Assembly (NCBI GenBank): GCA_044227985.1
Contig: JBGAVT010000002.1
Coordinates: 19,452 to 83,451 of the forward strand
Direction of reading: 5' to 3'
Source: Candidatus Saccharimonadales bacterium
GTDB taxonomy: Bacteria > Patescibacteriota > Saccharimonadia > Saccharimonadales > JAGPDM01
Length of the DNA stretch: 64,000 bases
Shown: in pieces, positions 1-64,000 of the stretch
How the letters are laid out: each line of letters begins with the position of its first letter
How positions within the stretch are numbered: the stretch's first letter is position 1
Translations under genes and position numbers: made by a program
Notes under the pieces: generated by a model
What the model was told of the DNA's origin: nothing
Databases searched by the model: none
The model's input: the letters and a program-made list of their open reading frames with translations, nothing else

Positions 1-13
1 ATTGTTATACTAT

Positions 14-232
14 ATGTCGAAAAAAGATGTGATCGAATTAACCGGTACTATTACAGAAGCGCTTCCAGGAGCAATGTTTCGAGTAGAGCTGGATAACGGA
101 CATATGATCATGGCCCACGTCGGTGGAAAAATGCGAAAGCACTACATCCGTATCGTACGAGGAGACAAAGTAACCGTCGAGCTAACACCATATGATATGG
201 AAAAGGGAAGGATAACATACCGTAACCGGTAA
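14..232 (+). CDS. infA: translation initiation factor IF-1
   Basis: [30 protein letters not shown]...[10 protein letters not shown] is the canonical IF-1 sequence. The ATG at 14 is preferred over the track's TTG at 2. It is the first gene of the infA-rpmJ-rpsM-rpsK-rpsD-rpoA-rplQ order. Confidence 0.9.
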
Positions 233-241
233 AAAGACATT

Positions 242-358
242 ATGAAAGTACAAGCAAGCGTAAAGAAAATTAGTCCCGATGATCAGATCGTCCGACGCAA
301 AGGCCGAGTCTATGTTATCAATAAGAAGAAACCTAAGCATAAGCAGAGACAAGGTTAA
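242..358 (+). CDS. rpmJ: 50S ribosomal protein L36
   Basis: 38-codon ORF below the track cutoff: [38 protein letters not shown]. It sits between infA and rpsM as expected. Confidence 0.85.
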
Positions 359-360
359 TC

Positions 361-747
361 ATGGCAAGAATTGCAAACGTAACTATTCCAGCACAGAAAC
401 AAGTTCAGATTTCACTCACCTATATTTATGGTATTGGCCTGACAACTTCTCAGAAGATTCTTGATGAGCTTTCAATTGATCCAACAGCTCGCGTCAAAGA
501 TTTAACTGAAACAGAAATACAGAAGATCCGTGATGAGCTTGATGCTAACTACACTATTGAAGGCGATCTTCAGCGTATTGTTAGCAATAACATCAAGCGA
601 CTGAAAGATATCGGCAGTTACCGTGGTGAGCGACATAAGAAAAATCTTCCAAGCCGTGGTCAGCGTACCCGAACTAACAGCCGAACCAAGCGTGGCCGTC
701 GTGTCGCAGTTGGTGGCTCACAACCTAAAGCAGCAAGTAAGACATAG
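361..747 (+). CDS. rpsM: 30S ribosomal protein S13
   Basis: [34 protein letters not shown]... is a typical S13 N-terminus, and the C-terminal tail is basic. Confidence 0.95.
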
Positions 748-755
748 GAGAATTT

Positions 756-1154
756 GTGGCAGAACCCAAAAAACCGACGACTAAGAAAAAGAAGCAGAAG
801 AGATCAGTTCCTTCTGCACAGGTCCATATTCAAGCGACTACAAATAATACGATAATTTCGTTTACAGATACAAAAGGTAATCTTTTATGTGCTTCTAGCG
901 CTGGAAGTTGTGGCTTCCGTGGCTCAAAGAAAAGCACTGCCTACGCAGCTCAGATTGCAGCCGAAGAAGTCTCAAATACTGCTCGTAACCAGTTCGGTGT
1001 TTCAAAAGCTGATGTTTTCGTTAAAGGCATTGGGCTCGGTCGAGACTCAGCCATCCGTGCGTTACAGAATGTTGATATCATGGTTAGCTCCATTGCTGAT
1101 GTTACCCCAATCAAACACGGTGGAACCCGTCCGCCTAAGGCAAGGAGAGTTTAA
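756..1154 (+). CDS. rpsK: 30S ribosomal protein S11
   Basis: VHIQATTNNTIISFTDTKGNLLCASSAGSCGFRGSKKSTAYAAQ...HGGTRPPKARRV is a typical S11 sequence. Confidence 0.95.
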   Translation: MAEPKKPTTKKKKQKRSVPSAQVHIQATTNNTIISFTDTKGNLLCASSAGSCGFRGSKKSTAYAAQIAAEEVSNTARNQFGVSKADVFVKGIGLGRDSAIRALQNVDIMVSSIADVTPIKHGGTRPPKARRV

Positions 1155-1679
1155 TGGCACGTAATTTAACATCGATCACAAAGCTTAGCCGTCGTGAAGG
1201 CGTTGCGCTTCATCCAAAGGCAGCTCGAATCATGGTCAAACGAACAAACAAGCCTGGTCAACAACCTGGCGCGCGTGCCCCACGTGTAAGTAACTACGGC
1301 CTTCAACTGCGAGAAAAACAGAAAGCTAAGCGAATGTACGGTTTGCTTGAAAAGCAGTTCAAACGTTTAATGGACAAGGCGACTCGTCACAAAGGTCAAA
1401 CTGGTGTCGTTTTACTTGAACTCCTCGAACGACGGCTCGACAACGTTATCTATAGAGCTGGTTTTGCACCAAGCCGACCAGCTGCCCGACAGCTTGTTAG
1501 TCATGGTCACTTCGAATTGAATGGTCGCCGAGTTGATGAATGATGTCCCCGTTGATAGTTATAGTTGGTTAACAGCTGATGACAAGAAATTTACCGTGAA
1601 AATCACTGGTCAGCCTACCCGAGCGGAAGCTGAGCCTGAGATAAATGAACAATTAATCGTAGAGTACTACCAGCGGTAG
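1154..1679 (+). pseudogene. rpsD: 30S ribosomal protein S4, split or frame-broken with an internal deletion
   Basis: The N-terminal 129 codons (1154-1543) end ...LVSHGHFELNGRRVDE-TGA. The conserved S4 C-terminus SWLTADDKKFTVKITGQPTRAEAEPEINEQLIVEYYQR is in the +1 frame (small ORF 1521-1679). About 30 residues of the S4 domain appear to be missing between the two parts. Confidence 0.75.
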
Positions 1680-1705
1680 TACAGAAGATAAAGGAGCAAA
1701 TTATA

Positions 1706-2650
1706 ATGGCACACGCAAACACCATACTTACACCAAACTTAACGAAGGCCGATGATCAGGATGATAATACTACTACCCTGACAATCGAACCACTTCACAC
1801 TGGTTACGGCACAACTCTAGGAAATAGCATTCGACGAGTATTGCTTTCAAGCATTGCAGGTTCAGCTATAATCGCATTTAAAATCGCTGAAGCTACTCAT
1901 GAATTCACAACTATTGATGGTGTGAAAGAAGATGTAGTTGATATTATGCTTAACCTTAAGCACATCAACATCAAGGTTCACAGCGATGAACCAGTAAACA
2001 TTCGTCTTTCAACCAAAAAAGCTGGTGTAGTTACTGCCGGTGATATCGAGGCAAATTCAGATATCGAGATTGTTGACCCAAGCCAACCTATCGCTACTAT
2101 TGATGGTTCAAGCACTTTTACTATTGATATGCTTGCTGAGCAAGGTCGTGGCTACCTTACCGTAGAGGAACGACAAGAATCAGTACCAAGTGACATGATT
2201 GCTATCGACGCTTTATATAGTCCTGTAACTCGTGTTCGTTATAACGTCGAGAATACTCGCGTCGGACAGATCACTAACCTTGATAAATTGATTATCTCGA
2301 TCAAGACTGATGGAACTATTTCTCCAAAAGATGCTTTTGAAGAAGCTAATGCAATTCTGAAGTCACAGTATGAGGCTCTAGCAGGACAGACTACAGTGGC
2401 AACTAGCCAAGTTGACCGAACTCCAGCAGCACCAGTTGTTGCCGAAGTTGCCGATGATGGTAGTGAGCTTAATACCTCGATCGAAGATCTTGGCTTGTCA
2501 GCTCGTACTACTAACGCACTGATCAACAACGAAATTCATACCGTCAGTGATCTGATTTCACTTACAGATAGCGACCTGAAAGAACTAAAAGGCTTTGGCA
2601 ACAAAGCTATGGAAGAAGTACAAGATAAGATTAGCGAATTGAGCTTATAG
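1706..2650 (+). CDS. rpoA: DNA-directed RNA polymerase alpha subunit
   Basis: 314 aa. GYGTTLGNSIRRVLLSSIAGSAI marks the N-terminal domain, and the C-terminal domain contains LGLSARTTNAL. Position after rpsD fits. AAAGGAG RBS upstream. Confidence 0.95.
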   Translation: MAHANTILTPNLTKADDQDDNTTTLTIEPLHTGYGTTLGNSIRRVLLSSIAGSAIIAFKIAEATHEFTTIDGVKEDVVDIMLNLKHINIKVHSDEPVNIRLSTKKAGVVTAGDIEANSDIEIVDPSQPIATIDGSSTFTIDMLAEQGRGYLTVEERQESVPSDMIAIDALYSPVTRVRYNVENTRVGQITNLDKLIISIKTDGTISPKDAFEEANAILKSQYEALAGQTTVATSQVDRTPAAPVVAEVADDGSELNTSIEDLGLSARTTNALINNEIHTVSDLISLTDSDLKELKGFGNKAMEEVQDKISELSL

Positions 2651-2657
2651 GAATTTT

Positions 2658-3044
2658 ATGCACCGACACAGTTACCAAGGAAGAAAATTAGGCAGAAAGC
2701 GCGACACACGTCGAGCATTGCTAAAGACAATGGCTGTTTCTCTCATTAAAGAGGGTTCAATCCAGACCACTGTACCGAAAGCAAAAGAACTCGTACCATT
2801 TATTGAGAAGTTGATAAGTAAATCTAAAGTTGGAACACTTCATAGTCGAAGACTAATAATCGCTCGATTAGGTAGTGAACAATATGCACATCAACTGGTT
2901 GACGTAATTGCTCCACAGTTAAAGCGTGATAGTGGACACGTCCGATTGGTCCGAGAAGGCTTTCGTCGCGGCGATAACGCCGAGCTTGCACGTGTTAGTT
3001 TTGTTGATGAAATAGATCTAAGCGTTAAAAGTGAGGCCAAATAA
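2658..3044 (+). CDS. rplQ: 50S ribosomal protein L17
   Basis: MHRHSYQGRKLGRKRDTRRALLKTMAVSLIKEGSIQTT is a typical L17 sequence. It follows rpoA. Confidence 0.9.
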   Translation: MHRHSYQGRKLGRKRDTRRALLKTMAVSLIKEGSIQTTVPKAKELVPFIEKLISKSKVGTLHSRRLIIARLGSEQYAHQLVDVIAPQLKRDSGHVRLVREGFRRGDNAELARVSFVDEIDLSVKSEAK

Positions 3045-3502
3045 TGATTCGTCGACAAAAAACATTTTCCCAGAAACCAGCTGACGTTAGTCGCGAATGG
3101 TTACTGCTTGATGCAACCAACCGTTCAATCGGTGACATTGCTAGTGAAGCTGCAACCTTAATCATCGGCAAGAACAAACCTACCGTTACTCCACACGTTG
3201 ATGGTGGTGATTTTGTAGTTATCATAAATGCAGCGAAACTATCAGTAAGTGAGCGAAAAGCCGACCAAAAGATTTATTATCGACACAGTGGCTATGTTGG
3301 TTCAATGAAAGAAGAAAAACTCGGCGCTAAGATGAGTCGAAAGCCTGAAGAAGTAATTACGCTAGCTGTTAAAGGCATGCTTCCAAAGAATAAGCTTGGG
3401 CCTAACCGCCTAGCTCGACTTCGAGTTTTTGCTGGTCCTGAGCATGATCATAATGCTCAACAACCAAAAGAGGTCACTACTAACTCCAGGAAAGGGGCAT
3501 AA
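3044..3502 (+). CDS. rplM: 50S ribosomal protein L13
   Basis: REWLLLDATNRSIGDIASEAATLIIGKNKPTVTPHVDGGDFVVIINA is a typical L13 sequence. Its start overlaps the rplQ stop (TAATG). Confidence 0.95.
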   Translation: MIRRQKTFSQKPADVSREWLLLDATNRSIGDIASEAATLIIGKNKPTVTPHVDGGDFVVIINAAKLSVSERKADQKIYYRHSGYVGSMKEEKLGAKMSRKPEEVITLAVKGMLPKNKLGPNRLARLRVFAGPEHDHNAQQPKEVTTNSRKGA

Positions 3503-3504
3503 TC

Positions 3505-3900
3505 ATGGCGCAATATTACTACGGCCTCGGACGACGTAAAGAATCTACAGCACGTTCACGACTGACTACAAACGGCAAGGGTGTAATCACTATCAATGGA
3601 CATACCGCTGAAGAATACTTAAGCAACAACCAAAGATTACTTCACCAGCTAAATCGTCCTTTGAGTTTGCTCGAACTAGCTGATAATCATGATGTTAGTC
3701 TTGTTATTAGCGGGGGCGGACACTCTGGACAGGTAGATGCAGCTGTTATGGCGATCGCTAAGTCAGCAACTGAGCTTAATCCTGACTGGCGTGGAACACT
3801 GAAAAAAGCTGGTTTTCTGAAACGAGACCCTAGAATGAAAGAACGTAAAAAATACGGTCTTCGCCGGGCACGTAAGCGAGAGCAATTCTCAAAACGTTAA
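3505..3900 (+). CDS. rpsI: 30S ribosomal protein S9
   Basis: YYGLGRRKESTARSRL...GGGHSGQVDA...RDPRMKERKKYGLRRARKREQFSKR is a typical S9 sequence. Confidence 0.95.
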   Translation: MAQYYYGLGRRKESTARSRLTTNGKGVITINGHTAEEYLSNNQRLLHQLNRPLSLLELADNHDVSLVISGGGHSGQVDAAVMAIAKSATELNPDWRGTLKKAGFLKRDPRMKERKKYGLRRARKREQFSKR

Positions 3901-3922
3901 TTCTTTTAGAACACGTTTATTT

Positions 3923-3960
3923 ATAACCATCATCTTCAGCGGATGATGGTTATTTTGTTT
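3923..3960 (+). terminator. rho-independent terminator after rpsI
   Basis: Perfect 12-bp stem ATAACCATCATC / GATGATGGTTAT with a 7-nt loop, followed by TTTGTTT. Confidence 0.75.
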
Positions 3961-4089
3961 ATACTGATAAGAGTATAAAGCTGACAATGTACCTATCACA
4001 CTTCAGTTTGATTTATTTTTTACTTGCGTCGGTTTACTACTTCACTCTCAATGTGCTATTGTTTAACGAGTAATTAAAGCAACAAAAAC

Positions 4090-4959
4090 ATGAAACAACA
4101 TATCAAAACAGCCGTCTGGGCACATCAGGAAAATAACTACGTACCAGTTGCTTTGAAGTTGCCGATTCTTACAGCCTTTTCTTTTGTTATCGCGCTTTGT
4201 CTTTTCGCTAGTTATCTACAAACATATCGTCCGGAAGTGCTTGGTACGACTACATTACTAAATCAACAGAACATCGTCGAAGAATTAAATATCAGTAGAC
4301 AGCAGCATGGTGTTGGACAGTTACAACCAAATGAGCAGCTAAACCGAGCAGCTCAAGCTAAAGCTAGTGATATGACCAGTCATAAATACTGGTCGCACGT
4401 TGCACCTGATGGAACAACGCCATGGCAATGGATAGACAAAACAGGTTACAGCTACAGTGTTGCTGGTGAAAACCTCGCACGGGGCTTCTCGACAACTCCA
4501 GGAGTTATGACAGCATGGGAAGAGTCGCCAACCCATCGTGACAATATGCTCGACGGTCGCTATCGTGACGTCGGAGTCGCTGTTGTTCCAAGTGGCGTGT
4601 ATGGACACGAAAGTACGATCGTTGTTCTTTTGCTTGCGAAACCATCCGGGCTAATAGCAGCTGGAAGCAACGAACAATCTGTGCTTGCTGGGCGCACGCA
4701 AGCACCTGAAATGCCTCACAAAGCTATTTTTGGTCAATTTGCAGCCATTTCGATTCGGTATATGCAACCATTCTCGCTCGTAGCCCTCGGTATGCTATTA
4801 ATGTTGGCTGTCCTGGGTACTTTAGCTCATATTCGATTTATTGCCGTTCCACGGGAGCTACGCAAGTCATGGCGGGCTCATCAAGGTTTATATACAGCGG
4901 TCATTGCCTGTATTTCGATTTTTGCCACGATACTACTATTTGGTGGCGCACAAATCTAG
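4090..4959 (+). CDS. membrane-anchored CAP/SCP (YkwD-like) domain protein
   Basis: N-terminal TM helix. CAP-domain motifs are present (LNRAAQAKASDMTSHKYWSHVAPDG...AGENLARGF...AWEESPTHRDNML...YRDVGVAV). Hydrophobic helices at the C-terminus. Confidence 0.65.
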   Translation: MKQHIKTAVWAHQENNYVPVALKLPILTAFSFVIALCLFASYLQTYRPEVLGTTTLLNQQNIVEELNISRQQHGVGQLQPNEQLNRAAQAKASDMTSHKYWSHVAPDGTTPWQWIDKTGYSYSVAGENLARGFSTTPGVMTAWEESPTHRDNMLDGRYRDVGVAVVPSGVYGHESTIVVLLLAKPSGLIAAGSNEQSVLAGRTQAPEMPHKAIFGQFAAISIRYMQPFSLVALGMLLMLAVLGTLAHIRFIAVPRELRKSWRAHQGLYTAVIACISIFATILLFGGAQI

Positions 4960-4979
4960 ATTAAGTAAAGGAGAAAATT

Positions 4980-6008
4980 ATGTTTGGATCAACGATACTA
5001 ACTGGAATTAAAAATAGCGGAGAGCTTCATATTGGTAGCTATCTTGGTGCTATTAAACCAATGATTCAACTACAACAAAAATATATCGATGACAATAAAA
5101 TGCGTATGAATATGTTTATACCAGATCTTCACTCCCTAACCGTACCGACTAACTATGATCAACTAATGCGATTCACAGTGCGAAACACAAAGCTTTATAT
5201 GGCATGTGGTTTCGATTTAACTGATAGAAATACGTTTATCTACCGCCAGAGTAGAGTTTCAGCGCACAGTGAACTAGCAGTTCTCCTTAATAATTTTACA
5301 ACTTTCGGTGAGCTTGGTCGTCAAACCCAGTTTAAGGATAAACAAAGCAAAGGTGAGAGCGTTTCGGTAGGATTATTTGATTACCCCGTCCTTATGGCGG
5401 CGGATATTCTCCTCTACAATGCTAAGTATATTCCTGTTGGCGAGGATCAACGACAGCATTTAGAGCTTACCCGCGACTTAGCCATTCGTATAAACAATAA
5501 ATTTGGACAAATCTTTCTTGTTCCAGATGCCATAGAAGAACAGATCAAATTTATGGAGATTGAAAAGCCGCTAAGAATAATGAGCCTGAGTGATCCAACT
5601 AAAAAAATGAGTAAATCAGTCGTTGATGCTTCAGGTACGATAAATCTTATCGATACACCGTCCGCCGCTCGTAAAAAGGTTATGAGCGCAACAACCGACT
5701 CCCTACAGCAAGTTCGTTATGATCAAGATACACAACCTGGCATAAGCAACCTACTGCAGATTTTTGCTAGCTTCAAAGGTATAACTGTAAAAGAAGCTGA
5801 GAAGTATTTCAAAGATGTCACGCACTATGGTACATTCAAGGAAATTGTTGCTGATGTTGTTTGCGAGTTTTTACTTGATGTTCAACAAAACTTTGAATCA
5901 ATCAGCGATGATATCATTTTTGAATACATGACTAACGACGAAGTAAAGGTTAATTTGGTTGCAAATGAGACATTAGCTCGGTTCCAGACTGCCTTAGGGT
6001 TGAGATAG
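4980..6008 (+). CDS. trpS: tryptophanyl-tRNA synthetase
   Basis: Class I aaRS of 342 aa. GELHIGSYLGAIKP is the HIGH-type motif, KKMSKS is the KMSKS motif, and the GEDQRQHLELTRDLA block is present. Confidence 0.88.
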   Translation: MFGSTILTGIKNSGELHIGSYLGAIKPMIQLQQKYIDDNKMRMNMFIPDLHSLTVPTNYDQLMRFTVRNTKLYMACGFDLTDRNTFIYRQSRVSAHSELAVLLNNFTTFGELGRQTQFKDKQSKGESVSVGLFDYPVLMAADILLYNAKYIPVGEDQRQHLELTRDLAIRINNKFGQIFLVPDAIEEQIKFMEIEKPLRIMSLSDPTKKMSKSVVDASGTINLIDTPSAARKKVMSATTDSLQQVRYDQDTQPGISNLLQIFASFKGITVKEAEKYFKDVTHYGTFKEIVADVVCEFLLDVQQNFESISDDIIFEYMTNDEVKVNLVANETLARFQTALGLR

Positions 6009-6050
6009 ATTTTTAGAAATTTTACTGTCTTTATCTGTTACAGTACTTAG

Positions 6051-6923
6051 ATGGATGTTCGTGAGCTCAATCAAGAAATAATTGTTAGCATATCAGGACG
6101 GCTTGATGCAGTCTTGGCAAGGCAGCTACCAGAGCGTAGTCGTGCATTTTGGCAAAAGGCTATCGATTCTTCTTATATATACCTAAACGGCCAGGTTTGT
6201 AGTGAAAAAAAGCAAAAAGTCGTACTAGGTGATTCCATCAAGATAGACATTCCAGACCAAGCTGCTGCACCAGTTTCTTTAGATATACTGTACGAAGATA
6301 GTGACGTTATCGTGGTTGATAAACCAAGTGGCATGTTAGCACATAATAAAAGTCACTGGCTTCCAGAGCAAAGTGTTGTTGAAAGCATTTTTGAGAAGCT
6401 CGATCATGAGAAACTAAAAGATTCATTCCGACCTGGTATTGTCCACCGACTTGATCGGGCTACTAGCGGAGTAATGATAGTTGCTAAAAATACTGCAGCT
6501 TTAGGTTTCCTGCAAAAACAATTTGCCGATAGAAAGGTGACCAAGCAATATATAGCAATCACCACCGGCATACCGACCCTTAAGCAGGCCGAGATAGATA
6601 TTGCTATAGGACGAGACCTGAAGCGCCCCACTGCGTTTAAGCCTGATAAGGACGGCAAAGTAAGTAAAACTATGTATCGAATCCTGAATTCAGATGATAA
6701 ACATGCGCTATTAGAGCTACTGCCGCTCACAGGTAGAACACATCAGCTTCGAGTCCACCTTCAGTCTATTGGGACACCAATAGTAGGTGATGACCTATAT
6801 GGTATCGAGAGCGCTTCTAGACTGTTGCTACATGCTAAAAGCTTAAAATTAAAACTTCCTAACGGTGAAACTATGACTTTCAACTCTCAGATTCCTAGTG
6901 AAATATCAGATTTTTTTAGTTAA
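6051..6923 (+). CDS. rluD: RluA/RluD-family 23S rRNA pseudouridine synthase
   Basis: S4-like N-terminus. Catalytic motif HRLDRATSGVMIVAKN and the GRTHQLRVH block are present. Confidence 0.85.
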   Translation: MDVRELNQEIIVSISGRLDAVLARQLPERSRAFWQKAIDSSYIYLNGQVCSEKKQKVVLGDSIKIDIPDQAAAPVSLDILYEDSDVIVVDKPSGMLAHNKSHWLPEQSVVESIFEKLDHEKLKDSFRPGIVHRLDRATSGVMIVAKNTAALGFLQKQFADRKVTKQYIAITTGIPTLKQAEIDIAIGRDLKRPTAFKPDKDGKVSKTMYRILNSDDKHALLELLPLTGRTHQLRVHLQSIGTPIVGDDLYGIESASRLLLHAKSLKLKLPNGETMTFNSQIPSEISDFFS

Positions 6924-6945
6924 GCTTTGAGTCTATACTAGAAGT

Positions 6946-7755
6946 GTGGAAGATCTATTATTACACCCCCGAACTAAAAAGGAATTGGCAATCGCAATAG
7001 CCCAGCCATCGCATGCTACTCTCGTAGTTGGTTCTCATGGGTTGGGTTTGCGAGAGGTGGTTCAGTCTTTAATCACATCATGGGGTGTAAGTGTTGGCGA
7101 TACAATTTTTGTTGAGGGTGTTGACAAGAAAAAGATTAGCACAGATCAAGTCCGTGAAATGCGCAAACTGCTGCAACTTAAAAACAAACAGATAGTAGCA
7201 TTTGTACTGATGGCAGTTAACGGCATCGAAATCACTGCTCAAAATGCCTTATTAAAAGATATGGAAAATGGCCACCAAAATATACGACTAATTCTAGCCA
7301 CTCCAGATGAAAATATGATTTTGACAACTGTTCGATCGCGGATGCGAAGAATTAGAATCAACAAACCCGAAAAATCAGAGTATATTTCATTTTTGAAAAA
7401 ATCTGATAGAACTATGACAGAAGTAGAATTGTTAAGAAGCTATTATGCTAATAATGGAGAATTTTATCGCACAAAAATAAAATCTGACGATTCTGCAATT
7501 GCTAAGGAGTTTTTAACATCTACCATACCGAAACGAATAGGGATGCTTAATCAACATAAAATATCGAATGAAAAAGGCCTAGTATTGGTGAGGCAGATGC
7601 TAACCATGAGCCATGCTGTGCTACAGACCGCCCAAGACCCCAGTAAGCTAGGAATTTGGGCACAACGACAGCAATCATTACTGGCGGCCGAGTCAAACCT
7701 TCAGAAGAATGCCAATGCGCGGTTAGTTTTTCTCAATTTAATGGTAGAATTATAG
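6946..7755 (+). CDS. holB: DNA polymerase III delta-prime-like clamp-loader subunit
   Basis: GTG start. Degenerate P-loop (GSHGLGLREV). AQNALLKDMENGHQNIRLILAT and TTVRSRMRRI match the clamp-loader sensor blocks. Confidence 0.6.
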   Translation: MEDLLLHPRTKKELAIAIAQPSHATLVVGSHGLGLREVVQSLITSWGVSVGDTIFVEGVDKKKISTDQVREMRKLLQLKNKQIVAFVLMAVNGIEITAQNALLKDMENGHQNIRLILATPDENMILTTVRSRMRRIRINKPEKSEYISFLKKSDRTMTEVELLRSYYANNGEFYRTKIKSDDSAIAKEFLTSTIPKRIGMLNQHKISNEKGLVLVRQMLTMSHAVLQTAQDPSKLGIWAQRQQSLLAAESNLQKNANARLVFLNLMVEL

Positions 7756-7757
7756 GC

Positions 7758-8642
7758 ATGCTTGAGTTTATTATCATTATTATCGCTGCAATAAGCTTAG
7801 TTTTTACACTACAATCTTTAAAGGTTAAAAAACAAGCCAAATCCCCTGAAAACAAAAAAAAGCTTACCGAGCTTTGGGACTTAGCACAAACTGCTATGCG
7901 CAAACGTGCATATATTCCTGCCGAGAAAGCACTTCTAGCGATTCTCCAAATCGATCATCGTAATGCTGCTGCATACAATCGACTCGGTATCCTGTACGCT
8001 AAACAGCAACAGTTTGATGATGCCATTGTCTGTTTTGAGATTGCCACTAGCATAAGCCCCACTGCTTCGAGCCTTCACAATTTAGGCCTTGTTTACTATG
8101 AAAATGAAAAATTCGAAAAAGCTGCTCGTGTGCTTGAACAAGCATTAGCCAAGGAGGCCCTAGCAGTTCGGTACATAGCTCATGCCAAAGCTTTAAACGC
8201 TTTACTACGCTTCTCTGAGGTTACTAAGGCTCTAGAAAAGGCAGTCGCACTAGAAGAAAATCCGCAAACACTCGAATTATTGGTAGAAGCACACGAGAAA
8301 GAAAACAACTTGGTGCTTGCCGAAGAGGTAAGAACCCGACTACTACAGATTGTTTCACCAACCGTTATTCAACAATCGCAAGCAGCTAACATACCCAAAG
8401 CTAGCATCTCGTCAGCCTCAAGGTCTAAGACACAAGACAAATCTGAAGTCAATTCAGTCGTCAAAAAACCGTCTCAAAAAAAGCCATCACCACAGTTACG
8501 AAAGATAGCAGCAAGAGCAAATAAAGCGCCTCATAGAGCGAAAGAGCGCATACATCGTAAGGCTTCGAGTTCCACGAAAACGTCTACAGGATCTTCAGCT
8601 CGTCCACAGCAAAAGAAACGTCCAGCCCGCAGAGTTAATTAA
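7758..8642 (+). CDS. TPR-repeat protein with N-terminal TM helix and basic C-terminal tail
   Basis: The in-frame ATG at 7758 (MLEFIIIIIAAISLVF) is preferred over the track start at 7656, which overlaps holB. TPR-like AAAYNRLGILYAKQQQFDDAIVCFEIA repeats are present. The tail is rich in K, R and S. Confidence 0.6.
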   Translation: MLEFIIIIIAAISLVFTLQSLKVKKQAKSPENKKKLTELWDLAQTAMRKRAYIPAEKALLAILQIDHRNAAAYNRLGILYAKQQQFDDAIVCFEIATSISPTASSLHNLGLVYYENEKFEKAARVLEQALAKEALAVRYIAHAKALNALLRFSEVTKALEKAVALEENPQTLELLVEAHEKENNLVLAEEVRTRLLQIVSPTVIQQSQAANIPKASISSASRSKTQDKSEVNSVVKKPSQKKPSPQLRKIAARANKAPHRAKERIHRKASSSTKTSTGSSARPQQKKRPARRVN

Positions 8643-8689
8643 TAATCGTTTTACAGTTACGCCAAGCTTCGATATAATGATGCAACGTT

Positions 8690-8767
8690 GCCGGCATAGC
8701 TCAGTTGGTCTAGAGCAACTGTTTTGTAAACAGTGGGTCGTGGGTTCGAATCCCTCTGCCGGCTCCA
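8690..8767 (+). tRNA. tRNA-Thr (anticodon UGU), CCA encoded
   Basis: Hand-folded cloverleaf. Acceptor GCCGGCA/TGCCGGC, D arm GCTC..GAGC, anticodon stem ACTGT/ACAGT with loop TTTGTAA, and T loop TTCGAAT with one U-U mismatch in the T stem. Confidence 0.85.
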
Positions 8768-8810
8768 TAGAAAAGAAGTCATCATAAGGTGGCTTCTTTT
8801 CTATTTAGTT
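8768..8810 (+). terminator. hairpin terminator after tRNA-Thr
   Basis: 11-bp stem TAGAAAAGAAG / CTTCTTTTCTA immediately after the CCA end. The trailing T-run is short. Confidence 0.5.
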
Positions 8811-8938
8811 GCGGATGTGAACCACTGGCAAAGCAGACTGACCAATAATTGTAAGATTTTATAATTATTGAACGATATTGAGGTAGTAGCAGCATGTCTA
8901 ATATTGAGTGTTATTTTTCTGCCTTCTCAATATACTAA

Positions 8939-8967
8939 TTGACAAAACTTTATATATAAAATATAAT
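8939..8967 (+). promoter_or_regulatory. sigma70-like promoter for the 80-aa membrane protein gene
   Basis: TTGACA (8939-8944), 17-nt spacer, TATAAT (8962-8967). An AGGAG RBS precedes the ATG at 8990. Confidence 0.6.
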
Positions 8968-8989
8968 ATGAATATAATTTAGGAGCATT

Positions 8990-9232
8990 ATGTTAAAAGA
9001 AATCTATCAATCATGGAAAAAGAAGAGTGATTTTAAGAAAGTCCAAGCAGTTTACATTGCTTTTGTTGTAATTGGACTGGTGGTCGCTGGACTTATTTCC
9101 TTACTAAATCAGAGCGTGGGACAGATTATTGTCGAACTTGTTAAATATGCTGCGATTATAGCAGTCGTGAACCTCCTTGTTTGGGCCGTTATCAAATCAA
9201 GTGAGGATTCTAATCCTGCTATCGAAAAGTAG
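8990..9232 (+). CDS. small two-TM membrane protein, unknown function
   Basis: 80 aa with two hydrophobic helices. It has its own consensus promoter and RBS and lies between two tRNA genes. Confidence 0.45.
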   Translation: MLKEIYQSWKKKSDFKKVQAVYIAFVVIGLVVAGLISLLNQSVGQIIVELVKYAAIIAVVNLLVWAVIKSSEDSNPAIEK

Positions 9233-9275
9233 ATTTGGCGGTTTAGAGAAATTTCCTTTATACTAGTTTGCATCC

Positions 9276-9361
9276 GCTGGGATAGTGAAGCGGTCAAACA
9301 CGTCAGACTGTAAATCTGATGGCTTATGCCTTCGCAGGTTCGAATCCTGCTCCCAGCACCA
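9276..9361 (+). tRNA. tRNA-Tyr (anticodon GUA), long variable arm, CCA encoded
   Basis: Acceptor GCTGGGA/TCCCAGC. Anticodon stem TCAGA/TCTGA with loop CTGTAAA. Variable arm TGGCTTATGCCTTC. T arm GCAGG-TTCGAAT-CCTGC. Confidence 0.9.
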
Positions 9362-9369
9362 TATAAAAC

Positions 9370-9393
9370 GCCACCATTTCGGTGGCTTTTTTT
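9370..9393 (+). terminator. rho-independent terminator after tRNA-Tyr
   Basis: GCCACC-ATTTC-GGTGGC followed by TTTTTTT. Confidence 0.8.
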
Positions 9394-9616
9394 ATGGTTA
9401 TGAGAAACAATCCGAGAATCTCCGAGCTTGGCTCGGCAAGGTTCAGATTATTGCCAAATCTTTGATTTGTGCAATAACTTAGGGAGATGATGGAATAACG
9501 AAGTTAGTCTATCATCGAGTGATCATCCTGCTCCTCGTATAATATTTTACAAATAAGTAGAGGAGCGAAGGCTAAATCCTCTTCCTAGTAGCTAATTTTG
9601 AATTTTATATTTATAA

Positions 9617-9644
9617 TTGACAGGTATATTACAACCTGTATAAT
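9617..9644 (+). promoter_or_regulatory. promoter with embedded inverted repeat (candidate PadR operator)
   Basis: TTGACA (9617-9622), 16-nt spacer, TATAAT (9639-9644). The inverted repeat ACAGGT (9620-9625) - 8 nt - ACCTGT (9634-9639) fills the spacer. Confidence 0.55.
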
Positions 9645-9654
9645 ACAACGTGTT

Positions 9655-10023
9655 ATGAATAAATACGAAGCAAAGCTTTTATCAAATTGGGAAGATGTCT
9701 TCCAGCAAGGACTTCTGACGTTTTGGGTTTTTGTAACGTTAAAAGGTAATGAACTCGATGTTCAAGCTATAAAAGAAGGAGTTGAACGACTAACAAAAGG
9801 TACGTATATAAGCTCAGAACAAGCGCTCTATAGGGTTTTGCGAAAACATTATGACCTGGAGCTGGTCGATTTCAGGAGCATAGCTGGAAACAATGGTCCG
9901 AAAAAAAAGCTATACAGGTTATCGGTGCTTGGTGAGCAGCTTTTAAGCGAGTTCGCGAGTAAAAATATCAGTTTGTTTGAACAGCAAGAAGTTCAACAAT
10001 TAATTAAAGGAGTTTCAAGATGA
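9655..10023 (+). CDS. PadR-family winged-helix transcriptional regulator
   Basis: The in-frame ATG at 9655 (MNKYEAKLL) is used. GLLTFWVFVTLKGNELDVQAIKEGVERLTKG...ALYRVLRKH...KKLYRLSVLGEQLL matches the PadR pattern. Confidence 0.6.
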   Translation: MNKYEAKLLSNWEDVFQQGLLTFWVFVTLKGNELDVQAIKEGVERLTKGTYISSEQALYRVLRKHYDLELVDFRSIAGNNGPKKKLYRLSVLGEQLLSEFASKNISLFEQQEVQQLIKGVSR

Positions 10024-10433
10024 AGTTATCAAGGAATATTAAAATCTATACTGTGATCAATTTAATATCGAGTCTGTTATTCTTCACATTTTTAGCGAGG
10101 GGGGTACTGACAACCAGGGTAGAAGGTGAAGCTAATACGTATGTTTCATCTTTGCCAGCTTTCTATGCTGTAATTTGGTTTTTTAGCGGACTAGTACTCG
10201 CGGGCACAGACAAGGCGCGAAACTCACGATATAATCTCGCGCTAGCTTATCATGTAGCTTCGAGCGCTATCATCGTAATCTCAATGATATACGCCCTTAT
10301 AATGTTCGAGGTCTTTCGAAATATCGAATTTGCTGTGATTCCTATATTTCTTATGGCTATCAGCTTCGGGATTCATTGGTTTGTAGTGAGAAATAACCCT
10401 AAGGGCATTGATAAAAAAGATGCATTTAAATAA
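10020..10433 (+). CDS. four-TM membrane protein co-transcribed with PadR
   Basis: Its start overlaps the padR stop (ATGA). There are four hydrophobic segments. No motif recognised. Confidence 0.5.
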   Translation: MKLSRNIKIYTVINLISSLLFFTFLARGVLTTRVEGEANTYVSSLPAFYAVIWFFSGLVLAGTDKARNSRYNLALAYHVASSAIIVISMIYALIMFEVFRNIEFAVIPIFLMAISFGIHWFVVRNNPKGIDKKDAFK

Positions 10434-10448
10434 TATGCAGGATTTAAA

Positions 10449-10604
10449 ATGAATTGCCCAACGTGCGGAAAACAAATGAAGCCAATTCGCAAGATTATTA
10501 CCAATAACCTCGAATCGCAAGAAAAACTTATTGAGTACAATAGTATTACATACAATTGCAAGCTCAACGACACCTGGGTGACGACCGAAATACCGGTGAA
10601 GTAA
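10449..10604 (+). CDS. possible small zinc-ribbon-like protein (51 aa)
   Basis: MNCPTCGKQMKPIRK...YNCKLNDTWVTTEIPVK. It has a CPxCG motif plus one further Cys. It is below the track cutoff and lies directly after the membrane protein gene. Confidence 0.35.
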   Translation: MNCPTCGKQMKPIRKIITNNLESQEKLIEYNSITYNCKLNDTWVTTEIPVK

Positions 10605-10732
10605 CCTACGGAAAATAATAACTAATTTTAGTGAAACAATATTAAGCTCTTATTAAAACGAGCTTTTATCAGATAGCCTATCATTACCAACTTTGACTCT
10701 AAATCAAACTAGATTACAATATATCGAAGTGT

Positions 10733-10808
10733 GCCGCGATAGCTCAGTTGGTAGAGCGCATCCATGGTAAGGATGAGGTCTGGGGTTCGAATCCCCATCG
10801 TGGCTCCA
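10733..10808 (+). tRNA. tRNA-Thr (anticodon GGU), CCA encoded
   Basis: Acceptor GCCGCGA/TCGTGGC. Anticodon stem CATCC/GGATG with loop ATGGTAA. T arm TGGGG-TTCGAAT-CCCCA. Promoter TTGACT (10693-10698), 16-nt spacer, TACAAT (10715-10720) upstream. Confidence 0.9.
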
Positions 10809-10849
10809 AAGAGAATATTCAATACAGAATAAAATACAAAGGCTATAGA

Positions 10850-11689
10850 ATGGGACTTAGGTTTGATAGTCGAATGCTTCGGAACGATCGAAAGATTAGA
10901 CTAAAGAAATTTGGTTTTGGCTCGTTACTATTTTTCTGGACAATAAGTGCTTTTCTCGTTGGTATTGGCTATCTAGTGCAAGACTCAAACTCAATCGACC
11001 CGGACTGGTATAGTGTTTCGGGCGTAGTGATTGATGCCAAGAGATCAAGCGGGGGCCGTTCCAGTAGTTCAGGAAGAACATATTCCGCTGTTGTCAGCTA
11101 CAAGGTTAATGGCAAGAATTTTGAGATTACTGCAAGTGATGGCTCTTCGAAGTTCCCTAAGAAGGGTGAAACTCGTCAAGTTACGTATAATCCCGACCAG
11201 CCGGTTGAGGCAAAAGTTGTTGCGAACAACAGTACAAAACTCTTTGGCACTATTACGCCAATAGTTGGTGTGGCCATCTTCATTGGTTCGATAATTGCTT
11301 TCATACGATCCATTAAACGTACAAAGATTTCAAAAGACCTAATGCAGCCAGAGAACAAAAGGATGGGTATATTGACGGATATCAGGAGAAAACCGACAAA
11401 TAATGAATATTATAATTTAATTGTTACAGCGACAGATCTTTCTGGAGAGGTACGAAACTATGTCAGTGATGACTTGGAGAGTGTTGCTGGATTGGCGATA
11501 GCTGATTTTGCAACAAGCACTATTCCTATCGATCTGTACGTAGATCCTGCAAACCCAGACAGGTACTTCGTCGACATAGACAGCGCACCTAAACTTACAC
11601 CAGAAAGAATTAAAGAACTACAGAAATCAGTTATCGAGCAAACAATGCCGAGCATTAGATCAGATGACGAAAAGCCGTCTCAGCTTTAA
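10850..11689 (+). CDS. DUF3592-like membrane protein
   Basis: The start is moved to ATG 10850 because the track's N-terminus translates the tRNA. TM helix, then the block YSVSGVVIDAKRS...YSAVVSYKVNGKNFEITAS...GETRQVTYNPDQPVEAKV, then a second TM helix. This layout is typical of DUF3592. Confidence 0.55.
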   Translation: MGLRFDSRMLRNDRKIRLKKFGFGSLLFFWTISAFLVGIGYLVQDSNSIDPDWYSVSGVVIDAKRSSGGRSSSSGRTYSAVVSYKVNGKNFEITASDGSSKFPKKGETRQVTYNPDQPVEAKVVANNSTKLFGTITPIVGVAIFIGSIIAFIRSIKRTKISKDLMQPENKRMGILTDIRRKPTNNEYYNLIVTATDLSGEVRNYVSDDLESVAGLAIADFATSTIPIDLYVDPANPDRYFVDIDSAPKLTPERIKELQKSVIEQTMPSIRSDDEKPSQL

Positions 11690-11754
11690 TGGCCATCCGT
11701 GTTTATTAAATTAATCTTGAATTATATCTTTCAGTCTGATAGAATATATCGAAT

Positions 11755-11943
11755 ATGGCTAAGAAAAGTAAAGTTAAATACGCAGGAATGGTTTGTCAAG
11801 AGTGTGGAACTCGTGGCTACGTAACTACTCGTAACCCACAGAATCAAAGCGATGCGCTTGTAATGAAGAAGTATTGTAAAGTAGATCGTGCTCACACTGA
11901 ACATAAAGAAACCAAGAAAAACCTCGGACGCAACGAAGCGTAG
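11755..11943 (+). CDS. rpmG: 50S ribosomal protein L33
   Basis: MAKKSKVKYAGMVCQECGTRGYVTTRNPQN...KKYCKVDRAHTEHKETK follows the L33 zinc-ribbon pattern. Confidence 0.85.
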   Translation: MAKKSKVKYAGMVCQECGTRGYVTTRNPQNQSDALVMKKYCKVDRAHTEHKETKKNLGRNEA

Positions 11944-11991
11944 TTATCAGTTTTTCTCTTTTTGTGATGAACTAGTTTATACTATATTGGT

Positions 11992-13668
11992 ATGACAAAA
12001 AATAGTTTAATCACAGCAATCCAAGCAATCGTTCTATCAGAATTCTCGCTAAGTGAGTCTGTTGAACTTACTCGACCTGATATCAAGTTTGGTGATTATG
12101 CTACTAATATACCCATGAAGCTCAGCAAACAATTAAAGATGCATCCGCGGGCAATAGCAGAAACAATATTAGAATCTTTATCTAGCAACGAATTGATTGA
12201 TTCAATTGATATCGCTGGTCCTGGATTTTTAAACTTAAAACTAAACAATAGAGCCCTATGGAGAGAGACCACTAGAAGTACTGAACTATTGTACCAAGAT
12301 GAAAACATAGTAACTGAGTATTCCGACCCGAATGTAATGAAAGACCTTCACGCAGGGCATCTGTACACAACAATTATTGGCGATGTTGTTTCGCGCCTTA
12401 TAGAAAAAGGTGGTGCTTCGGTTCATCGAACTAATTTTGGTGGGGATGTTGGGCTTCACGTTGCAAAAGCCATGTGGGGTATATTAAAAAATCTGGATGG
12501 TGAGAACCTAGAAGGTCTTAAAGATATTAGCACTGAAAATCGAACCATTTGGCTTAGCCAGTGCTACGTGTCTGGTGCGAAAGCATATGATGAAGACGAA
12601 GCCGCCAAAATTGAAATAACCAAACTCAATAAACGAGTGTATGAAATTCACAACAATAAAGATTCAAGTTCAGATTTTGCCAAGATTTATTGGGCAGCTC
12701 GCGAATGGAGCTATGACGGATTTAAGACGCTGTATGATCGTCTAGGAACCAATCAATTTGAAAAATATTACCCAGAAAGCGTAACAACTCCTCCCGGTCT
12801 GGCTGCCGTCAAAACTGGACTAGAGAAAGGAATTTTCGAAGAGTCAGATGGTGCAATTGTCTATAAAGGCGAAGACAAGGGTTTGCATACTCGAGTTTTC
12901 CTCAACAGCCAAGGTTTACCAACCTATGAGGCTAAAGACCTCGGTTTGACCTATTGCAAATGGGAAGACTATAGCTATGACCGAAACATCATTATTACTG
13001 GTAACGATATTACCGAATACATGAAAGTTGTTTTGGCGGCCTTGGCGGAATTACTACCAGAAACCGAAGGTAAAACCACGCATTTGACCCATGGCATGAT
13101 CAAGATGAAGGGCGGTGTAAAGATGTCATCTCGTAAAGGTAATGTTCTGCGAGGTTTTGATATGATCGATGCTGCAGAAAAAGCAGCGAGATTCAGTCGA
13201 GAAAATGAATCCCAGCCAGCATGGCTGGCGATTGGCGCTCTGAAATATTCTCTGCTAAAACAGCGAATTGGTGGCGATATCATCTATGATCCCGAAGATT
13301 CAGTATCTCTAGAAGGCAATAGTGGCCCATATCTGATGTATGCCCACGCCAGAGCCTCTAGCATCCTCCGAAAAGCGAAAGATGAGCCAGTAACCGAAAC
13401 TACCGATTTTGAGCCAGCAGAACGCACCATGGTTCAACAACTCAGCCGATATGCGGAAACAATCGAACACGCAATGCAGAGCTATGAGCCACATCATATT
13501 TGTACATATATCTATGAAACTTCACAAGCGTTTAACCGCTTCTATGAAAACAACAAAGTCATCGGCTCCGATCGACAAGCAATTCGGTTGATGATAGTAA
13601 GACGATATACAGAAATCATTGGTGAATCACTCGGTTTGCTCGGTATTCACGCTCCAGAATCAATGTAA
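11992..13668 (+). CDS. argS: arginyl-tRNA synthetase
   Basis: 558 aa. The N-terminal Arg-tRNA-binding domain (GPGFLNLKL), the HAGHL (HIGH) motif and a C-terminal anticodon-binding domain are present. Confidence 0.9.
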   Translation: MTKNSLITAIQAIVLSEFSLSESVELTRPDIKFGDYATNIPMKLSKQLKMHPRAIAETILESLSSNELIDSIDIAGPGFLNLKLNNRALWRETTRSTELLYQDENIVTEYSDPNVMKDLHAGHLYTTIIGDVVSRLIEKGGASVHRTNFGGDVGLHVAKAMWGILKNLDGENLEGLKDISTENRTIWLSQCYVSGAKAYDEDEAAKIEITKLNKRVYEIHNNKDSSSDFAKIYWAAREWSYDGFKTLYDRLGTNQFEKYYPESVTTPPGLAAVKTGLEKGIFEESDGAIVYKGEDKGLHTRVFLNSQGLPTYEAKDLGLTYCKWEDYSYDRNIIITGNDITEYMKVVLAALAELLPETEGKTTHLTHGMIKMKGGVKMSSRKGNVLRGFDMIDAAEKAARFSRENESQPAWLAIGALKYSLLKQRIGGDIIYDPEDSVSLEGNSGPYLMYAHARASSILRKAKDEPVTETTDFEPAERTMVQQLSRYAETIEHAMQSYEPHHICTYIYETSQAFNRFYENNKVIGSDRQAIRLMIVRRYTEIIGESLGLLGIHAPESM

Positions 13669-13719
13669 CAATTTGTGTCTTAAGAAAAACTGCAAAATAC
13701 TCTATACTGTTACGAGCGT

Positions 13720-13796
13720 AGGGGTGTAGCTCAGTTGGCTAGAGCGTCGGTCTCCAAAACCGAAGGCCTCGGGTTCGAGTCCCGCCACCCCTGCCA
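13720..13796 (+). tRNA. tRNA-Trp (anticodon CCA), CCA end encoded
   Basis: Acceptor AGGGGTG/CACCCCT. Anticodon stem TCGGT/ACCGA with loop CTCCAAA. T loop TTCGAGT. Confidence 0.88.
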
Positions 13797-13805
13797 ATTA
13801 AAAAC

Positions 13806-13828
13806 GCCACCACCACGGTGGCCTTTTT
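13806..13828 (+). terminator. rho-independent terminator after tRNA-Trp
   Basis: GCCACC-ACCAC-GGTGGC followed by CTTTTT. The stem sequence is the same as in the tRNA-Tyr terminator. Confidence 0.75.
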
Positions 13829-13951
13829 AATTGCCTGTGTCGTAGACAAGAATCCGTTTCTGGTTCATATAATTGTCAATTCTATATTTTGTACGATTTT
13901 TTGCGAAGTGACGGAATAGCGAAGATGTTAATTTATTTAAAATTCAAGCTA

Positions 13952-13980
13952 TTGACAAATACATAATATATTGTTATAAT
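13952..13980 (+). promoter_or_regulatory. consensus sigma70-like promoter, probably giving a leaderless mRNA
   Basis: TTGACA (13952-13957), 17-nt spacer, TATAAT (13975-13980). The ATG at 13989 is only 8 nt downstream and has no SD. Confidence 0.6.
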
Positions 13981-13988
13981 TGTCAATT

Positions 13989-14621
13989 ATGACTAAACAT
14001 AAACCAAGTAAAAATCAAGGTAGGAATAGAAATCGAAGAAACGATACGGGTAAACCGCCACAAATTCATTTTTCTGACCTAGAACGAACTCTCATATTGC
14101 ATCCAGAGGCTAGTGAAGGTGACGGACGTTTCTCATCCATATTACAAGAACCCACTAAACCAGAAATTGGTTCCGAGCAAGATATGATAACCAAAGAAGA
14201 TCGAAAAGCGCTAATCTCAGCAATTAAGGATACAAAGCCTTTGAAATTAGATGAGTCCAAAGAAGAAAATCTCGGCGGCCGTCTCACAAAAAGATTTAAA
14301 GGCAATAAATTTCTGCGCCGTATGCTTGCCTATAGAGATCAAACTATAAGCACGCCAGAACAGCGCACCGACGTACCTGTGCAAAGCCAAGGAATATCGA
14401 ATTTAGATCCGAAAGCATCTAGCCACTTAAACATGATGATTGCGCTACACTCTGTACCCTTGGTAATTAAGGCAAGTGGGCCTGCGCAATATGCTGCCCT
14501 CTTTGAAGTATTGGGCAGTGAGGTTGAAGAAAAAATAACCGAGATAGCAAAAGCTGATGAAGCGGATGCTCCCATGCCTGAAGCGATAAGGAGTGCAATA
14601 GAGGACTCAAGCGCTGTCTGA
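13989..14621 (+). CDS. hypothetical protein, largely low-complexity and charged
   Basis: ORF of about 210 aa with no recognisable motif. ATG 13989 is preferred over the TTG at 13980. Confidence 0.45.
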   Translation: MTKHKPSKNQGRNRNRRNDTGKPPQIHFSDLERTLILHPEASEGDGRFSSILQEPTKPEIGSEQDMITKEDRKALISAIKDTKPLKLDESKEENLGGRLTKRFKGNKFLRRMLAYRDQTISTPEQRTDVPVQSQGISNLDPKASSHLNMMIALHSVPLVIKASGPAQYAALFEVLGSEVEEKITEIAKADEADAPMPEAIRSAIEDSSAV

Positions 14622-14706
14622 ATATATTTACAAAGTTTCCAGCTGAATTATCTAAACTGGTTCTGATACTAAAGATTATCCGATACATATTATTTATAAT
14701 GTATTG

Positions 14707-15042
14707 TCATTTTGAGCTATATTTCCATGGTTTCACTAAGAATAAGAAACTAAAAATCGGAGTTGTCAAAAATATTATTATTGCATATATCGCCAGACCT
14801 ATTTTCGCAAAATCACCAGGCTTTTCGGCTAAACAAGAAGTATCATCATTATCGATAATAGCTTCCGAAACCCCTCCTTCGCAATAGGGAAGAAATTGTT
14901 TACCCTCAGGTGCTGGGAGTTGGTTACTTATTTCCTGCTGTTGTCTTTTCTGATCATTACTTATTGACCAGAATGCCAACCCATAAATGCAGAGTAGAAC
15001 TATTAAAACGTACAGTTGGATCTTAACAATTTTATTAACCAT
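14707..15042 (-). CDS. hypothetical two-TM membrane protein
   Basis: The ORF extends to 15099, but that part overlaps the csoR promoter and operator. The internal ATG at 15042 (MVNKIVKIQLYVLIVLL) is preferred. TATAAT lies 6 nt upstream on the minus strand. Confidence 0.4.
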   Translation of the reverse strand: MVNKIVKIQLYVLIVLLCIYGLAFWSISNDQKRQQQEISNQLPAPEGKQFLPYCEGGVSEAIIDNDDTSCLAEKPGDFAKIGLAIYAIIIFLTTPIFSFLFLVKPWKYSSK

Positions 15043-15071
15043 AAGATAATTATACTCTCGTTCTCTTAAAT

Positions 15072-15100
15072 TTGATGAATACCCTATGGGGGTATACAAT
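15072..15100 (+). promoter_or_regulatory. csoR-copA promoter with CsoR-type operator
   Basis: TTGATG (15072-15077), 17-nt spacer, TACAAT (15095-15100). The spacer carries the GC-tract pseudo-palindrome ATACCC-TATGG-GGGTAT (15079-15095). From memory, this resembles CsoR operators such as the B. subtilis copZA operator. Confidence 0.65.
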
Positions 15101-15122
15101 GAATTTACTAATCGGAGTAAAT

Positions 15123-15407
15123 ATGATTGCAGACATCAAAAAACGAGCACTACATAGATCCAAAATACTTGCGGGTCAGCTTCGCGGTATTGAAAAGATG
15201 ATAGAGAGCGAAGAATACTGCATGGATATCATTACTCAGAACTTAGCTATTCAACGCTCGATTGGTTCTCTCAATAAACTTATCCTCGAGAACCATTTGC
15301 GAACTCATGTTGAAGAGGGGATGAGAGATGGGGATGATGAGCAGCGGAAGCAATTGATCGAAGAGCTATTAGTCCTCTATGAATTAAACAATCTAAAAAC
15401 AAAATAA
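15123..15407 (+). CDS. csoR: CsoR/RcnR-family metal-sensing repressor
   Basis: 94 aa from the ATG at 15123, preceded by GGAG. LHRSKILAGQLRGIEKMIESEEYCMDIITQNLAIQRSIGSLNKLILENHLRTHV matches the family signature, including the Cys and His ligand positions. Confidence 0.8.
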   Translation: MIADIKKRALHRSKILAGQLRGIEKMIESEEYCMDIITQNLAIQRSIGSLNKLILENHLRTHVEEGMRDGDDEQRKQLIEELLVLYELNNLKTK

Positions 15408-15482
15408 GGAGCATGTATCAAACACGAAGCAAACAAATCACAAGTCAAACCTAATGAGAAACAGCCAAAATATGTTTGTCCT

Positions 15483-17534
15483 ATGCACCCAGAGCAAACT
15501 TCAGACAAGCCAGGTATGTGTCCTGAGTGTCATATGGCTCTTGAGAAACCTAAGAAAAAGCAAGAAGCCGAGCATGGTAATCACGACAGTCACAATCCAA
15601 ACATCTTTAAACAGAAATTCTGGGTTTCACTGGTATTGAGTCTACCCGTTCTATACTTCTCGAAAACTATTCAGGAACTAGTCGGCTTTGATCCTATCTC
15701 ATTTAGTTCCAGCCAATATATCCCAGCATTGCTCGGTGTAATACTGTTCGCATATGGAGGGATGGTATTTCTTCGTAGTGCACGCTACGAGATAGCAGCC
15801 AAGAAGCCAGGGATGATGACGTTGATTTCGTTGGCTATTTCAGTGGCTTTTATCTATAGCTTATTGATAACCCTTGGTATTTTTACCGGTATGGATTTCT
15901 GGTGGGAGCTGGTTAGTCTAATAACTATAATGCTACTCGGACACTGGCTAGAAATGGCTTCGGTTGAAAACGCTCAAGGAGCATTAAAAGAATTAGCTAA
16001 ACTTTTGCCGGATGAAGCAGAGCTTGTTACAAAGACCGGTACAGAAACCATAAGTCTGTGCCATATAAAAAGAAACGACAATGTTCTAGTTCGTCCGGGC
16101 GCTAAGATTCCAACTGATGGCGTTGTTGTTAAAGGCGAGTCAAACGTTAATGAAGCCCTACTCACCGGAGAATCAGCGCCAGTCAAAAAAGTAGCAGGCG
16201 ATATGGTGATAGCTGGAGCAATCAATAGAAGTGGCTCTCTGACTGTTAAGGTAATAAAAACAGGTGACGATACAACACTTTCTGGCATCATGAGATTGGT
16301 TAGTGAGGCACAAAAAAGCAAATCAAAAACCCAACTGCTTGCCGACAAAGCAGCTGGATATTTATTCTATTATTCTATTAGCGCGGCATTCATAACTACA
16401 ATCTGCTGGATGTTACTCGGCGCCAACACTGGTTTTATCATCGAACGCGTAGTAGCAGTTTTGATTATTGCCTGTCCTCATGCTTTAGGGCTGGCAATCC
16501 CGCTGGTCACAGCTATATCGACTACTAAGGCTGCAAAAGCTGGGTTACTCGTTCGTGAGCGTTCAGCACTCGAAAATGCGCGTAAGGTTGATGTTATTTT
16601 ATTTGATAAAACCGGAACACTTACGAGAGGAGAGCAAGGAGTAGTCACTATTATCGCCGACAATAAGTCAGAAGCTATAAGGATTGCGGCCAGCGTTGAA
16701 TCAGACTCCGAACATCCCATCGCTAAGGCAATTACCGATTATGCTAAATCCCAGGACTCAATAATAGATAATGTAAATAAATTCAATAGCATAGAGGGTC
16801 GCGGTGTAAGCGCAGTAATTGACGGGGTAACATATTTTGTTGGCGGTCCACAATTGCTGAAAGAAAAAAATATTCAACTTACTGCAAAATATAAAAAATC
16901 AGCAACAAAAGCTGCAAATAACGGTCATTCTGTTATTTATGTTTTGGAGCAAAAAAAGCTTCTTGGATGTTTCGTTATTGCTGATGTTCTACGAGATGAA
17001 TCTAAAGCTGCTGTTGCAAGTTTGCGTCGATCAGGGTTACGGGTAGCTATGGTTACCGGAGATTCTGAAGGGGTAGCAGTCGACATAGCAAAGAAGCTGC
17101 ATATTACAGACTATTTTGCCGAAGTTTTGCCGGAAAATAAAGTCGATGTGGTGCGAAGCCTGCAAGAACAGGGCTTAATGGTTGCCATGGTGGGTGATGG
17201 TGTAAATGATGCGCCGGCTTTAACTGCTGCTGATATTGGCATCGCAATTGGTGCAGGAACTGACGTAGCAATTGAGTCGGCTGGAATAGTATTGGCCAGT
17301 AACGATCCGACAGGTGTAGCCAGGATTATCACCTTGTCACAAAAAACATACAATAAAATGGTTCAAAACCTGTTTTGGGCAGCTGGCTACAATATCATTG
17401 CAGTCCCTTTGGCTGGCGGCGCGCTGGCATTTACAGGTTTCATATTATCTCCTGCGGTTGGCGCTGCGTTGATGTCTTTGTCGACTATCATTGTGGCCGT
17501 TAATGCACAGCTTCTGCGAGAAGTTGAGTTGTAG
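15483..17534 (+). CDS. copA: P1B-type heavy-metal (copper) translocating ATPase; true start probably upstream of 15483
   Basis: TGES, the CPH transmembrane motif (ACPHALGLAIP), DKTGTLT and GDGVNDAPAL are present. The N-terminal motif (YVC)PMHPE...PGMCPECHMAL starts upstream of the first ATG. Confidence 0.9.
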   Translation: MHPEQTSDKPGMCPECHMALEKPKKKQEAEHGNHDSHNPNIFKQKFWVSLVLSLPVLYFSKTIQELVGFDPISFSSSQYIPALLGVILFAYGGMVFLRSARYEIAAKKPGMMTLISLAISVAFIYSLLITLGIFTGMDFWWELVSLITIMLLGHWLEMASVENAQGALKELAKLLPDEAELVTKTGTETISLCHIKRNDNVLVRPGAKIPTDGVVVKGESNVNEALLTGESAPVKKVAGDMVIAGAINRSGSLTVKVIKTGDDTTLSGIMRLVSEAQKSKSKTQLLADKAAGYLFYYSISAAFITTICWMLLGANTGFIIERVVAVLIIACPHALGLAIPLVTAISTTKAAKAGLLVRERSALENARKVDVILFDKTGTLTRGEQGVVTIIADNKSEAIRIAASVESDSEHPIAKAITDYAKSQDSIIDNVNKFNSIEGRGVSAVIDGVTYFVGGPQLLKEKNIQLTAKYKKSATKAANNGHSVIYVLEQKKLLGCFVIADVLRDESKAAVASLRRSGLRVAMVTGDSEGVAVDIAKKLHITDYFAEVLPENKVDVVRSLQEQGLMVAMVGDGVNDAPALTAADIGIAIGAGTDVAIESAGIVLASNDPTGVARIITLSQKTYNKMVQNLFWAAGYNIIAVPLAGGALAFTGFILSPAVGAALMSLSTIIVAVNAQLLREVEL

Positions 17535-17589
17535 TAGTATTTAAAGCTGTAATTCAGTTTGTTTCACTACATGGTATGATTTATCTGGA

Positions 17590-17871
17590 ATGATAAAAAG
17601 TCGACTAGGCAAACGTATTGATACAATTGAGCAACGCAATATTTCGGTTGAAGCCGACAAAGCTTGGGAGACAAGCTGGACTCGGAAAGGTGCAATAGCA
17701 CTTCTTACATACTTTGTGGTGGTTATATACCTTCAGTTTGTAGTTCAAATTGAGCCTTGGTTTAATGCGCTCGTTCCTGTTGTCGGCTATCTATTATCAA
17801 CATTAACCATTAATTTTCTAAAAAAAATATGGATCGTCCGACATATTAATAAAAATAAGCTAAAACATTAG
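17590..17871 (+). CDS. small two-TM membrane protein
   Basis: 93 aa with two hydrophobic helices. Function unknown. Confidence 0.4.
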   Translation: MIKSRLGKRIDTIEQRNISVEADKAWETSWTRKGAIALLTYFVVVIYLQFVVQIEPWFNALVPVVGYLLSTLTINFLKKIWIVRHINKNKLKH

Positions 17872-17906
17872 CAGTCTATAAAGTGCTTGTGGCATACTAG
17901 AAGGTA

Positions 17907-19589
17907 ATGGATGGGGAAAACATAGTTTCAACACGTGAGCTTTTCCGGCGAGCACTTAAAAATCCCGTCATTTTAGCAGGCCAACTAATAATTGTCGGAT
18001 TATTATTATACGATTATTTTTTTACTCCTCACCTGATTAGAAATATCGGATTTATTCCAATTCTAATAGCTATCGGTACGGCAGCTGCGGTCATTCTTGT
18101 TGAAAAATCTTCGGTCAAAAATTTTCGCAACTACATTGTTGTGCAATCAGCTATTGCCCTCTTGTTCGCAGCTAGTTTGATATTCGTGATACCAATCGAT
18201 TCAGTCTACAGTTCATTGGCGTACTTAGTTATACTAACCAGTCAATACTGGATTGGAACACGTGGTTTTATCGGTAGTTATGCTGTTGTCTTATCGGCTT
18301 CTATAATTGGGATCGTTTTTCAAAGCAATGGACAGCCTGTCGATTGGCACGGTTTTATTATTTTCCAGATTCTTCTGCTTGTAACCGGGATAATTATCGG
18401 CGAGCTGTTCAGTGATCTACAACGTGATCGAATAAATCTTAAACATGCAACAAACAGCATTATCTTTGAGCGAGAGAGGCTGGAAAGCTTGATCAACAGT
18501 ATGACAGATGCCGTGATTGCTACAACTGAAGAAGGTATCGTAACCGCATATAACGGTGCGGCTCTTGAGCTACTTGATACTAACAAATCGCCCTTAGACG
18601 AACACTTTAATAGCCTTATGCAGATATTTGACGAAGACGATAAGCAAATTGTAATTTTTGATGAGAATCGTGATGACAGCATCATCAAGCATGATGATTG
18701 GCATTTTATTAATCAGGATCAAGAGAGAATTAATTTGTATATGTCCCTCTCTCCGATAATCACCGAAAGCTCAGCCATCAATAATGGATTTATTTTGGTG
18801 CTGCGCGACATTACAAAAGAAAAAAGCCTAGAGGAGCAACGTGATGATTTCGTTTCGATAGTCAGTCATGAGCTAAGAACCCCACTGGCTATCACTGAAG
18901 CAAACCTAAGCACTGCGCAATTACCGGCGATAAAAGACGACGCTAGCAAACGGCAGCCATTGCTAGAACAAGCATACAAAAATGTTTTATTCTTGTCTGA
19001 TCTTGTCAACGATATTACTACCATTAGTCGTGCAGAGCGCGGGATCCTAGAAAATGAAATTGAAGAATTTGATCCAATTGAGTTAGCGACAGAACTTGAG
19101 AAGGATTACGTTCCGAAAGCAGCAGAAAAAGGATTGAAATTCAGCCTAGAGATAGACGACAAAATTCCCAAGATTTTTTCAAACCGTCATAGAGTGAAGG
19201 AAATTCTACAGGACTTTATAACTAATGCAGTTAAGTACACCGAGGATGGAAATGTTTCTTTGATTATAAGTCTAAAGAACATCTCAACACTTCGTTTTTC
19301 AGTCAAAGATAGTGGCATTGGCATCAGCCAAACTGACCAAAAGCATATTTTTTCTAAGTTCTACAGGAGTGAAGACTTCCGAACTCGCGATCATAACGGA
19401 ACAGGATTAGGGCTATTTATTGCAACCAAACTGGTTGAGTTAATCGGTGGAAAAATGGGAGTAGAGTCTGAGCTTAACAAGGGCTCAGTTTTTTGGCTTG
19501 AATTACCGATTAAGCCGAGGGTTGAACTTGAGTCGACGGTGGAATCTTCTGAAGCGTCGGATAACAAACCAGTCGATTCCTCCAACTAA
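17907..19589 (+). CDS. membrane sensor histidine kinase (multi-TM, PAS-like, HisKA, HATPase)
   Basis: H-box FVSIVSHELRTPLA. N and G boxes are present (NAVKYT, DSGIGI, GTGLGLFIA). No response regulator gene is seen anywhere in the window. Confidence 0.85.
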   Translation: MDGENIVSTRELFRRALKNPVILAGQLIIVGLLLYDYFFTPHLIRNIGFIPILIAIGTAAAVILVEKSSVKNFRNYIVVQSAIALLFAASLIFVIPIDSVYSSLAYLVILTSQYWIGTRGFIGSYAVVLSASIIGIVFQSNGQPVDWHGFIIFQILLLVTGIIIGELFSDLQRDRINLKHATNSIIFERERLESLINSMTDAVIATTEEGIVTAYNGAALELLDTNKSPLDEHFNSLMQIFDEDDKQIVIFDENRDDSIIKHDDWHFINQDQERINLYMSLSPIITESSAINNGFILVLRDITKEKSLEEQRDDFVSIVSHELRTPLAITEANLSTAQLPAIKDDASKRQPLLEQAYKNVLFLSDLVNDITTISRAERGILENEIEEFDPIELATELEKDYVPKAAEKGLKFSLEIDDKIPKIFSNRHRVKEILQDFITNAVKYTEDGNVSLIISLKNISTLRFSVKDSGIGISQTDQKHIFSKFYRSEDFRTRDHNGTGLGLFIATKLVELIGGKMGVESELNKGSVFWLELPIKPRVELESTVESSEASDNKPVDSSN

Positions 19590-20967
19590 CTTCAGAAAAC
19601 TCATATCGGTACATCGAGACTAATAGTAATATCGGCTCAATGATGTACGAAACAATATAGCTGAATGGAGCCAGAAACCATACGCTAGGTGTAAGAACTG
19701 TTGTAGCTACAAATTCTCGTACAAGTAGGCAACCAATGGCAATAATAATCATCAACAAATAAACAATATGATTGCTTGTTGCTGCAACATAAATTACATA
19801 AGCTAATATCAACGGCAGCGCCAGTCGCCATACAGAATAAGCAATAGATTTTAGAGGCATCATTTCATGTAGCGGATACAAAGTCCTAATCAAATTATTA
19901 ATGTGCGAGTCCGGCCGTTTTCTAACCGTGATGCCGAGGTCTGGATTACTGATGATATAGCTGTAGCCGTTCCTTTCAGAAAAAATTTCTGCCAAGGTTA
20001 TTTCGGGCAATACATGGTTCTTGACCGAATCAAATCCGCCAATATTCCTTAGCGATTCAGACTGTACTAACCAAAATTTTCCGGATACTGGATTATCAAT
20101 TCTACTCATTTGTAATTGTTGTTTGCCGATACTCGGCTCAAGCAGAGAAGCTGCTACATCTATACTGTATCTCTGCGGCCAAACACTCAACATATCGAGC
20201 TTCTGGGCTTCTACATAGTCAATTAGCTTGGTGATCGTATCCACTTGAAGATCTACGTCAACGTCACAAAATATCAACCATTTACCACTCGCTTCCTCGC
20301 TAAGCCGCTGTAATGCGTTATTTTTGCCATTCCAGTCTGTTCTGGGCTCACTCCCAGATATAAAGCGCACGCCGTCATGTGCAAAGTTTTTAATAACTTC
20401 AGGAGTCTTGTCGCTTGAACAATCGTCTAGCACTATAATTTCAAGTTTTTCGTAATTACTATTAATGCTCTGTTGTAAACACTTTGAAAGATTAATGTCC
20501 TCATTGCGTGCGGGGATCAGGAGCGAAACTGCTGGTTGTGCTCCAGTAGTTAACATCGGAGCCGGTTGATAATGAAAAATAGTTTTTGCTCGAAGGGTCT
20601 TGAAAAGCCCAGCTAATTGCCGATAGATAAATATAGTAGGAATTAAAATTAAAAAATTCTCAGGGAGCATGTAAAGAAACCGGGTGCCAAGTATGGTGCA
20701 TATGACTATAAGATTAATAATAAAAATAGATTGAAGTTGTTCGGTTTTTTGCTGAGCGGATATGTTGCTGAAGCGTCGGACTTCAAGTAGGTTAAATATT
20801 AAAAATAAACCAAAAAGGTTACTATAACTGAAATAAAGCGTTAGACCGATGATGATCAAGCTTAAAAGAATTTTATGTGGTTTGTCTCGCTTGTATTGAA
20901 TCACCCAAACTAGGAAAAAAATAACAGGTAATGTCACTGATACTAAGTAGTTGTATTGCGCCCACAT
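19510..20967 (-). CDS. family-2 glycosyltransferase with N- and C-terminal TM domains
   Basis: VSLLIPARNEDINLSKCL...LEIIVLDDCSSDKT is the GT-A/GT2 signature, and a DVD motif (FCDVDVD) is present. Multiple TM helices flank the catalytic domain. Confidence 0.7.
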   Translation of the reverse strand: MWAQYNYLVSVTLPVIFFLVWVIQYKRDKPHKILLSLIIIGLTLYFSYSNLFGLFLIFNLLEVRRFSNISAQQKTEQLQSIFIINLIVICTILGTRFLYMLPENFLILIPTIFIYRQLAGLFKTLRAKTIFHYQPAPMLTTGAQPAVSLLIPARNEDINLSKCLQQSINSNYEKLEIIVLDDCSSDKTPEVIKNFAHDGVRFISGSEPRTDWNGKNNALQRLSEEASGKWLIFCDVDVDLQVDTITKLIDYVEAQKLDMLSVWPQRYSIDVAASLLEPSIGKQQLQMSRIDNPVSGKFWLVQSESLRNIGGFDSVKNHVLPEITLAEIFSERNGYSYIISNPDLGITVRKRPDSHINNLIRTLYPLHEMMPLKSIAYSVWRLALPLILAYVIYVAATSNHIVYLLMIIIAIGCLLVREFVATTVLTPSVWFLAPFSYIVSYIIEPILLLVSMYRYEFSEVSWRNRLVCYPTLQKIPPSTQVQPSA

Positions 20968-20985
20968 GTTGATATACTATCATTC

Positions 20986-22413
20986 ATGAAGTCATTTGAC
21001 CTAGTTGTAATCGGGGCAGGATCAGGTGGGTTAACCGCAGCTACCTACGCCAAAAAACTAGGCGCAAGTGTCGCGATGATAGAAAAACGAGATGTGCTCG
21101 GTGGTGAATGCCTCCAAAATGGTTGTGTGCCGAGTAAAACACTCATACATGCTTCAAAACGATACTACCAGTCAGATAGTTCATCTAAATTCGGCGTTAA
21201 CGGAAAGCCAACTTTAGATTTCGAAGATTTAAACAAAAGTATTGTTCGTGCCATACGCCGAATCGAAGATAGGGACGAAAATGACGAACATTTTGAAAAG
21301 CTTGGCGTCAAAGTTTTTCATGGTGAAGCTAAATTTATTGACGGAAACACTGTTGAAGTTAACGGTGAGAAAGTCCACGGTCGAAGATTTATAATTGCTA
21401 CTGGCAGCAGGCCTCGAGTAGTTGATGTTCCTGGACAAGAACACCTCGATGTTTATTCAAATGAAACAATCTTTAACATTAAGAAGAAACCCGAAAGTAT
21501 GGCTATCTTAGGTGGTGGGGTAATCGGCTGTGAAATTGGTTGCGCCTACAACTTCCTTGAGACTAATATCACTATTTTTGAACGATATGATCATCTTTCT
21601 CTTAGAGTCGACCCGGAAATTGCTAAATTCGTAACCTCCAAATTCACTGAACGTGGCATAGATGTCGTTACGAACTCAAATCTTGAGAAAATTACTAAGA
21701 AAAAAGGCGACAAGTTGGCTACACTTCATTATAAAAAAGGGAAACAAAGCTTGACCTCGAAAGCTGATAGTCTGTTCATGGCAATAGGTCGAATCCCAAA
21801 CACTGACCTTGATCTTGAAAACGCTGGCGTCGAATACACGAGCCGAGGCATAACCATTAACGGCTACGGACAGACCTCTCGTAAGAATATCTGGGCAGTT
21901 GGAGATGTAACAGGCATGGCTGGCTTCACGCATGTAGCCGGTGAGCAGGCATACTATGCCGTTGTTCACGCAATGTTTGGCCTAAGGCATAAAGTCAGTC
22001 TGCACGCATTACCATTTGTCATCTTTACGCGCCCTGAAGTCGCCCACGTTGGTAAAACAGAAAAAGACTTAAAGGCAGAGGGGATTCCTCATGTAGTCCG
22101 TGCGATGGATTATTCAGAAATAGATAGAGCAATGATTGAAGACAAGCCTGGAATGATAAAAGTTATGCTTGATAAGCGAGATCGTATTCTTGGTGCTACT
22201 GTTGCTGGCTCACAAGCGACCGAACAGATTGGTACTTTTGTCTTAGCTATGAGCAACCGTTTAACAATGCGAGACATTGCTAAAACGATTCTTCCGTACC
22301 CAACCTATGCCATGGCACCAAAAACATTGGCAGCTAATCACATCACTGAAAAAGTGATTAATAATAAGCTTGGTGAACACGCTATGAGAATTTTCCGTCA
22401 GCTACGTAGATAA
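20986..22413 (+). CDS. class I pyridine nucleotide-disulfide oxidoreductase (dihydrolipoyl dehydrogenase / glutathione-reductase-like)
   Basis: The ATG at 20986 (MKSFDLVVIGAGSGG) is used. The redox-active disulfide motif GGECLQNGCVPSK, a second Rossmann motif (ILGGGVIGCE) and a C-terminal dimerisation domain are present. Confidence 0.75.
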   Translation: MKSFDLVVIGAGSGGLTAATYAKKLGASVAMIEKRDVLGGECLQNGCVPSKTLIHASKRYYQSDSSSKFGVNGKPTLDFEDLNKSIVRAIRRIEDRDENDEHFEKLGVKVFHGEAKFIDGNTVEVNGEKVHGRRFIIATGSRPRVVDVPGQEHLDVYSNETIFNIKKKPESMAILGGGVIGCEIGCAYNFLETNITIFERYDHLSLRVDPEIAKFVTSKFTERGIDVVTNSNLEKITKKKGDKLATLHYKKGKQSLTSKADSLFMAIGRIPNTDLDLENAGVEYTSRGITINGYGQTSRKNIWAVGDVTGMAGFTHVAGEQAYYAVVHAMFGLRHKVSLHALPFVIFTRPEVAHVGKTEKDLKAEGIPHVVRAMDYSEIDRAMIEDKPGMIKVMLDKRDRILGATVAGSQATEQIGTFVLAMSNRLTMRDIAKTILPYPTYAMAPKTLAANHITEKVINNKLGEHAMRIFRQLRR

Positions 22414-22483
22414 AGCACTTGACCGGACAGACAATTCGGCCTATAGTTGACAGAAGCGAGCCATTGTAGGCTCTTTTTAATTT

Positions 22484-22936
22484 GTGGAGAAAACATGGCG
22501 AAAGCTAAAAAAACTGAAAAAAAAACCAGAAAGCACTAAAGCCGAAACAAAAGTACGGGTTATTAAAGCTAGTGATGCGGCGCCTCTTCGCAAAAAAACT
22601 AGCAGTAAAACTACAAAATCAGCGAAGTCATCTAAGCAAACTATCGTAAAAACAAGCAAGGACACTAAGAAAACTAGTAAAAAAGCAGATAAATCGATAA
22701 AAGAGCCAATGGTGCTCGAATCAAAAGCTAGTGACAAACCGAGCCTCGACGATAGGATTAAAACCTATTTCAAAGGCTCAGTCTCTGAAATTAGGAAAGT
22801 TACTTGGCCAGGAAGAAAAGAATCCTGGAATCTGACTATTTCTGTTTTGGTATTTAGTGGATTGTTCGCAGCATTTACTACCGTGATTGATTACGGTATT
22901 GTTCAGGCATTAGAAAAATTCGTATTAGGAAAATAA
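22484..22936 (+). CDS. secE: preprotein translocase subunit SecE with long Lys-rich N-terminal extension; start ambiguous
   Basis: The C-terminus YFKGSVSEIRKVTWPGRKESWNLTISVLVFSGLFAAFTTVIDYGI is typical of SecE. It lies directly upstream of nusG. See the finding on the A9 tract and the start codon. Confidence 0.8.
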   Translation: MEKTWRKLKKLKKKPESTKAETKVRVIKASDAAPLRKKTSSKTTKSAKSSKQTIVKTSKDTKKTSKKADKSIKEPMVLESKASDKPSLDDRIKTYFKGSVSEIRKVTWPGRKESWNLTISVLVFSGLFAAFTTVIDYGIVQALEKFVLGK

Positions 22937-22965
22937 CAAATTAGTAACTAGGAGTTTAAAGTTTT

Positions 22966-23499
22966 ATGAGTAAAAAAGCATTTTGGTACGCCATCCACAC
23001 AAGCAGTGGCTATGAAGAAAAAGTAAAAGAGAGTATTCGCCAGCGAGCCGAAAGCCTCGACATGGCCGATAAGATTCTCGACGTCATGGTTCCGAAAGAA
23101 AAACAGATTGAAATCAAGAACGGCAAGCGAAAAGTTGTTGAAAAACGTATTTTCCAAGGCTATGTCTTTGTGCACATGACAATGAGTGAAGATGTTTGGT
23201 ATGTCGTCCGAAATACACCTAATGTAACTGGTTTCGTCGGAAGCAACAGTAATGACCCGACCCCAGTAGATGAAGAAGAGATTGATAAAATTAAGAAACG
23301 TATGGGCGTTGAAGATCCAACCCATAAACTCGACTTTGCTGAAGGCGAAGTTGTTGGTATTATCGACGGTCCCTTCAAAGGCTTCGATGGTGCAGTCAGT
23401 GAAGTTGACTCAGTCAAGGGTAAGATCAAAGTACTGGTTAACCTTTTCGGTCGAGAAACCCCTGTCGAACTTGATGGCCTCCAAGTTAAGAAGTCTTAG
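22966..23499 (+). CDS. nusG: transcription termination/antitermination factor NusG
   Basis: FWYAIHTSSGYEEKVKESI marks the NGN domain. The KOW domain reads GEVVGIIDGPFKGFDGAVSEVD...KIKVLVNLFGRETPVEL. Confidence 0.95.
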   Translation: MSKKAFWYAIHTSSGYEEKVKESIRQRAESLDMADKILDVMVPKEKQIEIKNGKRKVVEKRIFQGYVFVHMTMSEDVWYVVRNTPNVTGFVGSNSNDPTPVDEEEIDKIKKRMGVEDPTHKLDFAEGEVVGIIDGPFKGFDGAVSEVDSVKGKIKVLVNLFGRETPVELDGLQVKKS

Positions 23500-23611
23500 T
23501 TAAATTCAGTAAAAACAACAAGTAATACAAAGTGCTTGCATAATAATCATATATGTGATATTATTATGTTGTTAAATAATTTCCACATTACGTGGAGCAA
23601 GGACAAAAATA

Positions 23612-23881
23612 ATGAATAAAAATCAACGAACACATGAGCACGAACCAACTGATGGCGAGGGTTTTGTCGCTCCAGGTGAGCATAGCAATGAAGGTGGACT
23701 CGGGCTCGAAGCCCATTTACCTAACCAGGATACAACTTTAGTTGACCAAACAGCAAAAAAACCTGAATTTAGTGTTGAGAAGTCTCAAACCCATTCAACC
23801 GCATTTGAAGGTGCAACTCCTATAGAAAATACTGTAAAAGAAAACAGTGATCCGTGGGGGCAGTGGCCCGACAAGCTTTAA
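23612..23881 (+). CDS. hypothetical acidic, probably disordered 89-aa protein
   Basis: No motif recognised. Candidate promoter TTGCAT, 17-nt spacer, TATTAT near 23536-23564, with a GGAG-like RBS. Confidence 0.35.
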   Translation: MNKNQRTHEHEPTDGEGFVAPGEHSNEGGLGLEAHLPNQDTTLVDQTAKKPEFSVEKSQTHSTAFEGATPIENTVKENSDPWGQWPDKL

Positions 23882-24255
23882 ACGTAAAGTGTTGCGTCTC
23901 TTTTTCCAATCACTTAACCTTTGAAAATTATTTTTTCTGAGAGTACATTTAAGTATTCATTGATATGAAACATAGACTTTACCTAGCTTCAAAACAGACG
24001 TCGTTTAATTTCTACTACCAATTTTTAATAGTTTTTTCTCAGTCTAAAGACGTCACACAGAATGATTGACAATGTATTTTACGAGTAATTTTCAAGAATA
24101 TTAAAATAACTGATTGTGTCTATTAAATTTTGTCTATTTCTTAAGCCATATCTACGTGTGTCCTGAGCTTTAATCAGAACAATTTTTTATTAGTTTTATG
24201 TGTAAAATCAAAAACTTCATACAGTTGTATAGTATATACATTTTAATCGATATTA

Positions 24256-24285
24256 TTGACGTATCATGAAATAATCTTATATAAT
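24256..24285 (+). promoter_or_regulatory. candidate promoter of the 745-aa orphan gene
   Basis: TTGACG (24256-24261), 18-nt spacer, TATAAT (24280-24285), at the end of a 433-nt very AT-rich spacer. Confidence 0.45.
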
Positions 24286-24314
24286 AAAATTATTACTAAT
24301 AGGATTATTAAACA

Positions 24315-26552
24315 ATGGCTCGAGATTTAGATTTTCTGCATAAGGACATCACAATGGATGCTGGTGAAAGAGCAATCTGTGCGATTAGGGTTAGCCATTT
24401 GTTACAGGAAATTAAGGCAACTGGGTATGAAACTTCAGGTTTCGACATTCAATATTTTCCAGATACCGGAATAGACAACCCTAGGCAAAGAATAAATAGG
24501 TTCCATCCATCTGTAGAGGATCAAAATGGTAGGAACTGGCAGTTCTGTGCCATTCCTGACGGTGAAGCTACGGCGATTGGTATTGCTTATGGTAATGCAG
24601 TGGTACCAATATTTTCTCTGTTAACCAAAGAATCTTCTGACCCTACACAGAGAAATTGCGTTACATTGATGCCTATACCAAGACTAATTGATGACGGAGC
24701 TACTAAAACTGTTGATGATTGGCTAGAAAATATGGTTACGACTAATGATGATGAACGCAAGCCGCTTTACGAACTTGAAGACGGCGCAGTTGTTCCGTCA
24801 GCTCAAATTGTTGAAAGTATCCTACATTTAGTCGGCAGACCTTCGGCATTGGAAGACCATCCCGAGGGATACGTGTTGACCGCACCTCAACTCTTTGGAG
24901 TGCTAAATTTGCAACATTACATCGATGTCACAGGTCTTACGGAAGAAATTATAAAATCTGAAGAATCCGTTGCGCTCTCAAAAACAGAAAAACTCGAGCC
25001 AGTCGAAGAGGCACTATCTGTAGCCTCAGCTATAGTCGAAGCTGAAAGAAAGCTGACTGAACAAGCAGAGCCTAAAGGATGGGTCATCAAGAGTAGCTTG
25101 GGGGAACGCGGACGTCGTCTTGAATCAACTGCTGTAACTACTCTAAATTTTGTACCCGGGGAAGGCCTAGCGATTACTACAACTGTATCTCCGAAACATA
25201 GTGATAAATATTCTTATGGTGTGGCAACCATCAGAGATGGCAAGGTTGTGTATCTTGATAATAGAAGAGAAGTAAGCGAGGAACAAATAAAAAGACTTCA
25301 GCTAGAAGTGGCAGAAAGAATTGGCGCTCAAACAAAAGTGGTTTTGCCTAAACCAACTGAACGTGAATACAATGGTGAAGAATCTTTGAATGCTGAAGTA
25401 GAAAAAGCTAATGTTGTTGATTATAGTGAAGCTGATATAACTCAGGGCAAACAACTATTAGTAGATAGGCTTGAATTATTAGCGGCTAGTAGTGGAAGAG
25501 GTAGCAACTGGCAACGTGCAGTCCAAGTTTCAGAAGAAATAGATCAATTCATTCGAGGTTTTGAGCTGCTCCCTAATACTTTATTCGATCTAAATGGTTG
25601 CGATAGTGAAAAAATGAAAAGTTCAGTATTATTAGAATCTCTTCTGCAAGAATACCCACCGAGACATAGATTTACTGGAACTTTTAATCTCGAAGAGAGC
25701 TCTCTGATATATGATTTGAACTATGCCTTAAGTGCCGATATCGCCTTAGTGGAAACAGAAACAGCCAGATTTGGTTTTATGCCTAACTTTGCCACTCTCC
25801 ATCTATTAAATGCAGGTGCGCAAAAAGTCCAAGCAACTAATAAAAAAAACGAAAATAGGTTATTAGTTATAGCCAATGATGGTAGAGCAGCTGCTAGAAA
25901 AGGTGGCCCAGTAATTTTATATACAGAGGAAAACAACAGGTTGTACAACATACATGATGGTGTAGACGAGATAAGGTTCTATTGGGTAAGAGGTAAAAAT
26001 TCAGGATTTAATCCTCGTTCAGTCGGGAATCTTCCCGGTAATACAATTGCGCACTTCGTGAAAACAGAATCAAATGGCAAAAACGCCAGGGTTATGGCGA
26101 TAAATGGACAGACAGTAAGAATCGAAGATAGCTCCTATGATGAAAAAAAACGAAAACTTGTAAAAGATCGCTCTAGTCGGAAAAGAAAAAAAGCTCTCGT
26201 TTCAGAAACCGATAAGATAATAGATGATATGCGTGAAGTCTGCTCTCGTGTAGGTATAAATTTTGGTTACATTAGTGCTGAATATGCAACAGAGCTGCCC
26301 CACACTTACACTAAGACAGGGCTAAACAAAAGAGCGATTGGAGAATTGGTAAAATATGCGACGATGTTTGGCGGAGGTGGGGCTGGGGTAACTGCAGCAG
26401 CTCATCTTGCAGTTGAATCTCCATTCATAAACCCAGTAATTGCTGGTCTATTTGGCGGAGGCGTAGCGTTAAAAAAATCACGAATTCTAAAAAGAAGTAT
26501 TGATGCTTTTAGAGCAAAAAAAGCACTCAAAACAGCCGATTCCGACAAATAA
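24315..26552 (+). CDS. orphan 745-aa protein with C-terminal glycine-zipper membrane anchor
   Basis: Long uninterrupted ORF with no signal peptide and no motif I recognise. The K/R-rich stretch KKRKLVKDRSSRKRKK is followed near the C-terminus by FGGGGAGVTAAAHLAV...VIAGLFGGGVAL and a basic tail. Confidence 0.7.
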   Translation: MARDLDFLHKDITMDAGERAICAIRVSHLLQEIKATGYETSGFDIQYFPDTGIDNPRQRINRFHPSVEDQNGRNWQFCAIPDGEATAIGIAYGNAVVPIFSLLTKESSDPTQRNCVTLMPIPRLIDDGATKTVDDWLENMVTTNDDERKPLYELEDGAVVPSAQIVESILHLVGRPSALEDHPEGYVLTAPQLFGVLNLQHYIDVTGLTEEIIKSEESVALSKTEKLEPVEEALSVASAIVEAERKLTEQAEPKGWVIKSSLGERGRRLESTAVTTLNFVPGEGLAITTTVSPKHSDKYSYGVATIRDGKVVYLDNRREVSEEQIKRLQLEVAERIGAQTKVVLPKPTEREYNGEESLNAEVEKANVVDYSEADITQGKQLLVDRLELLAASSGRGSNWQRAVQVSEEIDQFIRGFELLPNTLFDLNGCDSEKMKSSVLLESLLQEYPPRHRFTGTFNLEESSLIYDLNYALSADIALVETETARFGFMPNFATLHLLNAGAQKVQATNKKNENRLLVIANDGRAAARKGGPVILYTEENNRLYNIHDGVDEIRFYWVRGKNSGFNPRSVGNLPGNTIAHFVKTESNGKNARVMAINGQTVRIEDSSYDEKKRKLVKDRSSRKRKKALVSETDKIIDDMREVCSRVGINFGYISAEYATELPHTYTKTGLNKRAIGELVKYATMFGGGGAGVTAAAHLAVESPFINPVIAGLFGGGVALKKSRILKRSIDAFRAKKALKTADSDK

Positions 26553-26670
26553 AAAACTTGAGCTATAAGCTAACATCTGTTAATATGGCAGACGTTACGC
26601 AAAAAATATGAATATGCTTCACTTAATATTCAGTCAATTATTGCAATCAAGAAAATTAGGAGTTTAGATT

Positions 26671-27108
26671 ATGGCAAAGAAGAAAAAGAAGATATCGGCA
26701 CGAGTAAAGTTCCGCGTACCAGCTGGTAATGCGACCCCTGGGCCACCTGTTGGTTCAACACTCGGTCAGCATGGACTTCAAGCGCAAGATTTTATCAGTC
26801 AATACAACGACCGAACCTCAGACCTAAAAGGTCAGGGCGATGTAACAGTAAAAATGAACATTTTTGATGATCGCACCTTTACCTTTACAACTAGTGGTAT
26901 TCCTGCAGATGATTTAATTCGTAAAGCCCTCAATATCAAAAAAGGTAGCGGAGTTCCTCAGAAGGATAAAGTTGGCAAGCTTACACAAGCACAACTTACT
27001 GAAATCGCTGAGATGAAAATGAGTCAGACTAATGCTAATGATATCGAAGCAACAAAGGCCCAAATCGCTGGAACTGCTCGAAGCATGGGTGTTGAAGTAG
27101 AAAAATAA
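26671..27108 (+). CDS. rplK: 50S ribosomal protein L11
   Basis: KFRVPAGNATPGPPVGSTLGQHGLQAQDFISQYN is the canonical L11 N-terminal domain. Confidence 0.95.
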   Translation: MAKKKKKISARVKFRVPAGNATPGPPVGSTLGQHGLQAQDFISQYNDRTSDLKGQGDVTVKMNIFDDRTFTFTTSGIPADDLIRKALNIKKGSGVPQKDKVGKLTQAQLTEIAEMKMSQTNANDIEATKAQIAGTARSMGVEVEK

Positions 27109-27116
27109 TTTTAATA

Positions 27117-27156
27117 TGTGGGAGATGTTTAAAACATCGATTGCACCACAGGAAGG
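27117..27156 (+). promoter_or_regulatory. candidate L1-binding mRNA structure in front of rplA
   Basis: Outer stem TGTGG (27117-27121) / CCACA (27146-27150). It encloses the GA / GATTGCA internal loop and a 6-bp hairpin GATGTT-TAA-AACATC. The structure abuts the SD GGAAGG (27151-27156). The GUGGGAG...CACCAC arrangement recalls the 23S L1-stalk site. Confidence 0.35.
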
Positions 27157-27165
27157 TCATATATA

Positions 27166-28191
27166 ATGGCAAAGAAAGCAGATTTACTAGAAGAAGCCAA
27201 GAAGCTTAACCTAGAAGTAACAGAAAAGAATACAATTGCCGAGATAACCGAAGCGATTAAGAATGCAGAGCAACCAGAAGAAACGTCTGAGACTCCAAGT
27301 GTTTCTAAGGAAACCAAGGAAACTGAAGAAAAGAAGTTCACAAAAGCCGGTAAACACAGTAAGAAAGCTGCTGAAGAAGCTGAAGCTGAAGAAGCTAAAG
27401 AAGAGCGCAAAGCTAAGATTGCTGCTGGTGAACTTGATCCTTCAACTAACGAAGATGGTGATGTTGTTTCTAGTAAAGGCCCAGTGCCGATTCCTCGTGC
27501 ACGTGTTGAACGTCGTAGTAAGCGCTACCAAGCTACTGTTACTAATATCGACAGAGATAAGACGTATGATGTTGATCAAGCAGTCCAAATGGTACAAAAA
27601 GCTAGTACTGTCAAATTTGACGCTAGTATCGAGCTACACATGAACTTAAATATTAATCCGAAGCACGCCGATCAAAACATCCGTGGAAGCATGGTTCTTC
27701 CACATGGTAATGGTAAGACGCAACGCGTTGCAGTCTTCGCAGCTGAAGACCTTCACAAAGACGCTAAAGCAGCTGGTGCGGACGCTGTCTATGCAGATGA
27801 ACTGCTTGATAAGCTAAAAGCCGAAGAAATTGATTTCGACGTACTCGTTTCTACGCCTGAAAATATGGCTAAGCTTGGTCGCTATGCGAAACTGCTCGGT
27901 CCAAAAGGCCTTATGCCTAATCCAAAGAGCGGTACCGTGACTAAGGACGTTGCTAAGGCCGTTTCAGAAGCTAAAGCTGGTCGAGTTGAATACAGAGTCG
28001 ATAAGGCTGGAATCATGCACCTCGCTGTCGGTAAAGTTAGTTTTAAAAACGACCAGTTGATGCAAAATATCGATGCTGTTATAAAGGTTGTTAAAGATGC
28101 TCGACCTGCAAGCGTTAAATCAGATTACATCAAGTCTATCTCAATCAATAGCACTATGGGGCCAGGCGTTAAAATAAATCTCTCAGCGTAA
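27166..28191 (+). CDS. rplA: 50S ribosomal protein L1 with an N-terminal extension of about 115 aa
   Basis: The canonical L1 part starts near [26 protein letters not shown]...[23 protein letters not shown]. Residues 1 to about 115 are an extra HeH-like motif plus an acidic, Lys-rich linker. Confidence 0.9.
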
Positions 28192-28196
28192 ATAAG

Positions 28197-29015
28197 ATGG
28201 ATGATCAAAGCGTAGCTTTGAAATATATCCCTAATCATTTTTCTTATCGTGCTAAACGAGCAGCGACTATCTTAGTATCACAACGTGATCTACTACTTTC
28301 AGGATATGGTACGGATAATTTCGAGACAAAGTCTAATCCAAACGACATTCTAACTGAGATAGATACAAAAGTAGAAAAAAATCTCAAAATAGCATTTGCC
28401 AATATTGATGAAAATTTGCAAGGTGAAGAACTAGGGTATGACCCTAATCTGTCTGATCCATTTTGGATATGTGATCCGATCGATGGTACTGGTTGCTATG
28501 TGCGGCAACAGCCGTTCTGCGTCAGTATGATTGCTTATATCGTCGATGGTGAAGTTGAAATTGGACTCATCTATGACTTTTTAGCCGACCAGCTCTACGC
28601 TGCCGAACGGGGCAAGGGTGCGTTTTGCAACACCAAGCCAGTTCATGTCAGTAATCGTGGCATCGATGAGCTGAAGGGTAGTGTGTCGGGTAGTTATATA
28701 GATAATGCAGTTAATTCGATGCGAATATACCTAAAGTCTCACCACATGAACAGATATAACGTTTATGCTGCTGGTAACGAATTTTTCAATGTCGCAAATG
28801 GTAAGAACGATATAAAAATATGTGTAAATGCCGGAAACATGGACTGGGATAGAGCACCTGGAATGCTCCTTATTCGTGAAGCAGGCGGTGTATACAAACG
28901 ACTTGACGGTAAAGATGCTAGCTATCGCGAAAACACTTTTATTGCTACAAATCCGATTGCATATAAACAAATAATTAGCGACCCGCAAAGTCCATTTTAC
29001 CTGGGAGACACGTAG
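28197..29015 (+). CDS. inositol monophosphatase family protein (SuhB/CysQ-like)
   Basis: Metal-binding motifs EELG and WICDPIDGTGCYV are present. The C-terminal WDRAPG block is typical of the IMPase fold. Confidence 0.75.
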   Translation: MDDQSVALKYIPNHFSYRAKRAATILVSQRDLLLSGYGTDNFETKSNPNDILTEIDTKVEKNLKIAFANIDENLQGEELGYDPNLSDPFWICDPIDGTGCYVRQQPFCVSMIAYIVDGEVEIGLIYDFLADQLYAAERGKGAFCNTKPVHVSNRGIDELKGSVSGSYIDNAVNSMRIYLKSHHMNRYNVYAAGNEFFNVANGKNDIKICVNAGNMDWDRAPGMLLIREAGGVYKRLDGKDASYRENTFIATNPIAYKQIISDPQSPFYLGDT

Positions 29016-29017
29016 AT

Positions 29018-29251
29018 ATGTGGCAAGACGCCTTATTAGCTGTCATCGCCTATTTGCTGGCTGCTGCTCTTTTGCCTACGATACTCTCGAAAAAGAAACC
29101 GGCTTTTACGACTTGCTTGTTCAACACAATCTTAGTCATAATTGCTACTTTAACACTAGGCAGTCTGGGGCTTTGGATAACATTCAGTGGTCAAGCCATA
29201 TTGTCCCTAGGATGGCTTATATTAACAATTCAGACTTACCATAAAGCATAG
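29018..29251 (+). CDS. small three-TM membrane protein
   Basis: 77 aa, hydrophobic, starting 2 nt after the IMPase stop. Function unknown. Confidence 0.4.
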   Translation: MWQDALLAVIAYLLAAALLPTILSKKKPAFTTCLFNTILVIIATLTLGSLGLWITFSGQAILSLGWLILTIQTYHKA

Positions 29252-29284
29252 TATGCAATTCTATTTCATTCAGATATAGCAAAA

Positions 29285-29779
29285 TTAATTTCGCTTATAG
29301 TTCATAAATGTATAGCTATGCCGATTTTTTTCGTCTGAATTAAAGTGTTCATTATAAACTTGCTTCCAAGCAGTCTTATCAAAATCTGAAAAAAAGATAT
29401 CACCGTTATATTCAGCGTCTATGATAGTTAGATAGATGAGCTGAGCGTATGGCAAAAAAAGATCAAATACTTTACTTCCTCCGATAACAAAGATCTCTTC
29501 AGTTTCAAATCTGTATTTTGCTATGGCTTGTTCGAAAGTCATAAAATCAACCAGCTCACCACTACTCGGATTAGGCTTATGAGTAATAACAACATGATGA
29601 CGATTAGGTAATGGTTCAGATAGTTCATCGAACGTGGTTCGCCCCATGATTATCGTGTGGTGCTCTGTTAATTCGCGGTACCGTTTTAGGTCAGCTTTCT
29701 GTGACTTGCCCCAAGGAAGACCACCATTTCTACTGCCCATCACGCCATTTTTATCGGTTGCGACTACAAAGCTAAACAT
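29285..29779 (-). CDS. folA: dihydrofolate reductase
   Basis: From the internal ATG (MFSFVVATDKNGVMG). GGLPWGKSQKADLKRYRELT, IIMGRTTFDEL, LPNRHHVVIT, IFVIGGSKVF and GDIFF match the DHFR blocks. Confidence 0.85.
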   Translation of the reverse strand: MFSFVVATDKNGVMGSRNGGLPWGKSQKADLKRYRELTEHHTIIMGRTTFDELSEPLPNRHHVVITHKPNPSSGELVDFMTFEQAIAKYRFETEEIFVIGGSKVFDLFLPYAQLIYLTIIDAEYNGDIFFSDFDKTAWKQVYNEHFNSDEKNRHSYTFMNYKRN

Positions 29780-29894
29780 TATTGAAAGTATAGCAAGATA
29801 CAACAACTATCAAAATGTAGCACACAAGAAAACACTAGCGACTTGCATGAGTATAGCTGTTATATTTAGGGGAATAAATAATGGAGTGAATGAA

Positions 29895-30605
29895 ATGAAA
29901 ACACCGATGAAAAAATCAACGAAGTACATGCTAATAGGTTTATTTGAAATAATACTGCTAATAGTTGCTATTGGAGCTTTTTACTTGATAACTAAAAATA
30001 ACCAATCCCAAGATTCCGAAAAAGCAGAAACGGTTGTGCGGAAACCAAGTCAAAAAGACGAATCGAAGCCTAAAACCTACACTTCGAAGTACGAGATGCT
30101 AAGTTTCAAATATGACCCGAAACGCGTCACTTTAAAGGATGAATACGGACCAGGCCTCGAAGAAGGCCTAAACTCCGAAAGATTAACTGCAACCAGTGGA
30201 AACTACGTTCTCGAACTACAGAATGGAATGAATGGGTTAGGCGGTTTCGATCCGTGTAGTGGTGATGAAGCAACTTGCGAAGTCGTTGAAACCTTTCCGC
30301 TTACCCTTTTCAATAAACCTAAGACTTTAGACTTACGCAAGGAAACTAAGGTCGGCGACTGTTTAAGCGAAGAAGAATGTAAAACTTCCAAAACAACTAG
30401 CTATAACTTTGTTATTGGTAGCGACCGTAGTATAGCCACATACTTCTACAATTCGAAAAATATTATCTCAACAGATATGAATACACGCTACATCAATCTT
30501 ATTACCTTGTACTTTAAAGAGGGCGTCGATATTAATCCAGCCACCGTAAAAGATGACCCTAACTTTCAAGCACTACTTGAAGTTATAAGTTCGCTACATT
30601 ACTAG
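29895..30605 (+). CDS. hypothetical N-terminally anchored exported protein
   Basis: The ATG at 29895 is preceded by GGAG. MKTPMKKSTKYMLIGLFEIILLIVAIGAFYLI is a signal-anchor. The track's upstream extension overlaps folA antisense and is rejected. Confidence 0.5.
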   Translation: MKTPMKKSTKYMLIGLFEIILLIVAIGAFYLITKNNQSQDSEKAETVVRKPSQKDESKPKTYTSKYEMLSFKYDPKRVTLKDEYGPGLEEGLNSERLTATSGNYVLELQNGMNGLGGFDPCSGDEATCEVVETFPLTLFNKPKTLDLRKETKVGDCLSEEECKTSKTTSYNFVIGSDRSIATYFYNSKNIISTDMNTRYINLITLYFKEGVDINPATVKDDPNFQALLEVISSLHY

Positions 30606-30660
30606 ATTTCAATAATCTGCTTTAAGAATCGATTAAAATCACCTATACTAGACACTATCC

Positions 30661-31395
30661 GTGGTGGGAGACAAAAACGAGGTAAAAGTGGATCAAAATC
30701 AGATGCAATTCGGTGTATATAGTAATATGCAGATTCGTGCTGCTATCAAACATAGCCATATTGTTGCCCATCCTTTTAACGATGAACAAGTAAATGGTAG
30801 TAGTTATGACGTGACATTAGGTCACTGGTATTATTCGACCGAGATGGACGGCGACCGTAGTCTCTATAACCCTTTCGACCAAACCGACGTAAACCGCTAC
30901 TTCAGTGGCCCGCATCACTCATCTGCCCATAATCTATGGTGCGCCGAAAATGGACGTTCTCTTATGCCAGGGATTCCTGACGACCACCCAATCATTGTAT
31001 TACGACCTGGGGAACGAATTTTGGCTCACACCCATGAGTTTATTGGAATCAAAGCCCCCGGTACAAGTACTATGCAAGCACGAAGTACTTGGGGTAGAAA
31101 CGGTGTAGCCGTTTGCCTAGATGCCGGATGGGGTGATCCTGGTTACATAAACCGTTGGACAATGGAAATATATAACATGAATAAACGCGATAGCGTAGTA
31201 CTTCCTGTTGGTGAACGAATCGCCCAAGTTGTTTTTTACCACACCGGCCCGGTAGAAGGAGAATATTCCAGTTTGAGCGGAAAATATCAACAAAGCCCAG
31301 AGTCTGACTTATCAGAAATTGTCCGAAACTGGAGACCAGAATCAATGTTGCCACAGGCATTCAAGGACGAACGTAAGAAACCACAAAAGATATAG
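30661..31395 (+). CDS. dcd: dCTP deaminase / dUTPase-superfamily enzyme
   Basis: MQIRAAIKHSHIVAHPFNDEQVNGSSYDVTLG and ARSTWGRNGVAV...DAGWGDPGYINRWTMEIYN...GERIAQVVF match the Dcd blocks. The start (GTG 30661 or ATG 30703) is uncertain. Confidence 0.7.
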   Translation: MVGDKNEVKVDQNQMQFGVYSNMQIRAAIKHSHIVAHPFNDEQVNGSSYDVTLGHWYYSTEMDGDRSLYNPFDQTDVNRYFSGPHHSSAHNLWCAENGRSLMPGIPDDHPIIVLRPGERILAHTHEFIGIKAPGTSTMQARSTWGRNGVAVCLDAGWGDPGYINRWTMEIYNMNKRDSVVLPVGERIAQVVFYHTGPVEGEYSSLSGKYQQSPESDLSEIVRNWRPESMLPQAFKDERKKPQKI

Positions 31396-31404
31396 GAGAC
31401 AACG

Positions 31405-33627
31405 ATGGCAAAGGGCAAATACATTGTAATCGAAGGCGCAGATGGTAGCGGTAAAACTACCATGGCGAGAAATATTCAGGCCTTACTCTTTCAAAAACTA
31501 GGTATCAAAGCAGTTATTCTGCGCGAGCCAGGCAGTACGGAATTTGCCGACAAAATCCGCGAAGTTCTAAAAAGTACGACTAGTCGTAGCCCTGAGGCAA
31601 ACGTCTTAGCTTTTAATGCCGCACGTGCCGACACAATGCGTGAAGTTGCGAAGCATATCGAAAACGGTGGCTGGGTTATTGCTGATCGAAGCTGGATTTC
31701 CACTGTGGTGTATCAAGGTTACGGCGAAGGGCTTGATATCGACAATCTGCGACGAATCAGCCAGTACGCGGCTGCAGCTCAAGCAGACTTGACTGTAGTC
31801 TTAGATGCACCAGTTGATGTTCGACGAGCTCGTAACCACAAACGTGGTGGTAGTGATTATTTCGAGAACCAATCAGATGACTTCCATGAACGAGTGCGTC
31901 AAGGCTATTTGGAGGAAGCTGAATTTCTTGGTTTACCATTAATTAATGCTAACGATAGTGAATCTAGTATCGCTACCCAGCTATGGGGTATGGTTGAAGA
32001 GATTACTGATATTAAAAGTAAAACTAAAAAGACTAAACGTAACCCATTTGTTGAAAAGACAGAACATGGCATGCAGCCGACTGAGCTCGGCAATCAATGG
32101 CTTGGTAATGTGCTGAGTAATCCAAATAAAAATGCCTATGTTTTCAATAACAATCTCAGCCCAATCACCATCGCAGCAGCAATGGCACGACTCAGTCGTC
32201 GTGCCGACGATATGCGAGTAACAATTCTTGACGAATTCAGCCAGATCGAAGGCAAGGACGATTCATTGCTGCGTCGGGTGATTACAGCTTACGGTGATGA
32301 TTCAGTCCAACAATTAACAGGGATCCATGCTGTCGTAGAGAATGCTAGCAACCTTTTGACGAAGAAACTTGAGTGGGGAAGACTGGCTGCCTATCTTGAA
32401 CAATCAACCCGATATATCTATTACGACCGTAAAACACGAGAAGGTAAGTACCGCTATTATACGCCAACAGAGTTCGATGAATCGACCACTAAAATTTATA
32501 ATGAAACGCTTGACCAGATCTTCGATCTTTACTCTATAGTTGTACACGAATTAACAGATTTTATTACAGCTCGAGACGAAACCCCTAAAGAAGAACGAGA
32601 TATCGCCTGGAAGGGGGCGATTCGCGCTCAGGCCTGCGACGTGGCACGAGCGATGCTTCCTGTGGCTACAACATCTACTGTTGGGCTGTATGCAAGTGGG
32701 CAGGCCTATGAAAGCTTAGTCATGCACTTGATGAGTGATGAGCTAGAGGAATCACGTGCAACCGGAGAAGACCTCCTTGAAGCTGGTCGCACCGTAGCAG
32801 CAACATTCCTAGAGCGAGCTGATAAACCAAGTCGTGGTGGAGCAATGCAAGCATATAGAGCCAATACAAGAAATGCCGTCGCAGAAATCACCGAGAAACT
32901 GCTGTCTAATACTGGCTATAGCGACGATAAACGAGACGTGCATTTAGTCAGTACATCCATGCGTAACGAACTGGATGTCGTACCGTATATCCTTTACGAA
33001 GCCTCCGAACTATCACTTGATGAGTTACAAAAAGAAGTAGCCGATTGGAGCTATGATAAAAAACTAGAAGTCTTTAATGCCTACATTGGAGAGAGATTAA
33101 ACCGACGACACAAGCCAGGGCGGGCATTTGAGCATATCGAGTACAACTGGGATTTAATGTGTGACTACGGTATTTTCCGCGATTTACAGCGTCATCGCAT
33201 GGTTGAAGGTCTTCAGTGGCAGAAGCTTACACCACGTTACGGCTATGAAACACCAAAATTAATTGAAGATGCTAACTTAACCGAAGCATACGACCAAGCT
33301 TTTGAGCTGAGCCAGCATCTTTTTAGTCGGCTTCAAGCTTTAGGCTTATATGAACAAGCGCAGTATGCAACGTTAATGGGTCACCGTATGCGGTGGAAAA
33401 TTTCTTTCAATGCTCGTGAAGCTTTTCATTTCATGGAACTACGAACAGCCCCACAAGGCCACCCAGCATATCGAGCACTTGTGAAAACCATGCATGAGCA
33501 GCTTTCAGAAATCCACCCACTGACAGGGGGCGCTATGAAGTTTGTTAATCAAGACGAAGACGCCGCACTAACTCGTCTCGCAGCCGAACGCTACACTCAG
33601 TTTAAGCTCAACCAACTAGGCCAGTGA
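31405..33627 (+). CDS. fusion protein: thymidylate kinase plus tandem ThyX-like (flavin-dependent thymidylate synthase) domains
   Basis: The N-terminal ~200 aa is Tmk (YIVIEGADGSGKTT, VIADRSWISTVVYQG, LID RRARNHKRGG). Two ThyX-like repeats follow. Repeat A has LEWGRLAAYLEQSTRY with the RHR triad lost. Repeat B has FRDLQRHRMVEGLQWQKLTPRY and WKISFNAREAFHFMELRTAPQGH. Confidence 0.8.
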   Translation: MAKGKYIVIEGADGSGKTTMARNIQALLFQKLGIKAVILREPGSTEFADKIREVLKSTTSRSPEANVLAFNAARADTMREVAKHIENGGWVIADRSWISTVVYQGYGEGLDIDNLRRISQYAAAAQADLTVVLDAPVDVRRARNHKRGGSDYFENQSDDFHERVRQGYLEEAEFLGLPLINANDSESSIATQLWGMVEEITDIKSKTKKTKRNPFVEKTEHGMQPTELGNQWLGNVLSNPNKNAYVFNNNLSPITIAAAMARLSRRADDMRVTILDEFSQIEGKDDSLLRRVITAYGDDSVQQLTGIHAVVENASNLLTKKLEWGRLAAYLEQSTRYIYYDRKTREGKYRYYTPTEFDESTTKIYNETLDQIFDLYSIVVHELTDFITARDETPKEERDIAWKGAIRAQACDVARAMLPVATTSTVGLYASGQAYESLVMHLMSDELEESRATGEDLLEAGRTVAATFLERADKPSRGGAMQAYRANTRNAVAEITEKLLSNTGYSDDKRDVHLVSTSMRNELDVVPYILYEASELSLDELQKEVADWSYDKKLEVFNAYIGERLNRRHKPGRAFEHIEYNWDLMCDYGIFRDLQRHRMVEGLQWQKLTPRYGYETPKLIEDANLTEAYDQAFELSQHLFSRLQALGLYEQAQYATLMGHRMRWKISFNAREAFHFMELRTAPQGHPAYRALVKTMHEQLSEIHPLTGGAMKFVNQDEDAALTRLAAERYTQFKLNQLGQ

Positions 33628-33697
33628 TCTATCGATGCTTGTAGCCGACTTCATTAACACAATAATTACAATAGAATTCAAATAAAACAACTAAAAA

Positions 33698-34255
33698 TTA
33701 CATTTTACTCAGAATCTTTTCCGTGCTTAACACTTCGCAGAACTCTCCACTCAAACTAGCTAGAGCTAAGTCGTGTACGTTGTTAGCACTAAAAACCTTG
33801 CCATCATAGCTCTGTCTTTCAAACGTTGCTGTAGCATCGTTAATCACAATACAAGAAAAACCTAAATTAGCTGCCATTCTGGTAGTTGTTGATACACAGT
33901 GGTCAGTGGTTAGGCCTACTATTACCAATGGATTTGCCTCCATTTCTAATAACAATTGTTCGAGGTTTGTACCTATAAAAGCACTGTTCACCTTTTTTAT
34001 TATTATAGTTTCTCCGCGTTCCGGCCTTGCAACTGATTTGTACTGATTGCCGATGTTCTCGGGATGGAGAAGTGAATTCGCATCGGATGAATCATGCTTT
34101 ACGTGTATTATTGGCAAATTTTTCTTTCTCCAAGCTTCCAGCAACTTCCCGATATTGTCTTCAGCTTCCAAGTTATTTCTTTCTCCCCAGCTAGGATCAT
34201 CGAAACCTATCTGTATGTCGATAAGAATGAGGGTAGGGTTTCTAAGGTGTTTCAT
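33698..34255 (-). CDS. isochorismatase-family cysteine hydrolase (nicotinamidase-like)
   Basis: LILIDIQIGFDD, IIHVKH and VVGLTTDHCVSTTTRMAANLGF (catalytic Cys block) are present. Confidence 0.8.
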   Translation of the reverse strand: MKHLRNPTLILIDIQIGFDDPSWGERNNLEAEDNIGKLLEAWRKKNLPIIHVKHDSSDANSLLHPENIGNQYKSVARPERGETIIIKKVNSAFIGTNLEQLLLEMEANPLVIVGLTTDHCVSTTTRMAANLGFSCIVINDATATFERQSYDGKVFSANNVHDLALASLSGEFCEVLSTEKILSKM

Positions 34256-34478
34256 TGTATTTTTTAATATATATCTGCTATTTTAGTTTAGCACTCAAGT
34301 TTTCGGTCAACAATCTTGTTTTCAACAAGGAGCATAGACGATAATCCAGTGACTAGGTAAGCTGCATATTATATGGGTAATTAGATTCATTGTTATTTCT
34401 TTAATTTACCTTCACTCTCATGGCTAACGAACCAATATATTTCTATCTAAAATTGTTAAAATATACAATTTTCGCTTT

Positions 34479-34507
34479 TTGACAAAAGACGCTCAATAAA
34501 GTATCAT
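34479..34507 (+). promoter_or_regulatory. promoter of the leuA leader
   Basis: TTGACA (34479-34484), 17-nt spacer, TATCAT (34502-34507). The leader-peptide ATG lies 7 nt downstream. Confidence 0.6.
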
Positions 34508-34514
34508 CGGAAAT

Positions 34515-34592
34515 ATGAATTTTTTGAATAAAAGAATTGATCAGCTGCTACTAATCGCGCTTGTGCGTGATGAGCTGGAGCCTGCTTACTAA
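34515..34592 (+). CDS. candidate branched-chain amino acid leader peptide (25 aa)
   Basis: MNFLNKRIDQLLLIALVRDELEPAY has 6 Leu codons, including the run CTG-CTA-CTA followed by Ile-Ala-Leu-Val. Alternative hairpins and a terminator follow it upstream of leuA. Confidence 0.5.
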   Translation: MNFLNKRIDQLLLIALVRDELEPAY

Positions 34593-34622
34593 GCCACGAC
34601 ACAAGCCTAAAATATTAAAAAG

Positions 34623-34651
34623 GGTTCCAGTTTCGGAACCATTTTTAATTT
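34623..34651 (+). terminator. attenuator terminator in the leuA leader
   Basis: GGTTCC-AGTTTC-GGAACC followed by ATTTTTAATTT. It lies about 100 nt upstream of the leuA start. Confidence 0.6.
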
Positions 34652-34743
34652 ACAATATTTTAGGAGAATTTCAATGAGCGACACAGAGAAACAAATGCAA
34701 TTTAGGGCAATTTCACGTATCATTAAGCGTGAACAAATCGTAA

Positions 34744-36321
34744 TTGGAGATGATGGTGCCGTACCGAGAAGCTAATAAAGTTTTAATTTTTGACACGACC
34801 TTGCGTGATGGCGAACAAAGTCCTGGTATTTCTCTGAACAAAACAGAAAAACTAACAATCGCACACGCTCTGGCTGAGCTTGGTGTCGACGTCATCGAAG
34901 CTGGATTTCCAATTGCTAGTATCGGTGATTTTGAAGCCGTTCAAGCAATTGCGCGAGAAGTGCATGGTCCTACTATTTGTGGACTTGCTCGAGCGGTCAA
35001 CGGTGATATCGACCGTGCATGGGAGGCGATCAAAGACGCTGAAAAACCTCGTATCCACACCTTTATTGCAACCAGCAAGGTTCACATGGAGCATAAGCTG
35101 AAGATGACACCGGAAAAAGTCGCGGAAAAGGCCAATGCAGCTGTTGCTCGCGCTAAAAGCTATACTGACGATGTCGAGTTTAGTCCCGAAGACGCTGCTA
35201 GAACAAGCCTAGACGTCATGCTGGCCGTTATACAGGCGGCGGTTGATGCTGGAGCAACAACTATTAACATCCCTGATACTGTTGGTTACACAACACCACA
35301 CGAGTTTGCGGAACGAATTGCTGAGGTTAGGAAAAACATAAAAGGTGATTATATAATTTCCACTCATTGCCATAATGATCTTGGCATGGCGACTGCAAAC
35401 AGCTTGGCTGGAGTAGGTGCTGGTGCCCGGCAAGTAGAAGTGGCGGTCAACGGAATCGGCGAACGGGCAGGTAATGCGGCTTTAGAAGAGATTGTTATGG
35501 CTATTAAGCTGAAGTCGGATAGCTACGGCGGTGTTTATACTGAAGTCGATTCAAAGCTTATCACTCGGACAAGCCGACTTGTCAGTAATCTAACTGGCTA
35601 TCCGGTTCAGTACAACAAAGCGATTGTTGGCCGCAATGCTTTTTCTCATGAGTCGGGTATTCATCAAGATGGAGTTATCAAGAAGCGCGAAACTTACGAG
35701 ATTATAGACCCAGCAGATGTTGGCGCTGGTGAAAGCCAAATTATCCTTGGAAAACACTCTGGCCGTGCGGCAATTTCATCTGCACTAAAAAAATTAGGTC
35801 ACGAGCTAGACAAAAACCAAATGGATGAAGTTTTCATTGATTTCAAAGCCTTAGCTGATCAAAAAAATAATGTGTCTAATGCTGATTTAAGCGCAATTGT
35901 TGACTCCACCGTTCTTCACTTAAACGATACAAACAATCGCTACGAGTTAGAGTCCGCTTCTTTTGCGCTTAATGATGACGAAAAGCCGTCGGCTACTATC
36001 AAAATCAAAACACCTAACGGCGAAACTATCGAACAATCTGCAGTCGGTAACGGCATGGTAGATGCGGTTTGCACCGCTATCCGTGAAGTAGTTGGGCTTA
36101 AGATTGAACTTGTCGAGTATCTCGTCCAGGCAGTAACTGAAAGTATTGATGCACTTGCGTCCGTTAATATACAGCTACGTTCACACGATAAAGTCGCAAC
36201 TGGGCGAGGCAGTGATACTGATGTTGTCCGTGCTTCTGCAAAAGCCTACCTCGACGCGGTAAATCGACTACTCACGATTGATGATGATAGAAATATGAAA
36301 ACGAAGGCTCGGGGACAGTAA
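34744..36321 (+). CDS. leuA: 2-isopropylmalate synthase / citramalate synthase family enzyme
   Basis: IFDTTLRDGEQSPG, HCHNDLGMATANSLAG and a C-terminal LeuA-dimer regulatory domain are present. The likely start is GTG 34756, 6 nt after GGAG, or ATG 34750/34753. Confidence 0.85.
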   Translation: MEMMVPYREANKVLIFDTTLRDGEQSPGISLNKTEKLTIAHALAELGVDVIEAGFPIASIGDFEAVQAIAREVHGPTICGLARAVNGDIDRAWEAIKDAEKPRIHTFIATSKVHMEHKLKMTPEKVAEKANAAVARAKSYTDDVEFSPEDAARTSLDVMLAVIQAAVDAGATTINIPDTVGYTTPHEFAERIAEVRKNIKGDYIISTHCHNDLGMATANSLAGVGAGARQVEVAVNGIGERAGNAALEEIVMAIKLKSDSYGGVYTEVDSKLITRTSRLVSNLTGYPVQYNKAIVGRNAFSHESGIHQDGVIKKRETYEIIDPADVGAGESQIILGKHSGRAAISSALKKLGHELDKNQMDEVFIDFKALADQKNNVSNADLSAIVDSTVLHLNDTNNRYELESASFALNDDEKPSATIKIKTPNGETIEQSAVGNGMVDAVCTAIREVVGLKIELVEYLVQAVTESIDALASVNIQLRSHDKVATGRGSDTDVVRASAKAYLDAVNRLLTIDDDRNMKTKARGQ

Positions 36322-36756
36322 ATGATTCAGGCAATCTACGCTAGCACATCCGGAAATGTTGAGTACGTGATGACGCAGATTGCTAAACTTGAACCACGAG
36401 TGAGCTTGTTACGAGCAGAATATATAGAATCCGGATCTTTTGATAGCGACATATTCATATTTGCAACTTCGACATGGGCTCACGGCGAAGTAAATCCATT
36501 TTTCGTTCCCGTCCTCAAACAAATTGAGAATCTCGATATGACTGGCAAAAAAGCATTTTTTATCGGTCTCGGTGATAATCGTTATGAACCCGTATTGTTC
36601 TGTGAGGCTATCAATATTACCCGTAGAGCCTTCGATGCTTCGGGCGGCCAATCACTCGGGAAAACATTTAGACTCAATGGTGATCCGTATACTCAGGAAG
36701 ATAAAGTCGAAGACTGGGTAAAGAATATGTTGCAAAAGGAGCTTATAAATGCGTAA
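36322..36756 (+). CDS. flavodoxin
   Basis: 144 aa. IYASTSGNVEYVM matches the FMN phosphate-binding loop pattern (S/T-x-T-G-N-T/V-E). The gene starts 1 nt after the leuA stop. Confidence 0.7.
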   Translation: MIQAIYASTSGNVEYVMTQIAKLEPRVSLLRAEYIESGSFDSDIFIFATSTWAHGEVNPFFVPVLKQIENLDMTGKKAFFIGLGDNRYEPVLFCEAINITRRAFDASGGQSLGKTFRLNGDPYTQEDKVEDWVKNMLQKELINA

Positions 36757-38482
36757 AGATCGTCTGCGTATAAAGTTTGCCGGTGAGAGCGGTCAGGGGA
36801 TCGACTCAGTCGGTAAAGCTATCACTGAAGCCTTGGTTTGGGCCGGGTATTACACCTTTGGTTACCGTGAGTATCCAAGTCTAATTAAGGGTGCTTGGGC
36901 CAATTATCAAGTAGATGTTTCAGATCAACCGCTACAGTCAAGCTCTGAAAAATGCGACATTCTGCTATGTATCAGTCGTTATAGTATTTATGAATATTTG
37001 CCAACGCTTGCCGACGGAGGTCAGCTAATTCACAGTATGGAAAGGTTAGAGCTACCTGACGAGCTACAAGATTTTGTCAGCGATCACAACATCACTATTG
37101 AATATGTAAAAGCGATTGAGATTGCCGAAGCTCAGGGCGGCAATGCATTGATGGAGAACGTTGTTTTGGTCGGCGTACTCTGGCAGTTACTGGGAATACG
37201 ACTTGAACCGTTTCAAAATGAGCTCAAAAAGCTATTTGCTAAAAAACCAGATTTACTAGAACTTGACCTTAAATGCGCCGAAGCTGGCTATGTTTATAAA
37301 ACACAACACGCGAAAAAAATTGATTTCACGACTATGTTTAAATCAAATATGAAACTTATTAAGAACCAAGTAATCGACGGTAACTACGCAATCAGTAAAG
37401 GTGCGGTCGATGCCAGCGTCAGGGCTTTTTATGCTTATCCGATGACGCCAAGCTCATCCGTACTGACTTATCTGGCTGACTGGCAATTTGAAACCAAGAT
37501 GGTCGTGAAGCAGATAGAAGATGAAATATCGGCTGCCCAATTTACGATTGGTAGTAGTTTTATGGGAACCCGAGCCATGACCGCAACGAGTGGTGGAGGC
37601 TTTGATCTCATGACGGAAAGTGTTAGTTTGGCTGGAATAACCGAAACTCCACTCGTCATATTTTTGTCACAACGACCCGGGCCTGGCACCGGGCTTCCAA
37701 CTTGGACAATGGCAAGTGATTTGCCAATAGCGGTCTACGGCGGACATGGTGAATTTGCCCGAATCGTTGTGGCGGCAAGCGATCCGAAAACTGCTTATCG
37801 CGTTACACAGGAGGCTCATAACCTAGCGGAAATGTATCGAGTGCCAGTGATAATCTTGTCAGAAAAACAGATAGCCGAATCGCTTTATAATATTGATAGT
37901 TTAGGTGAAAAAGTACCTATTAAACGTCAATTAACAGATACACCAATCATTCCAGAATCAGCGAGTGATTTCTACAATGAACACGAAACAGGTGTCAGCA
38001 CACGATGGTTCCCGGGTGATAACTTACCAGTTTTTCTCTCTAATAGTGATGAGCACGACGGTGAAGGAAATTCAATTGAAGATGGTCCAACCACAAAGCT
38101 TCAATATGGTAAGCGTATAGCAAAACAAAAATTAATTGAGGACGCTTTGCCGCTACCAAAAATTTATGGCAATAAAGAATCTAAAAACTACATAATCGGC
38201 TGGGGGAGTACGGCAAATACTGTGCTTGATTTAATCGATAACTATGAGAACCTAGCTTACGTACATTTCGAATATCTTTGGCCGTTGAATGCAGCTAAAA
38301 TTGCTGAGCTGCTAGATAATAAGACCTTGTTTAGCGTTGAAAACAACTACACCTCCCAATTAGCAACGTTGCTGAAGTCTCAGCTACCGCTCGAATTCGC
38401 GAAGCAGTTTACAAAGTATGATGGTCGCGGATTTTTCGTTGAAGATATGGAAGCAATCTTAGACGAGGTGAATCAATCATGA
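36749..38482 (+). CDS. 2-oxoacid:ferredoxin/flavodoxin oxidoreductase, fused gamma-alpha subunit
   Basis: The N-terminal gamma-like segment reads IKFAGESGQGIDSVGKAI. The alpha domain reads AVDASVRAFYAYPMTPSSSVL...ATSGGGFDLM. It overlaps both neighbours, consistent with an operon. Confidence 0.8.
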   Translation: MRKDRLRIKFAGESGQGIDSVGKAITEALVWAGYYTFGYREYPSLIKGAWANYQVDVSDQPLQSSSEKCDILLCISRYSIYEYLPTLADGGQLIHSMERLELPDELQDFVSDHNITIEYVKAIEIAEAQGGNALMENVVLVGVLWQLLGIRLEPFQNELKKLFAKKPDLLELDLKCAEAGYVYKTQHAKKIDFTTMFKSNMKLIKNQVIDGNYAISKGAVDASVRAFYAYPMTPSSSVLTYLADWQFETKMVVKQIEDEISAAQFTIGSSFMGTRAMTATSGGGFDLMTESVSLAGITETPLVIFLSQRPGPGTGLPTWTMASDLPIAVYGGHGEFARIVVAASDPKTAYRVTQEAHNLAEMYRVPVIILSEKQIAESLYNIDSLGEKVPIKRQLTDTPIIPESASDFYNEHETGVSTRWFPGDNLPVFLSNSDEHDGEGNSIEDGPTTKLQYGKRIAKQKLIEDALPLPKIYGNKESKNYIIGWGSTANTVLDLIDNYENLAYVHFEYLWPLNAAKIAELLDNKTLFSVENNYTSQLATLLKSQLPLEFAKQFTKYDGRGFFVEDMEAILDEVNQS

Positions 38483-39354
38483 GTTGTGGAAGCTGCCCAT
38501 CACTAGAGGATTGCGATCCAGGAACGCGAGCAAGTTTTGCTAGTAAAAATCTCTATACTTGGTGTACAAACTGCGGAAATTATGGAATTTTCGGAGCAGT
38601 CAAAAATGCTTTAACACAGGAGAATAAAAAACCACATGAAGTTTTATTAGCTTTTGATATTGGTTGCAACAGCAACGGTGCTGATAAGATTTCTGGCTAC
38701 CGCTTCAAAGGACTCCACGGACGAGTGATACCATTTGCCTGCGGCGCTAGTATTGCTAATCAAGACGTTCCAGTGCTTGCGTTTGCTGGCGATGGAGCCA
38801 CGCTCGGCGAGGGCATTAGCCACTTTGTTCACGCCGTACGCACTAACTACAATGTCACTTTTATCTTACATAACAATTATAACTACGGCTTAACAACTGG
38901 GCAGGCCAGTCCAGCTACACCAGACGGCATACCTATGAAAGTGTCTCCCTATGGAACGACTGCCGAGCAGCTCAATGTATCGCAGCTCGTCATGTCTCTT
39001 AAGCCAAGCTTTTATGCTCGTAGCTATTCGGGCCACGTTGGGCACATGACAAATGTGATTCGTAAAGGCATGCAACATAAGGGGTTTTCGGTCGTTGAAG
39101 TCATGCAGGCCTGTCCAACCTTTAATAAGGCCACGCCACACATGTGGTATATGGAACGAGCTTTTGATATCAGCGACATTAAAGATTACGATAAAACTGA
39201 TCTTGAACAAGCTAGACGAGTAGCCAATGACTTAACAGACAAAATTGCCATTGGCGTTTTATATCAACGCGAAGATATGCCTGATTTCATGGCTAAACAA
39301 CAACAACGCAAGAACGAAACCACTAACCTATCCTCAGAAGTATCAATTAACTAA
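38479..39354 (+). CDS. 2-oxoacid:ferredoxin/flavodoxin oxidoreductase, beta (TPP-binding) subunit
   Basis: WCTNCGNYGIF, the TPP motif AFAGDGATLGEG...LHNNYNYGLTTGQ and a further conserved Cys are present. Confidence 0.8.
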   Translation: MSCGSCPSLEDCDPGTRASFASKNLYTWCTNCGNYGIFGAVKNALTQENKKPHEVLLAFDIGCNSNGADKISGYRFKGLHGRVIPFACGASIANQDVPVLAFAGDGATLGEGISHFVHAVRTNYNVTFILHNNYNYGLTTGQASPATPDGIPMKVSPYGTTAEQLNVSQLVMSLKPSFYARSYSGHVGHMTNVIRKGMQHKGFSVVEVMQACPTFNKATPHMWYMERAFDISDIKDYDKTDLEQARRVANDLTDKIAIGVLYQREDMPDFMAKQQQRKNETTNLSSEVSIN

Positions 39355-39822
39355 GTTTTTTGATGGCATTATCTGCACCCTAGTCTCATCAGTTCGCGGG
39401 TGCACGATCGTTGGACTATTCCCACCCCAAACACCGCCCCATTTAGTGTCGCCAGGAATAAAGTTAGGACAAGTCCAGCAGTTACCAGGAACATCGGAAT
39501 CAGGACTTTTCATCTCTGTTGATGCTCCACGCGCCCAAGCACTATAATCATTTTCATCGTGGAAATGTCTCGTTAGTTTAAAATAGAAAGTCCCTAGTGT
39601 GACTAGCTGCGGCGGTATTGCTTCGTCGCTTGATGTAAAAACTTCAGCCAACTTACTTGGTTTTACATGTCTTGGCAATGCAATGTCGTTGCCTATTGCT
39701 TCTAGGACGGGTCCCCAAGTTTCGCTTCCACAATCATCCGGAGGCAGAAACTCTCCACTACACTGTGGCGGAACGTGGATAGTAGGCATTGACATTCTTA
39801 GTTTATCGCCGAAATTTGACAT
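39343..39822 (-). CDS. hypothetical Trp/Gly/Cys-containing protein, locally G+C-rich gene
   Basis: 159 aa with no recognised motif (features: PPQCSGEF, NCWTCPNF, WGGVWGG). A hand count of 39361-39480 gives about 52% G+C, against about 40% in typical neighbouring coding sequence. Confidence 0.45.
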   Translation of the reverse strand: MSNFGDKLRMSMPTIHVPPQCSGEFLPPDDCGSETWGPVLEAIGNDIALPRHVKPSKLAEVFTSSDEAIPPQLVTLGTFYFKLTRHFHDENDYSAWARGASTEMKSPDSDVPGNCWTCPNFIPGDTKWGGVWGGNSPTIVHPRTDETRVQIMPSKNLVN

Positions 39823-39892
39823 AATTATCTATTACTATAACCTAAAACTATTGTTAATCAATATATGTTAGAGTAATAGTCAAAGGAGAGAT

Positions 39893-40252
39893 ATGAACAA
39901 ACCAGCAGCTAAGTATTCACCAATTCGAAAAGTCGGTAATGCCTATTATATCTCCGGACAAGTAGCATTTAAGCCAGATACACTTGAGCTAATTAGCGAT
40001 GATATAAAGGAACAGATCGTTCAAGTCATGAAAAATATTAAGAATTTGCTAGAAAACAAAGGCTTATCAATGGGGGATCTCGTAAAAACTACCGTTCTTC
40101 TTGACGATATCGATAACTATGCTGTTATGAATGAAGTTTATGCTGAATTTATTGTCGGCGATACCCCACCTGCGAGGGCAGCTTATGCAGTCAAAGCACT
40201 GCCGTTTGGCGCTAAAATTGAAATTGAAGCTATTGCCTATAAAGAATCGTAA
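39893..40252 (+). CDS. ridA: RidA (YjgF/L-PSP) reactive enamine/imine deaminase
   Basis: 119 aa. YSPIRKVGNAYYISGQVA...MGDLVKTTVLLDDIDNYAVMNEVYAEF...PARAAYAVKALPFGAKIEIEAIA is typical of the family. Confidence 0.85.
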   Translation: MNKPAAKYSPIRKVGNAYYISGQVAFKPDTLELISDDIKEQIVQVMKNIKNLLENKGLSMGDLVKTTVLLDDIDNYAVMNEVYAEFIVGDTPPARAAYAVKALPFGAKIEIEAIAYKES

Positions 40253-40312
40253 TTCTTTTTCATAGCTTAAATACGTGCGAAAAATCTGTAGACCGAGTAT
40301 AATCCCTAATTT

Positions 40313-41797
40313 GTGGACCCTATAGTAAGCCAAATCAATAACAGCCTAGTTTACGACGTCAGCAAAGTAACTGCGCTAGATCATGCCAAGAAACTTTCCG
40401 ATAAACTGAATAATGCAATATATTTTAAACGCGAAGACCTGCAGCCGGTAAAATCGTTCAAAATTCGTGGCGCCTACAACCGAATTGCTCAGCTCAGTGA
40501 TAATGAAAAGAAAGCTGGAGTCATAGCTGCTAGCGCTGGAAACCATGCCCAAGGAGTAGCTTTAAGCGCACAAAAACTTGGAATAGAAGCGACAATCATT
40601 ATGCCGACGACGACACCTCAAATCAAAATCGATGCGGTTCGTTCATATGGTGCAGAGGTAGTACTTTTCGGTGATAGTTACAGCGATGCTGGTGACTATG
40701 CAAAAGAATTACAAAAGAATCGCGACATGATCTATGTTCATCCTTTTAACGATCTCGAAGTTATTGCTGGACAAGGAACTATTGGTAAAGAAATTGTCGA
40801 ACAGCTGACTCAAGTTGATTATATTTTTGTTCCAGTTGGCGGCGGCGGATTATTAGCTGGGATTGCAAGCTATGTCAAAAACATAAAACCAAACTGCAAC
40901 ATTATTGGTGTCGAACCAATCGATAGTAATGTAATGAATCGTTCGCTTAAAGAAGGTAAAATCGCCGAACTGAAAAGTGTTGGAATTTTTGCGGATGGTG
41001 TTGCGGTTAAAGTTCCAGGAGATAATACATACGAATTGTGCTCTAAATATGTAGATGAAATGATGACTGTTTCCACCGATGAAATATGTGCAGCAATAAA
41101 AAATATCTATGAAGATAGTCGCTCAATTGTCGAACCTGCAGGTGCACTAGCTATGGCTGGCGCTACACGATTTATAGAAAAAAACTCTCTCAAAAATAAA
41201 AATATCGTTGTTATTAATAGTGGTGCGAATATGACTTTTGAGCGTTTGCAGTTTATTGCCGAGCGAACTCTAGTTGGCAGCGGCAAAGAAGTTCTGTACA
41301 GCATAGAATTAGCAGAAAAGCCTGGTGCGCTTCGAGGTTTAGTCGAGAATGTAGTTAACGGCTATTCGATAAGTGAGTTTAATTATCGCAAACAAGATAT
41401 CAAAAAAGCGCATATTTTTGTTGGTATGCTCTTGGTTGAGCCAGAAGATAAACTAAGATTAGAAACCTCTCTCAATAAATATAACTATAAATTCAAAGAT
41501 TTAACTAGTAATGAGATCAGTAAACGACATTTACGCCATATGATAGGCGGCAAAGCACCAAAAGGAACAAACGAAGCCTTATTCGAATTTGTCTTCCCTG
41601 AGCGACCCGGGGCATTACATGAGTTTTTAATAGCAATTGAAGATCGTTATAATGTCAGCCTTTTTCACTACCGTAACAACGGGGGTGACAACGCGCGAGT
41701 CATGATCGGGCTTGAAGGCCATAGCATAAAACTTGATTTACCAGATGGGTTCGAAAAACATACTATCGCTCATAATACTTTTGCTGATTTCATCTAG
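40313..41797 (+). CDS. ilvA: threonine dehydratase (biosynthetic type with C-terminal regulatory domains)
   Basis: PLP lysine block QPVKSFKIRGAYN, GNHAQGVAL, VPVGGGGLLAGI, and about 170 aa of tandem ACT-like C-terminal domains. GTG start. Confidence 0.85.
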   Translation: MDPIVSQINNSLVYDVSKVTALDHAKKLSDKLNNAIYFKREDLQPVKSFKIRGAYNRIAQLSDNEKKAGVIAASAGNHAQGVALSAQKLGIEATIIMPTTTPQIKIDAVRSYGAEVVLFGDSYSDAGDYAKELQKNRDMIYVHPFNDLEVIAGQGTIGKEIVEQLTQVDYIFVPVGGGGLLAGIASYVKNIKPNCNIIGVEPIDSNVMNRSLKEGKIAELKSVGIFADGVAVKVPGDNTYELCSKYVDEMMTVSTDEICAAIKNIYEDSRSIVEPAGALAMAGATRFIEKNSLKNKNIVVINSGANMTFERLQFIAERTLVGSGKEVLYSIELAEKPGALRGLVENVVNGYSISEFNYRKQDIKKAHIFVGMLLVEPEDKLRLETSLNKYNYKFKDLTSNEISKRHLRHMIGGKAPKGTNEALFEFVFPERPGALHEFLIAIEDRYNVSLFHYRNNGGDNARVMIGLEGHSIKLDLPDGFEKHTIAHNTFADFI

Positions 41798-41800
41798 ATA

Positions 41801-41829
41801 TTGACAAATACTATAATTTGAACTATAAT
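41801..41829 (+). promoter_or_regulatory. consensus promoter, probable leaderless transcript
   Basis: TTGACA (41801-41806), 17-nt spacer, TATAAT (41824-41829). The ATG at 41836 lies 6 nt downstream with no SD. Confidence 0.55.
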
Positions 41830-41835
41830 ATATTT

Positions 41836-42639
41836 ATGTCTTTCAGAGAACGCGCACAAGTTCAACCAGCTTCGCAATTCGACCATATTGTCCATTGGGT
41901 AAGACAAGGACCTAAAGTTAGACCAGATGGTACCTACAATCATGGAATATTATTTCCTGTCACAGCCAATACAAAGCTTCGGCCAGCAGTAGCTCAGAGT
42001 AAAGACGATGAAGGTAAGTTACGTTCTGTAGAGCGCAGTGATATAAGCCCAGAAGAGTATGACTTCCTTAGGAAGACAAGTATACACGGATTAGTAAGAG
42101 CGATGGGAGCAGTTAAACAACGAGCCTGGGCTACAATGCCTGTTCGCAACATATACCTTGGTGTTGAAGGTAATTTTGTATCTCTACAAAAAGGGAACCC
42201 AACTATAGTAAAAATTAAAGAATTTGAAGAAGGATATTCTAGTAAAGTTAGAACTGTAACAGTCGCTAGCAGCAGAGGGTTCAACAAAGACGGAACTCCT
42301 CAACCTTATATGCCTCAAGCTAAATTTTCTACATACTGGGGGGAGGGTGATCCGAACGGAAAAAATACAACCATTCGAGCAAACCCGATACTGACAAAAA
42401 ATTTTCACAACATACCTATTCCGGATATAACTATCGATTTAGCAAGAAATAAACATGTTAAATCGAAAAGAGACGAGACCGCACCTGACATTTCGATTGC
42501 TGAAGCATTTGGCATACAGTCTTCAAGCTTAGATGCCGATTATGCACCACAGAATGAAGTATTACAAAGGATGCTACTTGGTGTAGCCGCAGCCGCAGTA
42601 ATAAAACTAGCAATTGAAATGCCATATGATGGAGAATAG
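41836..42639 (+). CDS. hypothetical protein (267 aa)
   Basis: No motif recognised. There is a hydrophobic C-terminal segment (MLLGVAAAAVIKLAI). It is the last cargo gene before rplJ. Confidence 0.45.
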   Translation: MSFRERAQVQPASQFDHIVHWVRQGPKVRPDGTYNHGILFPVTANTKLRPAVAQSKDDEGKLRSVERSDISPEEYDFLRKTSIHGLVRAMGAVKQRAWATMPVRNIYLGVEGNFVSLQKGNPTIVKIKEFEEGYSSKVRTVTVASSRGFNKDGTPQPYMPQAKFSTYWGEGDPNGKNTTIRANPILTKNFHNIPIPDITIDLARNKHVKSKRDETAPDISIAEAFGIQSSSLDADYAPQNEVLQRMLLGVAAAAVIKLAIEMPYDGE

Positions 42640-42675
42640 CCATCAGTTGACGCGTATTCGATAATAAGCTATTAT

Positions 42676-42813
42676 TGTCTTAGTTTTGCCAAAGACAGTA
42701 GCAGCAGAAATGCTTAATTCGCTACCGAGGACGAACGAACAGTCACTGTTTGTTTTGTGATAACACACATCGTTTTAGTCTTTGGTGAACAAAAGCCAAA
42801 GACTTTTTGTTTT
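42676..42813 (+). promoter_or_regulatory. candidate rplJ (L10) leader with alternative structures and intrinsic terminator
   Basis: Terminator AGTCTTTGG (42777-42785) / CCAAAGACT (42796-42804) followed by TTTTGTTTT, 37 nt before the rplJ ATG. An upstream copy of CCAAAGAC (42689-42696) can pair with the terminator's left arm, and is itself sequestered by the hairpin TGTCTT (42676-42681) / AAGACA (42692-42697). Confidence 0.55.
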
Positions 42814-42850
42814 AGCTAAAAATAATTAATAAGGTGAAAGGAAATAATCA

Positions 42851-43381
42851 ATGGCGATTACTCGAAAGAAAAAGGAAGAAATCATTTCTGGCGTAGCCGA
42901 TATTTTGGCGCAGTCAAAGATGACCGTCGTCGCAAACTACTCTGGTTTGACCGTTGCAGAAATGCAAACACTTCGACGTGCAGCACGAGCAGAAAATGTC
43001 GTTATCAAAGTTGCAAAAAACCGACTCGTTAAGCGAGCATTTGCAGCTGACAATAAGTTAAAAGACGTTGACAGCTCCATGCTAAAAGGTCAGTTAGCAG
43101 TTGCAGTAGGTCTAGATGACGAAGTTGCTCCAGCCCAAGTTTTGGCGCAATTTGCTAAAGAACATCCACAGCTCGAGCTAATTGGCGGCGTTAACGCTGA
43201 CGGTGAAGCTTTTGACGGTGCTCAGGTCAAGCAATTGAGCGAGCTACCAAGCAAAGACGTACTACGCGGCCAAGTTGTTGGAACGATTGCAGCACCACTC
43301 AGTGGTTTTGTTTCTGTTCTAGCTGGCAACATTCGCGGCTTTAACAACGTGCTTAACGCACGAAAAGACGCAATTTCATAA
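42851..43381 (+). CDS. rplJ: 50S ribosomal protein L10
   Basis: KKEEIISGVADILAQSKMTVVANYSGLTVAEMQTLRRAARAENVVIKVAKNRL is a typical L10 sequence. Confidence 0.92.
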   Translation: MAITRKKKEEIISGVADILAQSKMTVVANYSGLTVAEMQTLRRAARAENVVIKVAKNRLVKRAFAADNKLKDVDSSMLKGQLAVAVGLDDEVAPAQVLAQFAKEHPQLELIGGVNADGEAFDGAQVKQLSELPSKDVLRGQVVGTIAAPLSGFVSVLAGNIRGFNNVLNARKDAIS

Positions 43382-43425
43382 GTTTACTAAATATTTAATA
43401 ATTATATACAAGAAGGAGTTTTAGA

Positions 43426-43845
43426 ATGGCTGACGAAGCACCTAAGACAGAAGACAAAAAAGAAATCCCTAAGAAGTTTGCAAAACTAGTGAAAGAAATT
43501 GAAGAACTTTCAGTTCTTGATCTTTCTGAGCTCGTGAGTGTGCTTGAAGATCACTTCGGCGTAAGTGCTGCTGCACCTGCAATGGCAATGGTCGCAGGTC
43601 CAGCTGGTGATGCTGCCGCTGATGAAGATGAACAAACTGAGTTTGACGTTATCCTCAAAGATGCTGGAAGTCAAAAAGTTGCAGTGATCAAGGCTGTTAA
43701 AGAACTAACAGGTCTTGGTCTCGGCGAAGCTAAAGCTATGGTCGAAGGCGCACCTAAGACTGTAAAAGAAAAGCAGAACAAAGATGATGCTGCTGAAGCT
43801 AAAAAAGCTCTAGAAGCTGCTGGCGCAACTGTCGAGCTAGCTTAG
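43426..43845 (+). CDS. rplL: 50S ribosomal protein L7/L12
   Basis: The N-terminal dimerisation helix is followed by an Ala/Pro hinge. The C-terminal domain reads [43 protein letters not shown]. Confidence 0.95.
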
Positions 43846-43868
43846 TTCATCAGTTTTATAATCTCAAA

Positions 43869-43904
43869 ATAGACTCTTTCATAATGAAAGGGTCTATTTT
43901 TTTT
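43869..43904 (+). terminator. rho-independent terminator after rplL
   Basis: 13-bp stem (one C-G... G-U-type imperfection) ATAGACTCTTTCA / TGAAAGGGTCTAT followed by TTTTTTT. Confidence 0.8.
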
Positions 43905-44169
43905 GGGTTGATGGCCTCGAGCAACATAATTATTCTGGGAGCTCCAAGACTTTCTAGATTGAAGAGGCACCAGAATCGTAAATCTTGTGTTTTCTAGAAG
44001 TATTTACCAGGATCAACGCTCTCATCTAATAAATACGAACGCATTGATTTATTATAGCTATATACTTGTTCGGCACTAATTGGGTCTGGCATCGATGATT
44101 TATCTACGACCTCATCATGAGTAATTTAGTCTAAGCATATATAAACTATAGTAAGGAATAATAAACTTG

Positions 44170-44679
44170 TTACAAAGCAGCTTCGATGGCTGCCCATTCG
44201 GCTTCTGGATCTTCTTCAGGCACAACAACGCTAACCTGATCACCAAGCTCGAGCTTGAAGTACGTCACACTAGCCAGCAGTACACTATAGTTGGTACTAC
44301 CAACTTCGACATAGAACTGTCCTTCTTTTTGCTTGAGAACACCGACAAGTGTTTTGCGTGGAACAGGTCCAATTTGCTTGTAGAGAAATGAGCCATCATC
44401 TTGGATGGTTAGCTTCAAGACGTCACCTTGGACGAGTTTAGACTTTGAAGCGTAATTAGCTGGCACGGGGTAGTTCTTGCCATCAGGTCCGAGCATACTT
44501 CTACCTTCGAATACACCTTCTAATACCTTACCTCTAACTTCTTGAGGTTTAACACCATCAAATTGATCATCTTCTCCGACCAAACTGATTAATAGTTCTT
44601 TTGCCGCGGCAAGACTTGTTTCAGCCTCGTCTATTAACGATCGCAGGCGCTTTATTTGCTTATCTGCTAATTCTGCCAT
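44170..44679 (-). CDS. hypothetical protein (coiled-coil N-terminus plus two beta-rich segments)
   Basis: 169 aa, acidic. Contains NYPVPANYASKSKLVQGDVLKL and YFKLELGDQVSVVVPE. No family recognised. Confidence 0.5.
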   Translation of the reverse strand: MAELADKQIKRLRSLIDEAETSLAAAKELLISLVGEDDQFDGVKPQEVRGKVLEGVFEGRSMLGPDGKNYPVPANYASKSKLVQGDVLKLTIQDDGSFLYKQIGPVPRKTLVGVLKQKEGQFYVEVGSTNYSVLLASVTYFKLELGDQVSVVVPEEDPEAEWAAIEAAL

Positions 44680-44832
44680 GTCACATACCTAGTTCTTTGT
44701 TTTATTAGTAATAACTAATGAACTCTAGCAGTCTTCAAGACTTTTGTCAATTTGCGCAATATTTAAGTAGAAGCGTCTCAAGCGAAAAGCTATGGAACTT
44801 GCTATACTAGCGTACAAGAAGAGGAGTATCTA

Positions 44833-46323
44833 ATGGCGCTTTATCAGAAGTACCGTTCAAAAAATTTGGACACTATAATCGGGCAACAACATATCACCGA
44901 CGTCTTAAAAGCCGCTATTAAACGACAGCAAGTTTCTCATGCTTATCTTTTTACTGGCCCGCGAGGAGTCGGCAAAACTAGTATTGCTCGAATTGTTGCA
45001 CACGAGATAAATGGACTAAAGTACTCTGGGAATGCACCTGAGGATATCGACATAATAGAAATTGACGCTGCTAGTCATGGTAGCGTTGACGATATTCGTG
45101 ATATGCGAGAAAAGGCATATATAACTCCAGCAATTTCAAAATATAAAGTTTATATCATCGATGAAGTTCACATGCTTAGTTCTGCGGCATTTAATGCTCT
45201 ACTTAAAATTATCGAAGAGCCACCTGAGCATTTAGTATTTATACTCGCTACCACAGAGGCTCATAAAGTTCCGGATACAATTATCTCAAGAACACAGCGC
45301 TTTTCATTTCGTGAGATTCCAGTTTCATTATTAAAATCTCATATTCTTGAAATTGCCAAGAAAGAGAGCATTTCAATTGATGATGAGGCTGCTGAGCTAC
45401 TAGCAGAGCGAGCTCGTGGTAGTGCTAGAGATGCTTTGTCGGTCTTTGAACAAGTTGCTGATAGCGGAGAAAAGGTTGACGCTAATAATGTTTTACAGAC
45501 ACTCGGACTAGCCAGTAAACAATTGCTGGGGCAACTAACTAAAAATATACTCAGTGGAGATGTGGCAGCAGCGTTATCTATCTATAATCAAGCAATCACT
45601 CAAGGCGCGCAAGCTGAGCTATTAGCTGAGCAAATTGCGCGCTACTGGCTCAATCATAATATCGCAGCCAAGCAGGATAGAATCTCTCTTGAGATAATCA
45701 AAGCTGTTCTTGAAGCAAGTAATTCAGCTAATACAGAACTATTATTAGAAGTTTTGTTAGTTCAGGCAGCTCAGCAGTTCAACGGAACGACGGAAAAAAT
45801 AGTCAAGAATATTGAAATCGAAAAGGTGCAATCTAAAAAAGAAACAAAACACCTTACAGCTGAGATCTCAATACAAGAAAAATCAGAGATATCTCCACCA
45901 GTTCCCAAGCCTGAGGAAGTAGCTAAACCTCGGCCAGCCGAGAACAAAGCTGCTATTGCGCCAGATAAACCAAAAGAAACGATCAAAACTAGTCTAGTCG
46001 ACAAGAATCTTTGGATTAAGATTATCGGGGTTGTTAAAAAGAACTACAAACCACTTAGCGCGGTCTTGGGTTTGGCAGAGTTTGAATATGATAAAAAAGA
46101 AAATCTCGTTAAGCTTGGTTTTAGCTATTCATTTAATCGCCGGCAAGTAGAGAGCAGTTCTAACCAACAAAAATTACTAGATATTTTGCGTAGTGAAATC
46201 GACAGTGACGTACGATTAGAGATTATTGAAATAGACAAGGCTTTGCCTGAAGCTCCTTTAATTCAAGATAAGGTTCTTGATATGCTTGGTGGTGAGCCGA
46301 TGCAACTAGAGGCTAGAGTTTAG
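44833..46323 (+). CDS. dnaX: DNA polymerase III gamma/tau subunit
   Basis: YRSKNLDTIIGQQHI, FTGPRGVGKTSIARI, YIIDEVHMLS, NALLKIIEEPP and the SRTQRF sensor block are present. Confidence 0.92.
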   Translation: MALYQKYRSKNLDTIIGQQHITDVLKAAIKRQQVSHAYLFTGPRGVGKTSIARIVAHEINGLKYSGNAPEDIDIIEIDAASHGSVDDIRDMREKAYITPAISKYKVYIIDEVHMLSSAAFNALLKIIEEPPEHLVFILATTEAHKVPDTIISRTQRFSFREIPVSLLKSHILEIAKKESISIDDEAAELLAERARGSARDALSVFEQVADSGEKVDANNVLQTLGLASKQLLGQLTKNILSGDVAAALSIYNQAITQGAQAELLAEQIARYWLNHNIAAKQDRISLEIIKAVLEASNSANTELLLEVLLVQAAQQFNGTTEKIVKNIEIEKVQSKKETKHLTAEISIQEKSEISPPVPKPEEVAKPRPAENKAAIAPDKPKETIKTSLVDKNLWIKIIGVVKKNYKPLSAVLGLAEFEYDKKENLVKLGFSYSFNRRQVESSSNQQKLLDILRSEIDSDVRLEIIEIDKALPEAPLIQDKVLDMLGGEPMQLEARV

Positions 46324-46325
46324 TT

Positions 46326-47678
46326 ATGGCAAATAATAAAATAATAATTCCACCACAAAATCTCGAAGCTGAACGATCTCTTCTCGGTTCAGTTCTGCTC
46401 GACAGCGAAAGCTTACTTCGAATTGCCGATATTGTTTCTAAAGAAGATTTTTATGAACGACGCCACCAATTCATCTTTTCAGCAATCAGTCATCTTTATG
46501 AAAAACACCGTGCTATTGATGTGCTTACCGTCAGCAATCGGCTTCGAGATGAGCAGCTACTTGAAGAAATCGGTGGCGCTAGTTACCTAACAGAACTTGT
46601 GAATGGTGTTCCGACGGCTACTCATATAGTGCAATATGCTGAGATTGTCGGGCATAAAGGTAGCTTGCGACGGCTACTCGGTGCTGCCGAGGAAATTACT
46701 ACACTTGGACATGACGAGATGACTCCAATTCAAGAAATTCTTGACCAAGCAGAGCAGAGCCTGTTTGCTGTTTCGCAAAAAAGTCTTAAGCAAGACGTGA
46801 CAGCACTCGAAGATATTTTAGCTGACAGTTTTGAACGACTAGATATACTACACAAAAACAAAGGACAATTACGAGGCGTACCAACTGGCTTCAACGACTT
46901 GGATGGAAAGCTGGCTGGACTGCAAGCCTCTGATCTTATAATTCTAGCAGCACGTCCTGCTATGGGGAAAACAAGCTTAGCTCTGAATATCGCGCAACAC
47001 GTCGGAACCAAAGTTAAAAAGCCTGTTTTGATTTTCTCTCTCGAAATGAGCAAAGAGCAACTCGTTGATCGTTTTCTAGCTTCTGAATCTGGGATAAATT
47101 CGTGGAATCTTAGAACTGGTAACCTGACAGATGAGGACTTCGAGCGACTAGGTCATGCAATGGGGACATTGGGTGAAGCACCTATATTGATTGATGATAC
47201 AGCCGGAATAAATAGTCTAGAAATGCGTACCAAAGCTCGACGAGAGAATCAGAAACAAGAATTGGGCTTGATTGTCGTAGATTACTTGCAGCTAATGAGC
47301 GGTAGTGGAAAGAGTGGAGATAATCGGGTCCAGGAAATATCTGAAATAAGCCGTGGACTCAAATTACTCGGTCGCGAGCTCAATGTCCCCGTCTTGGCGT
47401 TATCTCAGTTATCTCGTAGTGTTGAATCTCGCAGTCCACAGATACCCCAACTTTCAGACTTACGCGAATCAGGATCAATTGAGCAGGATGCTGATGTAGT
47501 ACTTTTCATATACCGTGAGGAATACTACCATCCTGAGACCGAACGACAGGGAATTGCCGATATCCTGATACAAAAACATCGAAACGGCGAAACTGGAAGG
47601 GTAGAGTTATACTTTGACGGACCTCGTACTCAATTCAAGAACCTAGACAAAAAACATAATACTGAGGATTTTTCATGA
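46326..47678 (+). CDS. dnaB: replicative DNA helicase DnaB
   Basis: PPQNLEAERSLLGSVLLD is the N-terminal motif. Walker A ARPAMGKTSLALN, VVDYLQLM and the SQLSR.VE blocks are present. Confidence 0.95.
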   Translation: MANNKIIIPPQNLEAERSLLGSVLLDSESLLRIADIVSKEDFYERRHQFIFSAISHLYEKHRAIDVLTVSNRLRDEQLLEEIGGASYLTELVNGVPTATHIVQYAEIVGHKGSLRRLLGAAEEITTLGHDEMTPIQEILDQAEQSLFAVSQKSLKQDVTALEDILADSFERLDILHKNKGQLRGVPTGFNDLDGKLAGLQASDLIILAARPAMGKTSLALNIAQHVGTKVKKPVLIFSLEMSKEQLVDRFLASESGINSWNLRTGNLTDEDFERLGHAMGTLGEAPILIDDTAGINSLEMRTKARRENQKQELGLIVVDYLQLMSGSGKSGDNRVQEISEISRGLKLLGRELNVPVLALSQLSRSVESRSPQIPQLSDLRESGSIEQDADVVLFIYREEYYHPETERQGIADILIQKHRNGETGRVELYFDGPRTQFKNLDKKHNTEDFS

Positions 47679-48892
47679 ACAATAGATGGCGAAACCTAAA
47701 GCTTTTTTTACGAAGCCATGTCAGCGGCATTACCGCGCTAACTTTCACTTTATTAGCCAACGGATACATGTTCTGGAACATTCCAAATGGACTAAGTGAT
47801 AGTGAATTTGCAACGCTACGCGCTGCAGAAAGTCTTGAGCCAGATCAAGCCGCGAATTTTATTTACTACGGACTGGTCAATATTTCGACAGTTTTATTTG
47901 GACAAAATGCTCTAGCCGTTAGACTGCCGAGTATCTTGCTTGGTATTTCGGCAGTTTTGCTATTCTGGCAAGTGATTAGGAGCAGTCTCAATGCACAAGT
48001 TGGCAACTGGATGTTAATCATGGTGGCGACTTCTGGTTGGTTGTTACATGCTAGTCGCCTTGGTACACCGTTGATAACCTATTTTTTCTGGACAGCTGCG
48101 CTTCTATATATCGCTATGAGGATCATTCAGAATAGAGAAGAATGGCTGTGGTATGTACTGGCGGGCATTGTTCTTGGTTTGACGCTATATACACCGGGCA
48201 CGATATATATCGTGCTTCCATTACTTGTAGTGGGAATATATCTTATGCATAAAAATCATTGGAAGATTAACCAACAGGCCAGTACGCTAGGTTTCATTGC
48301 TTTTATTGCCGTAGCAAGTCTTTTCATAGCTAGTCTTTTCGTAAACTTTTCCCAGTGGAAGTCATTTTTACTTATTCCAGAAGTATTCAATATAACGGCA
48401 GCTAGTTTTTATACAAATGTCGGAAACTTATTGCAAGCAATTTTCTGGAACAACAACGTTGGTTTTGAATTTGGCCTGCCTAACGTAGCCCTATTCAGTC
48501 TTCCAGAAATGGCTCTCGGTATTTTAGGTGGTTTGATAATTATCATGCATATGCCTAGCATCCGTTCGGTTATAACTATTTGGTACGGTATTTTGGTGTT
48601 GCTGGTTTTTGGAATTTTTGGACTTCCGCCATCATTATATATTTTGTCGTTAATTGGAGCATATGTAGCTGTTGCTATCGGACTTTCGACACTTCAGGAG
48701 CGATGGAAGATTATCTTTCCCCATAACCCTGCAGCTAGGACTTTTGGAAGAGGGGTATTGTTGGGGTTGAGCACTCTTGTTGCATTATTTCACCTATATA
48801 ATTACTTTGGAATATGGGCTCAACTTCCAGCCACACATGACGAATTCAAAACTATTGAGCAACACGAAAGAACTGCTACACTAGATAAGTAA
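47675..48892 (+). CDS. polytopic membrane protein, GT39/GT83-like (ArnT/PMT-type) glycosyltransferase candidate
   Basis: About 10 TM helices. AVRLPSILLGISAVLLFWQV resembles the ArnT/PMT family loop. Assignment is tentative. Confidence 0.45.
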   Translation: MNNRWRNLKLFLRSHVSGITALTFTLLANGYMFWNIPNGLSDSEFATLRAAESLEPDQAANFIYYGLVNISTVLFGQNALAVRLPSILLGISAVLLFWQVIRSSLNAQVGNWMLIMVATSGWLLHASRLGTPLITYFFWTAALLYIAMRIIQNREEWLWYVLAGIVLGLTLYTPGTIYIVLPLLVVGIYLMHKNHWKINQQASTLGFIAFIAVASLFIASLFVNFSQWKSFLLIPEVFNITAASFYTNVGNLLQAIFWNNNVGFEFGLPNVALFSLPEMALGILGGLIIIMHMPSIRSVITIWYGILVLLVFGIFGLPPSLYILSLIGAYVAVAIGLSTLQERWKIIFPHNPAARTFGRGVLLGLSTLVALFHLYNYFGIWAQLPATHDEFKTIEQHERTATLDK

Positions 48893-48911
48893 ATAAAGGA
48901 GAATATAGATT

Positions 48912-49199
48912 ATGATGGATCAAGCTAAAGCAATGTTGAAGATGAAGAAGCTACAAAAAGAATTAGCTTCGACGATAATCGAAGCTGATGCTGGCGATGG
49001 CGCAGTAGTCATTCGTATCAACGGTGAGCAAAAACTGAAGGGTGTTTCGATCGATCCAACCGCAATTGACCTCGAAGACATTGAAGAACTTGAAAACTGG
49101 GTGAGTGAAGCATTCAAGAAAGCTGTTGAAGAAAGTCAACGTTTGGCGCAGGAAAAGATGAAACCGATGCTTGGAAGCCTCGGCAACCTCGGCATGTAG
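48912..49199 (+). CDS. ybaB: YbaB/EbfC nucleoid-associated protein
   Basis: 95 aa. KMKKLQKEL...GDGAVVIRINGEQKLKGVSIDP...EDIEELENWVSEAFKKA fits the family pattern. It lies upstream of recR. Confidence 0.85.
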   Translation: MMDQAKAMLKMKKLQKELASTIIEADAGDGAVVIRINGEQKLKGVSIDPTAIDLEDIEELENWVSEAFKKAVEESQRLAQEKMKPMLGSLGNLGM

Positions 49200-49206
49200 T
49201 TTTACG

Positions 49207-49812
49207 ATGTCATTACTGCCCGCCGCACTTGAAGATTTGATTGAAGCACTTGGCGCATTGCCAGGTGTTGGTCCTCGCACAGCCGAACGTTATGCACTTT
49301 ATCTACTCGAGCACAATAAACAGGCCACCAAGAAAATTTCTCGAGCAACCGATGATCTGCATGACCGGATTGCCTATTGTCCAAAGACATTTGCGCTGAT
49401 TGAATCAGACCAATCCATCTCACCGCTCTACGACAACCCCGAGCGAGACAAACAAATGATTGCCGTAGTTGAGGATGCCTTCGATGTCGTTGCACTTGAA
49501 AAGCTCGGAAGTTTTAATGGAACCTATCACGTATTAGGTGGACTACTTAATCCACTCGACAATATCGGACCAGACGAATTAACCATTATGCAGCTCTTGA
49601 ACCGGATCGAAGAAGATGAGGTAAAAGAAATAGTTCTGGCCACCAACGCCAGTGTAGAGGGAGAGAGTACCGCGCTTTACATCCAGAAACAGCTAACTGA
49701 TAGCGATATTGTCATCACACGCTTGGCTCGCGGACTACCAGTAGGTGTTGACCTCGACTACGCCGATATCGGCACACTGACTAGCGCCTTCCTCAACCGC
49801 ACCACTTTATAG
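49207..49812 (+). CDS. recR: recombination protein RecR (zinc-finger cysteines mostly lost)
   Basis: The ATG at 49207 is used. The HhH motif LIEALGALPGVGPRTAERYALYLL, the Toprim block (IAVVEDAFDVVALEK...GTYHVLGG) and the C-terminal RLARGLPVGVDLDYAD are present. The usual CxxC...CxxC region reads YCPKTFALIESDQSISPLYD. Confidence 0.85.
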   Translation: MSLLPAALEDLIEALGALPGVGPRTAERYALYLLEHNKQATKKISRATDDLHDRIAYCPKTFALIESDQSISPLYDNPERDKQMIAVVEDAFDVVALEKLGSFNGTYHVLGGLLNPLDNIGPDELTIMQLLNRIEEDEVKEIVLATNASVEGESTALYIQKQLTDSDIVITRLARGLPVGVDLDYADIGTLTSAFLNRTTL

Positions 49813-49816
49813 CACC

Positions 49817-50530
49817 TCAACTTGCTAAGCTAGGGTTTCTTGCTATCTCTTCAACCAATGTTGATCGTTGAACCACAAGAGCTCTATAATCCACACCCCC
49901 GCTCGTCACGTCAGCCGTTAGTGTATCTTCTTCGAACCCTTCCCTGAATCTATCGACAGCAGAGAATAACGAATTCTCTTGAGGCGTGGGCCTACGATCA
50001 GTAATCAATCCATCTTCCACGTGCTCTTCACCCCCACCGAAGGCCGTCAGTCTACGACCAATAATCTTTGGAATCTCCGCGCGTACTGGGCAATTTCTAC
50101 GATCCATCAGTCCATTGAACAGCTCAGTAGAGGTTGCAATTCTTAATGTCGCAATCGATAACTTTCTCATTTCATCGAGAGAAGGCCTCTCAGTTCTATA
50201 AAATGAGTAATCGCCAGGACCAAATTCTACCTGTATAGCATCAGCTTTAAGTATTTTTCCTACTCGATCTGGTTGTTTTGAACAAAGACTATCCCTAATT
50301 TTCGAAAATCTCGACCGTTTGCCTAAATCAACGACTTCTCTTGCAACTACAGCAGTTATCGATATGGGGAATTGTACTTGATCGATTTCGCTACCAGCAT
50401 TCTGTAAGACGGTTATTCCACTAGCATCAAGTTGAGAAATCATATCGTCCGGCAAAGGATTTTGCATGTCGACAATCGCCCTATCATCCCTAGGATGTAA
50501 AAATTCGATGTCCAATAGTCCATGAGCCAT
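49817..50530 (-). CDS. hypothetical protein, locally G+C-enriched gene
   Basis: 237 aa with no motif recognised. Hand counts of three 60-nt lines give roughly 42-57% G+C. Confidence 0.45.
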   Translation of the reverse strand: MAHGLLDIEFLHPRDDRAIVDMQNPLPDDMISQLDASGITVLQNAGSEIDQVQFPISITAVVAREVVDLGKRSRFSKIRDSLCSKQPDRVGKILKADAIQVEFGPGDYSFYRTERPSLDEMRKLSIATLRIATSTELFNGLMDRRNCPVRAEIPKIIGRRLTAFGGGEEHVEDGLITDRRPTPQENSLFSAVDRFREGFEEDTLTADVTSGGVDYRALVVQRSTLVEEIARNPSLAS

Positions 50531-50673
50531 GTTGCTATCCTATGAATTAATATAGGTTGAGAATATTCTCTCCATAACTATTTGTCAATTACACAATTGT
50601 GTATCTTTAATTTTACGAAATATATTTGTTTCTGCATGGTTTTTAAATAAATTACTATAGTATAATAAGTGGT

Positions 50674-51222
50674 ATGAAAGTAATTATTCTCCACGGAGCA
50701 AATGGAAATCCTCACGAGAATTGGTTTATGTGGCTCAAAAGTGAACTTGAAAAACACAGCATTGAATCTATCGTGCCAAGACTACCCATCGATGAAACAC
50801 AGAGCTATGCAAGCTGGGGCGCAATTGTTGACCCAATTGTGGAAAACGGCGACGTAATCATTGGCCACAGTCTCGGTGGGTTATTTTGGCTAAATTATTT
50901 AAAATGCACCAACAAGAACCTCCGAGCAACCCATCTTATAGCTACCCCCAACCCACTTCTTGATGAATTCAACCCAGGAAATGACAGTATTTTTAAAAAC
51001 AAAATATTATCGTTCAGCCAGAAGGAAAAATTAAAAGCCGGGGAAGTCGTAGTATACGAATCCAACAACGATCCATACATTCCGGAGGGTATAGGAAAAG
51101 ACATTTCAAAATTGCTTAACGGAGAATACATCCATATTCCAAACTCGGGACATTTCAACGAGTATTTTGGTTACGATACTTTTCCTGATTTATTAAAAAG
51201 TATCACAAAACACTTAACATAA
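50674..51222 (+). CDS. alpha/beta serine hydrolase of the YdeN/RBBP9 type
   Basis: 182 aa. MKVIILHGANGNPHENWFMWL, the nucleophile elbow IIGHSLGG, and C-terminal NNDPYIP and SGHF are present. Confidence 0.6.
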   Translation: MKVIILHGANGNPHENWFMWLKSELEKHSIESIVPRLPIDETQSYASWGAIVDPIVENGDVIIGHSLGGLFWLNYLKCTNKNLRATHLIATPNPLLDEFNPGNDSIFKNKILSFSQKEKLKAGEVVVYESNNDPYIPEGIGKDISKLLNGEYIHIPNSGHFNEYFGYDTFPDLLKSITKHLT

Positions 51223-51259
51223 ACGTAGCGACCTCTTGTTCTTGTGATATGATTAACTG

Positions 51260-52294
51260 ATGAATATGGAGAAAATCAAACAAGAAGCCGATCAATTGTT
51301 AGCTATTGTTAAAGACTCGCGCAACATCACGGTTATCCAGGCCGAAAACCCTGATGCAGATAGTCTTGGTACCGCATTGGCTCTCGAGAATATTTTCACT
51401 GACCTCGGCAAAGAAGTTGCACTTTTCTGTGCCGTCGACATGCCACAGCACATGCATCACATTGTTGGCTGGGAGCGAATCGAAAAAAAGATCCCGAATA
51501 AGACCGACTTATTAATCTTAGTTGATAATTCATCAAGCTCACCGATGGAGAAGGCAATTGTACATATTAACGAAACATTCGCTGGCAGTTGGCCAAAATT
51601 CGTAATCATTGACCACCACGACACCGTTGATGTGATACCAAACACGACTCTTCACATTAACCACAAAAAATCAGTCGCCACAAGCGAAGTTTTATATCAC
51701 TTAGCAAAAGCAAATGATTGGCCAATTAGCCCAGAAACTGCAAAGGTTATGGCTATTAGTATCCTAAGCGACTCTCTTGGATTAACTAGTATCAAAACCA
51801 CTGCTGGTACCTATCGAATCATGGCTGATTTGGTCGAAAACCACGAGTTAAATGTTTCCCAGCTTGATCATGAACGCAAACAGTCTATGGGTAAAACAGT
51901 CGAGATAGTTAATTACAAAGCCAAGCTTTTGCAGCGTGTTGAATACTTCTTCGATAACACTTTGGCAATTATCAATATTCCCTATGATGAAATTAAGCAA
52001 TTTAGCGACAAATATAATCCAAGTGTATTGGTCACAGAGGAGCTACGATTTGCATCACCAGTTGAGATGATTATAGCTTTGAAAGAATACCCAGACCGTA
52101 TCACAGGCGCTCTCAGAAGTGACAAGGTACAGGTCTGCAATCGCATCGCTGAAAGTTTTGGTGGTGGAGGACATCCGTTTGCTGCCGGATTTAAAACTCG
52201 TGACTGGAATCGTGCTGATTTACAAAAAGAAATTCTCAAACTATTTATCGAAAAAAAAGCCGAAAAACAAAAGGAAGAAGATGAAGCTATTTAA
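51260..52294 (+). CDS. nrnA: DHH/DHHA1 phosphoesterase (NrnA-like oligoribonuclease/pAp phosphatase)
   Basis: DADSLGTALAL, VIIDHHDT and the DHHA1 motif GGGGHPFAAG are present. Confidence 0.75.
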   Translation: MNMEKIKQEADQLLAIVKDSRNITVIQAENPDADSLGTALALENIFTDLGKEVALFCAVDMPQHMHHIVGWERIEKKIPNKTDLLILVDNSSSSPMEKAIVHINETFAGSWPKFVIIDHHDTVDVIPNTTLHINHKKSVATSEVLYHLAKANDWPISPETAKVMAISILSDSLGLTSIKTTAGTYRIMADLVENHELNVSQLDHERKQSMGKTVEIVNYKAKLLQRVEYFFDNTLAIINIPYDEIKQFSDKYNPSVLVTEELRFASPVEMIIALKEYPDRITGALRSDKVQVCNRIAESFGGGGHPFAAGFKTRDWNRADLQKEILKLFIEKKAEKQKEEDEAI

Positions 52295-53705
52295 TACTCT
52301 TTCACGACAAATAGAAGAGTTCAAACCGATTAATCCGCCCCTAGTGAAAATGTATACTTGCGGTATTACCGTTTACAGCCATCCGCACATTGGGAATTGG
52401 TTTGCATATATTTATAGCGACATTTTGAACAGAGTTCTGATAGCTGATGGATTCACAGTCGAACGAACTCAGAACATTACCGATGTTGGGCATTTAATTA
52501 GTGACGATGATGACGGTGAAGATAAAATGGAAAAGGGCGCTAGGGCTGAAGGCCTAACCGCTTGGGACGTTGCCGATAAATATATTCGTATTTGTGACAG
52601 TGAAGCAAAATCATTAGATTTGCTCAGCCCAACTCACTTAGTTCGCGCGACCGACTTAATCAACGAACAAATCAAGATGATACAAGAACTTGAGCGAAAA
52701 GGTTTCACATATGTAATCAAAGATGGCGTGTACTTCAATACAGCCAAGCTTGATGACTATGGAAAGCTTGCGCGACTTGATATCAAAGGTCTTAAAGCAG
52801 GCGCACGCGTCGAAATTCGAAGCAAAAAATATCCAACCGATTTTGCCCTCTGGAAATTTAGTCCGAAAGATCAGAAACGAGATATGGAGTGGGAAAGTCC
52901 TTGGGGAATTGGATTTCCTGGCTGGCATTTAGAATGTTCTGTCATTGCACGCGAAACACTAGGTGATCAGATTGATATTCATACTGGCGGAATTGACCAT
53001 ATCCCTGTTCACCATACAAATGAAATAGCACAAACTGAAGCAGCTACTGGCAAGATTCCTATGAGTCGCTACTGGTTCCACAACAACCATATCAAGATTG
53101 ATGGTGGTAAAATGAGTAAATCACTTGGTAATATTTACACACTCGAAGATATACAATCACGAGGATATAGCTTGCAGGCTTTCAGGCTGATGGTTCTTAG
53201 CAGTCACTATAGAACTGAGGGGAATTTTACATGGGAGATAATGCAATCTGCACAAAACCGACTCAATGGATGGCTTGCCTCAGCTGATAATAGATGGCAA
53301 TTTTCTGATTCATCTGATGCTAATGCTACATTAAACTTCGAAGAACTAACAATTAAATTTGAAGCTCATTTGGACAATGACTTGAACACCCCACAGGCTT
53401 TAACGGTGATCGACCAAGCAATGACTAAAATTTTTGATAAACAAATATCAGAAAATGATTCTAAACAAATAACGGCATTTTTAAAGTTAATAAAAAGCTA
53501 TTTGGGACTTAATTTATCACATCCTGATATATCAGAGGAGCAAAGAAAAGTACTGCACAACAGACAAGAAGCACGTAAAAACCAAGATTGGGCTAGCTCA
53601 GATAGATTACGTAAGGAACTTTGGTCAATGAATATTGCCATAAAAGACACTGAAAACGGACAAAAATGGCACTGGAACAATAACGGACGAACATTAATTA
53701 ACTAA
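52281..53705 (+). CDS. cysS: cysteinyl-tRNA synthetase
   Basis: The start is moved to ATG 52281 (MKLFNTLSRQIEEFKP), preceded by AAGGAAG. YTCGITVYSHPHIGN (HIGH-type), WHLECS and KMSKSLGN are present. The track's upstream extension overlaps nrnA. Confidence 0.9.
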   Translation: MKLFNTLSRQIEEFKPINPPLVKMYTCGITVYSHPHIGNWFAYIYSDILNRVLIADGFTVERTQNITDVGHLISDDDDGEDKMEKGARAEGLTAWDVADKYIRICDSEAKSLDLLSPTHLVRATDLINEQIKMIQELERKGFTYVIKDGVYFNTAKLDDYGKLARLDIKGLKAGARVEIRSKKYPTDFALWKFSPKDQKRDMEWESPWGIGFPGWHLECSVIARETLGDQIDIHTGGIDHIPVHHTNEIAQTEAATGKIPMSRYWFHNNHIKIDGGKMSKSLGNIYTLEDIQSRGYSLQAFRLMVLSSHYRTEGNFTWEIMQSAQNRLNGWLASADNRWQFSDSSDANATLNFEELTIKFEAHLDNDLNTPQALTVIDQAMTKIFDKQISENDSKQITAFLKLIKSYLGLNLSHPDISEEQRKVLHNRQEARKNQDWASSDRLRKELWSMNIAIKDTENGQKWHWNNNGRTLIN

Positions 53706-54783
53706 CTTTTTTTGCTTCGTCGTTTTTACGCTTCTCGATAATATTATGGTAGATATAGTCTTTTACAAATATTTTGAGACACGCAGCAATAGGAATCGCT
53801 ACTATGGCACCGAGTAGGCCTGCTACATATACGCCAGCAAGGGCGGCAACCAAAATTAACAATGGAGAGATATCTACTGTCTTACTCTGTACAAACGGTT
53901 GAATGACGTTATTTTCAATTTGCTGATAGATGACAAAATATATCAGCATAATAACTGCAGCACTAACACTTGTAAGCAATGATCCACCCGCAGCAATCAC
54001 TGAACCAATCGTTGCGCCAATCATTGGAATGACATCAAATATACCTACAAATACAGCCAAAGGCAAAGCATATTCCACGCCAAGAATTGTCATGACAACA
54101 AATGAAGAAACCGCGGCGATAGTACCGATAAAGATCTGCCCATTTACGAACCCAGTAACAACATGATACATTTTTGCTGCCATTTTTTTATGATGACTAC
54201 GGTTATCTGGTGGAAATAGATCCCAGAATCGAGCAATCCAAGCAGGACCTTCAACTAACATGAAAAATGTAAGTACAATTACAGTTAGAACAACGGCTAC
54301 ATTAGTAAAGATAGAACCGATAAAAGATAGGATTGGCCCCCCAGATTTTGATAACTTGCTAGTTACCTCACCTTGGATTTCGTCAAGACTGTTAGTCAAT
54401 TTGTATTTTTTTATAATTCGAGAGATTTCATTATCGCCAGAAGATATATCTGCGATAAACCCTGGAGAATTATCAATGAATTGTTCGGTTTGATTAATAA
54501 GTGTAGGAACAAAACTGTACAGTAGGCTAGATATAACAATTAGAACGGTTACATAACTTATGGCAGTAGCAAGCGCTCGACTTTTCCCTGGGACTCTTTC
54601 ACTTAACCAATTAACGGGTGGACTGACTGCGATCGCCAAGAAAGCACTTGCAAACAGGATAATAATCGCACTCTTTGCTAGATACATCGAGTATAGAAGG
54701 GCACTAAAACCAAGGATAACGAGAATAATTCGAACAATGGTTCTACTTCGGATGTCTATAATGACTTTATTTTGATTCGGCAT
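53698..54783 (-). CDS. AI-2E family (PerM/YhhT-like) transporter
   Basis: 361 aa with about 8 TM helices. FVGIFDVIPMIGATIGSVIAAG is the family-typical block. Confidence 0.75.
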   Translation of the reverse strand: MPNQNKVIIDIRSRTIVRIILVILGFSALLYSMYLAKSAIIILFASAFLAIAVSPPVNWLSERVPGKSRALATAISYVTVLIVISSLLYSFVPTLINQTEQFIDNSPGFIADISSGDNEISRIIKKYKLTNSLDEIQGEVTSKLSKSGGPILSFIGSIFTNVAVVLTVIVLTFFMLVEGPAWIARFWDLFPPDNRSHHKKMAAKMYHVVTGFVNGQIFIGTIAAVSSFVVMTILGVEYALPLAVFVGIFDVIPMIGATIGSVIAAGGSLLTSVSAAVIMLIYFVIYQQIENNVIQPFVQSKTVDISPLLILVAALAGVYVAGLLGAIVAIPIAACLKIFVKDYIYHNIIEKRKNDEAKKVS

Positions 54784-54889
54784 TTATACTCTGATTATGA
54801 ACGGTAGAAGGCAATAAATCAAACATGATAGCGAGGCTTGTACTGGAACGGATATTTACTTTGGGAGCAGAGTTGATACAATTATTATT

Positions 54890-55204
54890 GTGAACAAAAC
54901 AATAATTTCTGGCGGCTTGGTTCATGAACTACCGGATGATTTAACAGAAGCGCTAACTAAGAACAACGAGATCACGAAACTCTGGGAGAATATATCCCAG
55001 ATTGCCCGTAATGAATTCATTTGCTGGGTCGAGGATGCTAAACAAGAAAAAACTCGTACTAGAAGAATTAAAAGAACAGTCGAAGAGCTGATAGATGGTC
55101 AAAAACGTCCTTGCTGCTGGGTCGGCTGTATTCATCGCACCGACAAAAAGCCAAGCAAGTGGCAACAAAATGTTTTGATTGATAAAAATCCGAAAAACAC
55201 CTAA
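54890..55204 (+). CDS. YdeI/OmdA-family small protein
   Basis: LPDDLTEALTKNNEITKLWENISQIARNEFICWVEDAKQEKTRTRRIKRTVEEL matches the YdeI C-terminal domain pattern. GTG start. Confidence 0.55.
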   Translation: MNKTIISGGLVHELPDDLTEALTKNNEITKLWENISQIARNEFICWVEDAKQEKTRTRRIKRTVEELIDGQKRPCCWVGCIHRTDKKPSKWQQNVLIDKNPKNT

Positions 55205-55231
55205 AGCAATTATTCCGAAAACTACAGGGTT

Positions 55232-56449
55232 CTAATCTTTATCGAGATCATCGAACTTATTTGCCATCGTTGGGTTGCCACGTATTAACTTTTTTACAGT
55301 TAATTCAGTAGCTTTATTATTGGCAATTCGTAGGTTGTCCTCTGAACGTATAAGGTTTTCTTTGGTTTTCTGTAGTTGGACGATTGATTTATCGATACTA
55401 TCGATCGCAGTTTTAAATTTATCAGAAGCTAATCGATAGTTTCGACCAAATGACTCACGAAAATCATCTAATTGGTGTTCAAAGTTAGTTACGTCGGTGT
55501 TCTGTGCTTTGACTAAAGCCAATTCTGATTTATATTTCATTGAATTAAGTGCCGCATTGCGGAGCAGAGTAATCATAGGGATGAAGAACTGAGGCCTGAT
55601 GATATATGTTTTTTCGTGCCTATGTGACATGTCAACAATGCCAGTATTATAAAGTTCGTTGTCAGATTCAAGAAGTGAAACCAACACAGCATATTCACAA
55701 GACTTTTGGTTGCGATCTTTATCTAGCTCCTTTAAGAAATCCTCATTCTTTTTTTTACTAGCAGTTTCATCGCCTTCGTTTTTCATTTCGAACATTATCG
55801 ATATAATCTCATTACCATTCTCGTCATCCTCTCTGTAGATATAATCACCCTTGCTACCTGAGCTGGCATCATTATCTTTTTCAAAATATGCATTCTGAAA
55901 GGCAGTAGCTCGAAGTCTGTTAAACTCAGTTTCGCAATGCTGCTCAAGTGTTTCACCAATCATCTTAGTGGATAATTTGGCTTTCATATCCTTGTAGTAT
56001 GCAATCATCTCATCTTTAGTTTTTAGTTCGTTTTCGTATCTATCTTTTAAACTAGATTCCAGTAATTTATTCTCAATATCTTTATTTTCGAGATTATTTG
56101 CCAGTGCGTCTCGTTCCCTCTCTAGGCTAGAAACAGCTTCGTTTAATGCTAGCTTTTTTTCTATTTCCGAAGCAGAAATTTTTGCTTCTAACTTAATTAT
56201 TTCATTGTCTTTTACTGACTTGAGCTCTGCGAATTTTGTTTGTATCTTCTCATAATCTACACGAAGCTCATTTTTAGTCTTTTCTTGGGCGAGTAGCACA
56301 GCGCTTACTTTATCTTTTTCAGCTAACGTTAGTCTTTCATGTAGTTCTTTCTCAAACTGGCCATCACGAACTTGTTTTAAGATCTCTGCAAATCCTGCTT
56401 CATCAACCTTGAATGCTTTTTTACAATGTGGACATAGTATTTCATTCAT
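55232..56449 (-). CDS. DUF2130-like protein (N-terminal zinc ribbon, long coiled coil, C-terminal nuclease-like domain)
   Basis: [29 protein letters not shown] is followed by about 150 aa of coiled coil. The C-terminal part then contains GDYIYRE...[10 protein letters not shown] (a D...E.K-like motif). Confidence 0.55.
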
Positions 56450-56635
56450 TCGTCATATTATACACGTTTGATGGTTTAGCGTTTATCTATCTGATTTCGA
56501 TAATTCCACCAAAAAATTATTTGTTTAATTTTTTTTCAATATAAAAGCAAATCCAAATATGTTTATACATCTTTTATTTAAATTGCATGCATAAACTTTG
56601 AAGCCTATACTTCCATATAAATAAAGTAAAGTATT

Positions 56636-57904
56636 ATGAGCACACGAAAAACATTCAACCCATTAAACTCTTTGCCGCTAGCAGATATTCTTTTTCTAAA
56701 GGACAAGCGAATTCCTCTATTTCTCGAGCTTGACCTAGTAAAGAGAACTGAACTAATTCGAAGAGTAACAAAAACAGTCAAAAAAGATATTCTTAATCGT
56801 ATACCTGAAAATGATCTTATTAAGATACTTGAAATGGTAGATCCAGACGAAGCAACCGATATGCTTCAGATGCTCCATAAAAACAAACGTGAAAAGGCTT
56901 TAGAAAACTTAGCAGATGAAATCAAATCATCACTTTCAACATTGCTTGAGTTCGACCCCAAAACCGCTGCAGGATTGATGACTCTCGATTATATCCAAAC
57001 TCAGCCGTCAGATTCAGTTGCTACTGTTGCTAAAAAATTTAGACAACATGAAAAACGAACCGGACGCTTACCTGTAATATTAGTGATGGATGGTAATACA
57101 CTTATAGGCTATCTACCAGGTCACGAACTAGGATTTGCAGATAAAACAGAGATGATACAAAAGTACGTAAAGCGCATGCCAACTATTTCATATGCAGCAG
57201 ATCATCAAACAGTTATCGACACATTCCATGCACACCCTCACGGGAAAATTGCGGTTTTAACAGATGACAAGCAAGTTGTAGGAATTATTTATTCAGATGA
57301 TGTTCTACAGTTAATTGAGAGTCAAAGTGGACAATCACTGTATGATTTTGCCGGCGTTAGTAATGAAGAGAATGTTACGGATGCCACAAGAAAAAAAGTT
57401 AAATTTCGCTATAAATGGCTCATTATTAATCTTGCTACCGCGTTCCTAGCGTCTTTCACGGTCGGCCAATTTGAGAATACAATTTCAAAATACGTACTTT
57501 TAGCAGTATATATGCCAATTGTTGCTGGAATGGGCGGAAATGCTGCTACACAAACTTTAGCGGTGCTGGTTCGAGGCATAGCCTTAAAACAAATATCTTT
57601 CAAAACTGCATGGCGAACTTTAAAAAATGAGGTTGGCGCAGGATTTATAAATGGCATAATTAATGGTTTTTTAGTAGCACTAGTTGTTATCATTAAAGAC
57701 CATGACTGGAAAATTGCAGTAATTCTGGCTTTATCTATGGTTATTAATCTAATTGTAGCTGCCATATTCGGCACATTAGTGCCGTTGATCATGTCAAAAC
57801 TTAGAAAAGACCCCGCTTCATCTGCTACTATCTTTATCACTACAGCTACTGATGTACTTGGATTCTTAACGTTTCTAGGGCTTGCAACGATTATTTTAGG
57901 TTAA
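56636..57904 (+). CDS. mgtE: magnesium transporter MgtE
   Basis: An N-domain, tandem CBS domains and a 5-TM C-terminal domain are present, with MPIVAGMGGNAATQTLAVLVRG and FITTATDVLGF. Confidence 0.9.
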   Translation: MSTRKTFNPLNSLPLADILFLKDKRIPLFLELDLVKRTELIRRVTKTVKKDILNRIPENDLIKILEMVDPDEATDMLQMLHKNKREKALENLADEIKSSLSTLLEFDPKTAAGLMTLDYIQTQPSDSVATVAKKFRQHEKRTGRLPVILVMDGNTLIGYLPGHELGFADKTEMIQKYVKRMPTISYAADHQTVIDTFHAHPHGKIAVLTDDKQVVGIIYSDDVLQLIESQSGQSLYDFAGVSNEENVTDATRKKVKFRYKWLIINLATAFLASFTVGQFENTISKYVLLAVYMPIVAGMGGNAATQTLAVLVRGIALKQISFKTAWRTLKNEVGAGFINGIINGFLVALVVIIKDHDWKIAVILALSMVINLIVAAIFGTLVPLIMSKLRKDPASSATIFITTATDVLGFLTFLGLATIILG

Positions 57905-58106
57905 ATATAACTTTAATGAATTCGTTTGTATTGTTTTAGAGGCTTTCTTTTTAATACATTAATTCATCATCCTTCTATTCGGCGGATTGTATGATTTAAA
58001 AATTTGTTTTGATAAAAAGCTCTACGGATCTTTTTGGCAATTATGAGCAAAATAACAAAGTTATTTCATTCTATTCTTTCGTAACCGAATATTATATGCT
58101 TATGCT

Positions 58107-58439
58107 ATGAAAAAACTTAATAAACACCTAGGCAAACGGCGTCATGTTCTAATTTCCGCCAGAAAAGCTAAGCCTCTTTTAGTTGATAGGCTAACATATG
58201 CGGCTGCAATAATAGAGCCGATTATTACTATACCTCAAGTTATCGTGATTTTTCGCGACCAAACGGCAGCTGGCGTATCATTATTTTCTTGGGTAGGGTA
58301 TCAACTTATGACATTGGTTTGGATCTGGTATGCAATCGTTCATAAGGATAGGCTAATATTGATATATCAAGGTTTATTCTTCATTGTGCAGACTGCAGTT
58401 ATAATAGGTGGCATCATTTACGGAGCGCAATGGTTGTAG
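58107..58439 (+). CDS. SemiSWEET / PQ-loop three-TM transporter candidate
   Basis: 110 aa with three TM helices. The PQ motif lies in TM1 (EPIITIPQVIVIFRDQTAAGVSLFSW). Confidence 0.6.
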   Translation: MKKLNKHLGKRRHVLISARKAKPLLVDRLTYAAAIIEPIITIPQVIVIFRDQTAAGVSLFSWVGYQLMTLVWIWYAIVHKDRLILIYQGLFFIVQTAVIIGGIIYGAQWL

Positions 58440-58683
58440 TTTGATACGCTTATAAAATTAAGCAGAGAGTTGATATTTTGTAAAGATTAGTATCATTTTA
58501 GAACACTTAGCTAAACTAGCTATTCATACAGCCCATAGACCTGTATGAACGCTTGATGTTAAACCATGACATCGTAACAGCTATACGCTTACTAGAAATT
58601 GTTAAAGCTTAAAGATTTAACAATTATCTGTACCTAATCAAGAAAACCCTGAATGTTCTAATTCAAAGTAGTGAAAAAATTAA

Positions 58684-58711
58684 AAAGCCATAGCAAATGC
58701 TATAGCTTTTT
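58684..58711 (-). terminator. bidirectional hairpin terminator downstream of tRNA-Gln
   Basis: AAAAAGCCATAGC-AAAT-GCTATAGCTTTTT is an imperfect stem flanked by A- and T-runs. It lies 3 nt from the tRNA 3' end. Confidence 0.5.
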
Positions 58712-58713
58712 AA

Positions 58714-58787
58714 TGGCTCCGAGACTAGGATTCGAACCTAAATTGCCAGGACCAGAACCTGGTGTCCTACCATTAGACGATCTCGGA
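58714..58787 (-). tRNA. tRNA-Gln (anticodon CUG), CCA encoded
   Basis: The reverse complement folds with acceptor TCCGAGA/TCTCGGA (U1-A72). Anticodon stem CCAGG/CCTGG with loop TTCTGGT. T arm TTAGG-TTCGAAT-CCTAG. Confidence 0.85.
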
Positions 58788-58857
58788 ACACTGTTTACAT
58801 TTTACAGAAAAATAATAGATTTAAAAGTGCAAAGACCGAATCAACGTAACGTTTGCT

Positions 58858-59337
58858 TCATAAGTGATCACCATTAAAATCAATAATTTTTACTGAATGT
58901 ATTTTTTTAAAATGGATTGTATCTAAGTCTTTTTCAATCGGTGGGTTGCTCGTTTGTATATATTTTTCTTTTTTAACCGAAATATCGGCATTTACCTCGA
59001 GCAGATGTCCGTAATTACTGTCGTCATTCAACGATTTTCCAATTTTCCTGGCCGCCTTTTCATATGAGCCCTCATCGACACATATCTTGCCATCTCTACT
59101 GTATTCGTCAGCGGCCGTACGCTCGTAGCTGTAATAGCTACAACCCCCACCAACGAGTCTCTTCACGTTAACTAATACTACCTGGCGATCACTAGCCGCA
59201 ATATTGTTGTGCTGAGTGGTGTGAGGTAGAAAATAGAATCCAACGCATCCTAGTAATAAAATAGTACTTGATATAACTGAAGTTACTAAAATTATTATTA
59301 TTTTTTTTCTTTTATTCATATTTCGATAAGTATTCAA
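58858..59337 (-). CDS. hypothetical N-terminally anchored protein
   Basis: 159 aa with a basic N-terminus and a TM helix (IIIILVTSVISSTILLLGCVGFYF). It lies downstream of pilB on the same strand. Confidence 0.45.
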   Translation of the reverse strand: MNTYRNMNKRKKIIIILVTSVISSTILLLGCVGFYFLPHTTQHNNIAASDRQVVLVNVKRLVGGGCSYYSYERTAADEYSRDGKICVDEGSYEKAARKIGKSLNDDSNYGHLLEVNADISVKKEKYIQTSNPPIEKDLDTIHFKKIHSVKIIDFNGDHL

Positions 59338-59404
59338 TTAAATCTAAGCATATCAAGGAATGTCAGTCTAGTCCAAAGAAGCTCGATGGCCAGAACAACG
59401 GTAG

Positions 59405-60988
59405 TCAGATAACTCGGAATATTTCTTCTAAAGTAGTCTCACCATCATAAGCTTTTTTAATACCATCCTGCAGCATTGTCTGCATTCCTTGTGAAATCGC
59501 TAGTTTCTTAATCGCTTGACTGGTTACTTCGGCTGTTGGCCCACCAAGTAGATGCTCGAGCTCATCTGTCATCTGCAGCTGTTCAATAAGCATCATTCGT
59601 CCGCTATAAGGAATTTTAATATCTTTTTTCGGTCGGACATATTTCATATTTTTTGGGTCATAAAGTGGATCTTTTAGGACCGAAAGTTCTTCAGTGACCA
59701 TTTCTTTAATCTTCGTGCTCGGCTGATAGTCTTCTACATTTTCAGGCGTTATCTTACGGACCAAACGTTGCGCCATGATTAATCGGATTGCTGAGGCGAG
59801 CAAGGGATTATGGCCAATCATATCCATCAAACGACTAATTGCACTGCTAGCATCGGTTGCATGAAAAGTCGACAGTACTAAGTGTCCGGTAAGAGCGGCC
59901 TGTAGTGCTGTTTTAGCAGTATCTAGATCGCGAATCTCACCCACCATGATTACATCTGGATCCTCCCGCATAACTGCGCGTAGCTTTTCTGCAAAACTGT
60001 CGTTATCGTCAGTATAAACCGGAACCTGAGTAATGCCAGGAATTTCGTATTCGACTGGATCTTCAAGAGTAATAATCTTACGGGTTGGGCTATTAAGTTT
60101 GTTTATAATTGAGTACAAGGTAGTACTTTTACCGGAGCCAGTCGGACCAACTACCATCAAAAGTCCATGCGGATGATCGACGATATCGTCGACGATCTCA
60201 TGCTCTTTGTCCGTGAACCCAAGACTATCTAGGTTGAGCAAGCTCATATCCATATTAAAGATACGAACAACGACATCTTGACCGTAAATCGTAGGAATCG
60301 TTTCAACGCGGAGGTTTATGGATTTAATATCACCGGCTTCATCCTGGAAGTCTTGGCTAGCTCGTCCAGACTGGGGAGAGCGAGCATTATTACTTATGCC
60401 AGATTTAGCAGCGATATCTGCCATTGCATGTCGATACTGCTCGTGATCCATCTCTGCAATCGGATGAAGAGTACCGTCGATTCGAAAACGAATTCGTACG
60501 TTGTATTTCTGTGGTTCAATGTGAATATCGCTAGAGCTAAGCATATAAGCCTGTTTTATTAAAAAATTAAATATACGACGTGGTTGCTGCTCGGATAGAG
60601 TACGACTCACTTCGTCATAACTCGCACTTTCACCACCATCAATCACTACTACGTTTGGGTCAGGTTTAACAGGTGGTGGATCAACTCGTTCCATAACTTC
60701 ATTGAACCCAGACCGACTAATAACCAAAAACTGAACCATATGATCTTTAATATTTTCACTAACTTTTTCGATTGTCGATTTTTGGGTCTCAATAGTGTGG
60801 GCAAACAACATGCGGGGACCATCTATTTTAATTGGAATTATTTTAAAGGCTCGCATCTGCTTAAAACTGAGGATGTTGCGTGGTATTTCGTCGACATTGA
60901 ATGTGCGAGCATCGGCATACTCAGAACCGAGCATCTCCGAACGCTGATTGGTCATTAATTCTTCTTGTTCTCGTGCATCCATTGCCAT
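59405..60988 (-). CDS. pilB: type II/IV secretion ATPase (PilB/GspE family)
   Basis: Walker A VVGPTGSGKSTTLYS, the Asp box ITLEDPVEY, Walker B VIMVGEIRD and the His box LVLSTFHA are present. Confidence 0.85.
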   Translation of the reverse strand: MAMDAREQEELMTNQRSEMLGSEYADARTFNVDEIPRNILSFKQMRAFKIIPIKIDGPRMLFAHTIETQKSTIEKVSENIKDHMVQFLVISRSGFNEVMERVDPPPVKPDPNVVVIDGGESASYDEVSRTLSEQQPRRIFNFLIKQAYMLSSSDIHIEPQKYNVRIRFRIDGTLHPIAEMDHEQYRHAMADIAAKSGISNNARSPQSGRASQDFQDEAGDIKSINLRVETIPTIYGQDVVVRIFNMDMSLLNLDSLGFTDKEHEIVDDIVDHPHGLLMVVGPTGSGKSTTLYSIINKLNSPTRKIITLEDPVEYEIPGITQVPVYTDDNDSFAEKLRAVMREDPDVIMVGEIRDLDTAKTALQAALTGHLVLSTFHATDASSAISRLMDMIGHNPLLASAIRLIMAQRLVRKITPENVEDYQPSTKIKEMVTEELSVLKDPLYDPKNMKYVRPKKDIKIPYSGRMMLIEQLQMTDELEHLLGGPTAEVTSQAIKKLAISQGMQTMLQDGIKKAYDGETTLEEIFRVI

Positions 60989-61025
60989 ACCAGCTATTTT
61001 AGCATGAGCGTGATAATTATTAGTA

Positions 61026-62102
61026 CTATTCCAAATCAGTTAGCAGGTACGCTTTATTCAACATCTCCTGATATTCATCTTCTACATTAGAATCCCAAAC
61101 AATCCCACTGCCCACACCAAGCTTGAGCTGATTACCTGTTTTTTCCAAGGTTCGAATTAGTATTGACGAATTTAAACTACCATCGGCAAGAATCTGAAAA
61201 GCACAACCAGTGTAGAAACCTCTGGGATTTGGCTCTAACTGTACAATGCTCTTGATTGCTTCTGATTTTGGGCATCCAGTGATTGAGCCTCCAGGAAAGC
61301 AGGATACAAGCGCTCGAATCGGAGAGATATTTTCTTTCAGTTTTCCCGATATTATTGAAGAGGTATGGGTTATCCTTTCTAGATGTTGTACCTTGCGATC
61401 ATTTTCAACGACAACAGTGCCCGCATCGCAGACTTCTGATAAATCATTGCGAAGGAGGTCAGTTATCATTGCTAGCTCAGCTTCTTCTTTTCGGCTTGCT
61501 AATAGCTCTGCATCAAAGCCAACGACTCTGGCCGTACCTTTTATCGGCTCTGTCTTGACTGTTCTATGTGCGTCTATACACAAAAACATTTCAGGACTTG
61601 CACTGATTATCTGTTGTTCACCCAGATCGAATAGGCATGTGTGCGCTCGTGGGAATTCATGTGCAATATAACTAAACCAATCCACAACACTATAGTTTGA
61701 CTCGGCAGTCACTCTATCTGTTAAATTAATCTGGTAAATCTGCCCCTTCTTGATGAGTCGAATAATTTCCGCAAAGCGATTATTAAATATTGCCTGATTT
61801 GGAAAGTTCAGATTGGAGACCGTCGGTTTATGTGAAATATATTTATTTTTTTTATCAGATTGAGCATAAGAAAAAACATTAATTTTCTTATACGATAAAT
61901 TCATGTTGACCACTGATCCCCAACTATTTGAGACATCGAAAGGTATAACCCCAGCAACAATATTTCCCTTGCTATGTTCTGTTTCCACGAAATCTATTAA
62001 ATAATCTTTGTTTAGCCCGATGTAGCTCGAAATAGGTTGCGAAAAATTACTACCATTCCATAAACCAGATTTGCCAGAAAAACTTACATCGCCTAAAGCC
62101 AT
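61026..62102 (-). CDS. pabB: chorismate-binding enzyme (aminodeoxychorismate synthase component I-like)
   Basis: FPGGSITGCPKSEAIKSIVQLEPNPRGFYTGCAF and GVGSGIVWDS match TrpE/PabB C-terminal blocks. At 358 aa it is short, which fits PabB better than TrpE. Confidence 0.65.
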   Translation of the reverse strand: MALGDVSFSGKSGLWNGSNFSQPISSYIGLNKDYLIDFVETEHSKGNIVAGVIPFDVSNSWGSVVNMNLSYKKINVFSYAQSDKKNKYISHKPTVSNLNFPNQAIFNNRFAEIIRLIKKGQIYQINLTDRVTAESNYSVVDWFSYIAHEFPRAHTCLFDLGEQQIISASPEMFLCIDAHRTVKTEPIKGTARVVGFDAELLASRKEEAELAMITDLLRNDLSEVCDAGTVVVENDRKVQHLERITHTSSIISGKLKENISPIRALVSCFPGGSITGCPKSEAIKSIVQLEPNPRGFYTGCAFQILADGSLNSSILIRTLEKTGNQLKLGVGSGIVWDSNVEDEYQEMLNKAYLLTDLE

Positions 62103-62256
62103 TCTAAAAGTATAGCAATATCATTTAATTAGCATACATAAAGCTACGATAAAAGTTTTTGAAATATAGATTTAGTAATTTTATAACTACGATACTATAT
62201 TTGTGATTAATTACTGTTAAGTGTATAGTTTCTCTAATAAAAGAAAAGGATGGAAT

Positions 62257-62496
62257 ATGAAGCGCATAGTATTATTAGCATTTGTTTTGATCGCATTATC
62301 GTTTAGTTTTGTGGCTGTAGTGCCTATGGGCGATACATCTGCTGCAAGTTGTGCTCGCGGAGTTAATAGGTTTGAGCAATACAAACAATCAACAGTCTAT
62401 AGAGATAAAAGAAATGTCGCAGTCCGTTGCGTGAGAAGAGTTTGGATTCAAGGTCGAATTAAATATATTTATGGCTCTTGGCAGTATTATAGATAG
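62257..62496 (+). CDS. small secreted basic two-Cys protein (79 aa precursor)
   Basis: The ATG at 62257 follows GGATGG. The signal peptide is MKRIVLLAFVLIALSFSFVAVVPMGDTSAAS. The mature part is rich in Arg, Lys and Tyr and has 2 Cys. Confidence 0.45.
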   Translation: MKRIVLLAFVLIALSFSFVAVVPMGDTSAASCARGVNRFEQYKQSTVYRDKRNVAVRCVRRVWIQGRIKYIYGSWQYYR

Positions 62497-62945
62497 TTCG
62501 CAATAGCTTCGAAATGATCGAAGGCGAACTGTGATTTATCCGGTAAATTATTGATATGGAACCAATCGATCTCACTTGACTCGTCATCAGGCGTACCAAT
62601 TTGCTTGTTAGCAACGGCGGAATATAGAAAATTTATGTTTTGCCGATCTTCGCCAGGACGGTCGGGGTTGTCGTTAAATTTGATAAAAACGATGCTGAAT
62701 AAATCATAGCCGGTCTCTTCATAGACTTCACGAGCTGCCGTTTGAGCAGTTGTTTCGTCCCGATCCATATAGCCACCTGGTAAGCACCATTTACCAGCTT
62801 CAAGCTGTTCTGCCGCACGTTTTGCTAGCAAAATTTGTGTCTTGTCTGTATTAAGGACAATTGTATCTACCGTAACGTGACGAAGGCTTGCCTTACTACC
62901 ATTTTCAAAGTTACAGCTAATCATTTTGTTTGTATTTGTCGACAA
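62487..62945 (-). CDS. NUDIX hydrolase
   Basis: Nudix box GKWCLPGGYMDRDETTAQTAAREVYEETG. Confidence 0.8.
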   Translation of the reverse strand: MSTNTNKMISCNFENGSKASLRHVTVDTIVLNTDKTQILLAKRAAEQLEAGKWCLPGGYMDRDETTAQTAAREVYEETGYDLFSIVFIKFNDNPDRPGEDRQNINFLYSAVANKQIGTPDDESSEIDWFHINNLPDKSQFAFDHFEAIANYL

Positions 62946-64000
62946 TCATTCTAGTTTTTCTGGCTGCTAGTCCGATGTAGTGTGTTTCTGGTTCGATAAT
63001 CTTTAGGCGATCTTGTTCGGAGATTTTATCCCAGTATTTTTGCATGATTTCTTCATCTTTTTGAACTGCTTCACCAAAAGTGATTCCAGCGTCGAGTGCA
63101 GCATGGGCAATCTCTTTGGCCTTTTCGTGACCTGCAGTATGGCCAAGTTTACCTATAATTAAATAGAGGGGCTCAGCACCAATTGCACCACCGCTTAAAT
63201 TCAAATTACGTTTCATCGATTCTTCATCTACTTCAATCTTGCTCATAGTTTTGTTTAATCTCTTTGCCATTTCAGCTACGCAGCCGAGCAAGACAGGGTA
63301 GAAACGAGCAGAGGCAGAATCTGTTAAATCGCGCTGGTGTTCACTTATTAAGTTTTGCTGCACAACAAGCTGTTGGGCAATAACTTGCTTATACAGTGCA
63401 TTCACATTTTCAAAATTAATCGGATTTCGTTTATGCGCCATGGTCGAGCTACCAGTTTGGCCTTTTTCAAAGCTTTCTCGTAGTTCGGCAATTTCGCTAC
63501 GCTGCAAATGACGCATGTCGTGCGCGAGGTTGCTCATGGCTCCCGCGGCAATTACAGTCTCATCAAATAATCGAGCCAACGATTCTGGTGGTACAATCTG
63601 CGTCGAGTGCTCAGCAGTTTTAATTTTCAATTTATCTAGAACTATTTTTTCGAATTCTATTGGGTCGTCGACGAAAAGCCCAGAAGCATTGTAAGCACCT
63701 ACAGCACCAGAGAATTTACCTTGCAAATGTTCCGCCAAGTCTTTGATACCCGCTATGCTACCACCTAGTCGACTAATGTATTCGGCGATGGCGAAACCGA
63801 AAGTTATCGGAACTCCATGCTGACCGTGGGTTCGACCAATTTGAACAGTATCGGCATATTTATCGGCAAGTTCTATCAATGTATTCATTAGGTTTTGTAG
63901 GCGAGGCAATATGACATTCTCAACAGCTGCTTTGTATTGGACGGCGCTAGCAGTGCTAACAATGTCATAACTAGTTGCTGTCATGTGAACATAAGGTTTC
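62917..64000 (-). CDS. purB: adenylosuccinate lyase, 5' end outside the window
   Basis: GRTHGQHGVPITFG and the signature GSSTMAHKRNPINFEN are present. The frame stays open upstream of the track's ATG (KPYVHMTATSYDIVSTA matches the conserved HxGxTSxD block), so the gene runs off the window edge. Confidence 0.85.
   Translation of the reverse strand, partial: KPYVHMTATSYDIVSTASAVQYKAAVENVILPRLQNLMNTLIELADKYADTVQIGRTHGQHGVPITFGFAIAEYISRLGGSIAGIKDLAEHLQGKFSGAVGAYNASGLFVDDPIEFEKIVLDKLKIKTAEHSTQIVPPESLARLFDETVIAAGAMSNLAHDMRHLQRSEIAELRESFEKGQTGSSTMAHKRNPINFENVNALYKQVIAQQLVVQQNLISEHQRDLTDSASARFYPVLLGCVAEMAKRLNKTMSKIEVDEESMKRNLNLSGGAIGAEPLYLIIGKLGHTAGHEKAKEIAHAALDAGITFGEAVQKDEEIMQKYWDKISEQDRLKIIEPETHYIGLAARKTRMIVDKYKQND

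Follow-up and report, generated by a model that had tools for sequence, protein, structure and literature searches.

The enterobacterial leu leader and the actinobacterial leuA leaders share a common plan: a short open reading frame (ORF) contains several Leu codons in a row, these sensor codons are part of a hairpin, an antiterminator and a Rho-independent terminator have one strand in common, and the upstream antiterminator arm lies near the leader stop codon. In the E. coli tdcABCDEFG operon for anaerobic threonine degradation, a dehydratase, a RidA-family protein (TdcF), and an enzyme that cleaves 2-oxobutyrate to propionyl-CoA are clustered. In nitrogen fixers, NifV (homocitrate synthase), NifF (flavodoxin), and NifJ (pyruvate:flavodoxin oxidoreductase) co-occur. 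Finally, StOFOR1 of Sulfolobus tokodaii (PDB 5B48) is a two-subunit (alpha-beta) 2-oxoacid:ferredoxin oxidoreductase (OFOR) in which gamma is fused to alpha.

Here, we describe a 64-kb stretch of DNA (the window) from a Saccharibacterium (CPR/Patescibacteria) with a small genome. An island of leuA, flavodoxin, OFOR, ridA, and ilvA genes is headed by a control region (34479 to 34651) that the preliminary description overlooked: a promoter, a 25-codon ORF, and mutually exclusive antiterminator and terminator hairpins. The island thus begins 5' of 34744. With a probability of roughly 0.55, we read it as a leucine-controlled biosynthetic operon, with OFOR most likely the source of acetyl-CoA for LeuA; its genes look like regulated amino acid biosynthesis and not a threonine-burning energy module. 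Genes were called by Pfam (47 of the larger ORFs) and by NCBIfam equivalog cut-offs, and the features are as follows.

27166-28191, rplA
34479-34507, plus strand, sigma-70-like promoter (TTGACA, 17 nt, TATCAT; score 11/12)
34515-34592, plus strand, leader ORF of 25 codons, MNFLNKRIDQLLLIALVRDELEPAY (..QLLLIALV..)
34553-34651, plus strand, predicted attenuator RNA (folds, terminator scan, covariation)
34559-34569 and 34595-34606, plus strand, predicted arms of the attenuator P1 hairpin (folding)
34575-34582 (CTGGAGCC) and 34623-34630 (GGTTCCAG), plus strand, predicted antiterminator arms (folding)
34623-34640, plus strand, predicted terminator stem, then a T-run at 34642-34646 (terminator scan)
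34674-34775, plus strand, uORF2, 33 codons, strong AGGAG Shine-Dalgarno (gene call, peptide conservation)
34750/34753-36321, plus strand, leuA, 2-isopropylmalate synthase (NCBIfam NF002086 and domains)
36322-36756, plus strand, fld, short-chain flavodoxin (Pfam Flavodoxin_1)
36749-38482, plus strand, OFOR gamma-alpha fusion, domains III, I, II (TIGR03710)
38479-39354, plus strand, OFOR beta subunit
39343-39822, minus strand, 'orphan' ORF, antisense, carried by the 538-bp insertion
39355-39892, no strand, population-specific 538-bp insertion
39893-40252, plus strand, ridA, enamine/imine deaminase (TIGR00004)
40313-41797, plus strand, ilvA, biosynthetic-type threonine ammonia-lyase, last gene of the unit (TIGR01124)
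42671-42818, L10 leader
42851-43381, rplJ

The island genes lie where the preliminary description put them, with scores far above chance, and the rplA and rplJ coordinates confirm the junction that it named. The operon is also as tight as had been proposed: the leuA stop codon abuts the fld start, fld overlaps OFOR-alpha by 8 nt, and OFOR-alpha overlaps OFOR-beta by 4 nt. The TTG at 34744, previously taken as the leuA start, is probably wrong, and the start is at 34750/34753. The rplA-rplJ interval also contains genes for inositol monophosphatase, DHFR, dCTP deaminase, a tmk-thyX fusion, and isochorismatase, and a perfect promoter downstream of ilvA (41801 to 41829) belongs to the next, unrelated gene.

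In its architecture, the control region is a classical leucine leader-peptide attenuator built on the plan above. The Leu/Ile/Val codon run of the leader ORF is the likely sensor, and the upstream antiterminator arm starts 15 nt 5' of the leader stop codon. The peptide core is conserved and the N terminus is variable (L007, ..QLLLLALVRDELEPAY; L011, ..QLLLIALVREELEPAY; L012, ..QLNLLALAALCVRG). In a comparison of 11 lineages, 98.9% of cells in the antiterminator helix are paired and 4 of its 8 pairs are doubly changed; the observed pairing was matched by none of 500 shuffles, and slid controls gave 16 to 51%. The arms of L012, for example, have changed together, with GGTTGAAGTCT and AGACTTCAACC in place of CTGGAGCC and GGTTCCAG. 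Moreover, nucleotide identity in the leader region is 91% (L007) and 88% (L011), whereas third codon positions of leuA are only 58% and 39% identical, in lineages with a dS of about 1 to 2.7. The leader region is conserved far beyond neutral expectation. Such an attenuator is the hallmark of an operon for leucine synthesis, and its place at the head would explain that leuA stands first.

Unlike known leucine leaders, the element sits in Saccharibacteria, and we found no report of leader-peptide attenuators of leucine genes in that group in the literature retrieved, which mentions leuA only in passing. The region matches no Rfam family, and the element belongs to a family that is spread over a number of ilv and leu genes in the phylum and whose sensor codons are swapped. 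Another departure is that the leader mRNA is probably translated as a leaderless message, because the -10 box ends about 7 nt before the leader AUG. With a promoter score of at least 9/12, a -10 box ending 5 to 12 nt (mostly 7 to 8 nt) before the start was found for 24 of 33 leader ORFs of the family and for 2% of control ATGs. Finally, a second conserved micro-ORF, uORF2, overlaps the leuA start codon and is probably translationally coupled to leuA. Its peptide (..EKQMQFRAISRIIKREQIVIG..) is preserved through synonymous and codon-family changes, such as Ser AGC versus TCA in L012. RNA structure within uORF2 was not significant (z of -0.9 to +0.7), and the ORF is missing from L013-type relatives.

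In vivo, the attenuator would most likely operate as follows. Transcription would start near 34514, and the Leu/Ile/Val-rich ORF, with its start at or beside the 5' end of the transcript, would be translated first. With ample charged tRNA-Leu, the ribosome would reach the stop codon and cover the upstream antiterminator arm, the terminator (34623 to 34646) would form, and transcription would end. When leucine is scarce, the ribosome would stall on the Leu run, open P1, and free the upstream arm, which would then pair with the terminator's left arm and permit read-through into uORF2, leuA, fld, OFOR-alpha, and OFOR-beta. With the ancestral layout, read-through would also have reached ridA and ilvA. 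LeuA would condense 2-oxoisovalerate with acetyl-CoA, the co-translated flavodoxin-OFOR would most likely convert pyruvate to acetyl-CoA and pass electrons to flavodoxin, CoA would cycle between OFOR and LeuA, and IlvA with RidA would provide 2-oxobutyrate for isoleucine. The leuCD, leuB, and ilvE genes and the source of 2-oxoisovalerate would be located elsewhere in the genome.

LeuA and IlvA exceed their equivalog cut-offs and retain their allosteric domains. LeuA scores 727 bits against the LeuA equivalog NF002086 (cut-off, 532), contains HMGL-like, HCS_D2, and LeuA_dimer domains, and is a bacterial short form that retains the leucine-binding regulatory domain. Its closest solved relative is the Neisseria meningitidis isopropylmalate synthase (IPMS) 3RMJ (418 bits), and the catalytic motifs are invariant in the alignment. 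The island does unite the same three protein families as NifV-NifF-NifJ, but this resemblance was considered and rejected: its synthase passes the LeuA cut-offs, scores 324 bits against the NifV model (cut-off, 463), and keeps the leucine domain, its OFOR is of the two-subunit type and not NifJ, and there are no nif genes. IlvA scores 658 bits against TIGR01124 (cut-off, 411) and is of the biosynthetic type, which carries two regulatory domains at the C terminus, and RidA, which quenches reactive IlvA products, matches TIGR00004; a regulated threonine dehydratase and RidA are present, as had been claimed. The ridA gene adjoins ilvA or leuA in L013, L099, L100, L107, and L181.

The OFOR gamma-alpha protein scores 495 bits against TIGR03710 (cut-off, 483), and the best solved relative of the enzyme is the broad-specificity StOFOR1. 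Like StOFOR1, the enzyme has two subunits with gamma fused to alpha, its beta subunit has no ferredoxin domain, and beta is predicted to bind TPP together with one [4Fe-4S] cluster; of the four cluster cysteines in StOFOR1, three were seen aligned (C-x2-C, GC). The alpha subunit retains the substrate-carboxylate binders, namely, the Thr of the YPxTP motif and Arg344a, as well as the pocket residues Ser41a, Thr349a, and Asp468a, and beta retains Leu123b. Unlike StOFOR1, the window enzyme is bacterial, reads YPMTP instead of YPITP, has Asn66 in a shortened loop in place of Lys49b, the residue that StOFOR1 requires for 2-oxoglutarate, and is coupled to a flavodoxin gene rather than to dicluster ferredoxin. 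It did not group firmly with 2-oxoglutarate enzymes, a grouping that the preliminary description had named as evidence against its own reading. The pocket resembles that of a broad pyruvate/2-oxobutyrate enzyme, and from these residues and the logic of the operon, we infer the direction and substrate of OFOR, with supply of acetyl-CoA as its most likely role.

The flavodoxin (Pfam Flavodoxin_1, 2.8e-12; under NCBIfam cut-offs) has an STSGN phosphate loop, adjoins OFOR also in L010 and L012, and is presumed to be the redox partner of OFOR. The abutting or overlapping order leuA-fld-OFOR is conserved between lineages in which LeuA is only 69% identical, and flavodoxin-OFOR occurs alone, without leuA, in one distant (56%) relative, another CPR genome. 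Flavodoxin-OFOR is a separate module, which in the window lies after leuA and before ridA.

The Saccharibacterial group of the window keeps branched-chain amino acid genes in the interval between tmk-thyX and rplJ, as a survey of 80 related loci shows; contig names, which are weak evidence, point to soils, rhizospheres, and lakes as the main sources of the relatives. Gene sets in the interval include ilvC-ilvD-leuB-ilvA plus leuCD, ilvBN-ridA-ilvA, and ilvE-leuA-ridA-ilvA. All of ilvC, ilvD, leuB, leuC, and leuD in L101 and ilvE in L099 exceed NCBIfam cut-offs, and ilvB and ilvN in L100 and L107 were identified by Pfam domains and similarity. Because relatives keep these genes there, the island of the window is one variant of a biosynthetic cluster. 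Most such sets are preceded by the same attenuator family, with a run that fits the gene: Leu runs ahead of six LeuA-type genes; Ile/Val runs ahead of ilvBN-ridA-ilvA, a LeuA-like candidate citramalate synthase, and a short IlvA-like gene; and a mixed run, ILLLGL, ahead of ilvC-ilvD-leuB-ilvA. Leu-run small ORFs also lie upstream in the nearest LeuA relatives outside the CPR, which are an Acidimicrobiales genome and L094. Most surveyed Saccharibacterial loci have no branched-chain amino acid genes in the interval, and the attenuator alone is no proof of biosynthesis, because 20 of 58 complete tmk-thyX/rplJ intervals keep a family member with no recognizable gene of this kind behind it.

Compared with the canonical clusters (L101, L107, and L099), the window has orthologous ilvA and ridA genes in the same interval with the same attenuator family, but it has none of ilvC, ilvD, leuB, leuCD, ilvBN, or ilvE, and its lineage has gained flavodoxin-OFOR. 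The locus is one lineage-specific version of the cluster, into which that module was inserted. The earlier statement that leuBCD and ilvBHCDE are missing from the window holds by two methods: Pfam found no leuBCD or ilvBNCDE among 47 of the larger ORFs, and tblastn with Saccharibacterial IlvC, IlvD, LeuB, LeuC, LeuD, IlvB, and IlvE found no match and no remnants in the 64 kb. As far as can be seen, the pathway is incomplete within the 64 kb and the flanks seen, where leuCD, leuB, ilvBN, ilvC, ilvD, and ilvE are all absent.

The preliminary description read the island as a route from threonine through 2-oxobutyrate to propionyl-CoA, or its reverse, which is not the best fit. IlvA and RidA would deaminate threonine or serine to 2-oxobutyrate or pyruvate, OFOR would oxidize these for energy to propionyl- or acetyl-CoA with flavodoxin as the acceptor, and LeuA would be a passenger. 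One preprint assigns the threonine dehydratase of Saccharimonadia a role in supplying central carbon metabolism. OFOR, ridA, and ilvA are adjacent, with 30 nt between OFOR-beta and ridA in a 92% relative, and the OFOR pocket is like that of StOFOR1, which turns over 2-oxobutyrate. Moreover, L098 and L181 have ilvA (L181 also ridA) beside pdxST and no other ilv or leu gene, which suggests that IlvA may act outside isoleucine synthesis. An operon switched on by leucine shortage would, however, be senseless for burning threonine. The first gene is leuA, which abuts fld and shows strong purifying selection, and other lineages have ilvA in one operon with ilvC-ilvD-leuB or with ilvBN. Among the 47 window ORFs scanned, Pfam detected no phosphotransacylase, acyl kinase, or ADP-forming acyl-CoA synthetase. 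The tdc operon offers a similar combination of three functions, but in the window the dehydratase is the feedback-regulated biosynthetic IlvA and not TdcB-like, OFOR replaces the pyruvate formate-lyase-like TdcE, propionate kinase is missing, and the operon is leuA led and predicted to be controlled by leucine attenuation. We consider an energy module unlikely.

Quite improbable is a genome that has no leuBCD or ilvBNCD, in which the epibiont keeps only LeuA and IlvA and swaps intermediates such as 2-isopropylmalate and 2-oxobutyrate with a host that completes leucine and isoleucine. The enzymes kept are exactly the allosteric, committed-step ones, they are strongly selected, and the rest of the pathway has left no remnants in 64 kb. 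Saccharibacteria are described as auxotrophic epibionts, and fragmented pathways are known to persist in symbionts (PMC4306246). Our data, however, cover only about 64 kb, which is probably a minor part of the genome, ilvC, ilvD, leuB, and leuCD all occur in a relative, and the island has no transporter gene. Bacterial leuA is commonly apart from leuBCD, and we know of no precedent for transfer of 2-isopropylmalate between bacteria. Alternatively, reduced flavodoxin could drive OFOR to carboxylate isobutyryl-CoA or propionyl-CoA to 2-oxoisovalerate or 2-oxobutyrate, such that scavenged short-chain acids feed LeuA and the isoleucine branch in place of ilvBNCD. Rumen anaerobes make amino acid precursors from branched short-chain acids by reductive carboxylation, the operon encodes a low-potential carrier under predicted leucine control, and ilvBNCD are missing at a locus where relatives have them. 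This proposal is very doubtful, as flavodoxin-OFOR occurs without leuA in another CPR genome, no acyl-CoA-forming enzyme or flavodoxin-reducing system was seen, leuCD and leuB would still be required, and the soil, rhizosphere, and lake contig names of relatives argue weakly against it. That the genes are functionless remnants of a lost pathway is scarcely credible. The locus is highly dynamic, with such genes lost from most lineages, and an insertion splits the operon, but reading frames are unbroken in six metagenome contigs and the leader is conserved above the coding level. Against the 92% relative, dN/dS is 0.045 for leuA, 0.025 for fld, 0.047 for OFOR-alpha, and 0.034 for ilvA, and values of 0.02 to 0.05 across leuA, fld, both OFOR subunits, and ilvA are in the range of ribosomal proteins (0.06 to 0.07), with synonymous distance near saturation. 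These five genes are under strong purifying selection.

The 538-bp insertion between OFOR-beta and ridA is found only in the window population and is missing from the 92% relative, and no copy was found elsewhere. The 'orphan' ORF that it carries is frameshifted in a natural variant, L005. In the window strain, the insertion may cut ridA-ilvA off from the leucine-controlled transcript.

The genes that the preliminary description had named between rplA and rplJ are real, as each was found by ORF listing and profile searches, and leuA, fld (flavodoxin) and the two OFOR genes adjoin or overlap one another in the tight operon it had described. The island also has the borders it was given, and the rplA-rplJ interval contains in addition genes for inositol monophosphatase, DHFR, dCTP deaminase, a 740-aa tmk-thyX fusion and isochorismatase. 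The same contig was found again in several metagenomes.

Genes and borders of the island, with dN/dS against the 92% relative, a locus whose OFOR-alpha protein is 92% identical to that of the window
26671-28191, rplK and rplA, upstream border of the interval
34750/34753-36321, plus strand, leuA, with HMGL-like (residues 13-280), HCS_D2 (294-374) and LeuA_dimer (377-510) domains; dN/dS 0.045
36322-36756, plus strand, fld, a short-chain flavodoxin; dN/dS 0.025
36749-38482, plus strand, OFOR-alpha, a gamma-alpha fused subunit; dN/dS 0.047
38479-39354, plus strand, OFOR-beta; dN/dS 0.021
39893-40252, plus strand, ridA; dN/dS 0.15
40313-41797, plus strand, ilvA of the biosynthetic type; dN/dS 0.034
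42671-42818, L10 leader (Rfam), directly before rplJ
Ribosomal proteins, for comparison; dN/dS 0.06-0.07

Other leu or ilv genes were not detected by Pfam among 47 of the window's larger ORFs, and tblastn with Saccharibacterial queries found no remnants of IlvC, IlvD, LeuB, LeuC, LeuD, IlvB or IlvE in the window or in L098 and L181, two of the numbered loci of relatives and variants compared with it. The absence of leuBCD and ilvBHCDE from the window was thus upheld, and leuC, leuD, leuB, ilvB, ilvN, ilvC, ilvD and ilvE are missing from the 64-kb window together with its 10-kb flanks. The homologous locus of relatives does carry these genes. The island genes are under purifying selection (dN/dS 0.02-0.15), and a decaying remnant is therefore ruled out.

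LeuA matched NF002086 as a whole-protein equivalog (727.2 bits; cut-off 532) as well as TIGR00973 (671.4 bits; cut-off 598.7), and it fell far under the cut-offs of the citramalate synthase and NifV models. An analogy to NifV-NifF-NifJ was rejected on the model scores. The protein comprises a catalytic TIM barrel, an accessory subdomain and a C-terminal leucine-binding regulatory domain, its TLRDGEQ and HCHNDLG motifs are invariant in the alignment, and its nearest structure is the Neisseria IPMS 3RMJ. A leader peptide with a run of Leu codons lends indirect support to a LeuA that would prefer 2-oxoisovalerate and be inhibited by leucine. A scan of GTDB genomes, saturated by the universal LeuA motifs, returned no Saccharibacterium among the best 80 matches; the best match was an Acidimicrobiales genome at 57%. 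Top-ranking Acidimicrobiia among the LeuA matches suggest, as a lead, that leuA was acquired horizontally from an actinobacterial host, but identities of 57-59% are common to many phyla.

The preliminary description read the island as an energy module running from threonine through 2-oxobutyrate to propionyl-CoA. It was correct that the threonine dehydratase is regulated: IlvA scored 657.7 against TIGR01124 (cut-off 411.3) and joins a PALP domain to two Thr_dehydrat_C stretches, that is, a PLP fold with two C-terminal regulatory domains. The catabolic reading itself is not favored, as IlvA reached only 315 on the TdcB model (cut-off 453), and Pfam found no Pta, Ack, TdcD, Acd or other ATP-yielding acyl-phosphate or acyl-CoA enzyme among the 47 ORFs scanned in the window. 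With the regulatory domains kept, a Tdc-like catabolic threonine pathway is not supported by this window.

The OFOR belongs to the two-subunit, StOFOR-like class, in which a gamma-alpha fusion pairs with a beta subunit that carries a TPP site and a single [4Fe-4S] cluster. Pfam found POR and POR_N domains in the alpha subunit, which exceeds the TIGR03710 cut-off (495 against 483), TPP_enzyme_C and PFO_beta_C in the beta subunit, and a 4Fe-4S ferredoxin domain in neither. Of the four cysteines that hold the cluster in 5B48_B, from the Sulfolobus tokodaii enzyme StOFOR1, three are aligned in the beta subunit, and the fourth falls in a segment unaligned by eye. The 92% match of the alpha subunit is an NCBI protein named "Candidatus Saccharibacteria bacterium", and further relatives at 46-49% are named Dojkabacteria, Curtissbacteria, Pacebacteria and Microgenomates. 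The best solved relatives are two S. tokodaii enzymes; the Magnetococcus OGOR scores less well, and the four-subunit 2-oxoglutarate synthase is far behind.

What the OFOR uses can be narrowed by the StOFOR residues. There, the Thr of YPITP and Arg344a bind the substrate carboxylate, Ser41a, Thr349a, Asp468a and Leu123b form the pocket, and the K49bI change in StOFOR1 abolished 2-oxoglutarate activity while pyruvate activity was retained (PMC5020499). In the window, the YPMTP threonine and Arg309 align with the two carboxylate binders, all four pocket residues have retained equivalents, and the Lys49b position is Asn66 in a shortened loop. Moreover, the KorAB models were missed widely (alpha, 138 bits against NF007206, cut-off 579; beta, 122 against NF007207, cut-off 364). 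Thus, the OFOR does not group firmly with 2-oxoglutarate enzymes, a grouping that the preliminary description had considered, and neither the equivalog scores nor the pocket, with Asp468a kept and Lys49b lost, support a 2-oxoglutarate-specific KorAB or OGOR. Pyruvate or 2-oxobutyrate is a plausible substrate.

Upstream of leuA, the 490-bp control region contains a predicted leader-peptide transcription attenuator, the parts of which are as follows.

Parts of the predicted attenuator, all on the plus strand
34479-34507, promoter TTGACA-17-TATCAT, upstream of the leader ORF
34515-34592, leader ORF of 25 codons, MNFLNKRIDQLLLIALVRDELEPAY, with its AUG 7 nt past the -10 box
34559-34569 and 34595-34606, arms of hairpin P1 (from the fold), which includes the sensor codons
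34575-34582, upstream arm of the antiterminator, CTGGAGCC, starting 15 nt before the leader stop codon
34623-34630, downstream arm of the antiterminator, GGTTCCAG, shared with the terminator, of which it forms the left arm and the loop
34623-34646, terminator, with its stem (GGTTCC / GGAACC) at 34623-34640 and then a T-run (ATTTTT)

In the classical attenuator design, a ribosome that stalls or proceeds to the stop codon switches the leader between antiterminator and terminator. Here, a ribosome stalled at the Leu codons would open P1 and free the antiterminator arm, and one at the leader stop codon would mask that arm, such that the terminator would form. We infer that read-through is leucine dependent.

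Conservation, peptide pattern and covariation are three lines of comparative evidence by which the leader element is real. Over the stretch that begins at the Leu codons and ends at the start of leuA, identity is 91% with L007 and 88% with L011, whereas the third codon positions of leuA are only 58% and 39% identical and dS is near saturation. The 25-codon ORF carries LLLIALV, clustered codons of the regulating amino acid, and the Leu run is retained in L007, L011 and L012 while the N terminus and flanking residues drift; the changes between the L013 and L096 leaders are synonymous. The intrinsic terminator precedes the first structural gene, and hairpins at the same spot in relatives differ in sequence. 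The distance from the upstream antiterminator arm to the stop codon, 15 nt here, is 3 to 16 nt in the four closest lineages. Both arms of the antiterminator have been rewritten jointly in L012 (GGTTGAAGTCT with AGACTTCAACC), and across 11 aligned lineages the helix is paired in 98.9% of cells, with both partners changed in four of eight pairs; the observed value was reached in none of 500 shuffles, and slid controls gave 16-51%. This formal count covers the antiterminator helix only, and the P1 and terminator helices, the arms of which MAFFT alignments put out of register between subgroups, are supported by folds of individual sequences. Equilibrium folds from which the ribosome-covered part was removed still favor the terminator, and the argument for the antiterminator is thus kinetic and comparative rather than thermodynamic. 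In Rfam, apart from one chance match, nothing but the L10 leader and tRNAs turned up, whether the window was searched at gathering thresholds or the leader region with E values of up to 1, so the attenuator is not a described family.

We note a second small ORF, uORF2 (34674-34775, MSDTEKQMQFRAISRIIKREQIVIGDDGAVPRS), which is Ile rich, follows a strong Shine-Dalgarno sequence and runs into the start of leuA. Its peptide is conserved in L007, L011 and L012, and z-scores for RNA structure within it are near zero, such that conservation lies at the peptide level. uORF2 may couple or gate leuA translation.

Kindred leader ORFs precede other branched-chain genes in related loci, always with the order promoter, leader ORF, P1, antiterminator, terminator, and then TTTTTAATTT and AGGAG.

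Sensor codons of the attenuator family and the genes behind them
Leu run, LeuA-type genes: window, L007, L011, L012, L099 and L162
LLSIVVISIL, ilvB-ilvN-ridA-ilvA: L107
QLIIIS, a 558-aa LeuA-like protein, candidate citramalate synthase: L112
SIIIIP, a short IlvA-like protein: L135
ILLLGL.LL, ilvC-ilvD-leuB-ilvA: L101

A promoter of at least 9/12, with a -10 box that ends 5 to 12 nt (mostly 7 to 8) before the leader start, was found for 24 of 33 leaders compared to 2% of control ATGs, and from this proximity the leader ORFs are probably leaderless. Outside the CPR, small ORFs with Leu runs likewise lie upstream of the closest LeuA relatives, so regulation of this kind is old and known. In L112 (6702-8475), the 558-aa LeuA-like protein reaches none of the LeuA or CimA cut-offs, and the leader ahead of it has Ile runs (..EIILCIV..QLIIIS..), which would fit a citramalate synthase under isoleucine control in this lineage.

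An intact Ile/Leu/Val-rich leader with no recognizable ilv or leu gene behind it occurs in 20 of the 58 complete tmk-thyX-to-rplJ intervals (for example, L111:12658-12803, L111:13076-13221, L160:3631-3774, L176:12433-12566 and L175:12395-12533). These leaders end in ..GLCFtMVEAs.., and the ORFs behind them are 60 to 110 aa long, mutually unrelated and without a Pfam match. Such attenuators either were left behind by operons since lost or act as a switch by which other genes respond to branched-chain starvation, and on their account the family may more generally be a branched-chain-starvation sensor for nonbiosynthetic genes.

For comparison, 80 Saccharibacterial loci were fetched with the tmk-thyX fusion as the anchor and annotated with a protein panel. 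In most, rplJ directly follows tmk-thyX. All LeuA relatives at 77%, 69% and 62% identity come from Saccharibacteria and share this neighborhood; at 61% the clade is left, and that genome has leuCD, leuB and ilvE beside leuA. The order leuA-fld(-OFOR) is retained in L011 and L012, and leuA-ridA alone stands ahead of rplJ in L013, L096 and L097. Other contents were found among IlvA relatives in L099 (ilvE, a short LeuA, ridA and ilvA) and L100, of unconfirmed phylum (ridA, ilvB, ilvN and ilvA), and among the anchored loci in L101 (ilvC-ilvD-leuB-ilvA with convergent leuD-leuC, six of six above NCBIfam cut-offs) and L107 to L109 (ilvB(-ilvN-ridA-ilvA), the sequence of L109 ending within ilvB). 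Thus, the tmk-thyX-rplJ interval is this group's site for branched-chain genes, and the window is one variant. The flavodoxin-OFOR trio is free-standing in L010, a 56% relative, which marks it as a module of its own that came to lie between leuA and ridA by insertion; this happened before the window lineage and L012 diverged.

Two loci have PLP synthase genes directly behind ilvA: L098 (10001-13007) has ilvA-pdxS-pdxT, and L181 (10001-15320) has ilvA-pdxST followed by IscS-NifU-ridA. A Leu-rich leader (..ILLLGLILLRPARIGA) remains upstream. The L181 grouping brings PLP enzymes together with RidA, which protects them from 2-aminoacrylate.

In the window, a 538-bp insertion (39355-39892), unique to this population and lacking in the 92% relative, separates OFOR-beta from ridA. 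Its antisense "orphan" ORF has 159 codons and its own promoter-like site, and it is frameshifted in the metagenome variant L005. The insertion may uncouple ridA-ilvA from leucine control in this strain.

Leucine-starvation regulation, leuA in the lead, allosteric LeuA and IlvA, and the biosynthetic company of these genes in relatives point to biosynthesis. The simplest reason for an OFOR beside LeuA would be acetyl-CoA supply: the flavodoxin-OFOR, cotranslated with LeuA, would provide acetyl-CoA from pyruvate, and CoA would cycle between both enzymes. The organism probably has no pyruvate dehydrogenase. Several observations weigh against the biosynthetic reading, however: the rest of the pathway is absent from the 64 kb, 20 of the 58 complete intervals have the attenuator with no recognizable branched-chain gene behind it, ilvA is kept in L098 and L181 (in the latter together with ridA) where all other ilv and leu genes are missing, and ridA-ilvA are possibly uncoupled here. 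Alternatively, the pathway might be split, with a genome devoid of leuBCD and ilvBNCD, an epibiont that makes 2-isopropylmalate and 2-oxobutyrate, and a host that finishes leucine and isoleucine. Only the committed, feedback-sensing LeuA and IlvA and the acetyl-CoA-generating OFOR would then have been kept, under a leucine-starvation attenuator. We consider such a division unlikely; if true, two bacteria would share branched-chain synthesis, and its control points would lie with the parasite.

Leucine attenuators, LeuA, IlvA, RidA and two-subunit OFORs are already known. New are the joining of these enzymes in one leucine-controlled operon, the mosaic locus that records stepwise gain and loss of branched-chain genes and, as far as could be found, an attenuator family in a CPR phylum with interchangeable sensor codons, swapped to fit the gene behind. 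A literature search for Saccharibacteria with branched-chain biosynthesis enzymes (isopropylmalate synthase, acetolactate synthase and ilvC) returned nothing specific. The usual description of Saccharibacteria and other CPR bacteria is that they cannot make amino acids; some environmental Saccharibacteria retain genuine branched-chain amino acid genes at a single tmk-thyX-rplJ hotspot. The wiring of a flavodoxin-dependent OFOR into a leucine operon suggests that LeuA has an acetyl-CoA source of its own, and from the gene sets that differ between lineages at this one locus the steps by which an epibiont lineage loses a pathway can be followed. Moreover, the variants allow a direct test of whether the host completes partial pathways.

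Other features of the window deserve mention. Neither the orphan ORF nor the gene after ilvA has a family match or obvious transporter character. Within 41801-42639, a perfect TTGACA-17-TATAAT ends 6 nt before ATG 41836 of a 267-aa protein with a hydrophobic C-terminal tail, to which the positional counterpart in the 92% relative has no obvious similarity. The gene looks fast evolving and probably leaderless, just upstream of the L10 leader.

The thymidylate kinase-ThyX fusion (31405-33627, 740 aa) is conserved in all 80 Saccharibacterial loci fetched, often near DHFR or deoxynucleoside kinase. Here, it is preceded by dCTP deaminase (30661-31395) and accompanied by DHFR (about 29285-29780, minus strand), a thymidylate mini-island within the rplKA/rplJL cluster. 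Ribosomal protein L1 (27166-28191) has 341 aa with the L1 domain from residue 144, and its N-terminal extension of roughly 140 aa also occurs in most relatives (about 300 to 365 aa). In most bacteria rpoB-rpoC lie behind rplJ-rplL; at 43426-47678, rplJ-rplL are followed not by rpoB-rpoC but by a small opposite-strand ORF, dnaX and dnaB, an order conserved in the surveyed Saccharibacterial loci. Finally, a chorismate-binding, PabB/TrpE-like enzyme is encoded at 61026-62102 on the minus strand, about 30 kb from the DHFR gene, and the pair hints that some folate-related biosynthesis is retained in a small genome.
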